A stretch of 32,000 nt of DNA. It comes from Bdellovibrionales bacterium (GTDB lineage: Bacteria; Bdellovibrionota; Bdellovibrionia; Bdellovibrionales; UBA1609). This document shows, piece after piece, positions 1-32,000 of this stretch. The notes beneath the pieces are model-generated. The model was not told the origin of the DNA. It did not search any database and saw nothing but the letters and a program-made list of their open reading frames with translations. Within the stretch, counting starts at the first letter, position 1, and each line of letters opens with the position of its first letter. The stretch is taken from positions 150,001 to 182,000 of the forward strand of contig OZ252021.1 in the NCBI GenBank assembly GCA_965247685.1, in the 5' to 3' direction. Position numbers and translations under genes: made by a program.

Positions 1-135
1 GTTTTCCCTTCTGGAGAAGAAATGGTTCAAAAATTAAAAAGTACCGGTTGTTTTAAAAGTATTTCTTTCCATTCTCTAATAGGAGGAGTCAGTTTTATAT
101 ATAAAGCTCAAGTCCATGACTCTCATACAAACTAA
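1..135 (+). CDS. 3' end of a CDS truncated by the window edge; tail resembles UbiE/MenG-type class I SAM-dependent methyltransferases
   Basis: Frame +1 is open from base 1 to TAA 133-135 (VFPSGEEMVQKLKSTGCFKSISFHSLIGGVSFIYKAQVHDSHTN*). The pattern (..aGF..v....l.gGv..i..a.k) is typical of UbiE/MenG C-termini. Only 44 codons are visible. It converges on aroC and overlaps its stop by 4 nt. Confidence 0.35.
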   Translation, partial: VFPSGEEMVQKLKSTGCFKSISFHSLIGGVSFIYKAQVHDSHTN

Positions 136-1136
136 ACTCGATCGAGTCTTTGAGCTAAAATTTGATCTGCTAAAACAAGATATACCATAGCCTCTAAAAC
201 AGGAAGTGCTCTTGGAATGACACAAGGATCATGTCTTCCTTCTTTAGCCACTTTCCCTAAAGAAGAAGGAGGTTTAAACGAAACATTGAGATCAATATTT
301 TCTCCAGTGGAAATTCCTCCTCGAATTCCAGAATAATGAGAAGAACTTTTGTGAAAATCCTGACCAGATAAAGATTCATTCGCATTACCTAGAGAAATTT
401 TATAAACAGTTCCAATACTCATTAAAGCTTGAGTTAAATCTGATTTTAATTTCTTAAAAATAGGCTGCCCGAGTCCTTTTGGCAGACCTTGAATTTGAAC
501 GGCAGCTTTTCCGCCATAACTTTGACCCTCTTTTTTCGCTCTTATAAGCATATCTTTTATCTTCTCTGATTTTTCCTTATGAGGAAAATAAGCCGGATAA
601 TTCTCTAAATGCTTATGTGTGAGTTTTTCTGTATCTATATCTCCTAATTGATGATTTCCTATTTGAGTCGCATATGAGAAAACTCTCAAATTCGGGTAAA
701 GTTCTTTGACAAACATACAAGCAACAGCTCCACCCATAACTCGTGAAACAGTCTCTCTTGCTGAAGCTCTTCCTCCCCCTCGCACATCTGCATGCAAGAA
801 TTTTTCTTTCCATAAGTCATCTGCATGACCTTTTCGAGGATTTTTTTTAATGGATTCATAATCTATACTTTTTTGATTTTGATTTTCCACAATCATTGCA
901 ATAGGAGTCCCTAAAGTTATATTCTCAAATACACCACTAAGTACTTGAGGAGCATCACTTTCTTTTCGTGCTGTTTGCCATGGAAATCTTCCAGGTCTTC
1001 TTCGATTCAAATGTTCTTGCAGCAGATCTATAGAAAAAGGAACGCCTGACGGGCATCCATCCACAACAACTCCCATAGCTGCTCCGTGGCTTTCTCCAAA
1101 ACTTGTTATACGAAAATATTGGCCAAAAGTATTCAT
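132..1136 (-). CDS. aroC: chorismate synthase
   Basis: 334-aa ORF with the canonical signatures GESHGAAMGVVVDGCPSG, GGGRASARET and RHDPCVIPRALPVLEAMV. It is the last gene of the aro cluster, 33 nt downstream of the fusion gene. Confidence 0.93.
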   Translation of the reverse strand: MNTFGQYFRITSFGESHGAAMGVVVDGCPSGVPFSIDLLQEHLNRRRPGRFPWQTARKESDAPQVLSGVFENITLGTPIAMIVENQNQKSIDYESIKKNPRKGHADDLWKEKFLHADVRGGGRASARETVSRVMGGAVACMFVKELYPNLRVFSYATQIGNHQLGDIDTEKLTHKHLENYPAYFPHKEKSEKIKDMLIRAKKEGQSYGGKAAVQIQGLPKGLGQPIFKKLKSDLTQALMSIGTVYKISLGNANESLSGQDFHKSSSHYSGIRGGISTGENIDLNVSFKPPSSLGKVAKEGRHDPCVIPRALPVLEAMVYLVLADQILAQRLDRV

Positions 1137-1169
1137 GAAACTTCACTTACTTATAATAGATAATAGTTG

Positions 1170-3146
1170 TTAAGGACAATTGAAATATTTAAAAAGACTT
1201 CTTTGCCACTCTGCTTGGATTTTAAACCACATATGTCCCGAAATATATTCCGATTGAGTTCTTATTGCATATTCTCGGGCTGGAGAATCCTCTATATAAT
1301 TCAAATCAAGAATATAAGAAGGCTTCCAATCTGAGGGAGGATAAACGCAATGAGACATACGATTTCGACCTACAGCCCACACTAAAATATCAGGAGCTTC
1401 TTTGGATCCTTTTCTGATTTGACCGCTTCGGGCAGAGTAAAAAGAAAATTTGAAACTATTTTTTTGAAAATCAAAATCTTTATCAAGATATTTTAAAAGT
1501 TTTTCTTCTGTGAAAGTTTTTTCCAAAACATTCAGAACTCCTCCTCCTCCCCACACCGCTACGGATAAACTTTTCTTCTTGTGTTTGCTTATATTCTCGA
1601 TCCACATTCTTAAAAACAATGCTCCATAAACATCTGTATTAAAGCCTTTCCATTTTCCTTTGATCAAAATGATCGTATTCAAAGATTTCCAGTCTAAATC
1701 ACTCAGACAGAGTTTAAGATTTGAGAAACTATGAGTAGTGACTTGTGGATTTGTATCCCTCTCTTGAGAATTGAACTCTTTAAAGAGTTGATAAAAACTC
1801 TTTTTTAATGGAGATGTAATAGCTGCAAATTTCATACCCAAATTTTCTAAAATTTTTAAATTCAAAGAGTTCGCTTCTTTTTCCTTCATCAAAATTTTCA
1901 ATGTAAGAAGTTGCTTATCTTTAAAAAATAAAAATTGTTCAGAAGGAGTGATAGAGTGCTCAATAGGATTCCCTAACACACAAGCAAAACCTTTTGGTGA
2001 AGAATGGGTTACAAACCGACAGGCTTCTGCTATCACGGGTTGATCCAAAACCCCTTGATGAGTATCTTCTCGAAGAAAATAAATCAATTGCTGAGTTCCA
2101 AATAGGAGCCGATACCACTTCCACCTTCCATCAGCAGATCGAGGATGAAAAGAGCGATTTCCTTCTTTTTGCCATAAGTACCCTTTCCACAACTCTTCAA
2201 AAGAAAATATTTCGACAGCCAGCTTGCAATGAATATTTTTTTCTTTAGGAAATTTATTGAACAAAGATTCCAAAGTCTCGTCTTTTTCTCTAGTATGCAA
2301 AGAGTATATAGGTTGGGAGATTTTTTTAAAGAATGTATTCTCCAAACCCCACTCTAACGGCCAATCTATAGTCATCTCCTGAGAAGAAGAGTTGACCATC
2401 TTTTCCAAATAAGATTTAAAATGAGAATCTTTTTTTTCTCTAAAACTAAATAAAAGGTTTTGAATAGGTATTTTTTTTAACACTTTTTCTATAGAAGAGA
2501 TCGAAATCTCACTATTTTTTAATTCAAAAAACCTAAAACCCATTTGAATTTTATGATTCAAAAAGTTTTCTAGCTTCTCTTCATTAGGAAATTGTTTTTC
2601 TTGAAGAGTCAAAACACCATTAGTAAAAGGTAGACTTTTTTCTCCAAAAAACACCTGATCCTCTACTCCAAAACCTTGAAATCCATCCAAACGAGTCCAC
2701 ACTAAATCTCTTTGGCTTTGGTATAAAAGCTCTCTTTTTTTATATAATTCCTGATACTCACTCAAAGAGTCTTTATTTGAAAGAAGACGAGGACGATTAA
2801 AAAAAATTCTCCCATCGGAATCGCTTGTTCTTTTGAGGTGAATCACAGTACAAAAGTGAGGAATATCATCACTATACCCTGCACCTAAAGAAATCAATAC
2901 AATTCCATTAAAGTTTTTTGATTTTTGAAGACATTGCTGAAAAACTTTTTTCTCTACTTTTCTAAATGAGCTCTCTCCTTTTTCAAAAAGATGAAAAATT
3001 GTTTTTTGAGTCTTTTTCTCAATTTGTTGATCCACATCAAAGGTTAAAATAGGTAAATGATTTTCTTCAAAATGATTCTGAACAGTTTTTATCCATGAGG
3101 TTTTACCAGTCCCTCGATGACCAATAATCACATAAATATTTTTCAC
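1170..3146 (-). CDS. fused shikimate kinase / type I 3-dehydroquinate dehydratase / shikimate dehydrogenase (AroK-AroD-AroE-like)
   Basis: 658 aa. The N-terminus has the P-loop GHRGTGKTS, then FDVDQQIE...IFHLFEKGESSFRKVE and RPRL, which follow the shikimate kinase pattern. The middle has IDWPLEW...IYSLHTRE...HCKLAVE (divergent type I dehydroquinase pattern). The C-terminal third has VLGNPIEHSITPSEQ, AAITSPLKKS and FNTDVYG (AroE motifs). The start overlaps the aroA stop by 4 nt. Confidence 0.75.
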   Translation of the reverse strand: MKNIYVIIGHRGTGKTSWIKTVQNHFEENHLPILTFDVDQQIEKKTQKTIFHLFEKGESSFRKVEKKVFQQCLQKSKNFNGIVLISLGAGYSDDIPHFCTVIHLKRTSDSDGRIFFNRPRLLSNKDSLSEYQELYKKRELLYQSQRDLVWTRLDGFQGFGVEDQVFFGEKSLPFTNGVLTLQEKQFPNEEKLENFLNHKIQMGFRFFELKNSEISISSIEKVLKKIPIQNLLFSFREKKDSHFKSYLEKMVNSSSQEMTIDWPLEWGLENTFFKKISQPIYSLHTREKDETLESLFNKFPKEKNIHCKLAVEIFSFEELWKGYLWQKEGNRSFHPRSADGRWKWYRLLFGTQQLIYFLREDTHQGVLDQPVIAEACRFVTHSSPKGFACVLGNPIEHSITPSEQFLFFKDKQLLTLKILMKEKEANSLNLKILENLGMKFAAITSPLKKSFYQLFKEFNSQERDTNPQVTTHSFSNLKLCLSDLDWKSLNTIILIKGKWKGFNTDVYGALFLRMWIENISKHKKKSLSVAVWGGGGVLNVLEKTFTEEKLLKYLDKDFDFQKNSFKFSFYSARSGQIRKGSKEAPDILVWAVGRNRMSHCVYPPSDWKPSYILDLNYIEDSPAREYAIRTQSEYISGHMWFKIQAEWQRSLFKYFNCP

Positions 3147-4321
3147 GATATATCACCAATAATATTCCAAAATTCAGGAAAACTTTTATTCACACAATCC
3201 AAATTTTTAATCTTCATTTTAAAATTAGCATAATGAAGAAGAGCTGCGGCCATTGCCATGCGATGATCTTTTTTTGGATCAAAATCGATCTCTTGACCTC
3301 TCCCATCTTTTGTATCCCCTATTATTTTAAGTCCACTAGATGTACACTCCGTTGTTCTCCCTATTTTTTGAAGAAGTTCTACAGTTAAATGCAGTCGATC
3401 GCTTTCTTTAAACTTTAAATGAGGAATATTATAAAGAAAACTTTCCCCTTCAGATAAAGCGCAAAGAACAGCTAAAGAAGGGAAAAGATCAGGATTTCGA
3501 GACAAATCAGCATTCAAACTTTTTTTATTTTGAGTAGAAGAAATTATAAGCGATTGACCTTTTGTTTCCACCGAAACTCCCATTCGAGAAAGCAAAGAAG
3601 GGAAAACAGAGTCAGGTTGAATACTATTTTCACACCATGAAGTAAAAATAGCTTTTCCGCTTAAGCTTGCGAAACACGCCAAAGCAAATAAGCAACTCAT
3701 ATCAGGTTCTATTTCGTAGGATTTGGTATGAATCATTTGACTTGCAGGAACAATAAACTCTGGAAATTTTCCTTTAATGTTCACACCTATTTTTTTTAAA
3801 AATGACACTGTCATCTCCAAGTAGGCTAAAGAAACCGGAGGTCCTTCTAAAGAAATAAACACATCTTCATTGAAGCCAAAGCTATTCATCAATAATGCTG
3901 AAGCAAACTGACTAGAAACATCCGAGGAAAAAGTAATCGCATCTCCCTGAAGACGCCATCCCTGACTCTGAATGCTCAGAGTTTGATCATTTTGGAATTG
4001 AGCTTTCACTCCTAATTGAGTGAGTATTTGAACTAAGTGTTGATGAGGTCTTTGAAGTAAAGAGGAAGTCCCAGAAAGGATATATTCTCCTTTTTGACGA
4101 CTCACTCTTAATGCCATAAAACGAAAAGCAGTTGCAGATGAACCACAAAAAATATTGTTTTGATTTGATTTAAAATGATGTAATGCCTGCCTCATTACTT
4201 GAGCATCTTCGCAACGGCTCTCTCCAATGACATTAAAATCAGAAAAATAACTCTGAACAAGATAAGCCCTATTAATGAGAGATTTAGAATAAGGGCCTTG
4301 TCCAATATAAGAAAAACTCAT
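3143..4321 (-). CDS. aroA: 3-phosphoshikimate 1-carboxyvinyltransferase (EPSP synthase)
   Basis: 392 aa with SKSLINRAYL near the N-terminus, FKESDRLHLTVELLQKIG and DHRMAMAAALL near the C-terminus. ATGA-type 4-nt overlaps on both sides (with aroB and the fusion gene). Confidence 0.9.
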   Translation of the reverse strand: MSFSYIGQGPYSKSLINRAYLVQSYFSDFNVIGESRCEDAQVMRQALHHFKSNQNNIFCGSSATAFRFMALRVSRQKGEYILSGTSSLLQRPHQHLVQILTQLGVKAQFQNDQTLSIQSQGWRLQGDAITFSSDVSSQFASALLMNSFGFNEDVFISLEGPPVSLAYLEMTVSFLKKIGVNIKGKFPEFIVPASQMIHTKSYEIEPDMSCLFALACFASLSGKAIFTSWCENSIQPDSVFPSLLSRMGVSVETKGQSLIISSTQNKKSLNADLSRNPDLFPSLAVLCALSEGESFLYNIPHLKFKESDRLHLTVELLQKIGRTTECTSSGLKIIGDTKDGRGQEIDFDPKKDHRMAMAAALLHYANFKMKIKNLDCVNKSFPEFWNIIGDIS

Positions 4322-5337
4322 ACCTTCCTTGCAAAGTTGAGAATATCATCCATCAAAACTTTCTTCACTACCGGCTGCCCTACACCTTTTAAAAAAACAA
4401 ATTCTATTTCTTGAGAAGATATCGCTTTTTTATCCATTTTTAATAACTTTTCTAATGAATATATAGGAATAGGTTGAATACGAGTCACACGAGTATAGTG
4501 ACTAATGAGATCTTTAATCTCCTGAGCAAGTTTTACACTCAAAAACTTTTGATTCACACTCCAATCTATTGAAAATAACATTCCCATTGCAACAGCTTTT
4601 CCATGAGGAATTTGATGGTAAGACTCTAGGCAATGCCCCACAGTGTGTCCAAAATTTAAAATTCGACGAATACCTTTTTTTTCAAAAGGATCTTGGTTCA
4701 CAATATGCCATTTAGATTTTATAGATTCCTCCATAAGACTCCAAATAAACTCAAAATGAGGAGGGGTTTTTCTTTTCAACTTTGCATAAAGTCTATTTTT
4801 CTGAATCAAAGCCATCTTTAACAGCTCTCCATATGCAGAAAATATTTCAGACTTCCTGACAGTTTGTATAAGATTTTTAATAATTAATATCTTTTTTGGA
4901 AAATGATAAGTTCCCAAAACATTTTTGACGGAGCCTATATTGAGAGCTGTCTTTCCCCCATGACTGGCATCTAATGCAGAAAGTAAAGTTGTGGGAATAA
5001 AATAAACAGGCGTGCCCCTCTTATAAAGACTAGAAAAAAAACCAACAAAATCTGTCACACTTCCCCCTCCCACTCCGATAAAAGCCTTTGGAAGAAAGGT
5101 TTGTTTAGAAATAGACTTAGAGATTTTTTGCACCAAATATGGAAAATGATTCAAATCTTTCAGCTTTTCTCCTGCAGACAAAAAGCAAACAGAAGGACTC
5201 TTCCAAGGAACATCTTTTTTTAAACGGCTATCACATATTATAAACACTTCACCATATTGTTTTTTTAAGCTCCTCAATGAAGGACATTTCTTCAAAAAAC
5301 TAACAGATGTACGTTCTAAAAAAGATACAGAATTCAC
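4318..5337 (-). CDS. aroB: 3-dehydroquinate synthase
   Basis: 339 aa with GVGGGSVTDFVGFFSSLYKRG (NAD-binding glycine motif), NFGHTVGH and HGKAVAMGM (metal-binding His motifs). First gene of the cluster. Confidence 0.9.
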   Translation of the reverse strand: MNSVSFLERTSVSFLKKCPSLRSLKKQYGEVFIICDSRLKKDVPWKSPSVCFLSAGEKLKDLNHFPYLVQKISKSISKQTFLPKAFIGVGGGSVTDFVGFFSSLYKRGTPVYFIPTTLLSALDASHGGKTALNIGSVKNVLGTYHFPKKILIIKNLIQTVRKSEIFSAYGELLKMALIQKNRLYAKLKRKTPPHFEFIWSLMEESIKSKWHIVNQDPFEKKGIRRILNFGHTVGHCLESYHQIPHGKAVAMGMLFSIDWSVNQKFLSVKLAQEIKDLISHYTRVTRIQPIPIYSLEKLLKMDKKAISSQEIEFVFLKGVGQPVVKKVLMDDILNFARKV

Positions 5338-5674
5338 TTTGCTACCTGCAATGAATGTGCATTGTTTTGAAAAACCTTTTTCTAAATGCCATTTAACACT
5401 CTTCTAAAAATTCTACAATTAAACTAAAAAACAAAATAACCAGAATTTCTTTTTCTCAGTATACACTTCCCTTGATCTGCAGCAGATAAACTTTCTTTCC
5501 TACTTTCAAAGCCTCATTCGCCTAGCAGTTTGGAATTAAAAGGAGCAAACCTAGATGGATTGTAGAAAAAAAAGGAACGACTTTCATTAAAAAAGCTAGT
5601 CCATTTTTACCATTTTAATTTCCCAAAAGTTACAAGAAGCCTTAGAAGAGCTGAACAGTGTATTATTCAGTTCT

Positions 5675-6220
5675 TTATAGATACCACTGCATTCCAACAG
5701 TTAAATATAAGTGCGGACTGAGCCATCCTTCTTCATCAGGCCGCCGCCTTTCATTAGATAAAGTATATCTTTCACGTGACGTCGTTATAATCAGTCCATT
5801 GCTCAAACCTATCCTTAGAAGAGCATGAAAACCTCCATCCGTAATACGTCTTCTCAAAAATAGTCCTATGTCATGTCCAATATTGATATTAATTCCACCT
5901 CCTTCTTCACTCCCTCCAAGAGAAAAATAGGTATCAACACCATAACTCAAATTAGAACTGGAATCAAAATCGTAGGAATATCCAAAAAGGAGTGGCATCC
6001 TCGCTGCTCGATAACCAGATAAACCTATATTAAACGCACCCACATACTGATCTTGTAAAATATTCCCTCCATAAGATATAAATAACGGATAATTGAATTC
6101 TGTCAGTCTTGTATCAACAGATAGACCCAAATTAAACGAAAGAAAACCTCCTAACTTACCTAATCCTCTTGCTTGAGTACAGAATCCTGTAAACAACAAT
6201 ATCATCAACAAGTACTTCAC
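5675..6220 (-). CDS. hypothetical exported protein, possible small beta-barrel outer membrane protein
   Basis: 181 aa with the signal-like N-terminus MKYLLMILLFTGFCTQARG. Gly/Ser/Tyr-rich alternating segments and a C-terminal aromatic end (..GMQWYL). No recognised domain. Confidence 0.4.
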   Translation of the reverse strand: MKYLLMILLFTGFCTQARGLGKLGGFLSFNLGLSVDTRLTEFNYPLFISYGGNILQDQYVGAFNIGLSGYRAARMPLLFGYSYDFDSSSNLSYGVDTYFSLGGSEEGGGININIGHDIGLFLRRRITDGGFHALLRIGLSNGLIITTSRERYTLSNERRRPDEEGWLSPHLYLTVGMQWYL

Positions 6221-6545
6221 GAGAAACCTCCTAGAATATATCTGATATGAATGCTATAGAATTTTGGAAATTATGTCAACAGTATAAAAATTATGGAGAG
6301 AGAATAGACCTTTGGCATAATTATTGGACAGGTAAATATTTAAATTTCATTAAAAATCTTCCTTTTTTTAAATCATTTTAGATTAATTAATTTTTCTAAA
6401 AGACTGTTTCTTTATTTATGGATTACTTAAAAATTTCCTCGCTCTAGATACCATGATCTGCTGGAGTCTAACTGATTTTTCAAATTCTCCCAATCTGTAA
6501 AGAGAAAAATTGCTCGTGATCAAAATAAAAAAATGATCATTAATG

Positions 6546-6872
6546 AAATGAAAAAATATTCATTCTTCGCTCACAGCTTAATACAAAGAAAAATATCAGA
6601 GTGTCTTTTATTCTAAAAAGAAGAGAGGCTCACTTATTGTTAGGTAGAAAAGATCTGAATCTTTCCTTATAATCAATTTTGAAACATTTAAAACACTTTG
6701 ATTTGTAAAATTTTCACTTTGTAAAATTTTCACTATCTTATAAGAATTTTAGAGAAAATAAATTGAATAAGATAACCTCCTGAACAATATATCTAAGAAA
6801 AATTTACAAAGCATAGAAATTATTATAGACACTATGATTAATTTATACTAATAACAAATGAACTCCAAACAA
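6546..6872 (+). repeat. copy A of a ~325-nt duplicated noncoding leader (partner at 12238-12560)
   Basis: By-eye alignment to 12238-12560 shows long identical blocks: aaatgaaaaaata.tcattcttcgctcacagcttaatacaaagaaaaatatca, ctcacttattgttag, actttgatttgtaaaattttcact, gaaaataaattgaataa.ataacctcc, tagacactatga.taat.tatactaa, caaatgaact. There are a few indels. Copy A has an extra internal duplication of ttgtaaaattttcact. It ends ~10 nt before the TTG start at 6883. Confidence 0.85.
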
Positions 6873-6882
6873 GGAAAATAGA

Positions 6883-8349
6883 TTGAAAATCACCTGCAAA
6901 TATCTTCTGTTTTTATTTTTTGCGCCTTTACTGACTTCAGGATGTGGAGTTTTCACAGAGAAACCACAGAAAGTAAGTGACATATGCAGTCATGCCAATA
7001 GGCTCGATCAAGATTATTTAGAATGTGGAATAAGCCTTGAGATGAATACACCTGGAACAATTAAGCTCAAACTGTCTGGAAAAAACGATCTGCTCAAAAG
7101 CCTGAAAGGACAAGAACTATCATTAGTTACAGAAGCAGACCTTTCAAATAACCCAGAAATGATATCTATTCCTGAATTTATTCATCATTTCCCAAATCTA
7201 AAAACTCTCAATATTTCTCATACTAAAATTTCCAGTTGGGATGAGAATATCTGCCAGCTTGAAAAACTAGAAAAACTCATTGGAAGAAATAACCACTACG
7301 TGGATGATGAGGTACCCTTTCATACTTTCTGCCTTAAAAATCTAAAAGTTCTGGATATGTCTGACAGTCACATTCGGTATGTAGATGAATACATCGGAAA
7401 ACTCACTCACCTCAAAGAATTACACCTATCCGGCAATGACTTAATTCTTGCCCCCTTTATGCTCGTTTCACTAAAGAACTTACAACTAGTAGATTTTCAA
7501 GATAATTCACAATTTATTAATGAAGACTTAGCAACAATACAAAGTTGTGAAGATGAAGATGATGATGACAAAGAAGATTGTCAGGAAGATATTGCGGAGT
7601 CTTTTGAATGTGAGTTTTTTAACCCTATTCCATTTCAAAGAAAAAAACCTTTTAGAACACTATACATAGACCTCGTAGATTCCAGTGAAGTTATTTCAAA
7701 AGCTTGTGAAGAGGATAATTCTCCCATTTGCCCTCATTTTGTAAAACCTTGTAAACATATTACTAATGGAGTTCAAAGAAGAGAATGTATGCTCAATGAA
7801 TTTGAGAGCTTAAATATACATCCAGATCTATGGATTAATAGGGATAGATGTTATACATCTTGGGCAAAATGGTATAATGATTTTGAAGAATTTCCAGAAC
7901 TTTTAGAGTATTCTCTAGCTGGCAGAACCATTAGAGAGTTGCTATTTAGAACTAACTATAGTGAAGATAGATATAAGGATTCCTTAGGAAGAAAAATATT
8001 TGGAAAAGCTTATGGCGGTCCCGATATGACTTGTAATGTCTGGAACCCTGTTTCGGATATCGATTTTGAATTGTTTGGGATAACCCTGTTGGATAATAAG
8101 CCTGATCGAATAGGCCCTCAAAGATTCGAAGTCTTTCCTAAAATAAAGAGAGATATGTATGCTTCCGAGTTTGTCATACTTGCTAACAGAGAAGGATGGT
8201 TGGATTGGAATTTTTTTTATGACGAAGAAACGAAGCGATCAAAATCTATAGACTATATCAGTCAAACGAATCAATGTCCTCACTTGCCAGAGATAAGGGA
8301 AAAAGTGAAAAGATGGATGGAGGAAGTATGGGGCAAAGAACAAAATTAA
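6883..8349 (+). CDS. leucine-rich-repeat lipoprotein with acidic linker and Cys-rich C-terminal domain of unknown function
   Basis: 488 aa with a TTG start 7 nt after aagga. Lipoprotein signal MKITCKYLLFLFFAPLLTSG|C. At least 4-5 LRR units (NLKTLNISHTKIS, LEKLEKLIGRNN, NLKVLDMSDSHI, HLKELHLSGNDL, NLQLVDFQDNS). Acidic run CEDEDDDDKEDCQEDIAE. The ~250-aa C-terminal region has many Cys and Trp. Confidence 0.75.
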   Translation: MKITCKYLLFLFFAPLLTSGCGVFTEKPQKVSDICSHANRLDQDYLECGISLEMNTPGTIKLKLSGKNDLLKSLKGQELSLVTEADLSNNPEMISIPEFIHHFPNLKTLNISHTKISSWDENICQLEKLEKLIGRNNHYVDDEVPFHTFCLKNLKVLDMSDSHIRYVDEYIGKLTHLKELHLSGNDLILAPFMLVSLKNLQLVDFQDNSQFINEDLATIQSCEDEDDDDKEDCQEDIAESFECEFFNPIPFQRKKPFRTLYIDLVDSSEVISKACEEDNSPICPHFVKPCKHITNGVQRRECMLNEFESLNIHPDLWINRDRCYTSWAKWYNDFEEFPELLEYSLAGRTIRELLFRTNYSEDRYKDSLGRKIFGKAYGGPDMTCNVWNPVSDIDFELFGITLLDNKPDRIGPQRFEVFPKIKRDMYASEFVILANREGWLDWNFFYDEETKRSKSIDYISQTNQCPHLPEIREKVKRWMEEVWGKEQN

Positions 8350-11300
8350 TAACTTTAAAGACAAGTTTAAATTATATTTTATCTCTTTCTTTGGTGTTGA
8401 CACCTTATTCTGTTTTAGCAACAAGCTCTTCTTCCCAACAGTCTCTTGATGCTGAATCCTCCATTGAACCCTCCAGTGAATCCTCCATTGAACCCTCCAG
8501 TGAGTCCTCCATTGAATCCTTCTTGGATCAGCTCACAAAGAACCCTAGCTTAGATACTAATAACCCAGAAGTTCAAAGAGCTATTCAAGTAATAAACGAT
8601 TTGCATCAGGATATTATGACAGGAAACCTGTCTCAAGAGGAAAATTCAGAAGTAAGCAAAGAATTTGACACTCTCCGTTTAAGCAATCAGGTTGCAACTG
8701 TCTACGACGCACATGGAAATGTGTCTGGAGTAATACCTTTTGACTCCGAAGGCCATGTGAACAACAATTCATCAGAGAAAATTTTATCTATTGAAGTGAC
8801 GTTTGAATCTGGCTTGCTCACTTTTATCGGAGTTTCCATTCAGGGAGAAGAAGGCCAGGAAAAAAACGTCATAGAAAAACACGTCAGTGTCATTCAAACA
8901 ATTAAAAATATCAATGAAAAAAATGTATTAGAAAAATATGTTTATGATAAAGAAATCTTAGCTATTCTCTACCAAACAAAGGGTGGAATTGAACTTATTT
9001 TATATCACATGAACTACGCCACTGAACTCATCGGAAGGGCTCCCATTCCATCTACATCCTTTTACTTAGAAGAGTCTGATCTCCCAGAAAAGCTGGAATT
9101 AAAATTTGTTTCTCAAGAGAACCCCATTCGCAATTTAAATTTAGATAAGTATCCTATAAGAAACTCTGATGGTCAAAGTCTCCTGCAAGCTGGAGATTTG
9201 ATCATTTATAGCGAAGAAACAAAAAATTTTTCTATGCTCATAACAAGAGAAAATATCTATGAACGTATAAAGGAGATGTATGAAAGCCTTAACCTGCTTC
9301 TAGAAATTTCAAATTCCAGCAACACTTTAGAAAGACTGTTAGAAATATCCAGAGAACAGAAAGATATCAAAGCACATAGTCCAGAACAATTGATGTATGA
9401 TCTCATTAATAGAGTAACCAATCGAAATGCACTATATTTTCTAGATCGATATAGAAATTCAATCACTGGTATAGTACATCTTTTAGATACCTCAACCAAT
9501 GAACAGGAGAGAAATATCTTCATTCCTAAACAAGGGAGTGAAAATAAACCGACCGATGAAAAAAAACCTGAAGAAAATAAGAGAAAAATAAAGAGTTTTG
9601 TTTCTAAACCAATGGACTTCTTCAAATATATTAAATATTTATATCGTAAAGACTTAGCCCATAAAGGGAAGAAAGATCTCTTAACTTTTGAACAATGGAA
9701 AGAGAAAAAGACCGAAGGAAAACAATCTGAAGGTTTCATCAAAGAACACAAACTGGAATTAGCAGTTGCAACAATTGGAGCAGCAGCGGCTGTTTGGTAT
9801 TTTTCCACTTTAAAAGGTTTAGATAACTCTCCTTCAAGTGATGTACTACAGAATATGATCTTGTTAGGTGCAGGTGTATTGGGTTTACTTTACGGAGTCA
9901 CTGCTATTTTTATCCCATTGCTCAAAGGGATTGATAAATTGATTCCACCTGAGCTAAAATCTTTCAAACCTTTCAAACATTCCTTACGCAAAACTATTGA
10001 AAAGTGGCAGGGAAAAGATAAAAAAACATTAATCACTGGGCTGGGCTTTAAATTAGTAGCAGTCTTACTCCCTCTTTTTCACAGGTTATCTCAACTGGGG
10101 GGAGTCCCAAGTGTATTTAACGCATTAACTCGAGGAGTAAACTTCAAGAGTGCTATTGCCACTATTGAATCAGGCTCTGATTTAGGCAAAAAGCTTGGTT
10201 TAACAAAAAATATGAACTTATTTGGAGTGAGAAACCAAGACAAGAAGACAGTTGCTGTGGATTTGATGAGTCAAAGAGATCAAAGAGTCGAACATGTAGC
10301 TCGACTCATGGCTATGCGTGCAATGTTAGGCCACTCACATTTTGACGCTTCTGCAAGATTCTTAGGTACACTCAACTTGGATTTAGAGAAGCTCATAAAG
10401 AACCCTAACTTTGTGTCAGATTTCCAATGGATTTCTCAAACACTAGGTACACATATCTTAGAATCAAAGCAGATTAATGCCTTTCAAGGCCTGTTACAAT
10501 GGGATCAAGAGTCTCTTAATGATTTTTATAAAAGGGCACAAGAATTGTATAAGAAATCTCAAACAATACCTCGTGCACAAAAGATTGGTAAAAACACATG
10601 GGAAAACACTAAACATTTTGTATTCCAAAAAGTTTTTAATTGGAACTCAGCTCAAGCAGAAAGATTAAACAATATGATTCCATCTCACACGATTGCTAAT
10701 CAATTCCATTTAGGATTAATTATAGACCACATTACTATGGTTATGCTTCCTTTGACACTAGCCACGCCCAGAGGAGCCGACGGTATTCTATCAGGAGTTG
10801 ATACGAATCTATTCTTTAATTCGAGCAGACCTCATCTCTTTGAAGCTATAATGAATATTGCCGCGCACGTCTTAGCTACGGGAAGACAACAATTAGTTGA
10901 TCTGAATGCACTAAACATTGAAAGACTAAGAACATTATTGCAAACACAAAAAGCAGATAATAAATTTCAATCAACACAACAAGAAGAAAAAATATCTGTT
11001 CCAACTTTCTGGTTTTCTTCTCTTAAGTTCCCATTTCAACTAGGTACTAAAATCCGTGAAGGCTCTCGTTTTGAAGAAAAAGTAGACATTGGATCTTATC
11101 TATGGAAACTCCTGACAACTAGTTATAGATTTTGGGGTGTTAGCCTCGTTTTTTTATTTACTGGCAGACAATTTTTGACCGCTTCTGGAGTAGATATGAA
11201 CATTTTAGGTGCATTATACTTCTTAGTAGGAGGTATAATCTATTTTGGATGGCCTCAAATGTGGTCGCTGATGCACAATCAATCGTTGAGCAAGAGACTT

Positions 11301-12236
11301 CAATTCAATAAAGAAAATATTGAACTCATCCGCTTTGTAGAACACAAATTAGAAAAGAATCTTTATTCAAACAGGCAACAGGGAATTGATCAAGATTTTC
11401 AAAGAGTTATTACTGCCTTTCGATCACTTTATAGAACTTTTAACCAGATTTATTCAACAACAGTATCCCGTAAACTGTTTCGAACAGATCATAAAGGAAC
11501 AATACTTGACTCTTTGAGAAAAGGCATAGATCCAAGTGTCTTTAAACCTCTCCATACTCTTCTCAATACGAATGACACCAAGGAAGCTAAAAAGATAACT
11601 CAGGATCTGAACAAGCTACTAGATACTAAGCAACAAGAAGAACTAATAAAAATCATTAGTGATATCGTTCAAAATAATCCTGGAGATAAAAACCCTAATT
11701 CTAAATACTTCCCAACTGCAGAGAACAACGTTGCACTTTCCTCTCATCTACTATTGACTCTGGGGATATTCAGTAACTTAGCTTTTGTTTATCTCTCGAC
11801 GGATAGTTTTAATCAAGCACAAGTTAATATTACAAACATCTTACAATTATTTTTTGCCACACTTGGAGGAATTCTATCTTACAAACTGATAACATCTAAA
11901 TCTCTTCCGAATCATAAGGAAAATATTCAAAGATACTATGACAGACTAGCTGGACCGAAAATAAAAAATATTTTATTTTCTGGAAACCCAATACAACAAG
12001 AAATAGTAATTATTGATGCTCTTCGCAAAGCTGGTATAATCACTATGCGTCAACTAAGAAAATTAACAACAGAAGAACTCCTAGCTATACCTGATATAGG
12101 ACAGAAAAGAGTACAAATTATTAGAGAAAGAATGGCAGGTATCCCCTCTTCAAATTCGAAATTTCATTTCATTAGAGATGGAGTGAATAAATGTAAAGCT
12201 GTTCTTCGAAGAATTAACAACACAACAAATGAATAA
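8328..12236 (+). CDS. ~1300-aa exported/polytopic membrane protein of unknown function with C-terminal RpoA-alphaCTD-like HhH module
   Basis: The ORF is open from 8274. I prefer ATG 8328 (GGAGGA at 8319-8324); ATG 8313 is also possible. Signal-like N-terminus MGQRTKLITLKTSLNYILSLSLVLTPYSVLA and an SSIEPSSE repeat. A ~450-aa soluble region is followed by several hydrophobic helices (LAVATIGAAAAVWYFSTL, MILLGAGVLGLLYGVTAIFIPLL, LITGLGFKLVAVLLPLF, ILGALYFLVGGIIYFGW, LLLTLGIFSNLAFVYL, ILQLFFATLGGILSY). The C-terminal HhH module is at 12000-12134. It overlaps the LRR gene by 22 nt. Confidence 0.8.
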   Translation: MGQRTKLITLKTSLNYILSLSLVLTPYSVLATSSSSQQSLDAESSIEPSSESSIEPSSESSIESFLDQLTKNPSLDTNNPEVQRAIQVINDLHQDIMTGNLSQEENSEVSKEFDTLRLSNQVATVYDAHGNVSGVIPFDSEGHVNNNSSEKILSIEVTFESGLLTFIGVSIQGEEGQEKNVIEKHVSVIQTIKNINEKNVLEKYVYDKEILAILYQTKGGIELILYHMNYATELIGRAPIPSTSFYLEESDLPEKLELKFVSQENPIRNLNLDKYPIRNSDGQSLLQAGDLIIYSEETKNFSMLITRENIYERIKEMYESLNLLLEISNSSNTLERLLEISREQKDIKAHSPEQLMYDLINRVTNRNALYFLDRYRNSITGIVHLLDTSTNEQERNIFIPKQGSENKPTDEKKPEENKRKIKSFVSKPMDFFKYIKYLYRKDLAHKGKKDLLTFEQWKEKKTEGKQSEGFIKEHKLELAVATIGAAAAVWYFSTLKGLDNSPSSDVLQNMILLGAGVLGLLYGVTAIFIPLLKGIDKLIPPELKSFKPFKHSLRKTIEKWQGKDKKTLITGLGFKLVAVLLPLFHRLSQLGGVPSVFNALTRGVNFKSAIATIESGSDLGKKLGLTKNMNLFGVRNQDKKTVAVDLMSQRDQRVEHVARLMAMRAMLGHSHFDASARFLGTLNLDLEKLIKNPNFVSDFQWISQTLGTHILESKQINAFQGLLQWDQESLNDFYKRAQELYKKSQTIPRAQKIGKNTWENTKHFVFQKVFNWNSAQAERLNNMIPSHTIANQFHLGLIIDHITMVMLPLTLATPRGADGILSGVDTNLFFNSSRPHLFEAIMNIAAHVLATGRQQLVDLNALNIERLRTLLQTQKADNKFQSTQQEEKISVPTFWFSSLKFPFQLGTKIREGSRFEEKVDIGSYLWKLLTTSYRFWGVSLVFLFTGRQFLTASGVDMNILGALYFLVGGIIYFGWPQMWSLMHNQSLSKRLQFNKENIELIRFVEHKLEKNLYSNRQQGIDQDFQRVITAFRSLYRTFNQIYSTTVSRKLFRTDHKGTILDSLRKGIDPSVFKPLHTLLNTNDTKEAKKITQDLNKLLDTKQQEELIKIISDIVQNNPGDKNPNSKYFPTAENNVALSSHLLLTLGIFSNLAFVYLSTDSFNQAQVNITNILQLFFATLGGILSYKLITSKSLPNHKENIQRYYDRLAGPKIKNILFSGNPIQQEIVIIDALRKAGIITMRQLRKLTTEELLAIPDIGQKRVQIIRERMAGIPSSNSKFHFIRDGVNKCKAVLRRINNTTNE
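8454..8520 (+). repeat. 24-bp in-frame tandem repeat (2.8 copies) encoding SSIEPSSE
   Basis: The unit gaatcctccattgaaccctccagt is repeated at 8454-8477 and 8478-8501. A partial variant (gagtcctccattgaatcct) follows to 8520. Confidence 0.9.
12000..12134 (+). other. alphaCTD-like helix-hairpin-helix module at the C-terminus of the giant protein
   Basis: EIVIIDALRKAGIITMRQLRKLTTEELLAIPDIGQKRVQIIRERM fits the L..AGI.T...L...T..ELL.I...G.K....I pattern of the RNA polymerase alpha C-terminal domain / HHH_5-type modules. The same module is repeated in the next gene. Confidence 0.6.
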
Positions 12237-12237
12237 G

Positions 12238-12560
12238 AAATGAAAAAATACTCATTCTTCGCTCACAGCTTAATACAAAGAAAAATATCAAAGTTTCTTT
12301 TATTCTAAAAAAAGAACAGCTCTTAAAAAGAGGAGAAACTCACTTATTGTTAGATAGGAGAGCTTTAAATCTTTCCTTTAATGCTCAATTTTGAAACACT
12401 TTGATTTGTAAAATTTTCACTATTTTAAGAGTTTTTAAGAAAATAAATTGAATAAAATAACCTCCAAACAAATATATCTAATAAAAATTTCCAATAGTAG
12501 AAATTATCGTAGACACTATGAGTAATCTATACTAACAACACAACAAATGAACTTTAAACA
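12238..12560 (+). repeat. copy B of the duplicated ~325-nt leader (partner at 6546-6872)
   Basis: Begins 2 nt after the stop of the giant gene (TAA 12234-12236) and ends ~40 nt before the ATG at 12601. See copy A for the shared blocks. Confidence 0.85.
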
Positions 12561-12600
12561 ATTCTTCAAAGAATTAACAACAAAACATAAGGAGTAAGAA

Positions 12601-14199
12601 ATGAAAAATAGAAAACCTACCTACAAGGTTAAAGCAATAGACAAATCCACTGTATTTGTATTCTTTGCTGTTTCTTTAATCTTCTCTAGTCATTTTGTCT
12701 ATGCAGTAAGGCCTCTTAATCCAGAGAATTCAATGCGTCTACCTCCGCCTATTATTACTCCGCCTACTATTATTACAGATAGTAATAGTAGGGGGATAAG
12801 TTTTGTTCCAGCAGACACGATAAAAGATAAACTTTTGAACGCTGGCATAAAAACTGTTGGACAATTACACAATTTAACCCCAAAACAACTTAAAGCTATA
12901 CTGGGATCTAAAGATGCAAAACTTGTTCAAAAAGAACTTAATCGGCTAAATATTACTTCCCCTCTCAAAAGAAGTATTGAGGATTTATTTCCTAAAACAG
13001 AAGAACAAGAAATAGTTGCAGCACTTTCTAAAGCTGGCATAAAAAATATTAAAAACCTGCAAGAGTCAACCCCAGAACAACTTCAAGCTATATTGGGAAA
13101 GGAAAAAGCACAACTTATCCTAGAAAGACTTGAACAAACAACTTTGCCTCCTATCTCCGAAATAAGTATTGAGTATTTATTTCCTAAAACAGAACAACAA
13201 AAAATAGTTAAAGCACTTTCTAAAGCTGGCATAAAAACTCTTGGAGATCTGAAAAAATTAACTCAAAGCGAGCTTCGAACTATAAGTGGTCTAAGAGAGA
13301 AAGGTGTACAAAGCATTATAGATGGACTCAAACAACAAGGTATCTCCCTTTCTTCAAAACCGACTCTAAGCAAAAGAATAATTACAGGGACAACTTCTGC
13401 AGCTCAAAGGACAGCTTCTGGGGCAACTTCTTTGGCTCAAACTGTAGTAGATGGGACAGCTTCTGGAGCAACTTCTGTAGTTAAAGGGGCAACTTTTGCA
13501 GCTCAAAGGACAGCTTCTGGGGCAACTTCTTTGGCTCAAACTGTAGTAGATGGGACAGCTTCTGGAGCAACTTCTGTAGTTAAAGGGGCAACTTCTTTGG
13601 CTCAAACTGTAGTAGATGGGACAGCTTCTGGAGCAGCTTCTATAGTTAAAGGGACAACTTCTGTAGTTAAAAGGACAGGAGGAGCTCTTATTCCTAAAGA
13701 AAAGCCCACAGTTGATCTTAGAGAAGGTATTGAAAATTTTTTAGCTACTCCCAAAAGCGAAATCGCCGAAGTGAGTACTGAAATTGAACAATTATTTCCT
13801 AACAACAAAAGTATAGTTGAAGCACTTTCTAAAGCTGGCATAAAAACTCTTGAAGATCTGAACAATTTAACTCGAAAAGAGCTTCTAGCTATAAAAGGTA
13901 TAGGAAAGAGAAGTGTGGAAATTATTCTAGGAATAATAGGAACTCCCTCTTCATTAGAGGAAATATTTGGAAGAAGTATAGCTAAAGCACTTTTTAAAGC
14001 TGGCGTAGACACTCTTGCAGATCTGGACAAGTTAACTCCAGAAGAGATTCTAGATATACAGGGTATAGGAGAGAAAAGTCTGAAAATTATTATAGAAAGA
14101 ACGAGAACTACTCCCCCTTCAACAAAATTGGGGACACTTGGAAAAGCAGCTCAAAAATGTATGCAAGTTGTCGGGTCCCTCCTACCAAAGAAAAAATAA
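12601..14199 (+). CDS. exported or membrane-anchored protein with five alphaCTD-like HhH modules and a central Thr/Ala/Ser/Gly tandem repeat
   Basis: 532 aa, with AAGGAG 6 nt upstream of the ATG. K-rich n-region plus hydrophobic core STVFVFFAVSLIFSSHFVYA|V, then PPPIITPPTIIT. HhH modules lie at about 12814-12948, 12979-13134, 13163-13341, 13783-13938 and 13954-14100 (e.g. IVEALSKAGIKTLEDLNNLTRKELLAIKGIGKRSVEIILGII). The DNA block gcactttctaaagctggcataaaaa recurs at three of them. Confidence 0.8.
   Translation: MKNRKPTYKVKAIDKSTVFVFFAVSLIFSSHFVYAVRPLNPENSMRLPPPIITPPTIITDSNSRGISFVPADTIKDKLLNAGIKTVGQLHNLTPKQLKAILGSKDAKLVQKELNRLNITSPLKRSIEDLFPKTEEQEIVAALSKAGIKNIKNLQESTPEQLQAILGKEKAQLILERLEQTTLPPISEISIEYLFPKTEQQKIVKALSKAGIKTLGDLKKLTQSELRTISGLREKGVQSIIDGLKQQGISLSSKPTLSKRIITGTTSAAQRTASGATSLAQTVVDGTASGATSVVKGATFAAQRTASGATSLAQTVVDGTASGATSVVKGATSLAQTVVDGTASGAASIVKGTTSVVKRTGGALIPKEKPTVDLREGIENFLATPKSEIAEVSTEIEQLFPNNKSIVEALSKAGIKTLEDLNNLTRKELLAIKGIGKRSVEIILGIIGTPSSLEEIFGRSIAKALFKAGVDTLADLDKLTPEEILDIQGIGEKSLKIIIERTRTTPPSTKLGTLGKAAQKCMQVVGSLLPKKK
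13393..13676 (+). repeat. in-frame 99-bp tandem repeat (2 full near-identical copies plus truncated or degenerate copies)
   Basis: 13393-13491 and 13492-13590 differ by a single base (acttctgca vs acttttgca). The third copy (from 13591) lacks the first 33 nt of the unit and then degenerates. The encoded unit is TSAAQRTASGATSLAQTVVDGTASGATSVVKGA. Confidence 0.92.
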
Positions 14200-14223
14200 A
14201 AAGGTTCAATACTCTAAATCAAG

Positions 14224-14257
14224 AAGTGATTTGCTATTTATAAATAGCAAATCACTT
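14224..14257. terminator. perfect 34-nt palindrome between convergent genes; likely bidirectional intrinsic terminator
   Basis: aagtgatttgctattta / taaatagcaaatcactt are exact reverse complements. The palindrome lies between the stop of the HhH gene (14199) and the stop of smc (14272). The flanking U-tracts are only modest. Confidence 0.55.
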
Positions 14258-14271
14258 TCTTTGAGACTGTG

Positions 14272-17200
14272 CTATGAAACAGGTTGTGCATCTTGATAGT
14301 TTCTCATTTCTACGGAAAGTAAATTTGTAATGCCTTTTTCTTCCATTGTCACTCCGTAAAGCCTGTCACAATTCTTCATAGAATACTTGTTGTGTGTAAT
14401 CAAAATAATTTGGCTTCTTCGAGCTATTTCTAAAATCAAAGCATTATATCTGACGATATTACTGTCATCTAAAGACGCATCGACCTCGTCTAATATACAA
14501 AAAGGTGCTGGACGAATCAAAAACAAAGAAACCACTACAGACAATGCCACAAGAGACTTCTCCCCACCAGAAAGGAGTTTTAAACTCTTGAGTTTTTTTT
14601 CTGGAAGACATGCTTCAATCTCAACACCATCATCCACCATACGAAAAGCTGCACAGCCCCCTCCAAATATAGATTTAAAAACCTGATCAAAGCGATGATT
14701 CACTTCCTTAAATGTTTTACCAAATTTTTGAGATGAAATTCGATCCATCTCTGTTATCACTTGCTCTAGTTCCTGCTTAGACTGCTTCAAATCTCCAAGC
14801 TGTTGATACAAAGTTTGGTATTCCTCATTCAGCTCATTATACTCACTGAGTGCGAGTAAATTCACTTGCCCAATTTTAGCAAGCTTACTCTTAAGCTGTT
14901 CTAATTTTTGAAAATCTTCTTTCATAGAATCTTGAACTTCTTCGATAGAGACTTGATGATTTTCTAAAGTTTTTTCCTCTATGTTTTTCTTTTCAACAAG
15001 ATTAGATTCTTTATTGATTTCTAATGTATGTTTTTGATCTAAAATATTTTCTAGATTTTGATTCAAGGAAGAAATTTGCTGCTCCATAGTTTTGTAAGAA
15101 GAAATACGATCCTGATACCCCTTCTCATTAAATTCTTGTTGTTGAACCTGAGCTTGATATTGCTCCTTTTTCTGAAACCATTTTTCTTTCCATTTTTCTA
15201 ACTCTTTCTGATTCTTTTTAATCACACTCTGACTTTGACCAGATTGCTCAGAAAATTTTAAAGATTTCTGACTCATCTCATTAATAGATTGCTTCAACAA
15301 TTGCTCTCGATAATGAACTGACTTTAAATCTTTTTGTAAATGCACTAAAGCCACCTGTGTGGCATCTAATGCAGATTTCATTTGATTTTTTTTATCTAAG
15401 CACTGATTTCTTTGAGCACGAACCTCATCATACTGATTTTGTAACTTATTTTTTTTATCTTTCACTTGTTCATACTTTTGTTGAAGTTCTTTAGATGAAC
15501 TATACACCTTTTCACTTTCTTTTTGCCCTTGCAGTTTCTGATATAAATTCTGATGCTCCTGTTCTATAAAAGATAACTCTTGCTTCAAAACTTCATATTC
15601 CTTTGAATGAGCATAAATATTCTTGCCTTCTTCATTGTATTTTTTATCCAATTGATCGAGATATTTCTCTAATTTTTTAAGCTCACTAGTTTTATCAGAA
15701 ACTTCCTTTTCTAAATCTTGAAACCGAACTTTTAACTGTTGAATCTCTGCCTCTAATTTTTGAATTTCTTTATCTTGAATAAGAATATCCGACTCTTTTG
15801 GATTAACACCTCCACAAAGAAGACGCCCATACTTTAGAATATCCCCTTCAAGAGTGACAAAAGTTATTTCCGGATGTACTTTAGACACTTTAATCATCTG
15901 ATCTACAGAATCCATCACACAAACACACTCAAAAAGAAAATCTAAGTCTAAGCCATTTCGAAATCGTACTTTGTCTTTTAAACAAATTCCCACATTCTGT
16001 GGGATCGATTGTTTTTTTACTTCACGGGTTAAAAGAAACAAAGCTCTTCCAAGGTTTTTCTTCTTTAGTGTTTTTAAAATATCAGAAGCAGAATGAACAT
16101 CCTGTACAATAAAACTATATAGGACAGAATCCAGAACAGCCGACACAGCCCTCTCATAGCCCAGCTCTACATCTAATACCTCCAACAAGTGTTTGAAAGA
16201 TTTCTCTTTTTTCACCCATTGATAGCCCTTCATTCGATATTCTGTTTTTTCTTTGAGCAAACATAAACTCCTATATTGAGATTCTTTCTCCATTAGTGCG
16301 AGTTGAAGTGACTTATATTCTTCCTTCTTATCTGTGATTTTAAGATTTGAGATATTCTCTTTTACAAACCTTAACTCCTCTTCAAGATTAAGGTGTATTA
16401 TCTTATCTCGCTCTATTTGAGTATTGAGTTTTTTACACTGCATTTTCAAAGATTGAATACGGGATTCCTTAACTTTCAGTTGAACCTCTAAATCTTGAGT
16501 CATCTGCTTATATTGCTGCTCATTTTGCTCATAATTTTTCATCACCTCTTCTAAGCGAGCCTCCTCCCTAAGAGCCTTATCGAATTGAGTTTGTAAGTCT
16601 TCCTGATTCTTCTCAAGTAAATCATACTGGAGCTGTAATTTTTCAAGCTGCACCTGTTTAGTCTCTACTTCTTTAGTACGAGATACGATTTGATTATTAT
16701 ATTTTTCTACTTGTTGTTTTAATGTTTCTATTTCTTCTAACTTTGATTTTTGAGAATCTTCAAACTCAGAAACATTAAGCTTCCAGTGATTGCTTCTTTC
16801 TGCATCAGAAGCAATAAGAGCCTCCAGTTTTTTAAATTGCACTTCATACTTTGTGAGTTCTTCCAAAGTTTTTCGCAAATTATTTCTTTCCTGAGAAAGT
16901 TGAGAATAAAGTGTTTCTGAGGCTGTTTGATTTTTATGATACCGTTCTTGCAAAGACTCTAACTGCCCTCTACATTCCTTTTCTTGTTGAACATATTTTT
17001 GAATACTCACTACATCTTCTTGAATTTTTCTTTGAATCTCTTCATACTTGGATTTCAAAGCACTCAATTCAATTTCTGTAATTTGCTGTTTTAAAGACTT
17101 ATAATTCTGAGCTTGTTGCGCTTGCTTCTCCAGTCTCTTTAACTGCTTGGTTTGTTCTTGAACAATATCTTCAAGACGTTGCATATTTTGACAAGTTGTT

Positions 17201-17748
17201 TTGAGTTTGTTTTCAGCTAACCTTTTTTTATTTTTAAATTTAGAAACCCCTGCAACTTGCTCGATGAGCGATCGCACCTGATCGGGTTTATAAGATATCA
17301 CTTGAGTCACATCTTCTTGTTTAAGAATACTAAAACCTAAAGCTCCTGTATCCATCAAAAGCTCTCGAATATCTCTTTGTAAACAAACTTGATTGTTAAT
17401 ATAGTACTGAGACTCTCCTCCCCGCTTCACCCTACGCTTAACTATGAGCTCATCTACAAATTGAAATTTTTCAGGCCACTCACCATCATCTTTATCGAAA
17501 ATAAGGCTCACTTCCGCAAAAAGAGAGGCAGAAGAACTTTGGGTTCCAGCAAAAATGATATCATCCATCTGCTGTCCTCTAAGCTGGCTAGCCATACTAT
17601 CACCTGTCGCCCACAAAATAGCATCTACGACATTGGATTTACCACAGCCGTTCGGACCTACAATACCTGTAATTCCTTGATCAAAGGAAATTTTAGTGTG
17701 TTTTTTGAAAGACTTAAAACCGGTCATTTGTAATTGAGTCAGTTTCAT
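14272..17748 (-). CDS. smc: chromosome partition protein SMC
   Basis: 1158 aa with N-terminal Walker A GPNGCGKSN and very long E/K/Q-rich coiled coils around a central hinge. C-terminal LSGGEKSL signature and Walker B ILDEVDASLD. Confidence 0.93.
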   Translation of the reverse strand: MKLTQLQMTGFKSFKKHTKISFDQGITGIVGPNGCGKSNVVDAILWATGDSMASQLRGQQMDDIIFAGTQSSSASLFAEVSLIFDKDDGEWPEKFQFVDELIVKRRVKRGGESQYYINNQVCLQRDIRELLMDTGALGFSILKQEDVTQVISYKPDQVRSLIEQVAGVSKFKNKKRLAENKLKTTCQNMQRLEDIVQEQTKQLKRLEKQAQQAQNYKSLKQQITEIELSALKSKYEEIQRKIQEDVVSIQKYVQQEKECRGQLESLQERYHKNQTASETLYSQLSQERNNLRKTLEELTKYEVQFKKLEALIASDAERSNHWKLNVSEFEDSQKSKLEEIETLKQQVEKYNNQIVSRTKEVETKQVQLEKLQLQYDLLEKNQEDLQTQFDKALREEARLEEVMKNYEQNEQQYKQMTQDLEVQLKVKESRIQSLKMQCKKLNTQIERDKIIHLNLEEELRFVKENISNLKITDKKEEYKSLQLALMEKESQYRSLCLLKEKTEYRMKGYQWVKKEKSFKHLLEVLDVELGYERAVSAVLDSVLYSFIVQDVHSASDILKTLKKKNLGRALFLLTREVKKQSIPQNVGICLKDKVRFRNGLDLDFLFECVCVMDSVDQMIKVSKVHPEITFVTLEGDILKYGRLLCGGVNPKESDILIQDKEIQKLEAEIQQLKVRFQDLEKEVSDKTSELKKLEKYLDQLDKKYNEEGKNIYAHSKEYEVLKQELSFIEQEHQNLYQKLQGQKESEKVYSSSKELQQKYEQVKDKKNKLQNQYDEVRAQRNQCLDKKNQMKSALDATQVALVHLQKDLKSVHYREQLLKQSINEMSQKSLKFSEQSGQSQSVIKKNQKELEKWKEKWFQKKEQYQAQVQQQEFNEKGYQDRISSYKTMEQQISSLNQNLENILDQKHTLEINKESNLVEKKNIEEKTLENHQVSIEEVQDSMKEDFQKLEQLKSKLAKIGQVNLLALSEYNELNEEYQTLYQQLGDLKQSKQELEQVITEMDRISSQKFGKTFKEVNHRFDQVFKSIFGGGCAAFRMVDDGVEIEACLPEKKLKSLKLLSGGEKSLVALSVVVSLFLIRPAPFCILDEVDASLDDSNIVRYNALILEIARRSQIILITHNKYSMKNCDRLYGVTMEEKGITNLLSVEMRNYQDAQPVS

Positions 17749-20432
17749 AGAGAAATTCCCAAAGAAGATTGTTGGTATGCCGATGAATTCTTTTTAATTG
17801 TATTTTGTGCCACTGCAAGCCGTGCAATAGGTATACGATAAGGCGAACAGCTGACAGCTGTCACATAAGGATTTAAAAAAGAAATACTTTGAGGATCAGC
17901 TCCATGTTCTCCACATAGACTGATAGGTATATCCGGTTTCACAGCAGTTGCTTTCTTTGAAGCTAAAGCGATCAAAGCTCCTACTCCTTTTTCATCTAAC
18001 TGTACAAAAGGATCGACAGAGATAAGACCCTTTTCAATATATATAGGTAAAAAACGACCGCAGTCGTCCCTAGAAACACCTAGTACCGTTTGTGTCAGAT
18101 CGTTAGAACCAAAACTAAAAAAATCTGCTTCCTTAGCCAGATCATCTGCACACAGAGCTGCCTGAGGAAGTTCAATCATTGTCCCAATGGGAATTTTTAG
18201 CTCGACTCCTTCTTGTTGTTCTACTTCTTGCACAGCACTTTGAATTAAATCGCGAACATAAACAAACTCTTTCACATGAGCCACTAATGGCACCATAATT
18301 TCTGGATAACATTTCTTATTTTGTCTCATCATTTGCAAAGCAGCTTGAGCGATAGCCCGAGCTTGTGTTTGATAGAGTTCTGGAAATGTAACAGCCAAGC
18401 GGCATCCTCGATGGCCTAACATAGGATTCACTTCTCTCAAATTATTCACTTGTTGTGTAAGAATTTTAGCATCTTCTGACCATTTTTGAGCAAGCTGTTC
18501 AATTTCTTCTTTTTTTTGAGGAAGAAATTCATGCAGTGGAGGATCTAAAAGTCGCACGCACACAGAATGATTTTCCATAGTTTGAAATATACTAAAAAAA
18601 TCTTGAGTTTGTTTTTCTAGTAAAACTTTTAAAATGGCAGAACGTCTTACTTCATCATCTTGAAATAAAATCATCTTTCGTACAATATCCAAACGATCTT
18701 CTTGAAAAAACATATGTTCTGTTCGGCAGAGCCCAATCCCTTTTGCACCAAAATTTTTCGCTGTTTGTGCATCTTCTACAGTGTCAGCGTTAGCTTTCAC
18801 CTTAATTTTTGAAAACTTCTCCACTATTTGCATAAACTGTTCAAAATAACTATCACACTTTGGTTTTATCAAAGGGATCTCCTTTTGGTACACTTCTCCA
18901 GTAGAGCCATCTATAGTGATAATATCCCCTTCTTTTAAAATAACTTTTCCAACATGACATTCCTTTTTATCTGGAAAAACTTGAATAGCTCCACAACCCA
19001 CAATACAGCATTTACCCATGCCTCGAGCAACTACTGCAGCATGAGAAGTCATTCCACCTCTAGTCGTCAATATCCCCTCAGAAGCGATCATTCCTTGAAT
19101 GTCATCTGGCGAAGTTTCTTCTCGAACGAGTATTACTTTTTCATAACTCTTTTTTTGACAGGCATCTTCTGAAGAAAACACAATAGCACCAGAAGCTCCT
19201 CCAGGACTAGCAGGCAACCCCTTGCACAGTGAATCTTTTTTTTGTTTTGGATCAAGCTTGGAATGGAGAAGTTGTTCTAAGTCTTTAGGTTGTACACTCA
19301 TCAAGGCTTCTTCCTCGGTCACTAATCCTTCTTTCACAAAATCTACAGCCACTCTTATAGCTGCTTGAGCAGAACGCTTTGCATTTCTAGTTTGTAAAAT
19401 CCAGAGCCTTCCTCCCTCAATAGTAAATTCTATATCCTGCATATTTTGGTAATGAGTCTCTAATTTTTTAGATATCTTTAAAAGTTCATTAAAAACAGAA
19501 GGCATTGAGGTTTCTAAGCTTTCAGATGACTGACATACCGGAAAAGGCGTTCGAATACCTGCCACCACATCTTCTCCTTGTGCTTGAGGCAGGAACTCTC
19601 CAAACAAATGATTCTCCCCTGTCACAGGATTTCGCGTAAATACCACTCCTGTCGCAGAATTTTTTCCACGATTACCAAACACCATAGTTTGAACATTTAC
19701 GGCAGTCCCTAACTGATGAGAATAAGAATGTAACTCTCGATAAGCTACAGCTCTAGGATTATTCCAACTTTTAAAAACAGCTCCAATAGCACCAAACAGT
19801 TGCTGTTTAGGATTTTCAGGAAATTCCAGGCCTGTCATTTGAATCACTTGCTCTTTAAATTTTTTGGTTAAAAATTTTAGATCTTCAATTTTTAAATCAG
19901 AATCTTTTTTATATTTTTTTGTTTTTTTATAATCTTCCATAATAAACACAAACATGGAAGCATCAGTTCCCAACACAACATCTCCATACATTTGAATAAG
20001 CCTACGATAACAATCCCATGCTAAGTACGGATCTTTTTGTGCCATAAAATGGGCAATTTCTTCATTCATACCAAGATTTAAAATGGAGTCCATCATACCC
20101 GGCATACTCACCTGAGAACCTGAGCGTACACTCAAAAGTAACGGTTTTTCTTTCGAACCAAAAATGAGCCCCGTTTGTTGCTCTAAATAATCTAAACCTT
20201 GATTCACTTGATTGGTAAAAAATTCAGGAAGCCGATTTTCTTTTCCATTAAAACACAAACTCATATCTGCGGTGATAGTGAAACCAGGAGGAACAGGAAG
20301 CCCCATAGAAGTCATCTCCGCAAGATGCGCTCCTTTACCCCCTAATAAATGAATTAGATCCTTTGAACCTTCTGTTTTTTCAGCAGAAAAATGGTAAATA
20401 AATTTATCTTTTTCTGTCACCTGCAACCCCAT
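17745..20432 (-). CDS. ppdK: pyruvate, phosphate dikinase
   Basis: 895 aa with GGKGAHLAEM (ATP-grasp region), the phospho-His motif GGMTSHAAVVARGMG, and the PEP-utilising TIM-barrel motifs GLCRTEHMF and FFSFGSNDLTQ. Confidence 0.93.
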   Translation of the reverse strand: MGLQVTEKDKFIYHFSAEKTEGSKDLIHLLGGKGAHLAEMTSMGLPVPPGFTITADMSLCFNGKENRLPEFFTNQVNQGLDYLEQQTGLIFGSKEKPLLLSVRSGSQVSMPGMMDSILNLGMNEEIAHFMAQKDPYLAWDCYRRLIQMYGDVVLGTDASMFVFIMEDYKKTKKYKKDSDLKIEDLKFLTKKFKEQVIQMTGLEFPENPKQQLFGAIGAVFKSWNNPRAVAYRELHSYSHQLGTAVNVQTMVFGNRGKNSATGVVFTRNPVTGENHLFGEFLPQAQGEDVVAGIRTPFPVCQSSESLETSMPSVFNELLKISKKLETHYQNMQDIEFTIEGGRLWILQTRNAKRSAQAAIRVAVDFVKEGLVTEEEALMSVQPKDLEQLLHSKLDPKQKKDSLCKGLPASPGGASGAIVFSSEDACQKKSYEKVILVREETSPDDIQGMIASEGILTTRGGMTSHAAVVARGMGKCCIVGCGAIQVFPDKKECHVGKVILKEGDIITIDGSTGEVYQKEIPLIKPKCDSYFEQFMQIVEKFSKIKVKANADTVEDAQTAKNFGAKGIGLCRTEHMFFQEDRLDIVRKMILFQDDEVRRSAILKVLLEKQTQDFFSIFQTMENHSVCVRLLDPPLHEFLPQKKEEIEQLAQKWSEDAKILTQQVNNLREVNPMLGHRGCRLAVTFPELYQTQARAIAQAALQMMRQNKKCYPEIMVPLVAHVKEFVYVRDLIQSAVQEVEQQEGVELKIPIGTMIELPQAALCADDLAKEADFFSFGSNDLTQTVLGVSRDDCGRFLPIYIEKGLISVDPFVQLDEKGVGALIALASKKATAVKPDIPISLCGEHGADPQSISFLNPYVTAVSCSPYRIPIARLAVAQNTIKKNSSAYQQSSLGISL

Positions 20433-20486
20433 AACTCTTTTATACTATGTTGAAGTTTCAACCCTGTCATGCATAGGATTTGTATA

Positions 20487-21788
20487 TCAAGAGACACTGA
20501 ACTTTTCACCCATATATTGTGCTAAGTCATTGGTAGGGATTCTTTCCTGCGTCATAGTATCTCTATCCCGAATAGTGATTTTTTGGTCTTCCAAGCTCTC
20601 AAAATCAACTGTCACAGAAAATGGAGTTCCAATCTCATCTTGCCTTCTATAACGTTTCCCTATACTTCCAGCCTCGTCATAATCGACAATATAATGAGCT
20701 GAAAGATCGTCTCTTACTTTCTGAGCCAGCTTTGTCAGTCTAGGCTTCTTGGATAAAGGTAAAATAGCTGCATTCACAGGGGCTAATTTTCGAGGCAAAG
20801 CCAATACAACTCGAGTCTCATCTTTAACCTTCTCTTCCTTATAGGAGGCACAAAGCAAAGCAAGACACAAGCGATCGAGTCCTACAGAGGTTTCAATCAC
20901 AGCAGGAATAAATTTTTTACCTTCTTCTGAGTACTCCAAACTTTTTTTCGAGTGTTTCTGATGTTGTGATAAATCGTAGCATCCTCGATCATGAATTCCC
21001 TCCAGCTCTTTCCAACCAATAGGAAATTTAAATTCAATATCCAAGGCCTTGTGAGCATAATGAGCTAACTCGTCTTTCTGATGCTCATGAAATCGAATTT
21101 TTTCTTCCAACTTTAATTGTTTGTAAAAATTCAAACGTTGCTCTTTCCAGTACTCAAACCATTGATCGCCTTCATCTGGAGAAATAAAATACTGCATTTC
21201 CATTTGTTCAAATTCTCTCGTTCTAAAAGTAAAAGGTCCAGGTGTAATTTCATTTCTAAAAGCTTTTCCGATTTGTGCGATTCCAAATGGTATCTTTTTT
21301 CGGGTAGATTGTTGAACATTCAAAAAATTCACATAAATACCTTGTGCTGTCTCCGGACGTAAATAAACAGGTTGCCCTTGATCCTCGAGTGAACCCATAT
21401 AAGTCTTAAACATAAGATTAAAAGGACGAGGTGAAGTCAACTGATCCGATCCACATTTAGGACAAACTCCCTTTTCATTTTTTTCTGGTCGAAAACGATA
21501 TTTACATTTCAAACAATCCACAAGAGGATCTGTAAAAGCATCGACATGACCAGACGCTTGGAGCACCTCATGATGAGATAAAAGAGCAGAATCGAGCCCT
21601 ACAACATCCGATCGAGAAACCATAGTTTTCCACCAGTGATCTGCAACATTTTTTTTTAGCTGCGAACCTAAAGGGCCATAATCCCAACACGCATTCAACC
21701 CACCGTAAATTTCTGCGCTTTGAAAGATATACCCCCTTCTTTTACAAAGAGATGAGAGAGTTTCAAAATTTTTTAATTCAGAAAACAT
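20487..21788 (-). CDS. glyQS: glycine--tRNA ligase (single-chain alpha2 type)
   Basis: The ORF is open to 21848, but homologous N-termini begin like [30 protein letters not shown], so ATG at 21788 is preferred. It has class II motifs and an anticodon-binding C-terminus. The preferred start leaves only 36 nt to the divergent mrp start. Confidence 0.88.
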
Positions 21789-21824
21789 AATCTTTGTGTT
21801 ACATGATATGATAAGAGAGTCGGT

Positions 21825-22619
21825 ATGAGCAATCCATTTGATCAACAAAAATACTTAACTGGAATTAAGCATATTATTGCTGTAGGTTCTGGAAAAGGAG
21901 GTGTAGGAAAAAGTACTATAGCTCTCAACTTAGCTGTTGCTTTACGAAAACTGAACTTCAGCGTAGGATTAATGGATGCTGATCTTTATGGCCCATCTAT
22001 TCCCTTAATGACAGGTACAAAAAAACAACGCATGGTTGTACATGAGAATAAACTTGTCCCTATCACCAAGCATGGACTCAAAATATCTTCCATCGGATAT
22101 CTTATAGACGAAAATGCTCCTGTTATTTGGAGAGGGCCTATGTTATTTAAGGCCATCGAGCAGTTTCTCAATGATGTCAACTGGGGTAATCTCGAATATT
22201 TAGTAGTTGATTTGCCGCCAGGAACAGGAGATGTTGTACTCACTCTAGCTCAAAAAACTCCAATATCTGGAGGCATAGTCGTCTGTACTCCTCAAAATGT
22301 AGCCATGATCGATATGATTAAAGCTATAGCCATGTTCAAAGAAATACAGATCCCCCTGCTGGGCGTGGTGGAAAATATGGCTTATTTTAAAATCAACGAT
22401 CAAGAAGACATCATTCAACTATTCCCTAAAGGACAATTAGATACTTATCTTCAAGAAAATTCGATTGAAAAATTAGTCCAAATTCCTTTTCATCCTGATA
22501 TTGGTCTTTGCACAGAATCAGGTATTCCTGCAGTTCAAGAAGACCTTAAAGAAGGAAAACTCTTTGTAGATCTAGCTCAAAAAATTCACAATCACCTCAA
22601 CTCTTCCTCAAAAAAATAA
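21825..22619 (+). CDS. mrp: Mrp/ApbC/NBP35-family Fe-S cluster carrier ATPase
   Basis: 264 aa with the deviant Walker [20 protein letters not shown] and VENM motifs. Confidence 0.88.
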
Positions 22620-22675
22620 CAAGAGATTGTCTTTTATTTTTAAAAATAGGTGAACATTTGCAGATAAAAAAACAT

Positions 22676-22749
22676 GGCCGCGTAGCTCAGCTGGATAGAG
22701 CAACAGTTTCCTAAACTGTCGGTCGGTGGTTCAAGTCCACTCGCGGTCA
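22676..22749 (+). tRNA. tRNA-Arg (anticodon CCU)
   Basis: Hand-folded cloverleaf: acceptor ggccgcg/cgcggtc (one G-U), D arm gctc-agctggata-gagc, anticodon arm acagt-ttCCTaa-actgt, T arm ggtgg-ttcaagt-ccact, discriminator a. CCA is not encoded. Confidence 0.88.
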
Positions 22750-22883
22750 TATCTAGCTCTTACATAGGTCAGTTGGTTCAAAACGAAAAAAGCTATTCCA
22801 TAGTTTTTTTCTTAGGGAAAGCCGGATAAATTCTCATTCTTGATTTTACAGAGCTACTCGATAAACTTCGGCGGGAGTTCTTC

Positions 22884-22917
22884 GGTTCAAGTCCACTTGG
22901 GCGGTCATATCTAACTC
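22884..22917 (+). repeat. degenerate direct repeat of the tRNA-Arg 3' end (T-loop, acceptor and 3' flank); att-like scar or tRNA fragment
   Basis: ggttcaagtccacttgggcggtcatatctaactc versus ggttcaagtccactcgcggtcatatctagctc at 22728-22759. It does not fold into a complete tRNA. Confidence 0.7.
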
Positions 22918-22929
22918 ACAGTCGTATTA

Positions 22930-23520
22930 TCAGTACTTAGAACAGTTTTCAGAAAGAATTGAAAATTTTCTTAAAACATTAATATTTTTTGCAGACTCCA
23001 ATCCTTTGAACACTTGATTATCCAAGAGAGATAAAGTCTCTTTTCCATAATAATAATTGATCTTATTTTGAATCTGACAAAATGTGCTAACATCATTCAA
23101 TGACAACCATGCCAAAGGATTAGATAACTCATCTTGAGGTCCTTCACCCCAAGAAATAGCCACAAACAATTTGTAAGTCTCGAACATAGCTTCCTGAACT
23201 TCTCTTAGTTGGGTGAGCCTTGTATGACACTTGGAATCTACACTACGAAAAGATTTAATCAACTTATAAATATTAGAAAACAAAGAATAACAACCTCCAG
23301 GGGTGTTATTATTCTTACAATCCTCTATAGAAATTTTGAATTGAGATAAGGATTTTTTACCAGAACCTTTTTTAAATAAAAAAGCTTGATTATCGTCTTT
23401 ATAAACTTTTAATTGTAAATCACAAATAGATTGAGGAGGTTTATATAAAACCACTAAAAACACACCTGAAACAAGCAAAATCGCCACTAATAAAAACTTA
23501 GGAATGGAATATAAATTCAT
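22930..23520 (-). CDS. hypothetical membrane-anchored or exported protein
   Basis: 196 aa with the N-terminal hydrophobic segment FLLVAILLVSGVFLVVL and six Cys spread through the soluble part. No recognised domain. Confidence 0.5.
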   Translation of the reverse strand: MNLYSIPKFLLVAILLVSGVFLVVLYKPPQSICDLQLKVYKDDNQAFLFKKGSGKKSLSQFKISIEDCKNNNTPGGCYSLFSNIYKLIKSFRSVDSKCHTRLTQLREVQEAMFETYKLFVAISWGEGPQDELSNPLAWLSLNDVSTFCQIQNKINYYYGKETLSLLDNQVFKGLESAKNINVLRKFSILSENCSKY

Positions 23521-23541
23521 AATGGATAATTATAACAGACT

Positions 23542-24117
23542 TCAGTGAATCTTTCGTCCACAATTTCTATAATTCTCTTTAAATGGATGGTAAACTTTGA
23601 TGTTAGATTTTTGAATCCAAACACTGTCATCTTTGGGACAGAAATAAAAACCATACTGTGTTTTTTGTTGTTTTAAATTATAAGCATGAGAAATGTAAAT
23701 AAGCTCTCTGTTCAAATTTTTAAGCTGAAATAAATTGTTTTTCATATCCTCTTTATTGAAAGCAATAATATTTAAATACTCTTTCATTTGCTGTATTTGT
23801 CGATGAAGATAAGATTTCTCATGGTAGGCAAGCTCTCTTTCATTAAAAACCTGAACACGGTTGAGTTCTTCAATCAGTTGATTAATTTTCTGTTTAAATT
23901 GATCTTTATTGTTACTTTTAACAGTCTCATGAACCTGTCCCATCATGAGCATCATTTGTTCTAAAGATTGCGTGATATTAGAGCTCAACTGACTTTTTAA
24001 GCTGACACGAGATACAGGAAGCGAAAATGCTCTCACACTTATAAAAAAACAACAAAAAAATAAAAAAAAGCTGGAACCGTAAAGCCCCAGCTTTTTATTT
24101 AAAATATAAGATAACAT
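23542..24117 (-). CDS. hypothetical exported helical protein with a C-terminal Cys motif reminiscent of DUF3347-type metal-associated proteins
   Basis: 191 aa with a hydrophobic N-terminus and a helical, Q/K/E-rich body. The C-terminus FYFCPKDDSVWIQKSNIKVYHPFKENYRNCGRKIH resembles the CPM....W......I.NPY.....CG motif as I recall it from DUF3347 proteins. The family call is tentative. Confidence 0.4.
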   Translation of the reverse strand: MLSYILNKKLGLYGSSFFLFFCCFFISVRAFSLPVSRVSLKSQLSSNITQSLEQMMLMMGQVHETVKSNNKDQFKQKINQLIEELNRVQVFNERELAYHEKSYLHRQIQQMKEYLNIIAFNKEDMKNNLFQLKNLNRELIYISHAYNLKQQKTQYGFYFCPKDDSVWIQKSNIKVYHPFKENYRNCGRKIH

Positions 24118-24127
24118 TCTTACTTAA

Positions 24128-25246
24128 TTAAAATTTCATAGACAGGTTTGCGTAAGCTTGCCCTTTATAAGAGTCACCTTGCTTCAACACACCCGCTACA
24201 ATTTTACTAGATACAGAAGAGTTGATTTTATTCTTCAAAGATAAATCTACTTCAATATCTCCGTCTTCTACAGTTTTATTTCCTTTGTGGAAATAATGTC
24301 CTGATATACCTAAAGCTGAATTAGAATCCATCATGTAGTAAGCACCAGCTTTACCATATATGAGACCGTTACCAAATTGAGCAACATCAAGCTTACCAGC
24401 ATTTCTGTGAACATCATAATATAGAGGAGCATAATCTGCACCATCCGCATGACCACCCACATACAATTTAAGCATAGCAGAGTTATCAAGTTCCATTTTG
24501 TACTTGATGTAGCCATCAACAAGATAGCTCTTTCCAATATCATCTGGATTTACAGAATCCACAGAAGCAGTCACACTGTAACTTAGACCGTCCATCATAT
24601 CACCACCGACTGTAGCCCCCGCATAAATAGGTGCATCGTCGCTACTCTCACCTTCTTCCATGACATAGTCGTTGATATCGGTAACAATCACATGAAGGTT
24701 TGCATCTTTGAACGCATCAGATAAAGAACGAATATCTATAGACGCAATCAAAAGATTACCAAAATCAACAATTGAAGTACTAGCAAATCCCTTTACAACA
24801 CCAAGATCCACTCCAATACTTTCTGAACTATAAGTCAGAATAGCACCTGATAACATCGTTGGTAGCATTTGGAAATCGTTAGAACCGATCACTAATCCAT
24901 TTGCAACCTCATATTGAGTTGTTCCCAATCTGACCATGAACTCATCAGAGATCATCCAGTCCCCATAAGCAAAAAATGAGGGAGTTGAGAGACCGATATC
25001 TAAACCTGACTGATTCAGATACATTGATGCGTTGGCTTCGAAAGACTCACTAGCTCTGAAAGAACTAGAAATTTTAGTTCTGAATTCAGGGTGCAGTGTT
25101 TGAGTCAACTGGTCCATAACACCATCGCCTGACAGATCGTCAGATCCAGTTGTTAGTCTAAAACGAACTTCTCCACTAAAATCTGCATCTACAGCCATTG
25201 TCTCAAATACAGACAACACCATTAATGCTATAATTAATAATTTCAT
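24128..25246 (-). CDS. porin-like outer membrane beta-barrel protein
   Basis: 372 aa with the signal peptide MKLLIIALMVLSVFETMAVDA. It has alternating amphipathic strands rich in G/S/Y/D and a terminal ..YANLSMKF (C-terminal Phe typical of OMPs). Confidence 0.6.
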   Translation of the reverse strand: MKLLIIALMVLSVFETMAVDADFSGEVRFRLTTGSDDLSGDGVMDQLTQTLHPEFRTKISSSFRASESFEANASMYLNQSGLDIGLSTPSFFAYGDWMISDEFMVRLGTTQYEVANGLVIGSNDFQMLPTMLSGAILTYSSESIGVDLGVVKGFASTSIVDFGNLLIASIDIRSLSDAFKDANLHVIVTDINDYVMEEGESSDDAPIYAGATVGGDMMDGLSYSVTASVDSVNPDDIGKSYLVDGYIKYKMELDNSAMLKLYVGGHADGADYAPLYYDVHRNAGKLDVAQFGNGLIYGKAGAYYMMDSNSALGISGHYFHKGNKTVEDGDIEVDLSLKNKINSSVSSKIVAGVLKQGDSYKGQAYANLSMKF

Positions 25247-25538
25247 ACTTCATTCTCCTTTTAATTTGTTTTCTTATTAAAAAAATCAAAAATTTTATGC
25301 TCAAGAGACCCATTGACCTGTACCTCGAACATTTTCAGGTAACCTACCTGTTGGTAAAAGAATAGTCAAAAAAATAAGATGATTCAATATATACAACGCA
25401 ATGAGTCTTCTTAAAATGCATGAATTTTATTCACCTAATATGCAAAAAAGCGCTAAAAAAGCACTTTTTTAGTGTTTTTATACTAAAAAATAAGGTTAAA
25501 TAATGGTCTAGTTTTTCTCAAAAAATTGGTTTTCAACA

Positions 25539-25615
25539 CGGGGAGTGGCGCAGCCTGGTAGCGCATCTGCTTTGGGAGCAGAGGGTCGCAGGTTCAAATC
25601 CTGTCTCCCCGACCA
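25539..25615 (+). tRNA. tRNA-Pro (anticodon UGG), CCA encoded
   Basis: Cloverleaf: cggggag/ctccccg acceptor, gcgc-agcctggta-gcgc D arm, tctgc-ttTGGga-gcaga anticodon arm, gcagg-ttcaaat-cctgt T arm, discriminator a, then cca. Confidence 0.9.
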
Positions 25616-25845
25616 TTTAACTTACACAATAATAAAGAATAAATATATAAATAAAAACTTACAGTCCCTACTATAAATAGATCAAACGCAAGTGCCACTA
25701 CCAACATGTGTTTAAAATGAGAACCATATACAACACACTCAACATATGTCAGAAATAAACTCTTAACAAGAATTCTGTATTGAATTAGTTTGACGACACC
25801 AGAAAAACTTAAATCAAAATACTTAAACCCTTTATAAGTGTGGAT

Positions 25846-26349
25846 TTATTTATAAGAAAATAATCGATGAAAAAAGTATTTAGGTGTTTTGCTTAATCTT
25901 TTTCTAGGCTTATCTCCATATATTTCATAAGCAATTCGAGTTACACTCCACGTTCCAATAGCGTATTTTAAACGTTTTCCATAGAGCATTCTAATTGGAA
26001 AATAGATCATGGAAATTTTACTGCCAGCAAGAGCATAGATAAATGATGTGAAGTGACTCGTTCTGTCAACACCTCTTATAATATCAAGTAATTGTTTAAC
26101 AGTGACTTTTCTCAATACTGCAGGGGCTATTCTTCTAACTTTAGTTAAAACACGATAAATATCATCAAGGCTTATTGAACTAAAATCTTTTTGATGTTCT
26201 TTTGCAACTTGCTTAAAACAATTAATACAATGCCTTTTAAATTCTGTATCGGTTTTTATACTCAAAGCCTTCTTAACATATTTGTTAAAGACACGGTGTT
26301 TTTTATTAAAAGAACTATTTAATACTTTGCCCTTTATCCAATTCAGCAT
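25846..26349 (-). CDS. hypothetical protein (orphan ORF inside the tRNA-Pro-associated insert)
   Basis: 167-aa basic ORF with no recognised motifs. It is the only sizeable ORF between the 15-bp direct repeats. Confidence 0.4.
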   Translation of the reverse strand: MLNWIKGKVLNSSFNKKHRVFNKYVKKALSIKTDTEFKRHCINCFKQVAKEHQKDFSSISLDDIYRVLTKVRRIAPAVLRKVTVKQLLDIIRGVDRTSHFTSFIYALAGSKISMIYFPIRMLYGKRLKYAIGTWSVTRIAYEIYGDKPRKRLSKTPKYFFHRLFSYK

Positions 26350-26519
26350 ACCAACCTCTAATTAACAATCGTAAAGAAAATGTAAAACCTAAAGAGATTA
26401 TTTTTAATAATTATAACTCTCTCATTTTGAGACACTATAATACTACATTTATTTTAATTATCCGTTTTTTCGCAAAAAAGACTTTATTCTCTTCCTTTTG
26501 TCCAATATCACGCCACCTA

Positions 26520-26534
26520 TCTCCCCGACCATTT
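26520..26534 (+). repeat. exact 15-bp direct repeat of the tRNA-Pro 3' end (tctccccgaccattt); putative attR-like site
   Basis: Identical to 25604-25618, which covers the acceptor 3' strand, CCA and 3 flanking nt. It is GC-rich in an AT-rich context and is immediately followed by the inverted repeat atttcaat/attgaaat (26531-26554). Confidence 0.65.
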
Positions 26535-26775
26535 CAATTTTTAACGATTGAAATTAATTGGTTTTTAAATTCTAGTATGGATTTTATATGAATTCATGAA
26601 AAAGATACTCCTTCAAATTTAAACATAACTATTAAACACTTTTATCAATTGAATACTTTTATAACCAGAAATGTTTGTTAATGTGCTTTTTTAGATAAAA
26701 GAGTGTGAAAAGTTTACATAGTTTTGATTCTTCAGATAGTAATAAAAACTTATTTATAGTACAGTTTTTTCTACG

Positions 26776-27474
26776 ATGAAAAATATATTTATTATTTGTT
26801 TTTATATATTTACCTCTAGTGCTTTTGCAAAGGGAAATGATTTTTATACGATTCTAAATTCCACAGAACACGTAGCAAAGGTAACGATGAATTTCTGGTC
26901 TTTTACAAGGAACTTTGCTTTACAAGAGGCATTGACTCCTTCAGAGTGCATTAGAATATATAAACATTATGATTTCCAGTCATATGAGTACGATTATTAT
27001 GGACTCGAAAAAATAATTAAGTTCACATTCGATGAAAAAATAAAAAAACCGTTTCATTCACTTTTTATAAAGTGGATATTTTTACCAAGTTCTCTAAGCA
27101 TAAAGATTGATGATGAATCAGCTTACGAACGTTTTTTGGGTCTAGATCTTATGAACTATGAGGTGATGGGAGAATCGAATAGTTTATTGAAGTTTTTTGA
27201 TACTTTTAGCTTAATTCATGATGATGTTCCCAATAAAAGGGATAGGTATTGTAGAATATTTATTCCAGAGAAGGCATTGTTTGTAGGTGGAGATGGGAAC
27301 ACTTATCTTCATGATGCAATTTTGGATGGGGATATAGGCAAAGTAGAAGAGTTGTTGGAAAATAAAGCAGAGCGCAGTTTAAAAAATAGTGATGGAATAA
27401 CTCCTATCGAATTAGCGATCCAGGAAGGAAATTCGCGTATAGTTAAAATATTGAGATATCATGGAGCAAGATAA
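26776..27474 (+). CDS. secreted ankyrin-repeat protein
   Basis: 232 aa with the signal peptide MKNIFIICFYIFTSSAFA. The C-terminal ~65 aa fit two ANK repeats (GNTYLHDAILDGDIGKVEELLENKAERSLKNSDGITPIELAIQEGNSRIVKILRYHGA). Confidence 0.7.
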   Translation: MKNIFIICFYIFTSSAFAKGNDFYTILNSTEHVAKVTMNFWSFTRNFALQEALTPSECIRIYKHYDFQSYEYDYYGLEKIIKFTFDEKIKKPFHSLFIKWIFLPSSLSIKIDDESAYERFLGLDLMNYEVMGESNSLLKFFDTFSLIHDDVPNKRDRYCRIFIPEKALFVGGDGNTYLHDAILDGDIGKVEELLENKAERSLKNSDGITPIELAIQEGNSRIVKILRYHGAR

Positions 27475-27806
27475 AGATGCAACTCTCCTTTATATAGTAT
27501 TCCAGTTAAAACTATAGGCACAATATTGGAAAATCAAGCAAGAAAATATATTCATCAAGAAATTTTAAAAGTAGAGAAATTATCACTTAGCAACTAAATC
27601 CTATGAAGTTATCGAACTGAGGAAAAAGTAATAAAAACTCCGTTTAATGAGAATTAACAAAATGACCAACAAAAAGTGTATTTTTGTCAAACGGTTTTGT
27701 TATTTGAGCTTCATGCTTATCTCTAAGTTCACTTCTTAAAAATAAAAAACATCCCATAGATTTTTTTTTAGACAAAAATCCTTCTATACTGATAACATTA
27801 ATATTG

Positions 27807-28442
27807 ATGAAACAAACTCTTCTTCTTTTTCTAGTTTTATTTACACTTTCTACATCCGCCCACCCTGTGATCTACAAGGGTGGTTGGGTCTACTGGACTA
27901 CACTAACAAGCCATTCCAATAAACAACGAGTCAGCTACACCTTTCACCCTCATTTTTCTGTCGAAATGAATACCGAAGGTATTCTCCAGCCTCACCCGTA
28001 TCGAGACTACAAAATCGGAATCAATGCCCTATTGAAACGGTGGTATCTAAAAGACTCACAAGGAAATATCTACCTTTCCCTTCATGGAGGATTCTATAAG
28101 AATCAAAGTACAGGCTATGTACTGCGTCCACAAATTGAAATGGACTGGGAGTCTCGAAAACTTTACACAGCTTTTAGTGCTTCCATGACTTACTTTGAAC
28201 ATAGTAATGATCCTATCTATCAATGGATGTACAGAATAGGAGTAGCTCCCTATGTGGCCAGAATGAAAGAACTCCAAACTTGGTTTGTTTTTCAATTGGA
28301 CTATACGATTTTGAAGACAAATTCCAAAAAGTATCCAGTAGTTTTCACTCCTATGTTGCGATTCTTTTACAGAAATACCCTTTGGGAAACAGGGGCAAAT
28401 TTAGATGGAGATTTCTTTATAACCCTTATGCTTCACTATTAA
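27807..28442 (+). CDS. hypothetical exported protein, possible outer membrane beta-barrel
   Basis: The ORF is listed from TTG 27804; ATG 27807 gives MKQTLLLFLVLFTLSTSA|HP. It is aromatic-rich with alternating segments and ends ..FFITLMLHY. Confidence 0.45.
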   Translation: MKQTLLLFLVLFTLSTSAHPVIYKGGWVYWTTLTSHSNKQRVSYTFHPHFSVEMNTEGILQPHPYRDYKIGINALLKRWYLKDSQGNIYLSLHGGFYKNQSTGYVLRPQIEMDWESRKLYTAFSASMTYFEHSNDPIYQWMYRIGVAPYVARMKELQTWFVFQLDYTILKTNSKKYPVVFTPMLRFFYRNTLWETGANLDGDFFITLMLHY

Positions 28443-28482
28443 TAAAAATGATGATATGCTAAAATCAACCAAGGAGGTTAAA

Positions 28483-28761
28483 ATGAAAAAAATAATCGTA
28501 GCAGCTGCCATCCTTTTTCTTTCCACCCCAGCCTTAGCAGGAAAGGTCATTGTTGATGTACCAGGAATGGTTTGTCAAATATGTGTCCAAGGTATAAAGA
28601 AAGCCTTTAAAGATGTTGTAAAGAATTCGGATACAGATATTGATGTCAATCTAGACACAAAAAAAGTGACTCTCAACCTTGAAAAAAACTTAACAGATTC
28701 AGAAATCAAAAAGAGAGTGAAGGACACGGGCTACAATGCTCAATCGATTCATAGAAAATAA
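28483..28761 (+). CDS. periplasmic heavy-metal-associated (HMA) domain protein, MerP-like
   Basis: AAGGAGG lies 5 nt upstream of ATG 28483. Signal peptide MKKIIVAAAILFLSTPALAG, followed by the GMVCQICV metal-binding motif (GMxCxxC). Confidence 0.8.
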   Translation: MKKIIVAAAILFLSTPALAGKVIVDVPGMVCQICVQGIKKAFKDVVKNSDTDIDVNLDTKKVTLNLEKNLTDSEIKKRVKDTGYNAQSIHRK

Positions 28762-28766
28762 CAATT

Positions 28767-29153
28767 ATGAATAATTCACCCTTTATTAAACAAGTCGCTT
28801 CTTATTTTTCTCTTTTTGGATCTCTTACTACCCTTTTTTGCTGTGCTCTTCCTATTCTATTTGTATCTATTGGGATGGGAGCTGTTTTTGCTTCCATCAC
28901 AGCCACTATTCCGCAAATTAATATTCTTGTAGAACATAAAAATATTCTCTTTGCTGTTACTGGAATTTTACTCATTCTATCTTACACACTCATGACCCGC
29001 TCTCAACCTCAGGAATGCCCGATTGATCCCAGTCTGCAAAAAGCCTGTCAAACCTCTAAACCTTTGACAAAGAAGATTTTTTGGTTTTCTGTAGCAATCT
29101 ACACTACGGGGGCTTTATTCTCTTACATTCTGCCAAGCATTTTATATGGTTAA
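28767..29153 (+). CDS. MerT-like inner-membrane metal transport protein
   Basis: 128 aa. TM1 carries the vicinal FCCALPILF (MerT CCxxP motif). A second Cys pair (ECPIDPSLQKAC) sits in the loop after TM2. The C-terminal KKIFWFSVAIYTTGALFSYILPSILY parallels the MerT C-terminus. Confidence 0.7.
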   Translation: MNNSPFIKQVASYFSLFGSLTTLFCCALPILFVSIGMGAVFASITATIPQINILVEHKNILFAVTGILLILSYTLMTRSQPQECPIDPSLQKACQTSKPLTKKIFWFSVAIYTTGALFSYILPSILYG

Positions 29154-29559
29154 TTTAGAATTTTCTACACAGTCTTTACAAGAACAGGTTCGCCAAACTC
29201 TACGAAGCTGGGGGGACGCCATTGTTTCCAAAGATTTTCAAACTCTTATGAATCTTTATGATTATCATGCCCACTTCAAACCCACTTTGTCTCAACATAT
29301 TCGACGCAATAAAGATGAAATTCTATCTTATTTTATTGGAGGAAAAAAATTCAATGATTCTGGTTTGCTTCATCAAGAAATTAAGAAAATTGAATTTGTA
29401 GAGTCTCATCCACAAATTTATGGAGCTTTCGCCATTGATGTTGGGAAATATAAGTTCATAAAAAAAGATGAAAAAACCATTCATGCCATCTACACATTTC
29501 TATTTCAATATATAGATGAAAAGCTCAAAATTATTGCACATCATTCCTCAATCGATTAA
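29146..29559 (+). CDS. NTF2-like / SnoaL-like fold protein (DUF4440 or CaMKII-association-domain-like)
   Basis: 137 aa. The N-terminal ...VRQTLRSWGDAIVSKDFQTLMNLY... is typical of NTF2-like small proteins. It overlaps the MerT-like gene by 8 nt. The family call is tentative. Confidence 0.45.
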   Translation: MVNLEFSTQSLQEQVRQTLRSWGDAIVSKDFQTLMNLYDYHAHFKPTLSQHIRRNKDEILSYFIGGKKFNDSGLLHQEIKKIEFVESHPQIYGAFAIDVGKYKFIKKDEKTIHAIYTFLFQYIDEKLKIIAHHSSID

Positions 29560-29593
29560 AAGCAGGATTAAAAAAATATATAAATTGAACGAT

Positions 29594-30169
29594 ATGTCTA
29601 TAAAAAAAAGATGCCCATGGGTTAAATTAAACAATCCACTTTATGTGAAATACCACGATAAAGAATGGGGTCATCCTGTTCGCTCAGACCGAAAACACTT
29701 TGAACATTTAACTCTAGAAACGGCTCAAGCAGGGCTCAGTTGGGAGATTGTTCTGAATAAAAGAGCAAGCTACTGCTTAGCTTTAGATAATTTTGATTTT
29801 AATAAAATTTCAAGTTACTCATCTAAAAAAATTAATTCACTTCTTAAAAATCCAAAGATTATTAGAAATCGATTAAAGATTGAATCTACTGTCAGCAATG
29901 CAAAAGCTTTTATAAAATTAAGAAAAGAGTTTGGCACTTTTAATAAATACATCTGGGGTTTTGTGAATAATAAGCCTATCGTGAATCGCTTTCGACATCT
30001 GAAAGACTATCCTGCAAAAACAATATTAAGTGATCAAATATCAAGGGATTTAAAAAAGCGAGGATTTAAGTTTGTGGGTTCCATAATCATCTATTCCCAC
30101 TTGCAGGCCACAGGTTTAGTCAATGATCATAGCATCGATTGTTTTCGACACCCTAATAATCTCTACTAA
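29594..30169 (+). CDS. tag: DNA-3-methyladenine glycosylase I
   Basis: MSIKKRCPWVKLNNPLYVKYHDKEWGHPV...FEHLTLETAQAGLSWEIVLNKR matches Tag signatures. The ORF is open from 29516, but the conserved N-terminus starts at ATG 29594. Confidence 0.88.
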   Translation: MSIKKRCPWVKLNNPLYVKYHDKEWGHPVRSDRKHFEHLTLETAQAGLSWEIVLNKRASYCLALDNFDFNKISSYSSKKINSLLKNPKIIRNRLKIESTVSNAKAFIKLRKEFGTFNKYIWGFVNNKPIVNRFRHLKDYPAKTILSDQISRDLKKRGFKFVGSIIIYSHLQATGLVNDHSIDCFRHPNNLY

Positions 30170-30188
30170 TTTGAGATGATCCAAATTA

Positions 30189-30270
30189 TACCCGTGGAGG
30201 GACTTGAACCCCCACACCTTGCGGTACTAGATCCTAAGTCTAGCGCGTCTGCCAATTCCGCCACACGGGC
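30189..30270 (-). tRNA. tRNA-Leu (anticodon UAG), long variable arm
   Basis: The reverse complement reads gcccgtg-tg-gcggaattggcagacgc-g-ctaga-ctTAGga-tctag-taccgcaaggtgt-ggggg-ttcaagt-ccctc-cacgggt-a. This is a class II tRNA with an 82-nt fold. Confidence 0.85.
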
Positions 30271-30275
30271 TTTTA

Positions 30276-30704
30276 TTACTCGGTTAAATCTTTAAGTTCT
30301 TCCTCAATAAACTTTTTATAAGAAGCTGCATCCATTAAGTATGTCAGATCATTTTCTCGACTCATTTCAATACGAATCAACCACCCTTCACTCATTGGAT
30401 GGTCGCTAACCAACCCAGGAGTTAATGAACTATTCACCTCTACAACTTCACCCGAAACAGGAACATAGAGATCGCTGACATGTTTATTGCTTTCTACTAA
30501 ACCAAACACCTGAGCTCTTTCTAACATTTGTCCTTTTTTTGGAAGTTTCCAACTGACAATCTCACCCAACTGATCTTGAGCAAAATAAGTAATCCCTATG
30601 GTCACAGTATTACGATCATCAAGTGAAACCCACTCATGAGTTTTCGTATAATAAAAATTGTCCGTAGGAACAAGCAAACTGCGCGGCGTTTCTAAATCAT
30701 TCAT
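30276..30704 (-). CDS. gcvH: glycine cleavage system H protein
   Basis: 142 aa with YYTKTHEWV and the lipoyl-lysine motif VESNKHVSDLYVPVSGEV. It lies downstream of gcvT. Confidence 0.9.
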   Translation of the reverse strand: MNDLETPRSLLVPTDNFYYTKTHEWVSLDDRNTVTIGITYFAQDQLGEIVSWKLPKKGQMLERAQVFGLVESNKHVSDLYVPVSGEVVEVNSSLTPGLVSDHPMSEGWLIRIEMSRENDLTYLMDAASYKKFIEEELKDLTE

Positions 30705-30754
30705 AACTACCTCCGTTATTAGAAATCAAACACTATCAAATTTTTCAAATTTAT

Positions 30755-31819
30755 TCAAATTTTATAAAAAGGTGTGGAAACCACTCGAGATAACTCTGAA
30801 CTACCATGGATTTGAATCAAAAATTCACTCCCTACACGAGAGAAATTATTCTGAACCATGGCTGTTCCAATCATCTTATCCAAGCTCGGAGACCAAATAC
30901 CACTGGTCACTTGACCTATTTTCTGATTTTCTTTGGAAAATATCTGACAGCCATGTCTTGGAATACCAGATGATTCGACCATTTCAAAGCCCACCCATTT
31001 TCTTAAAGGTTTATTCGACAAAACATCTTTGCCCATGAACAAAGAAGGATTTTTACAAGCCCATGCCAAACCCAACTCATGTGGAAAAGTTTTCTCATCT
31101 ATATCTTCTCCATAAAGAGGATACTTCATCTCCAAACGAAGAGTATTTCGAGCTGCTAAACCCACAGGAAGCACATTCTCATCATCCAGCAAATATTCCC
31201 ATAATCCAGATATCAGTTTGTGCGGAACTAATATTTCAAAACCGTCTTCACCTGTATAACCTGTTCGAGAAATAAACAATTTACTATACTGGCATTCGAC
31301 CCAATGAAAACAAAATTTTTTTAAAGAATCATTAATATTGAGTTTTTTCTTTAATAAAGAAAAAGATTTTGGCCCTTGCACAGCAATCTGACCATAAGAA
31401 AGACTTTCATCAATAACTTGAACATCATAATTTTTTCTATGCTCTTGAAGCCAATTAAAAATTTTCTCCTTATTAGAAGCATTCACACAAAGAAGATAAT
31501 CTTTTTCAAAATCTAAACAAGAAAGAATCATGTCATCCAACAAACCCCCTTGTTCGTTGCACATTAAAGTATATTGACTCTCCCCTTTGGATAATCCTTG
31601 AGAATTATTGGTGAGCATTAAAGATAAAAAAGAAAGAGCTTGCCTCCCTTGAATGCGAATTTCTCCCATATGAGAGACATCAAATAATCCCACATAACTT
31701 CTTACATGAAGGTGCTCTTTTTTTGCACCTGAAAACTCTAAAGGCATAGAATATCCTGCAAAAGGAACCATCCTAGCTTTCCGCTTCACATGATTGTCAA
31801 AAAGAGGAGTTTTTTTCAT
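30755..31819 (-). CDS. gcvT: glycine cleavage system aminomethyltransferase T
   Basis: 354 aa with TPLFDNH...MVPFAGYSMPLEF...EHLHVRSYVGLFDVSHMGEIRIQG and SRTGYTGEDGFEI motifs. Confidence 0.92.
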   Translation of the reverse strand: MKKTPLFDNHVKRKARMVPFAGYSMPLEFSGAKKEHLHVRSYVGLFDVSHMGEIRIQGRQALSFLSLMLTNNSQGLSKGESQYTLMCNEQGGLLDDMILSCLDFEKDYLLCVNASNKEKIFNWLQEHRKNYDVQVIDESLSYGQIAVQGPKSFSLLKKKLNINDSLKKFCFHWVECQYSKLFISRTGYTGEDGFEILVPHKLISGLWEYLLDDENVLPVGLAARNTLRLEMKYPLYGEDIDEKTFPHELGLAWACKNPSLFMGKDVLSNKPLRKWVGFEMVESSGIPRHGCQIFSKENQKIGQVTSGIWSPSLDKMIGTAMVQNNFSRVGSEFLIQIHGSSELSRVVSTPFYKI

Positions 31820-32000
31820 CGTAAAAACCTTAAGATAATTTTCTTCTTATAGATGAAGATGATTTATAAAAGATCAATCCAATAAGCAAGCCACGATATG
31901 GTGTTTATATTCCGGCTCATAGAACCATCATTCGTTAGGGCCTCTTCTTAAGTTGCAAATACACTTTTAAAGTTGTTGCATAGGCTTCTTCCCGTAAAGA

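Follow-up and report, generated by a model that had tools for sequence, protein, structure and literature searches.

In the window, the 32,000-nucleotide stretch of a Bdellovibrionales genome analysed here, and in related loci, the conserved unit consists of an LRR lipoprotein and a giant membrane protein encoded directly downstream of it. The giant is a member of an undescribed family without a described relative, and it ends in a short basic tail with a single invariant cysteine, the KC tail, which is previously undescribed and ties the gene set together. Tentatively, it could be proposed that lipoprotein and giant make up a scaffold in the envelope to which exported client proteins are tethered by their KC tails, in this case basic HhH arrays binding DNA or another polyanion.

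The lipoprotein and its giant partner

The preliminary description had placed three open reading frames on one strand, at 6883-8349, 8328-12236 and 12601-14199, and all three were confirmed on the + strand. The features of the first two, up to the end of the membrane region, are as follows.

6883-8349, + strand: gene 1, LRR lipoprotein (TTG start, 488 aa; Pfam LRR_4, E 2.6e-12)
6883-6945, + strand: gene 1 signal peptide and lipobox Cys21
7126-7545, + strand: gene 1 LRR domain (residues 82-221)
7561-8343, + strand: gene 1 Cys-rich helical C-domain (residues 227-487)
8328-12236, + strand: gene 2, giant polytopic membrane protein, predicted to be exported (1302 aa counted from ATG 8328, with the ORF open from 8274)
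8328-8420, + strand: giant signal peptide
8453-8520, + strand: giant SSIEPSSE repeat
8688-9242, + strand: giant beta-rich domain (residues 121-305)
9246-9542, + strand: giant helical domain (residues 307-405)
Residues 408-468, + strand: giant disordered linker
9753-11894, + strand: giant membrane region with 8-9 hydrophobic helices by hydropathy (residues 476-1189)

The LRRs ascribed to the first protein are borne out by the Pfam match, and 17 full-length homologues were found. The lipobox, LTSG/C21, conforms to the PROSITE-type pattern, and its cysteine is kept in 15 of 18 LRR family members, the remaining three having A-x-A type sites; a shorter recorded form of gene 1, P0005 (435 aa; NCBI and ENA), is without the conserved signal peptide. 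With a pI of 4.9 and a net charge of -28, the mature protein is acidic; it contains 14 cysteines. Using the AF2 model (pLDDT 80.8, pTM 0.79), Foldseek matches in the PDB were confined to the LRR part (4tzh, E 8e-8), and the 260-residue Cys-rich helical C-domain found no match there (TMq <= 0.25). The nearest solved folds to residues ~82-221 are those of Leptospira LRR lipoproteins (LIC12234, LIC10831 and others) and internalin/SHOC2-type LRR domains. Like gene 1, the Leptospira lipoproteins and internalin-type proteins are exported bacterial LRR proteins, yet the Cys-rich C-domain is matched in none of these families, and none of them is known for being obligately paired, as gene 1 is, with a giant membrane protein.

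The giant family comprises ~50 cluster representatives among 1.84 billion proteins, and a profile search returned 99 hits among 1.84e9 representatives, 17 of them at E<1e-30. HhH aside, no Pfam domain was found in the family; a PDB sequence search with the giant gave no match, and Foldseek against PDB and BFVD gave no hit at E<=1e-3, the AF2 model itself being confident (pLDDT 78.8, pTM 0.76). The 36 aligned giants are 15-43% identical, with P241, G620, L780, R815 and C1289 invariant and a conserved polar cluster (D800, H801, R815, H836, N843, H847) in or beside the membrane helices. In every one of the 36, the N-terminus has a basic n-region, then a hydrophobic stretch and a cleavage site of the Y/F/H-A type.

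The LRR and giant genes are adjacent in 9/9 informative pairs, spread over at least five genomic contexts and including one tandem duplication. This arrangement, with the LRR gene directly 5' of the giant gene and a spacing of -22 to +45 nt, is seen in the window and at L001, L003, L004 (two tandem pairs), L005, L007/L008 and L014; giant identities fall as low as 20-28%, and the flanking genes vary by locus. In the window, the 22-nt overlap and the GGAGGA box reported earlier are both present, the box at 8319-8324, just 5' of ATG 8328; as judged from the sequence, genes 1 and 2 are shown to be translationally coupled. Genes 1 and 2 are conserved neighbours across the nine pairs, and gene 3 is restricted to the window's clade.

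All three proteins are predicted, by heuristics and conservation, to be exported through Sec-type N-termini. The export-type starts noted previously were recovered in each case, namely the lipobox, the basic and hydrophobic start of the giant, and in gene 3 a K-rich n-region, a 14-residue h-region and VYA. Likewise supported is the proposal that the three genes form a genuine exported envelope set without a counterpart among described systems.

HhH modules and the origin of gene 3

The remaining features, except for the two tails, are as follows.

6545-6860, + strand: non-coding region upstream of gene 1 (copy 1 of the ~315-bp direct repeat)
6548-6616, + strand: 22-codon mini-ORF in copy 1
6702-6734, + strand: 16-bp repeat TTTGTAAAATTTTCAC, twice, in copy 1
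~6815-6850, + strand: conserved motif AAATTATTATAGACACTATGATTAATTTATACTAA in copy 1
11988-12134, + strand: giant alphaCTD-like (HhH)2 domain (residues ~1221-1269), between last hydrophobic helix and tail; helices in the AF2 model
12237-12545, + strand: copy 2 of the ~315-bp upstream region, between giant and gene 3
12546-12610, + strand: degenerate repeat of 12186-12250 (3' end of the giant), directly after copy 2
12601-14199, + strand: gene 3, HhH-array protein, predicted to be exported (532 aa, pI 9.8, net charge +24)
12601-12705, + strand: gene 3 signal peptide
12796-12954, 12973-13140, 13165-13341, 13777-13950 and 13951-14115, + strand: gene 3 HhH modules 1-5
13382-13663, + strand: gene 3 99-bp tandem repeats
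14224-14257, no strand: perfect 15-bp-stem palindrome between convergent gene 3 and smc

Pfam and the PDB bear out the earlier assignment of the HhH segments to alphaCTD/HHH profiles. Gene 3 matches HHH_5 (E 1.2e-27) in five stretches and RNA_pol_A_CTD (E 7e-23, 80.5 bits against a cut-off of 23.8), and its modules match RpoA alphaCTD 1z3e_B and the Hel308 HhH domain 2zj2 in the PDB. For the giant's C-terminus, RNA_pol_A_CTD reaches E 2.5e-4 (21.1 bits, slightly under the 23.8 cut-off) and HHH_5 E 2.7e-3, the best E among its relatives being 2.8e-8. The giant's C-terminal module is also, as had been claimed, the module of gene 3: its last 88 residues are 42% identical to module 5 plus tail (E 5e-11; modules 4, 2 and 3 weaker), and the giant-family profile hits gene 3 in five stretches (E 2e-20). 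The (HhH)2 folds that give the top profile and PDB matches (PF03118, 80.5 bits), RNA polymerase alphaCTD, NusA AR repeats and Hel308 domain 5, belong to cytoplasmic proteins in transcription or helicase machines, whereas here the modules stand behind signal peptides and are arrayed, without alpha-NTD, and fused to a membrane protein.

The HhH domain is, by its distribution, a late add-on to the giant family, since only 4/36 giants carry it and gene 3 is confined to the window's clade (window, L001, L003, L013). The two tandem pairs of L004 and the pairs of L005 and L007 are without any HhH, so the coupling of LRR recognition to nucleic-acid binding, previously suggested as the purpose of the apparatus, is a lineage-specific elaboration and not a conserved function. 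We infer that gene 3 arose via duplication of the giant's 3' end. The two upstream copies share an exact 39-mer (0 expected) and recur as repeat families D4, D5, D7, D8 and D9 (alignment A9, mean column identity 82%), with D6 (71%) a further family at copy 2 and the degenerate giant 3' end; together, these two mark a duplication or insertion of ~360 bp. Gene 3 directly follows the giant in L001 and L003, which lack the upstream-copy spacer, and AAATTATTATAGACACTATGATTAATTTATACTAA also lies upstream of the LRR gene in L003. The region has no match in Rfam. Its duplication before gene 1 and gene 3 argues for their co-regulation. The terminator-like palindrome described earlier was confirmed with its perfect stem and is likely a bidirectional terminator.

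It could be speculated that the set is a DNA-uptake or capture machine, with HhH arrays as ComEA-like periplasmic DNA receptors, the giant as inner-membrane conduit or anchor, and DNA acquisition as the core function in a nutrient-dependent, reduced-genome bacterium. ComEA, the membrane-anchored or periplasmic HhH DNA receptor of natural transformation, described as a periplasmic HhH DNA ratchet (PMC3879209), offers a precedent. Gene 3 resembles it as a predicted exported protein that would work through a non-sequence-specific DNA-binding fold of the HhH type, possibly as a periplasmic DNA holder; canonical GIG hairpins persist in modules 4 and 5, the gene 3 proteins are very basic, TIGR01259 comE matches weakly (E 2.4e-4), and the contigs bearing family members measure 0.8-2.0 Mb. 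However, ComEA has one HHH_3 domain and acts with ComEC and type IV pili, whereas gene 3 has five alphaCTD/HHH_5-type modules, repeat spacers and a Cys tail; HHH_3 gave E 0.19, and comE only 21 bits against a cut-off of 152. Pfam searches of the three proteins and the giant family found no ComEC/Competence, OB or nuclease domain, the window contains no pilus or com genes, and the LRR-giant pair is conserved without HhH, which makes this reading unlikely.

Modules of the alphaCTD, NusA-AR and SAM-like types can bind protein instead of DNA. The HhH/SAM-like modules and tails might thus form a structural envelope lattice, a periplasmic or surface scaffold held by protein contacts and disulfide cross-links without any nucleic-acid role. 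The gene 3 modules also score the protein-binding modules SAM_EPH (1.3e-11) and NusA C-terminal repeat (3.7e-15), three of the five second hairpins are degenerate (LGSKD, LGKEK, SGLRE), the repeat spacers vary in length, and cysteines are plentiful in the mature LRR protein and invariant in the tail. Such a lattice is nevertheless improbable, as the G-I-G-x-K/R hairpin is retained in modules 4 and 5 and in the module of the giant, and the extreme positive charge of the gene 3 orthologues (net +57 and +117) better fits polyanion binding. The orthologues in L001 and L003 are 25-27% identical, with differing repeat spacers.

The cysteine-containing C-terminal tail

12162-12233, + strand: giant KC tail (FHFIRDGVNKCKAVLRRINNTTNE), predicted basic amphipathic helix with invariant Cys1289
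14116-14196, + strand: gene 3 KC tail (..AAQKCMQVVGSLLPKKK)

The K-C dipeptide noticed in both basic tails is present, and it goes beyond chance because the cysteine is invariant in 36/36 giants that are only 15-43% identical; it lies 4-13 residues from the end, with a hydrophobic residue at +3/+4 and +7 (C-x-x-x-F/L). The tail also ends the gene 3 orthologues, the signal-peptide-bearing HhH arrays P0137, P0147, P0148, P0161, P0162 and P0166, and non-HhH ORFs beside giants with signal-peptide-like N-termini (L001 15645-16118, L013 5264-6268, L014 7326-8333). Matches to a tail HMM always fall 0-8 residues from the C-terminus, their E-values (0.001-0.25) being weak because the tail is short. Since the same tail ends gene 3 and other nearby proteins with Sec-type export signals, it seems to be a portable tag for docking or sorting. 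The positive-inside rule would put the giant's basic C-tail in the cytoplasm, with a helix count of 8 or 9 by hydropathy, and the sole argument for tail export is the gene 3 signal peptide. The family-wide invariance and portability of the tail were absent from the preliminary description, as was the duplicated 315-bp upstream region.

The LRR protein and the K-rich HhH arrays may also be read as secreted, nucleomodulin-like effectors of a eukaryote-associated bacterium, directed at host or prey, the Cys tail acting as a membrane anchor, e.g., through S-acylation in the host. Ankyrin and LRR proteins occur in the window and related loci, and the exported proteins diverge faster than housekeeping ones (window versus L001: SMC 73%, LRR 47%, giant 42%, gene 3 ~25% identity). 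Repeat expansion differs in each orthologue, the Lys-rich spacers resemble H1, and in L012 eight tandem paralogues lie near an integrase gene. The lipobox and the Sec-type signals speak against this alternative, as do the 8-9 hydrophobic helices, with which the giant should stop in the bacterium's own inner membrane; moreover, the cysteine is not at CaaX position -4 and the window has no linked secretion-system genes, so effectors, too, seem unlikely.

Known Cys-containing C-terminal signals, for which dedicated polytopic enzymes are a precedent (Haft 2023, 10.1101/2023.06.07.544157), resemble the KC tail in their invariant Cys within a short C-terminal motif, basic residues at the end and several exported proteins per genome. 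The least likely reading is modelled on them, with the giant as a membrane-embedded processing enzyme of sortase- or exosortase-like logic, itself tagged, that reads the tail and cleaves or attaches at Cys beside the LRR lipoprotein as outer partner: many tail-bearing exported proteins cluster next to one giant and the polar cluster is conserved, but known signals of this kind have three parts, a motif, a transmembrane helix and an Arg cluster, whereas the KC tail has only 4-13 residues after Cys, no transmembrane helix, no linked CPBP protease and no NCBIfam model hit, and the giant shows no CPBP, exosortase or rhomboid similarity (Pfam, NCBIfam, Foldseek).

A proposed tethering scaffold

The tethering scaffold remains our tentative proposal. 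Counting against it are the eight tail-bearing HhH paralogues of L012, which adjoin a Cas9 locus and have no giant in the surrounding 10 kb, the cytoplasmic placement of the giant's C-tail by the positive-inside rule, the weak E-values of the tail HMM, the degenerate second hairpins of gene 3 and the capacity of such modules to bind protein. Lipoprotein and giant would form an envelope complex, in which the KC tail may serve as a docking tag for either the acidic LRR lipoprotein or the core of the giant, perhaps with a disulfide at the invariant Cys holding it in place; the net charges of the LRR protein (-28) and the gene 3 proteins (+24, +57 and +117) are complementary. The tag would tether tail-bearing exported clients in the periplasm or at the surface. 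An alphaCTD-like (HhH)2 domain was inserted directly ahead of the giant's tail in the window's clade; gene 3 consists of a signal peptide, five such domains and this tail, and is now preceded by a second copy of the 315-bp region that lies upstream of the operon. The client in this genome would then be a strongly basic HhH array binding a polyanion, most likely DNA. Keeping nucleic acid at the envelope, to scavenge it or to tether a matrix, may be an accessory function of a more general scaffold.

Locus layout and genomic neighbourhood

The module consists of three same-strand ORFs encoding an LRR lipoprotein, a giant membrane protein (the giant) and an exported HhH-array protein, and these were found as described in the preliminary description.

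Genes of the module
6883-8349, + strand: gene 1, LRR lipoprotein, TTG start, 488 aa
8328-12236, + strand: gene 2 (giant), 1302 aa counted from ATG 8328
12601-14199, + strand: gene 3, HhH-array protein, 532 aa

The 22-nt overlap of genes 1 and 2, with GGAGGA at 8319-8324 right before ATG 8328, was likewise recovered, as was the terminator-like palindrome at 14224-14257, whose perfect 15-bp stem separates gene 3 from the convergent smc. The giant on record (P0001) begins at 8313, 15 nt upstream of ATG 8328 and within its Shine-Dalgarno region. For gene 1, the entry on record (P0005, 435 aa, NCBI and ENA) has Met54 as its start and loses the conserved signal peptide and lipobox. The TTG at 6883 is the better start, because the signal peptide and lipobox that it adds align with those of homologues. 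The module is flanked on one side by an aroB-aroA-aroK/E-aroC operon and on the other by smc, ppdK and a class II aminoacyl-tRNA synthetase gene. The G+C content of the window is 28-39%, and an Rfam search over its whole length returned three tRNAs and nothing else. A prophage or mobile island was rejected, as four genomes keep the locus in synteny between aro and smc, and an annotation artefact was rejected in view of conserved homologues and confident AF2 models.

Inside the aro operon, 1170-3146 (-) encodes a 658-residue fusion of an N-terminal shikimate kinase and a shikimate dehydrogenase domain. Three ORFs without a Pfam match, 5675-6220 (-), 24128-25246 (-) and 27804-28442 (+), have signal-peptide-like N-termini and end at or beside an aromatic residue (..MQWYL, ..LSMKF, ..LMLHY). 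They look like outer-membrane beta-barrel candidates. The first of them sits between aroB and the module, where L001 and L003, two related loci, have no called gene. At 28456-29153 (+), a small exported protein with a GMVCQICV metal-binding-type motif precedes a 128-residue membrane protein that has CC and C-P motifs, a pair with a metal-handling look similar to MerP/MerT. Finally, 26776-27474 (+) encodes an ankyrin-repeat protein with a signal-peptide-like N-terminus, and the related locus L005 also holds ankyrin and additional LRR genes, a content consistent with eukaryotic-host association.

A conserved pair of exported proteins

Two exported proteins, the LRR lipoprotein and the giant, are encoded by coupled genes and conserved as a pair. 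Gene 1 belongs to the LRR clan by profile score (LRR_4, E 2.6e-12, 47 bits; LRR_8, 33.3 bits; cut-off 27 for both) and by its solenoid fold, for which Foldseek matches LRR structures, the AF2 model displaying alternating strand/helix repeats at residues 82-221. The model (pLDDT 80.8) comprises a small beta cap, 6-7 LRRs in this region and a 260-residue helical, Cys-rich C-domain. Neighbours in the PDB are limited to the LRR part and include Leptospira LRR lipoproteins, SHOC2 and InlB, all with TMq <= 0.25, while the C-domain has no sequence or fold relatives at the sensitivity reached. The LRR protein has 17 full-length homologues, all with this C-domain. The predicted lipobox, LLTSG|C21, fits the bacterial-lipoprotein pattern [LVI..][ASTG][GAS]C, and its Cys recurs in 15 of 18 family members, in agreement with the original reading of the N-terminus. 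The mature protein is acidic (pI 4.9, net -28), while the C-terminal tails discussed below and the gene-3 proteins are basic.

The giant belongs to a rare family. A word-indexed search of 5.8 billion proteins returned only the protein itself and a single relative at 38% identity, and a HMMER search of 1.84 billion cluster representatives with a two-species profile gave 99 matches (17 at E < 1e-30), of which ~50 have lengths of 1,100-1,600 residues and the others match the HhH/tail end only. Contigs bearing family members reach 0.8-2.0 Mb, and a single giant homologue, MDE0151992.1 (23% identical), bears a taxon label, 'Bdellovibrionales bacterium', which is a weak pointer to the lineage. Profile scans of genome contigs with the giant alignment and with an SMC alignment found no relative, and the literature searches made found no description of the family. 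Across 36 giants, Pfam recognised nothing except HhH, in 4/36. A PDB profile search gave no match, and Foldseek searches of PDB and BFVD with the giant model gave none at E <= 1e-3, with weak propeller-like echoes for the beta domain only; the core is thus assigned to no Pfam or PDB family by sequence or fold. PADLOC returned two marginal matches only (15.9 and 12 bits), neither for the giant, which was not recognised as a defence protein, and PHROGs gave nothing meaningful, a tape-measure match reflecting repeat/low-complexity similarity.

The AlphaFold model, covering residues 104-1302 and built on a 36-sequence alignment, is confident (pLDDT 78.8, pTM 0.76).

Domains of the giant in the AlphaFold model
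Residues ~121-305: beta-rich domain
Residues 307-405: helical domain
Residues 408-468: disordered linker

Beyond residue 468 the model is all helical, and family-averaged hydropathy marks eight clear hydrophobic helices (476-494, 511-529, 569-587, 793-811, 933-951, 955-973, 1140-1158 and 1171-1189), and a borderline ninth (840-858); three pairs of these helices form tight hairpins. Invariant residues are P241, G620, L780, R815 and C1289, and a conserved polar cluster (D800, H801, R815, H836, N843, H847) lies in or beside the fourth hydrophobic helix. The export-type N-terminus noticed earlier recurs in all 36 aligned members: a basic n-region precedes a hydrophobic segment (consensus LS.QL...P.Y.YA), and a cleavage site with small residues comes next. 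Directly after the signal peptide, a 24-bp tandem repeat of 2.8 copies (8453-8520) encodes SSIEPSSE repeats that are missing from the 38%-identical homologue P0002. Inc-like type III substrates were rejected as a class: the members do have hydrophobic hairpin pairs, but all carry Sec-type signal peptides. A cleaved signal peptide and eight membrane helices would place both the N-domain and the C-terminal tail outside the cytoplasm, which agrees with the occurrence of this module behind the gene-3 signal peptide. If there are nine helices, or if the weak first helix fails to span the membrane, the basic tail would instead be cytoplasmic, as the positive-inside rule would favour. The gene-3 signal-peptide argument is taken as the stronger of the two, and an exported tail is preferred.

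In all nine pairs with upstream DNA available (the window, L001, L003, two in tandem at L004, L005, L007/L008 and L014), an LRR-family gene lies directly upstream of a giant-family gene, at a spacing of -22 to +45 nt. Contigs L009-L011 stop <420 bp upstream of the giant and are uninformative on the LRR neighbour. L001, L003 and L013 keep the synteny of the window (aro ... smc-ppdK) and so carry little weight as independent evidence. At L004/L005, L007 and L014, the neighbours differ from those in the window, and the giants are at 28%, 21%, 25% and 20% identity; the L007 LRR protein shares 34% identity with that of the window. At L004 (10001-20067) the whole pair is tandemly duplicated, the first comprising an LRR protein of 462 aa and a giant of 1183 aa, and the second an LRR paralogue of 408 aa with a plain signal peptide and a giant paralogue of 1242 aa (21% to the window's giant). 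Because adjacency survives such divergence and tandem duplication, gene order and sequence give good evidence that the LRR gene and the giant gene form a functional pair. Of the three families, only these two are neighbours beyond the window's clade, to which gene 3 is confined.

HhH modules and the origin of gene 3

In the giant the HhH module is a late insertion, gene 3 is a derived HhH-array gene, and gene 3 shares upstream DNA with gene 1. The alphaCTD/HHH assignment proposed earlier was upheld by profile for gene 3, which matches HHH_5 (PF14520; 96.6 bits, E 1.2e-27, five stretches) and RNA_pol_A_CTD (PF03118; 80.5 bits, cut-off 23.8). The copy in the giant, matched at the C-terminus only, falls slightly under the cut-off (RNA_pol_A_CTD, 21.1 vs 23.8 bits; HHH_5, 18.6 bits), with giant relatives reaching 2.8e-8. 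The two proteins do carry the same module: with 42% identity (E 5e-11), the last 88 residues of the giant align to gene 3 over module 5 plus tail, and they align with modules 4, 2 and 3 as well. Among PDB sequences, the modules match 1z3e_B, which is the RpoA alphaCTD of B. subtilis, and 2zj2, an HhH domain from a Hel308-type helicase. Gene 3 is not an RpoA, as the rpoA equivalogs score 62-65 bits against cut-offs of 228-277; RpoA is cytoplasmic and joins an alpha N-terminal dimerisation domain to the CTD, whereas gene 3 lacks the N-terminal domain and has a signal peptide. ComEA binds dsDNA and is needed in uptake. A ComEA-like export signal can be read heuristically in gene 3 (basic n-region, 14-residue h-region, VYA site), and its orthologues likewise have signal peptides, while the ComEA profiles do not match (HHH_3, PF12836, E 0.19; TIGR01259, 21 bits vs cut-off 152).

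A word-indexed search with gene 3 was nearly empty, as for the giant. Spacers between the modules differ in each orthologue: neutral T/S/A/G-rich 99-bp repeats in the window, Lys-rich repeats in L001 (net charge +117), and four near-identical ~145-residue units in L003 (net charge +57). Identity between the window and L001 falls from 73% for SMC to 47% for the LRR protein, 42% for the giant and ~25% for gene 3. L013 comes from a sister strain of L001 and has gene 3 fragmented into three ORFs (195, 81 and 369 aa), followed within 1-6268 by two ORFs with signal-peptide-like N-termini and C-terminal tails of the type described below, one of 213 aa with two HhH modules and a coiled-coil one of 334 aa. 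The giant-smc interval is a hot spot of change. On a 791-kb contig from a different genome (L012), positions 8690-18074 hold a tandem array of eight ORFs that end in this Cys tail; seven have signal-peptide-like N-termini as read, and six were called as HhH (RNA_pol_A_CTD) genes. This array is flanked by a type II CRISPR-Cas9/Cas1/Cas2 locus and a phage-type integrase gene, and no giant gene lies within 10 kb.

The shared upstream DNA is a direct repeat.

Copies of the upstream repeat
6545-6860: copy 1, upstream of gene 1, non-coding, ~315 bp
12237-12545: copy 2, between the giant and gene 3

Over their first 75 nt the copies are 96% identical, mean column identity over the aligned regions is 82%, and an exact 39-mer is common to both, where none is expected by chance. 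The repeat opens with a conserved 22-codon mini-ORF (6548-6616 and 12240-12308: MKKYSFFAHSLIQRKISECLLF / ..SKFLLF), and a motif, AAATTATTATAGACAC...TATACTAA, recurs upstream of the L003 LRR gene; Rfam gave no match to the repeat. Right before the gene 3 ATG lies a degenerate copy of the giant 3' end/stop region (12546-12610 vs 12186-12250, 71%), which we read as the footprint of a ~360-bp duplication or insertion. In L001 and L003 this duplication or insertion is absent and gene 3 abuts the giant without a spacer. The simplest history suggested by these sequences has two steps. Gene 3 would have arisen from the giant 3' end, keeping the order HhH-linker-tail co-linear and gaining a signal peptide, and a copy of the region upstream of the operon itself would then have been inserted before it in the lineage of the window. 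Since gene 3 would thereby have received that region, the two transcription units should be co-regulated.

The KC tail and a proposed envelope system

The K-C dipeptide pointed out in the preliminary description proved to be the most conserved feature of the giant family. It belongs to a basic, amphipathic C-terminal helix with an invariant Cys (the KC tail), modelled as a helix by AlphaFold in the giant. The Cys lies 4-13 residues before the end in 36/36 giants, with or without an HhH domain, and hydrophobic residues come after it at +3/+4 and usually +7, interspersed with K/R (e.g., NKCKAVLRRI, NACRRLFTRS, RSCQSVFR). Gene 3 ends in the same tail (QKCMQVVGSL; orthologues KKCKEIFNAI and SKCAGIFRSL), as do other HhH arrays with signal peptides (SKCNKSFESI) and three non-HhH ORFs with signal-peptide-like N-termini that adjoin giants.

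Non-HhH ORFs with a KC tail, next to a giant
L001 15645-16118: ..NKCKKFFNKIKKL
L013 5264-6268: ..NKCKRFFSKL, coiled-coil
L014 7326-8333: ..NSCKKIFSKH

A short HMM of the tail gives weak matches (E 0.001-0.25 among 471 ORFs), yet all of them lie 0-8 residues from the C-terminus, whereas noise matches are not so placed. From its recurrence on giants, HhH arrays and non-HhH ORFs, the KC tail behaves as a portable C-terminal tag. A eukaryotic CaaX prenylation box needs its Cys at exactly four residues from the end and two aliphatic residues after it; the KC tail is no such box, its Cys lying 4-13 residues before the end and being followed by K/R/M/N. Two adjacent window ORFs without a Pfam match, 22930-23520 and 23542-24117 (-), have hydrophobic N-termini and a lone Cys near the C-terminus (..SENCSKY, ..YRNCGRKIH), which may be degenerate KC-tail relatives or coincidence. 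Known Cys-type tripartite sorting signals consist of a motif followed by a transmembrane helix and an Arg cluster (Haft 2023). MYXO-CTERM and its relatives share with the KC tail an invariant Cys in a C-terminal motif (36/36 giants and all tail-bearing exported proteins), but where they have a transmembrane segment and Arg cluster, the KC tail has 4-13 mostly polar/basic residues.

In the favoured model, the LRR lipoprotein and the giant would form an envelope complex, and the KC tail would serve as a docking tag that the acidic LRR protein or the giant core reads, possibly with a disulfide as a lock. Tail-bearing proteins would then be clients kept at the envelope, and the basic HhH arrays would bind a polyanion, most likely DNA. 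As a complete chain, this model is put forward tentatively, with somewhat less than even confidence. A bolder version is rather doubtful: the KC tail would be a new tag, lacking a transmembrane segment, that marks Sec-exported proteins (the giant itself, HhH arrays, coiled-coil proteins), its dedicated receptor or anchoring machine would be the LRR lipoprotein together with the giant, and the whole would be an unknown-until-now trans-envelope system of a reduced-genome Bdellovibrionota-like lineage, some members of which display alphaCTD-type arrays outside the cytoplasm for nucleic-acid capture.

DNA uptake is unlikely to be the core function, as 32/36 giants have no HhH and no com-type domain or context was seen. 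Fast evolution, paralogue arrays and the ankyrin/LRR content would suit effectors directed at a host or prey, but the lipobox and hydrophobic helices speak against this reading, which is also improbable. Little weight is given to a purely structural protein-protein lattice, and least to the giant being a tail-processing enzyme.

The original impression that no described system has this architecture held, as none combining these parts was found. At the sensitivity reached, the giant core and LRR C-domain lack relatives, and the tail departs from known signals. At present the reach of the finding is limited by a lineage that is rare, uncultured and not yet experimentally tractable. If the envelope model is true, it would represent an undescribed system with its own ~1,300-residue family lacking a Pfam domain or Foldseek match (PDB, BFVD), paired obligately with an LRR lipoprotein, and with a new C-terminal tag common to several exported proteins. 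It would thereby add a new type to the short list of bacterial C-terminal sorting/docking signals and provide a rare use of the RNA-polymerase alphaCTD fold outside the cytoplasm, with a bearing on surface organisation, and possibly on nucleic-acid acquisition, in small-genome, probably host- or prey-dependent bacteria.

Follow-up and report, generated by a model that had tools for sequence, protein, structure and literature searches.

Unit B, the second copy of a non-coding repeat of about 325 nt, may best be read as the remnant of a microhomology-mediated duplication by which the promoter region of an operon was copied to an orphan HhH gene, where it would act as DNA; this overall reading is held with slightly better than even confidence. 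The first copy (unit A) precedes the operon itself, composed of a gene for an LRR lipoprotein and a gene for a giant membrane protein. The features on which the analysis rests are given in Table 1, with positions counted in the window, i.e. the whole stretch of 32,000 nt that was analysed.

Table 1. Position and strand of the repeat units, their junctions, the candidate control signals and the surrounding genes
Feature	Position	Strand	Remarks
aroB	4318-5337	-	end of the shikimate operon
181-aa ORF	5675-6220	-	OMP-like; orphan, only in this genome
Unit A	6545..6872	+	non-coding, directly 5' of the LRR lipoprotein gene; aligns end to end with 12237-12561
R1	6545..6555	+	GAAATGAAAAA; microhomology with which unit A begins
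22-codon small ORF	6548..6616	+	MKKYSFFAHSLIQRKISECLLF; head of the unit; copy in unit B at 12240-12308
3' half of unit A	6718..6862	+	homologous to the L001 aroB-LRR intergenic region; Smith-Waterman score 64, 63% nt
TATACT, unit A	6844..6849	+	best conserved -10-like hexamer; TAGACA 12 nt upstream (6826-6831)
Vestigial ATG, tail of unit A	6858..6881	+	opens a 7-codon uORF ending 1 nt before TTG 6883
LRR lipoprotein gene	6883..8349	+	TTG start; Pfam LRR_4 and LRR_8
Giant membrane protein gene	8313..12236	+	C-terminal HhH module; 1307/1320 aa; P0001 100% identical, 1307 aa
X1	12202..12236	+	35-nt 3' end of the giant gene, stop codon included; contains the 12-nt palindrome TTCTTCGAAGAA
Unit B	12237..12561	+	second copy, 88% identical to unit A; separates the giant stop codon from the HhH gene
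Hybrid junction	12237..12247	+	GAAATGAAAAA; left flank like that of R2, right flank like that of R1
3' half of unit B	12404..12551	+	same L001 homology; Smith-Waterman score 88, 67% nt
TATACT, unit B	12528..12533	+	TAGACA at 12510-12515
19-nt patch	12533..12551	+	tail of unit B; 100% identical to X1 12215-12233
Vestigial ATG, unit B	12547..12597	+	opens a 16-codon uORF ending 3 nt before ATG 12601
X2	12562..12597	+	remnant of the giant 3' end; 31/35 positions as in X1, one 1-nt indel
R2	12598..12608	+	GAAATGAAAAA; holds the HhH start codon ATG 12601
HhH gene	12601..14199	+	orphan HhH-repeat secreted protein, 532 aa; Pfam HHH_5 at 1e-27
15-bp hairpin	14224..14257	.	terminator between the convergent HhH and SMC genes; fold z -4.0

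Genomic context and relatives

The window has a G+C content of 34%. Its gene order runs from the shikimate operon on the minus strand, with aroB as last gene, over the 181-aa ORF, unit A, the LRR gene, the giant gene, unit B and the HhH gene to a convergent SMC gene. The LRR start at 6883 is supported by four orthologues, with whose N-termini the protein lines up and in which the GC of the lipobox does not vary. The LRR-giant pair is kept in all four relatives that were compared (L001-L004), of which L001 lies on a contig of 1.37 Mb, L002 and L003 are metagenome contigs and L004 is a Bdellovibrionales MAG. L001 is syntenic, with aroB followed by the LRR gene, the giant gene and a convergent SMC gene; its housekeeping proteins are 66–70% identical to those encoded here. 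The giant protein shares 45% identity with that of L001 by MAFFT (40% by BLASTP) and 27% with that of L004.

Neither a separate HhH gene nor a second unit was found in L001-L004, and HhH-like sequence occurs in these relatives only at the C-terminal ends of the giant proteins of L001 and L002. Homologues of the HhH protein were found in this genome only. Its last module and tail align with the C-terminus of the giant protein (42% identity over 66 aa; up to 52% for other modules), so that the HhH gene is an older local derivative of the 3' end of the giant gene. Internal repeats of 99 nt with 96% identity point to a recent amplification within the HhH gene. The origin of its N-terminus was searched for in the window and in L001-L004, and no homologue was detected; the 181-aa ORF, too, has its only occurrence in this genome.

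A non-coding repeat in two copies

Units A and B lie on the same strand and aligned over their full length (blastn, E 6.5e-73). In a MAFFT alignment, 264 of 300 aligned positions were identical (88%), with 53 gap columns; the copies differ by 36 substitutions and 6 indels in about 330 nt, and all six frames are interrupted by stop codons in both of them. The homology ends abruptly at 6545 and 12237 on the left and at 6872 and 12561 on the right, and the heptamer AAATGAA is present at the head and at the tail of each copy. A first-pass annotation of this DNA had reported a duplicated non-coding unit of about 325 nt, and the end-to-end alignment confirms that the duplication is real. A 20-mer of the unit occurs twice in the 32-kb window, for 0.00 occurrences expected, and an nhmmer profile built from both copies matched only units A and B in the window and nothing in six fetched loci. 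A third, partial copy at 6224-6288 was tested and was not significant.

Several details of the first description were refined. The 18-nt insert of unit B (12306-12323) and the 16-nt tandem duplication of unit A (TTTGTAAAATTTTCAC, 6702-6717 and 6718-6733) were recovered, but the second insert of unit A measures 9 nt (6682-6690) and not 12, and three more small indels separate the copies. The CT-rich blocks said to be conserved were found in both of them (tctttcctt at 6660 and 12370, ataacctcc at 6771 and 12462). Both copies had been described as ending just before a start codon, which is correct for unit A (10 nt before TTG 6883) but not for unit B, whose end lies 39 nt before ATG 12601. This latter gap is occupied by X2, a duplicate of the final 35 nt of the giant gene.

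Origin of unit B

The sequence at the junctions makes it very probable that unit B is a segmental duplicate of unit A. In a three-way display, the same 11-nt sequence, GAAATGAAAAA, was found at 6545, 12237 and 12598. Unit B begins 1–3 nt past the giant stop codon (TAA 12234-12236), and the flanks at 12237 are recombinant: on the left, TAA followed by GAAATG resembles the HhH start, and on the right, AATAyTCATTCTTCGC resembles unit A. The two copies are direct and the second one starts where the duplicated segment ends, as expected from a duplication; accordingly, the spacing between the starts of A and B (5692 nt) is the exact length of 6545-12236.

The duplication left a second trace. Unit B is enclosed by a direct repeat (12202-12247 versus 12562-12608) with 89% identity over 47 nt (E 5e-11), so that the coding sequences on either side of the two copies, previously called unrelated, are so for LRR versus HhH but not around unit B, the more so as the giant C-terminus is homologous to the HhH modules. 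The identity of X1 and X2 (about 89%) equals that of the units (88%), which points to the same age and fits a single event. The differences between X1 and X2 cluster at the Shine-Dalgarno sequence of the HhH gene, which is AAGGAG in X2 (12589-12594) and has AATGAA as its equivalent in X1. The segmental duplication does not account by itself for the 19-nt patch in the tail of unit B (E 6e-4 for its identity with X1); it requires in addition a small conversion, and the patch is best explained by such a short secondary exchange between the tail of unit B and X1.

In the proposed mechanism, recombination or template switching would have taken place between the GAAATGAAAAA copies located 338 nt before the LRR start (6545) and at the HhH start, by which the segment 6545-12236, with the unit, the LRR gene and the giant gene, would have been duplicated head to tail. 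In a second event, the new copy would have lost the equivalent of 6873-12201 (5.3 kb), leaving between the giant and the HhH genes the 325-nt upstream region and X2. Instead of two steps, one double template switch (MMBIR-like) would give the identical product. Duplication followed by deletion, presumably in this order, is the specific route that we consider fairly probable. The ends of the unit would thus have arisen from the rearrangement, and its borders are therefore best seen as accidents of that event and not as the limits of a functional module.

Age of the duplication and the small ORF

The similarity of the two copies is not uniform. It amounts to 96% in the first 69 nt (6545-6613; 66/69) against 86% in the rest (p about 0.03), and to about 84% in the 3' third. 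The conservation between A and B had been taken to suggest a shared promoter or operator, a regulatory 5' UTR RNA or recent gene conversion. The part that is also conserved in L001 is less alike between A and B than the head; the overall similarity of the copies therefore mainly reflects a recent event and not selection.

The highly similar head nearly coincides with a small ORF of 22 codons: the 69 nt contain all of it except the last 3 nt, and the 18-nt indel starts at its stop codon. An older duplication homogenised by repeated gene conversion, or selection on this small ORF as a leader peptide, would account for such a block, and the 19-nt patch indicates that conversion has acted at this locus. 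Against this, the small ORF has no upstream Shine-Dalgarno sequence, while the LRR gene, the HhH gene and the 181-aa ORF each have one, and its differences between the copies comprise one synonymous and two non-synonymous changes. A leader-peptide attenuator was also looked for, and neither copy contains a terminator-like site or an antiterminator. The matching divergence of X1/X2 and of the units, moreover, fits a single event. A coding role of the 22-codon ORF is unlikely, and the whole explanation by conversion or small ORF is regarded as quite improbable.

Mobile repeats

Insertion of a dispersed or mobile repeat of the MITE or REP type at two intergenic sites would be in line with the absence of the full-length unit from the relatives and with the AAATGAA at both ends of each copy. 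Several observations speak against it. The unit has no terminal inverted repeats, its head scoring no better than shuffles against its reverse-complemented tail, and the flanking repeat of 47 nt is far too long for a target-site duplication, which makes it unlikely that the unit is a mobile element. Just two copies are present within the 32-kb window, and the 3' half of unit A is ancestral at its place, being homologous to the region upstream of the L001 LRR gene. The unit 20-mer was absent from the GTDB representative genomes, the JGI metagenomes and IMG/VR. Exact 20–27-mers from three blocks of the unit gave, in the genome, metagenome and viral collections, a sole match of 25 nt in two unrelated metagenome contigs, in which the homology extends no further; this match was set aside as uninterpretable. 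Insertion of a mobile repeat is rated as highly improbable.

Conservation of the 3' half

In L001, the 155-nt intergenic region between aroB and the LRR gene (8606-8765, as far as the LRR ATG) is colinear over its whole length with the 3' half of the unit. As null, 3338 real windows of 170 nt from L001-L004, on both strands, were scored (mean 25, sd 6), and the homologous L001 window ranked top of the 3338 for both copies. For unit B, the z-score was 8.4–8.9, none of 500 shuffles reached its score and the next-best unrelated window scored 50. For unit A, z was about 4, the score was reached by 0–1 of 300–500 shuffles and the runner-up was close, with 60. Other intergenic regions of the window gave z-scores of at most 2.2. 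The nhmmer profile of A and B retrieved the L001 region with an E-value of only 3.7 in a search space of 230 kb. No significant match to the unit was found upstream of the genes in L002, L003 and L004, and L001 is the single outgroup. For the 5' half (6545-6717), no homologue was detectable in the window or in L001-L004.

At the DNA level, coding sequences share with L001 58% identity for the giant gene, 65% for the LRR gene and 70–73% for aroA, aroB and SMC, the corresponding proteins being 45–70% identical. At this divergence, the non-coding 3' half is as conserved as the coding sequence of the LRR gene, and it is therefore taken to be constrained. From the position-specific tests against a single outgroup, the 3' 150 nt of the unit appear to control the LRR gene from upstream and to be under constraint.

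Putative promoter

The most likely content of these 150 nt is a promoter, with a -10-like box (TATACT or CATAAT) situated 8–13 nt before the ancestral start, together with upstream sites. The hexamers TATACT of both copies and CATAAT of L001 fall within 3 columns of the three-way alignment. A -35-like hexamer, TAGACA or TGGACA, is found 12 or 15 nt from the -10-like one, and the best scores with a position weight matrix are 5–6 bits. A canonical sigma-70 promoter with a spacer of 16–18 nt that is conserved across the copies was not found, TAGACA-12-TATACT having the wrong spacing. The TATACT box had been placed 30–55 nt before the start codons; it is indeed present in both copies, at 34 nt from TTG 6883 in unit A but at 68 nt from ATG 12601 in unit B. 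The vestigial ATG of unit A occupies the position of the L001 LRR start in local alignments, and MAFFT pairs that start with TTG 6883. The idea of a shared promoter or operator, raised in the first-pass annotation, is the best-supported functional reading, as the 3' half is homologous to the sequence upstream of the L001 LRR gene and conserved like LRR coding DNA; it is weakened by the lack of a canonical sigma-70 promoter. We infer promoter activity of the unit on this basis.

Other candidates were tried and rejected. The motif TGTAAAATTTTCA, considered as an operator common to the LRR upstream regions of L002 and L004, is common everywhere at up to 2 mismatches. A sigma-54 reading of TGGCAT-N-GCA in L001, made by eye, fails by one nucleotide in spacing, and the window does not contain this motif. 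Local alignments of the unit as a decayed 5' coding sequence of the LRR or HhH gene were no better than shuffles.

RNA structure

The repeat had also been proposed to be a cis-regulatory 5' UTR RNA. An RNA of this kind, be it a riboswitch, a thermosensor or a leader with anti-Shine-Dalgarno function, would have CU-rich blocks that mask both ribosome-binding sites, and it would find some basis in the sequence. Both CU-rich blocks are kept between A and B; UUUCCUU (6662-6668) is perfectly complementary to the ribosome-binding site AAGGAAA of the LRR gene, with which it pairs in the minimum free energy fold of unit A, and UUCCUU is able to pair with AAGGAG in unit B. Any Shine-Dalgarno sequence is, however, complementary to CU-rich blocks of this sort, and the Shine-Dalgarno partners differ between the minimum free energy folds of A and B. 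These folds are not significantly stable (z-scores -0.56 and -1.12), and none of 57 consensus pairs shows a compensatory change, a count with little power for two sequences. The ACCUCC block is not kept in L001, which has TAATCTGC instead. If TATACT is a -10 box, the CU-rich blocks would not even be transcribed with the genes.

A search against Rfam, suggested in the first-pass annotation, was run. At gathering score the only matches were tRNAs, with no cis-regulatory or other family for either unit, and at E<=10 nothing was common to both copies at homologous positions of the unit. The only family matching both regions was snoJ26 (E 1.3 and 2.3), mainly over the unrelated downstream genes. 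A large imperfect palindrome in the 5' half of unit A reached significance (82 against 38 +/- 8) and was rejected, as it is absent from unit B and has no thermodynamic support. A structured RNA leader is not supported by these results, and the RNA explanation is considered very improbable. The element would work as DNA and not as a structured RNA. The name 'leader' is probably a misnomer too, because most of the unit would precede the transcription start if TATACT/CATAAT is the -10 box.

Consequence for the HhH gene

Before the duplication, the HhH gene would have stood 3 nt behind the giant stop codon and would have depended on read-through from the operon. After it, the HhH gene would also possess its own copy of the promoter region of the operon and would respond to the same signals. 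Unit B places an intact copy of the conserved upstream region of the operon 50–200 nt 5' of the HhH start codon. It would most likely serve as an internal promoter with operon-like regulation; whether it is an active promoter today is, on the sequence, an even question. A terminator-like site was looked for between the giant and the HhH genes and not detected, whereas a strong hairpin follows the HhH gene; the latter was probably co-transcribed with the operon in the past and probably still is. Because no terminator parts the giant gene from the HhH gene, co-regulation of the latter with the LRR-giant pair is plausible and would be expected whichever reading holds.

In a rather unlikely alternative, unit B has the same origin but is a neutral scar, drifting and without any regulatory effect, and the HhH gene is expressed by read-through from the operon, for which the terminator-free interval leaves the way free. 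The borders of the unit were set by rearrangement junctions, the number of substitutions and indels between the copies resembles unconstrained divergence, and A and B resemble each other less where the sequence is conserved across species, all of which would agree with it. Nevertheless, unit B keeps the whole conserved 150 nt intact and outscores unit A against L001. The two copies lie at the same distance from L001: with 10 derived changes in one and 11 in the other, B decays no faster than A and has diverged no further from L001. A promoter copied intact should also fire unless it is context-dependent. These points favour the internal promoter over the scar.

A more far-reaching proposal is only tentative. 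The 150-nt core may be a portable control cassette in which a promoter is combined with a vestigial leaderless start and with a short uORF, closed 1–3 nt before the real start. The duplication may have been selected because it brought the orphan secreted HhH protein, recently born, into the LRR-giant regulon with transcription of its own.

Comparison with known systems

Microhomology-mediated promoter capture has been described in E. coli, in which silent or transferred genes were activated in this way, with microhomologies of 3–12 bp at the junctions of the promoter-capturing duplications and deletions in experiments (PMC6614815). The capture of a promoter by citT through duplication in the long-term evolution experiment belongs here as well, as far as it is cited in that paper (PMC6614815). 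The present locus is alike in its short junction microhomology (11 nt), in the duplication and deletion steps and in the outcome, a pre-existing promoter region that now fronts another gene. It differs in being natural, fixed and 12% diverged, in a small AT-rich genome, and not a laboratory event; the region copied is moreover the putative promoter of the own operon, present as a second internal copy, and not a foreign promoter. The kind of event is thus already known, and unit B is a new and well-resolved instance of it.

In Borrelia burgdorferi, a homology box upstream of the erp (OspE/F-related) genes is taken to explain their co-expression (PMC10016077). In both cases, a highly conserved non-coding region precedes ORFs that are unrelated. 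The box of Borrelia exists in many copies on cp32 prophages, reaches into a shared leader peptide and has the operator binders BpaB, BpuR and EbfC, whereas the repeat studied here has two chromosomal copies 5.7 kb apart and no shared signal peptide.

Like riboswitches, T-boxes and anti-Shine-Dalgarno thermometers, the unit precedes start codons, and it has CU-rich blocks with complementarity to the Shine-Dalgarno sequence; but it matched no covariance model, its folds are neither significantly stable nor conserved, and covariation was not seen. The Correia elements of Neisseria are short promoter-bearing repeats that number in the hundreds, end in inverted repeats and are flanked by a duplicated TA target. 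They resemble the unit as short non-coding repeats that may bring promoter elements to adjacent genes; none of their three hallmarks was seen for the unit in the window. Judged from the window, the unit belongs to no RNA family and to no known mobile repeat class.

Significance

The repeat carries a caution, in that a well-conserved intergenic duplicate need not be an RNA element; here, recency and rearrangement borders would account for its appearance. The comparison with L001 also brought to light that the widespread and uncharacterised operon for an LRR lipoprotein and a giant membrane protein is preceded by a non-coding element that is conserved. The junctions offer a base-by-base view of how a new gene may be rewired by no more than 11 nt of microhomology, one duplication and one deletion. 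If the cassette reading is true, the locus would represent a natural and fixed promoter capture as the last step in the making of a new gene within a reduced genome.

The LRR-giant gene pair and its upstream region

The LRR lipoprotein gene is directly followed by the giant gene, and the same order was found in four loci of relatives (L001–L004). This pair is kept in five lineages, one of which is a Bdellovibrionales MAG. The giant proteins, of 1250–1320 aa, are multi-pass membrane proteins with an HhH module at the C-terminus, and no Pfam family was found in them except this HhH tail. The giant gene contains 12-nt tandem repeats close to its 5' end; they encode (S)SIEPSSE repeats located immediately past the signal peptide of the protein. 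Upstream of the pair, a 181-aa ORF lies between aroB and unit A, the non-coding copy which precedes the LRR gene. Its product has an OMP-like C-terminus in addition to a signal peptide. The ORF is an orphan present in this genome only; it is missing at the syntenic locus of L001, in which only 155 nt separate aroB from the LRR gene.

Features in the window and their positions
Feature	Position	Strand
Region directly upstream of aroB	5355-5448	
181-aa ORF	5675-6220	-
uORF, tail of unit A	6858-6881	
LRR-giant gene pair	6883-12236	
12-nt tandem repeats, giant gene	8453-8524	
Palindrome at start of X1	12202-12213	
uORF, tail of unit B	12547-12597	
HhH gene	12601-14199	
Internal duplications of HhH gene (examples)	13379-13675, 12968-13284, 13199-13930	
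Hairpin between HhH and SMC genes	14224-14257	

The 3' end of the giant gene and the unit tails

X1, the last 35 nt of the giant gene, starts with a perfect 12-nt palindrome, TTCTTCGAAGAA, to which the endpoint of the deletion in the origin model of unit B maps. Its counterpart in X2, the direct-repeat copy after unit B, is TTCTTCAAAGAA, with one mismatch. Comparison of the giant protein with that of L001 (window 12201-12236 vs L001 13890-13925) revealed an apparent C-terminal extension of 7–8 residues (RINNTTNE), within which X1 and X2 fall. On visual inspection, the extension would be accounted for by a short indel close to the ancestral stop (AATTAA).

In both unit copies a vestigial ATG in the tail starts a short uORF, of 7 codons in A and 16 codons in B, inside which the SD is located. 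The uORF stop is separated from the real start by 1 nt (TAG-A-TTG) and 3 nt (TAA-GAA-ATG), respectively, an arrangement that could reflect translational coupling or coincidence.

The HhH locus

The HhH gene, an orphan, contains many recent internal duplications. It harbours tandem 99-nt units with 96% identity and copies of HhH modules with 80–81% identity. The locus is a local-duplication hotspot. The HhH and SMC genes converge, and the 15-bp perfect hairpin that separates them (z -4.0) is probably a bidirectional terminator; no comparable hairpin was found in the giant-HhH interval.

Matches to the unit centre

A 25-nt exact match to the centre of the unit, CTTTGATTTGTAAAATTTTCACTAT, was detected in intergenic regions of two metagenome contigs of 44–49% G+C (L005 1184-1208 and L006 3233-3257), which showed no other homology to the window. 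Chance or a common binding motif may explain it. The region directly upstream of aroB shows a weak likeness to the L001 intergenic region (p ~0.03) and also to the central part of both units (p ~0.01-0.02), and may represent a third, older relic of the ancestral intergenic region.

Follow-up and report, generated by a model that had tools for sequence, protein, structure and literature searches.

A predicted exported array of RNA polymerase alphaCTD-like modules encoded beside a polytopic membrane protein in a Bdellovibrionales bacterium

The window analysed here, a 32-kb stretch of Bdellovibrionales DNA taken at its full length of 32,000 nt, holds on its forward strand a three-gene cluster encoding an LRR lipoprotein, a 1320-aa polytopic membrane protein and a protein made of repeated modules, which we call the array. 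The array gene is the ORF at 12601-14199 (+), whose coordinates proved exact and whose product is 532 aa long; its parts are as follows.

12589..12594, + strand: strong Shine-Dalgarno sequence AAGGAG, 6 nt 5' of the ATG at 12601
12601..12705, + strand: signal peptide, aa 1-35, with predicted cleavage between VYA and VRP (sequence rules, orthologue N-termini)
12706..12795, + strand: Pro-rich linker with PPPIITPPTIIT (15-nt x 2 repeat at 12743-12772)
12796..12957, + strand: module 1, aa ~66-120, with a degenerate second hairpin, LGSKDAK
12976..13149, + strand: module 2, aa ~126-184, acidic, with a degenerate second hairpin, LGKEKAQ
13168..13347, + strand: module 3, aa ~190-250, second hairpin SGLREKG
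13363..13677, + strand: nine 11-residue repeats, aa ~255-353, in 33-, 66- and 99-nt units
13783..13953, + strand: module 4, aa ~395-451, canonical second hairpin KGIGKRS
13954..14118, + strand: module 5, aa ~452-506, canonical second hairpin QGIGEKS
14119..14199, + strand: basic C-terminal tail STKLGTLGKAAQKCMQVVGSLLPKKK, then the stop codon (Cys520 codon at 14158-14160)
14224..14257, unstranded: palindrome with a perfect 15-bp stem where the array and SMC genes converge, likely terminating transcription in both directions

Antisense ORFs at 13366-13605 and 13602-14030 were rejected as genes and are by-products of the repeat region.

The original prediction placed five alphaCTD-like HhH modules on this ORF, and the searches bear it out. 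Pfam matches the protein with HHH_5 (5 stretches, E 1.2e-27, 96.6 bits against a cut-off of 27) and RNA_pol_A_CTD (E 7.4e-23, 80.5 bits against 23.8), the latter also recognising module 4 by itself (E 6.3e-8). In a six-frame scan of the 32-kb window, a module profile found exactly five modules in the array ORF and a sixth at the C-terminal end of the ORF upstream, with no others; among the family's modules 13/16 individually match PF03118. The (L/Y)LFP(K/N) element that had been described as a linker is present before modules 2-4, as DLFPK, YLFPK and QLFPN, but its 'LF' is invariant ahead of modules in relatives and it is therefore an N-terminal module cap rather than a linker.

A phmmer search of the PDB with the whole array protein returned no match, and module profiles were needed; with these, RpoA alphaCTD structures rank best (1doq at E 1.9e-8, 1z3e at E 6.5e-8), ahead of a partial match to the ComEA structure 8dfk at E 2.6e-5. 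The fold search agrees: Foldseek, queried with a single-sequence model whose module pLDDT is only 65-76, gives best matches that are all alphaCTD (target TM 0.86-0.87, rmsd 1.6-2.0 A), among them 1z3e_B (TM 0.86, rmsd 1.6 A) and 1lb2_E (TM 0.87). Of the two relatives against which comparison had been proposed, the alphaCTD type stands and the ComEA type falls, since the ComEA model TIGR01259 reaches only 21.1 bits on the array protein, below its cut-off of 152, and PF12836 (HHH_3) is absent from the Pfam matches. The array is not simply an RpoA chain either, with rpoA equivalog models at 62-65 bits against cut-offs of 228-277 and no RpoA N-terminal domain among its Pfam families. SAM_EPH scores 44.5 bits against a Pfam cut-off of 27 in one stretch only, and the tandem-SAM protein Caskin appears among the fold matches at a TM of only 0.36, with alphaCTD and HhH always scoring better; PDB profile searches found no eukaryotic homologue closer than bacterial alphaCTD. 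Judged by profiles and models, the modules are alphaCTD-like (HhH)2 units, closer to alphaCTD than to ComEA.

The '265 determinant' for UP-element DNA, which we take to comprise R265, N268, G296, K298 and S299 in E. coli numbering, is largely missing from the array. The R265/N268 equivalents, read by extending the HMMER alignment by hand without gaps, are T/D, E/A, K/K, S/E and S/K in modules 1-5 and are conserved in none, and G296/K298/S299 are retained only in module 4 (G/R/S) and module 5 (G/K/S). The second hairpins are degenerate in modules 1-3 and intact, as GIGxKS, in modules 4-5. Intact HhH hairpins, which also occur in nearly all of the orthologous modules, speak for polyanion binding.

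Between modules 3 and 4 the nine 11-residue repeats, with the consensus S-x-A-x-x-(V/T)-(V/A)-x-G-(A/T)-(T/A), divide the array 3+2; in the model the block forms a single long helix, predicted with low confidence (pLDDT ~50). At its C-terminus the protein has a tail, helical in the model over aa 509-527, in which Cys520 is the sole Cys of the mature protein. At the window's 1.55% Cys the probability of at most one Cys in 532 aa is 0.002, and in 10/10 family members examined the tail likewise holds the only Cys of the mature chain, 6-14 residues from the C-terminus. This purge to a single residue might be a mark of an oxidising compartment. No more than about 8 residues of the tail are semi-hydrophobic, and searches for the sorting signals PEP-CTERM, GlyGly-CTERM, MYXO-CTERM and LPXTG gave no NCBIfam match at E <= 0.001; a sortase-type C-terminal signal was rejected because there is neither a transmembrane segment nor such a match. 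The 11-residue repeats, the single-Cys tail, the paralogous upstream module and the operon context described below were not part of the original prediction.

That prediction also had the protein leave the cytoplasm behind a Pro-rich stalk. The stalk is there, as the linker listed above, and the N-terminus reads as an export signal: residues 1-15 contain 6 K/R, a 12-residue hydrophobic core follows at aa 17-28 (TVFVFFAVSLIF), and the c-region SSHFVYA puts V-Y-A at -3..-1 ahead of residue 36. By sequence rules and orthologue comparison, this matches what Sec and SPase I substrates show, namely a basic n-region, a 7-15 residue core and small residues at -3/-1, and aa 17-36 are the sole strongly hydrophobic stretch of the protein (Kyte-Doolittle 2.1). 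All four syntenic orthologues (4/4) carry signal peptides with a positively charged n-region, a short hydrophobic core and an AxA-like site, one example being MESKKYFKGIFIFLALILSNNPASA with I as the first residue after the cut, and signal-peptide-like N-termini occur in at least 13 other metagenomic alphaCTD-like arrays. The array protein is thus very probably exported from the cytoplasm, as its sequence indicates, and its N-terminus may be an uncleaved type II anchor instead of a cleaved peptide.

The mature array protein is strongly basic (pI 9.7, net charge +24), as are the arrays of the syntenic family (pI 9.8-10.7, net charge +24 to +117), compared with alphaCTD net charges of -3 in E. 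coli and -1 in B. subtilis. This polycationic character supports polyanion binding, and the array is probably an envelope protein that binds DNA or some other polyanion. Part of its richness in lysine reflects the AT-rich genome of the source organism as a whole.

The operon context provides the strongest functional lead. Upstream of the array gene lie the following features.

6760..6860, + strand: promoter-region element upstream of the LRR gene, ~100 nt, with high identity to 12444-12545
6883..8349, + strand: LRR lipoprotein whose C-terminal domain is rich in Cys; the conserved cluster begins with this gene (Pfam LRR_4/LRR_8)
8274..12236, + strand: big polytopic membrane protein, 1320 aa (1307 aa if the start is 8313), from sequence analysis
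11970..12152, + strand: single paralogous alphaCTD-like module, aa 1233-1293 of the 1320-aa protein (module profile, 76.6 bits)
12192..12194, + strand: Cys1307 codon in the tail VNKCKAVLRRI, the sole Cys of the 1320-aa protein and an invariant alignment column
12444..12545, + strand: second copy of the promoter element, upstream of the array gene and inside a 364-nt spacer
12546..12610, + strand: copy of the big-gene 3' end and downstream bases (12186-12250), 71% over 65 nt; 19/19

The LRR gene adjoins the big membrane-protein gene in every locus found, and its lipobox Cys is invariant in 6 orthologues; the protein is 51% identical to its orthologue in locus L082. Its best NCBIfam matches are XopAC/XopAE/XopL-type LRR effectors, all far below cut-offs. 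Pairing of the lone tail Cys with an unpaired LRR Cys was considered and is unsupported, the non-lipobox Cys count being even in 5/6 of the LRR orthologues.

The 1320-aa protein begins with a signal-like N-terminal segment, followed by a Ser-rich repeat and a large extracytoplasmic-looking region; next come 7-8 conserved hydrophobic segments, then the alphaCTD-like module and the Cys tail at the C-terminus. Hydropathy gives 7 clear segments and 1 weak one, with positive-inside rule conflicts, and an AF2 model from a 4-sequence alignment is unusable (mean pLDDT 35). Only the C-terminal module has Pfam or PDB relatives (Pfam RNA_pol_A_CTD, E 2.6e-4); its DNA is 65% identical to that of array module 4, and the basic single-Cys tail is common to both proteins. 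Because the two share a paralogous module and the same tail, and because the last module of the array at L090 is nearest to the big-protein modules (57%), a common descent is indicated, and the 3' end of the big membrane-protein gene is the most likely source of the array gene. The copy of that 3' end at 12546..12610 now supplies the array gene with its RBS and start codon. Two copies of the 27-mer core of the promoter element occur in the window, where chance would give 0.00. The 364-nt spacer between the big and array genes, in which no RNA family was found, is missing from orthologous loci.

Relatives of the array were difficult to recover with the protein itself: a GTDB genome scan gave no match, and a word-indexed homology search returned only the query and P0002, an unrelated 7-module array on a contig of small unknown ORFs. 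Orthologues were instead found by exhaustive HMMER search, and the nearest genomes and the synteny through PPDK. These genomes are 1.16-1.40 Mb MAGs labelled 'Bdellovibrionales'. The gene order LRR, big gene, array, SMC(-), PPDK(-) is repeated in L082, L089 and L090, with big/array junctions of an 8-nt gap, a 4-nt overlap and 33 nt, respectively. In a further locus, L086, the array gene is absent and the big gene abuts SMC; the array gene is therefore dispensable. The syntenic family delineated here comprises the target, P0009, P0018 and P0049, each encoded between the LRR/big-membrane gene pair and SMC, and each with a signal peptide, at least two LF-capped modules and an (N/K/Q)KC tail that contains its sole Cys.

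Within this family the array gene evolves much faster than the rest of the locus, at ~25% identity against 39%, 51% and 75% for the other genes (75% being SMC), and its repeats turn over fast, with 4, 3 or 2 modules in three other metagenomic loci. P0009 and P0018 have K-rich apolipoprotein-like spacers with faint Pfam Apolipoprotein marks, P0049 has no spacer, and the spacers are not conserved in sequence. Other metagenomic arrays have the module type and tandem layout of the target. Some of these have a signal peptide (P0005, P0006, P0007, P0034, P0035, P0052, P0133) and others lack one (P0002, P0008, P0011). They are singletons that do not lie beside an LRR/membrane-protein pair, and most of the exported ones carry a Cys within a few residues of the signal peptide's end and have no C-terminal Cys tail. 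As a weak circumstantial point, pilO-pilP-pilQ are found five genes upstream of the gene for P0006, one of the exported arrays.

Comparison with known systems sets the array apart from each of them. Its modules have the five-helix (HhH)2 fold of alphaCTD (PF03118) and of the NusA acidic repeats, the K-A-G-I of the first hairpin matches alphaCTD, and the G-I-G-x-K-S of modules 4-5 corresponds to the G296-K298-S299 region. Unlike RpoA, the array has five copies and no RpoA N-terminal domain; unlike the acidic or neutral alphaCTD, it appears exported, is strongly basic, lacks the R265/N268 UP-element determinant, and adds an N-terminal 'E-x-L-F' cap to the module and a Cys tail to the chain. ComEA, to our knowledge the sole well-studied precedent for extracytoplasmic HhH proteins, places an N-terminal export or anchor signal ahead of (HhH)2 DNA-binding units outside the cytoplasm, and by sequence rules the array has the same order. 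ComEA differs in having one (HhH)2 domain of another subfamily (HHH_3/TIGR01259) encoded in com/pil regulons, whereas the array combines five alphaCTD-type modules with a repeat spacer and a Cys tail, and its gene has other neighbours. The C-terminal half of Methanopyrus kandleri topoisomerase V, in which tandem (HhH)2 units give multivalent, sequence-independent, salt-tolerant DNA binding, resembles the array in its many HhH units per chain; that protein, however, is archaeal and cytoplasmic, its repeats are joined to a catalytic domain, and they do not resemble alphaCTD. A search of the literature for exported alphaCTD-like proteins found nothing relevant. In the window itself no match to PADLOC and only trivial PHROG matches were obtained, and defence-system and phage origins were rejected.

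The reading we prefer, with a probability of roughly 0.4, is that the array is a Sec-exported basic envelope protein that acts as a multivalent, sequence-independent binder of polyanions, most probably DNA. The signal peptide would be cut at about residue 35, leaving the Pro-rich linker, three alphaCTD-like (HhH)2 modules, a ~100-residue 11-mer repeat that is probably a helical spacer or a membrane-hugging segment, modules 4-5, and a short basic helix with the sole Cys at the chain end. Soluble array would bind its polyanion in the periplasm or at the surface, working functionally with the LRR lipoprotein and the 1300-aa polytopic membrane protein encoded upstream. We infer a physical coupling in which the array acts beside the membrane protein or is handed to it, the common Cys tail serving as a docking or cross-linking point between the two. 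The non-conservation of R265/N268 and the degenerate hairpins of modules 1-3 count against DNA binding, and the LRR partner also counts against the DNA reading, since it suggests recognition of protein rather than DNA.

The leading alternative, possible if rather unlikely, is that the array is a host- or prey-directed interaction protein whose modules are protein-protein units, released or displayed at the surface with the LRR lipoprotein. AlphaCTD contacts activators, and the structurally similar SAM domains act in eukaryotic scaffolds. The targets would be host (e.g. sponge) or prey molecules, and an arms race or adaptation to the host would drive the rapid turnover of repeats, as would fit the fastest-evolving gene of the locus with a module number of 2 to 5. 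The effector-like matches of the LRR partner, the SAM_EPH and Caskin matches, the loss of the R265/N268 DNA determinant, and an ankyrin protein with a signal peptide encoded in the window are consistent with this; so is the small size of the nearest MAGs, similar sponge-associated Bdellovibrionota being rich in ankyrin repeats (PMC9944714), although that host link may not apply to the source genome. Against it, a Sec signal alone reaches only the periplasm of a diderm, and neither genes for a secretion system nor any secretion signal could be recognised in the window; so strong a positive charge is seen more often in polyanion binders than in SAM-like scaffolds, and bacterial alphaCTD remains nearer than any eukaryotic homologue.

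Unlikely to a greater degree is a structural envelope component in which the lone Cys and the 11-mer helix polymerise or cross-link, or the amphipathic repeats coat the membrane, with the HhH modules as homotypic interaction units and nucleic acid not involved. The invariant Cys position in 10/10 proteins, the modelled long helix, the apolipoprotein-like spacers of P0009 and P0018, and the tight or overlapping junctions with the membrane-protein gene all argue for such a role. The spacers, however, are unconserved in sequence or even presence (P0049), the helix prediction is of low confidence, the even Cys count of 5/6 LRR partners leaves no obvious free thiol partner, and the conserved GIG hairpins of the orthologues suggest retained ligand binding.

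A strict periplasmic ComEA-type competence receptor feeding a ComEC channel is improbable. An extracytoplasmic (HhH)2 protein is the defining ComEA idea, and 8dfk was matched. Nevertheless, the alphaCTD models are consistently better than TIGR01259 and HHH_3, a close relative (L086) does without the array gene, and no gene for competence, pili or nucleases lies in the 32-kb window, comEC and type IV pilus genes included; small MAGs of related sponge Bdellovibrionota reportedly have no type IV pili (PMC9944714).

Scarcely credible is the cytoplasmic decoy also raised in the original prediction, titrating alphaCTD-binding regulators or UP-element DNA behind a non-functional hydrophobic N-terminus: only the alphaCTD-like fold speaks for it, and it is made unlikely by the well-supported export (signal peptides are kept in all orthologues despite divergence elsewhere, and the positively charged n-region enforces N-in/C-out even if uncleaved), by the loss of R265/N268 in all five modules, and by a Cys purge and extreme basicity unlike RpoA.

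Returning to the polyanion-binding envelope protein, a bolder extension of it, which we regard as speculative and doubtful, is that the LRR lipoprotein, the membrane protein and the array form an undescribed envelope machine for taking up DNA from outside the cell, from a host or from prey, or some other polyanion, which it would pass to or through the membrane protein, with the Cys coupling the array covalently to its paralogue and the whole replacing ComEA/pilus uptake. If true, this machine would belong to reduced-genome, host-associated Bdellovibrio-like bacteria and would be built from a domain taken over from RNA polymerase.

Textbooks present alphaCTD as a cytoplasmic module of transcription, and a conserved multi-copy version that is Sec-exported and linked to a giant membrane protein would show its fold re-used outside the cell, here in an uncharacterised three-gene envelope cluster of poorly known small-genome relatives of Bdellovibrio. 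The single-cysteine tail offers a simple testable handle. If the ligand is DNA, capture of DNA outside the cytoplasm would have been solved a second time, independently of ComEA, with a bearing on nutrient scavenging or gene transfer in pilus-less symbionts; if it is a host molecule, the modules would be a new repeat class among the ankyrin/LRR/TPR 'eukaryote-like' proteins of symbionts.

The original prediction described an array of five modules resembling the C-terminal domain of the RNA polymerase alpha subunit (alphaCTD), of helix-hairpin-helix (HhH) type, and its module signature, xLFP(K/N) elements and PPPIITPPTIIT stretch are all found in the array ORF.

Array gene, surrounding elements and tail codons (window positions)
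12601-14199, + strand: array ORF, a real ORF of 532 aa
12589-12594, + strand: Shine-Dalgarno AAGGAG, 6 nt 5' of the array ATG
14224-14257: perfect palindrome with a 15-bp stem, between the array ORF and the convergent SMC gene
12192-12194: tail Cys codon of the upstream gene for a 1320-aa polytopic membrane protein
14158-14160: tail Cys codon of the array gene

The repeats are matched in Pfam by HHH_5 at E 1.2e-27, in five stretches, and by RNA_pol_A_CTD at E 7.4e-23, where 80.5 bits exceed the cut-off of 23.8. With a profile made from the modules, five copies and no more are located in the ORF, at aa 68-120, 127-184, 191-250, 396-450 and 453-506. A sixth module lies at the C-terminus of the membrane protein, and the profile returned no further copy from the six-frame translation of the window. 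Absent from the original prediction were nine 11-residue repeats (aa ~255-353; consensus S-x-A-x-x-V/T-V/A-x-G-A/T-T/A) that divide the array 3+2 and whose DNA forms 33-, 66- and 99-nt tandem units of up to 96% identity; a basic C-terminal tail, ...GKAAQKCMQVVGSLLPKKK, with the protein's only cysteine; and the paralogous module DNA of the membrane-protein gene (12005-12140), 65% identical to module 4. Two antisense ORFs, 13366-13605 (-) and 13602-14030 (-), of 79 and 142 aa, are low-complexity repeat by-products and not credible genes.

A PDB search with a profile of the six window modules gave B. subtilis RpoA alphaCTD as best match (1z3e, E 3.6e-6), with the NusA acidic repeats (5e-4) and the competence DNA receptor ComEA (0.013) both behind it; a broader profile of 16 modules from relatives matched T. 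thermophilus alphaCTD (1doq, E 1.9e-8) and 1z3e (6.5e-8), and ComEA (8dfk) only partially (2.6e-5). The single-sequence AlphaFold2 model of the array is poor (mean pLDDT 55; modules 65-76), and its top Foldseek matches in the PDB are alphaCTD chains throughout (1z3e_B and 1lb2_E, target-normalised TM-score 0.86-0.87, rmsd 1.6-2.0 A), with Caskin tandem SAM domains as weaker matches and no ComEA chain in the top 50. Because the PDB profile searches and Foldseek rank alphaCTD best, the modules are confirmed as alphaCTD type rather than ComEA type; Pfam, the profile searches and Foldseek thus bear out the proposed module identity. Judged by sequence, the array is a member of the alphaCTD/HhH superfamily at the domain level. 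It does not count as an RpoA, since the RpoA N-terminal domain is missing and the scores of rpoA models fall far short of their cut-offs. We take R265, N268, G296, K298 and S299 (E. coli alphaCTD numbering) to be the functional residues, the R265/N268 equivalents being read by ungapped extension of the six-module PDB alignment into helix 1.

Equivalents of R265/N268 and of G296/K298/S299 in the array modules
Module 1: T/D; G/K/D
Module 2: E/A; G/E/K
Module 3: K/K; R/K/G
Module 4: S/E; G/R/S
Module 5: S/K; G/K/S

In this alignment the UP-element determinant is lost from the array modules. Generic backbone-binding hairpins are kept, at the sequence level, in modules 4 and 5 and in nearly all orthologue modules, and those of modules 1-3 are degenerate.

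The prediction that the protein leaves the cytoplasm is upheld both by its N-terminus and by its relatives. Residues 1-15 include six K/R, a short hydrophobic core follows at aa 17-28 (TVFVFFAVSLIF), and SSHFVYA gives V at -3 and A at -1; the rest of the protein contains no other strongly hydrophobic stretch. This is a rule-based call, and even as an uncleaved anchor the charged n-region would put the remaining chain outside the cytoplasm. The comparative evidence, drawn from sequence, is stronger: the three syntenic orthologues, with the rest of the chain diverged almost beyond recognition, carry classical N-terminal signal peptides (MESKKYFKGIFIFLALILSNNPASA/I, ...MKKFKIQGISLLILMSPLAYA/Q and MRRIKILNNLFMIQGMLLLILISPIAHA/I, cleavage at the slash).

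These orthologues are three weak matches from an exhaustive HMMER search with the array against 1.84 billion representatives, which returned no close relative (best E 9e-29, 14 matches below 1e-10); each lies between SMC and a pair of genes for an LRR lipoprotein and the membrane protein, and all array relatives are metagenomic singletons.

The target array and its positional orthologues
Target (window): pI 9.8, net charge +24
P0009 (L082, 1.16-Mb contig): 610 aa, 4 modules, 8-nt gap to the membrane-protein gene; pI 10.0, net charge +57
P0018 (L089): 662 aa, 3 modules, 4-nt overlap with that gene; pI 10.7, net charge +117
P0049 (L090): 213 aa, 2 modules, 33-nt gap to that gene, which is fragmented; pI 10.7, net charge +24

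Since the LRR gene adjoins the membrane-protein gene in all recovered loci (window, L082, L086, L087, L088, L089), and in L086 the latter abuts SMC with no array gene, the pair is the core and the array is accessory. Identity between the window and L082 is 75% for SMC, 51% for the LRR protein, 39% for the membrane protein and about 25%, confined to modules, for the array, whose module number and spacer type also vary between the two; by this sequence measure no other gene of the locus evolves as fast or is as plastic as the array. The 1320-aa ORF overlaps the LRR ORF by 76 nt (8274-8349), or by 37 nt in the database gene call (1307 aa from 8313, MDGGSMG...), which suggests translational coupling. 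Just after its signal-like segment a 12-nt tandem repeat (8453-8524) encodes SSIEPSSESSIEPSSESSIES, most of which is missing from the L082 orthologue.

All four arrays are strongly polycationic, in contrast to alphaCTD of E. coli and B. subtilis, with net charges of -3 and -1. Lysine richness is partly a genomic trait, and high basicity is not universal in the window (LRR partner pI 5.0, porin-like neighbour pI 4.4). In the target the spacer consists of 11-residue repeats, modelled as a single ~95-residue helix at low confidence; P0009 and P0018 have K-rich stretches with faint apolipoprotein-like Pfam marks, and P0049 has no spacer.

A link between the array and the membrane protein is evident at their C-termini, which in 6/6 membrane proteins and 4/4 arrays consist of one LF-capped module and a short basic tail with an invariant Cys (VNKCKAVLRRI, ANKCMNAFKKI, VKKCKEIFNAIKR, SNKCMKFFNK; in the target AQKCMQVVGSLLPKKK). 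In 10/10 proteins (window, L082, L086-L090) the mature chain has no other Cys, and this one sits 6-14 residues from the end; at the 1.55% Cys of the window's other proteins, a chain of 1320 aa should contain ~20, and the probability of at most one in 532 aa is 0.002. The Cys may be disulfide-bonded, lipid-modified or otherwise used. In the L090 array the final module is nearest to membrane-protein modules (57% and 52%), not array modules. Taken with the DNA-level similarity seen in the window, this likeness suggests an origin of the array gene from the 3' end of the membrane-protein gene, followed by amplification of its module.

The ~360-nt spacer between the two genes in the window, missing in the orthologous loci, holds two duplications. 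One, 12444-12545, is a second copy, at high identity, of ~100 nt that lie ahead of the LRR gene (6760-6860), with the core TAGACACTATGA(G/T)TAAT(C/T)TATACTAA; the 27-mer core occurs twice in the window against 0.00 expected by chance. The duplicated stretch resembles a promoter or 5' region common to both genes, and a sigma-70 consensus scan called no promoter in it. The other copies the membrane-protein gene's 3' end and post-stop bases (12186-12250) to 12546-12610, just before and into the array gene start; 12215-12233 equals 12533-12551 (19/19), and after the first copy comes a relic start (ATGAAAAAATAC...). The repeated 3' end has the look of a scar left when ~360 nt were inserted between two once-abutting genes. 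The array gene has apparently gained its own copy of the cluster promoter region, which argues for continued co-regulation with the cluster.

The contig is 1.28 Mb long (window mean GC roughly 35%), and the window's PPDK is 72% and 71% identical to those of two 'Bdellovibrionales bacterium' MAGs, one a 1.40-Mb chromosome, the next-best genomes reaching only ~53%. Bdellovibrionota MAGs described from one glass sponge are small (1.24 Mb, 32% GC), ankyrin-rich and without flagella or pili (PMC9944714), and a sponge-type small-genome lifestyle is, by analogy, a plausible context for this organism. Several uncharacterised window proteins have signal peptides, and an ankyrin-repeat protein, 26776-27474 (+), has a clear Sec signal peptide (MKNIFIICFYIFTSSAFA/KGN), a combination typical of host-associated bacteria. 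Gene order in two GTDB relatives is PPDK-SMC-(small secreted protein)-aroB-aroA-aroK/E; the ~8.9-kb aroB-SMC interval of the window holds a 181-aa ORF, the LRR lipoprotein gene (6883-8349), the 1320-aa gene (8274-12236) and the array gene. At the corresponding site the cluster is missing from the two GTDB genomes nearest to this one, which instead carry genes for proteins of 233-243 aa (L002 20882-21592 (-) and 21753-22484 (-); L003 18921-19622 (-)). These have a signal peptide, followed within a few residues by a Cys, and a single alphaCTD-like module, which in one protein passes the PF03118 threshold (26.4 bits); the lineage thus has exported alphaCTD-like proteins in other forms too. SMC has 902 aa there (L002 12658-15366, L003 10901-13609) against 1158-1162 aa in the window (14272-17748), L082 and L089, so that one sub-lineage's SMC appears to lack ~250 coiled-coil/hinge residues. 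A 658-aa fusion, 1170-3146 (-), of N-terminal shikimate kinase and C-terminal shikimate dehydrogenase, present in all relatives, sits within an aroC-aroK/E-aroA-aroB operon.

The array is thus an exported, basic, multi-module alphaCTD-like protein, genetically coupled to an LRR lipoprotein and to a membrane protein that shares its module and tail. We give a probability of roughly 40% to a layered reading in which this coupled array would bind a polyanion, most plausibly DNA, independently of sequence and multivalently, in the periplasm or at the surface, and would work with the membrane protein through the lone Cys tail. Against it stand the lost R265/N268 determinant, the degenerate hairpins of modules 1-3, the absence of competence genes from the 32-kb window, the dispensability of the array in L086 and the ambiguous membrane side of the membrane protein's C-terminus. 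Elsewhere, in L085 (1-2946 and 6001-10656), P0006, a 1551-aa exported alphaCTD-like array, lies five genes downstream of pilO-pilP-pilQ, a position that circumstantially favours DNA handling; a weak N_methyl (pilin-like) match occurs in the third gene downstream of P0006. A protein directed at host or prey, to which the LRR partner, ankyrin context, fast evolution and SAM-like fold would point, is a somewhat unlikely alternative, and a purely structural or cross-linking envelope protein is less probable again. With 21 bits for TIGR01259, whose cut-off is 152, the array falls outside the ComEA family, and a strict ComEA competence receptor is very improbable. The cytoplasmic decoy offered in the original prediction is hardly credible, because the orthologues and ~13 more alphaCTD-like arrays, among 136 matches of the exhaustive search, carry signal peptides or signal-peptide-like N-termini.

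Extracytoplasmic HhH proteins are already known, and ComEA and the multi-HhH tail of topoisomerase V, with which the array may share a way of working, are functional analogies only; our literature search found no exported alphaCTD-like proteins. New here is an extracytoplasmic HhH protein from a different HhH subfamily, with a new architecture and gene context. Without a signal peptide, P0002 (L001 10001-11449, JGI 3300045300; 482 aa) has six or seven canonical alphaCTD modules that keep LSxRxxNxL; its contig may be viral, because it carries many small uncharacterised ORFs with RLIG1, MYG1 exonuclease and Asp/Arg hydroxylase genes. For the array, whose function we infer, there are three surprises, all easy to test: the re-use of the domain, the cluster of three genes and the tail with its single Cys.
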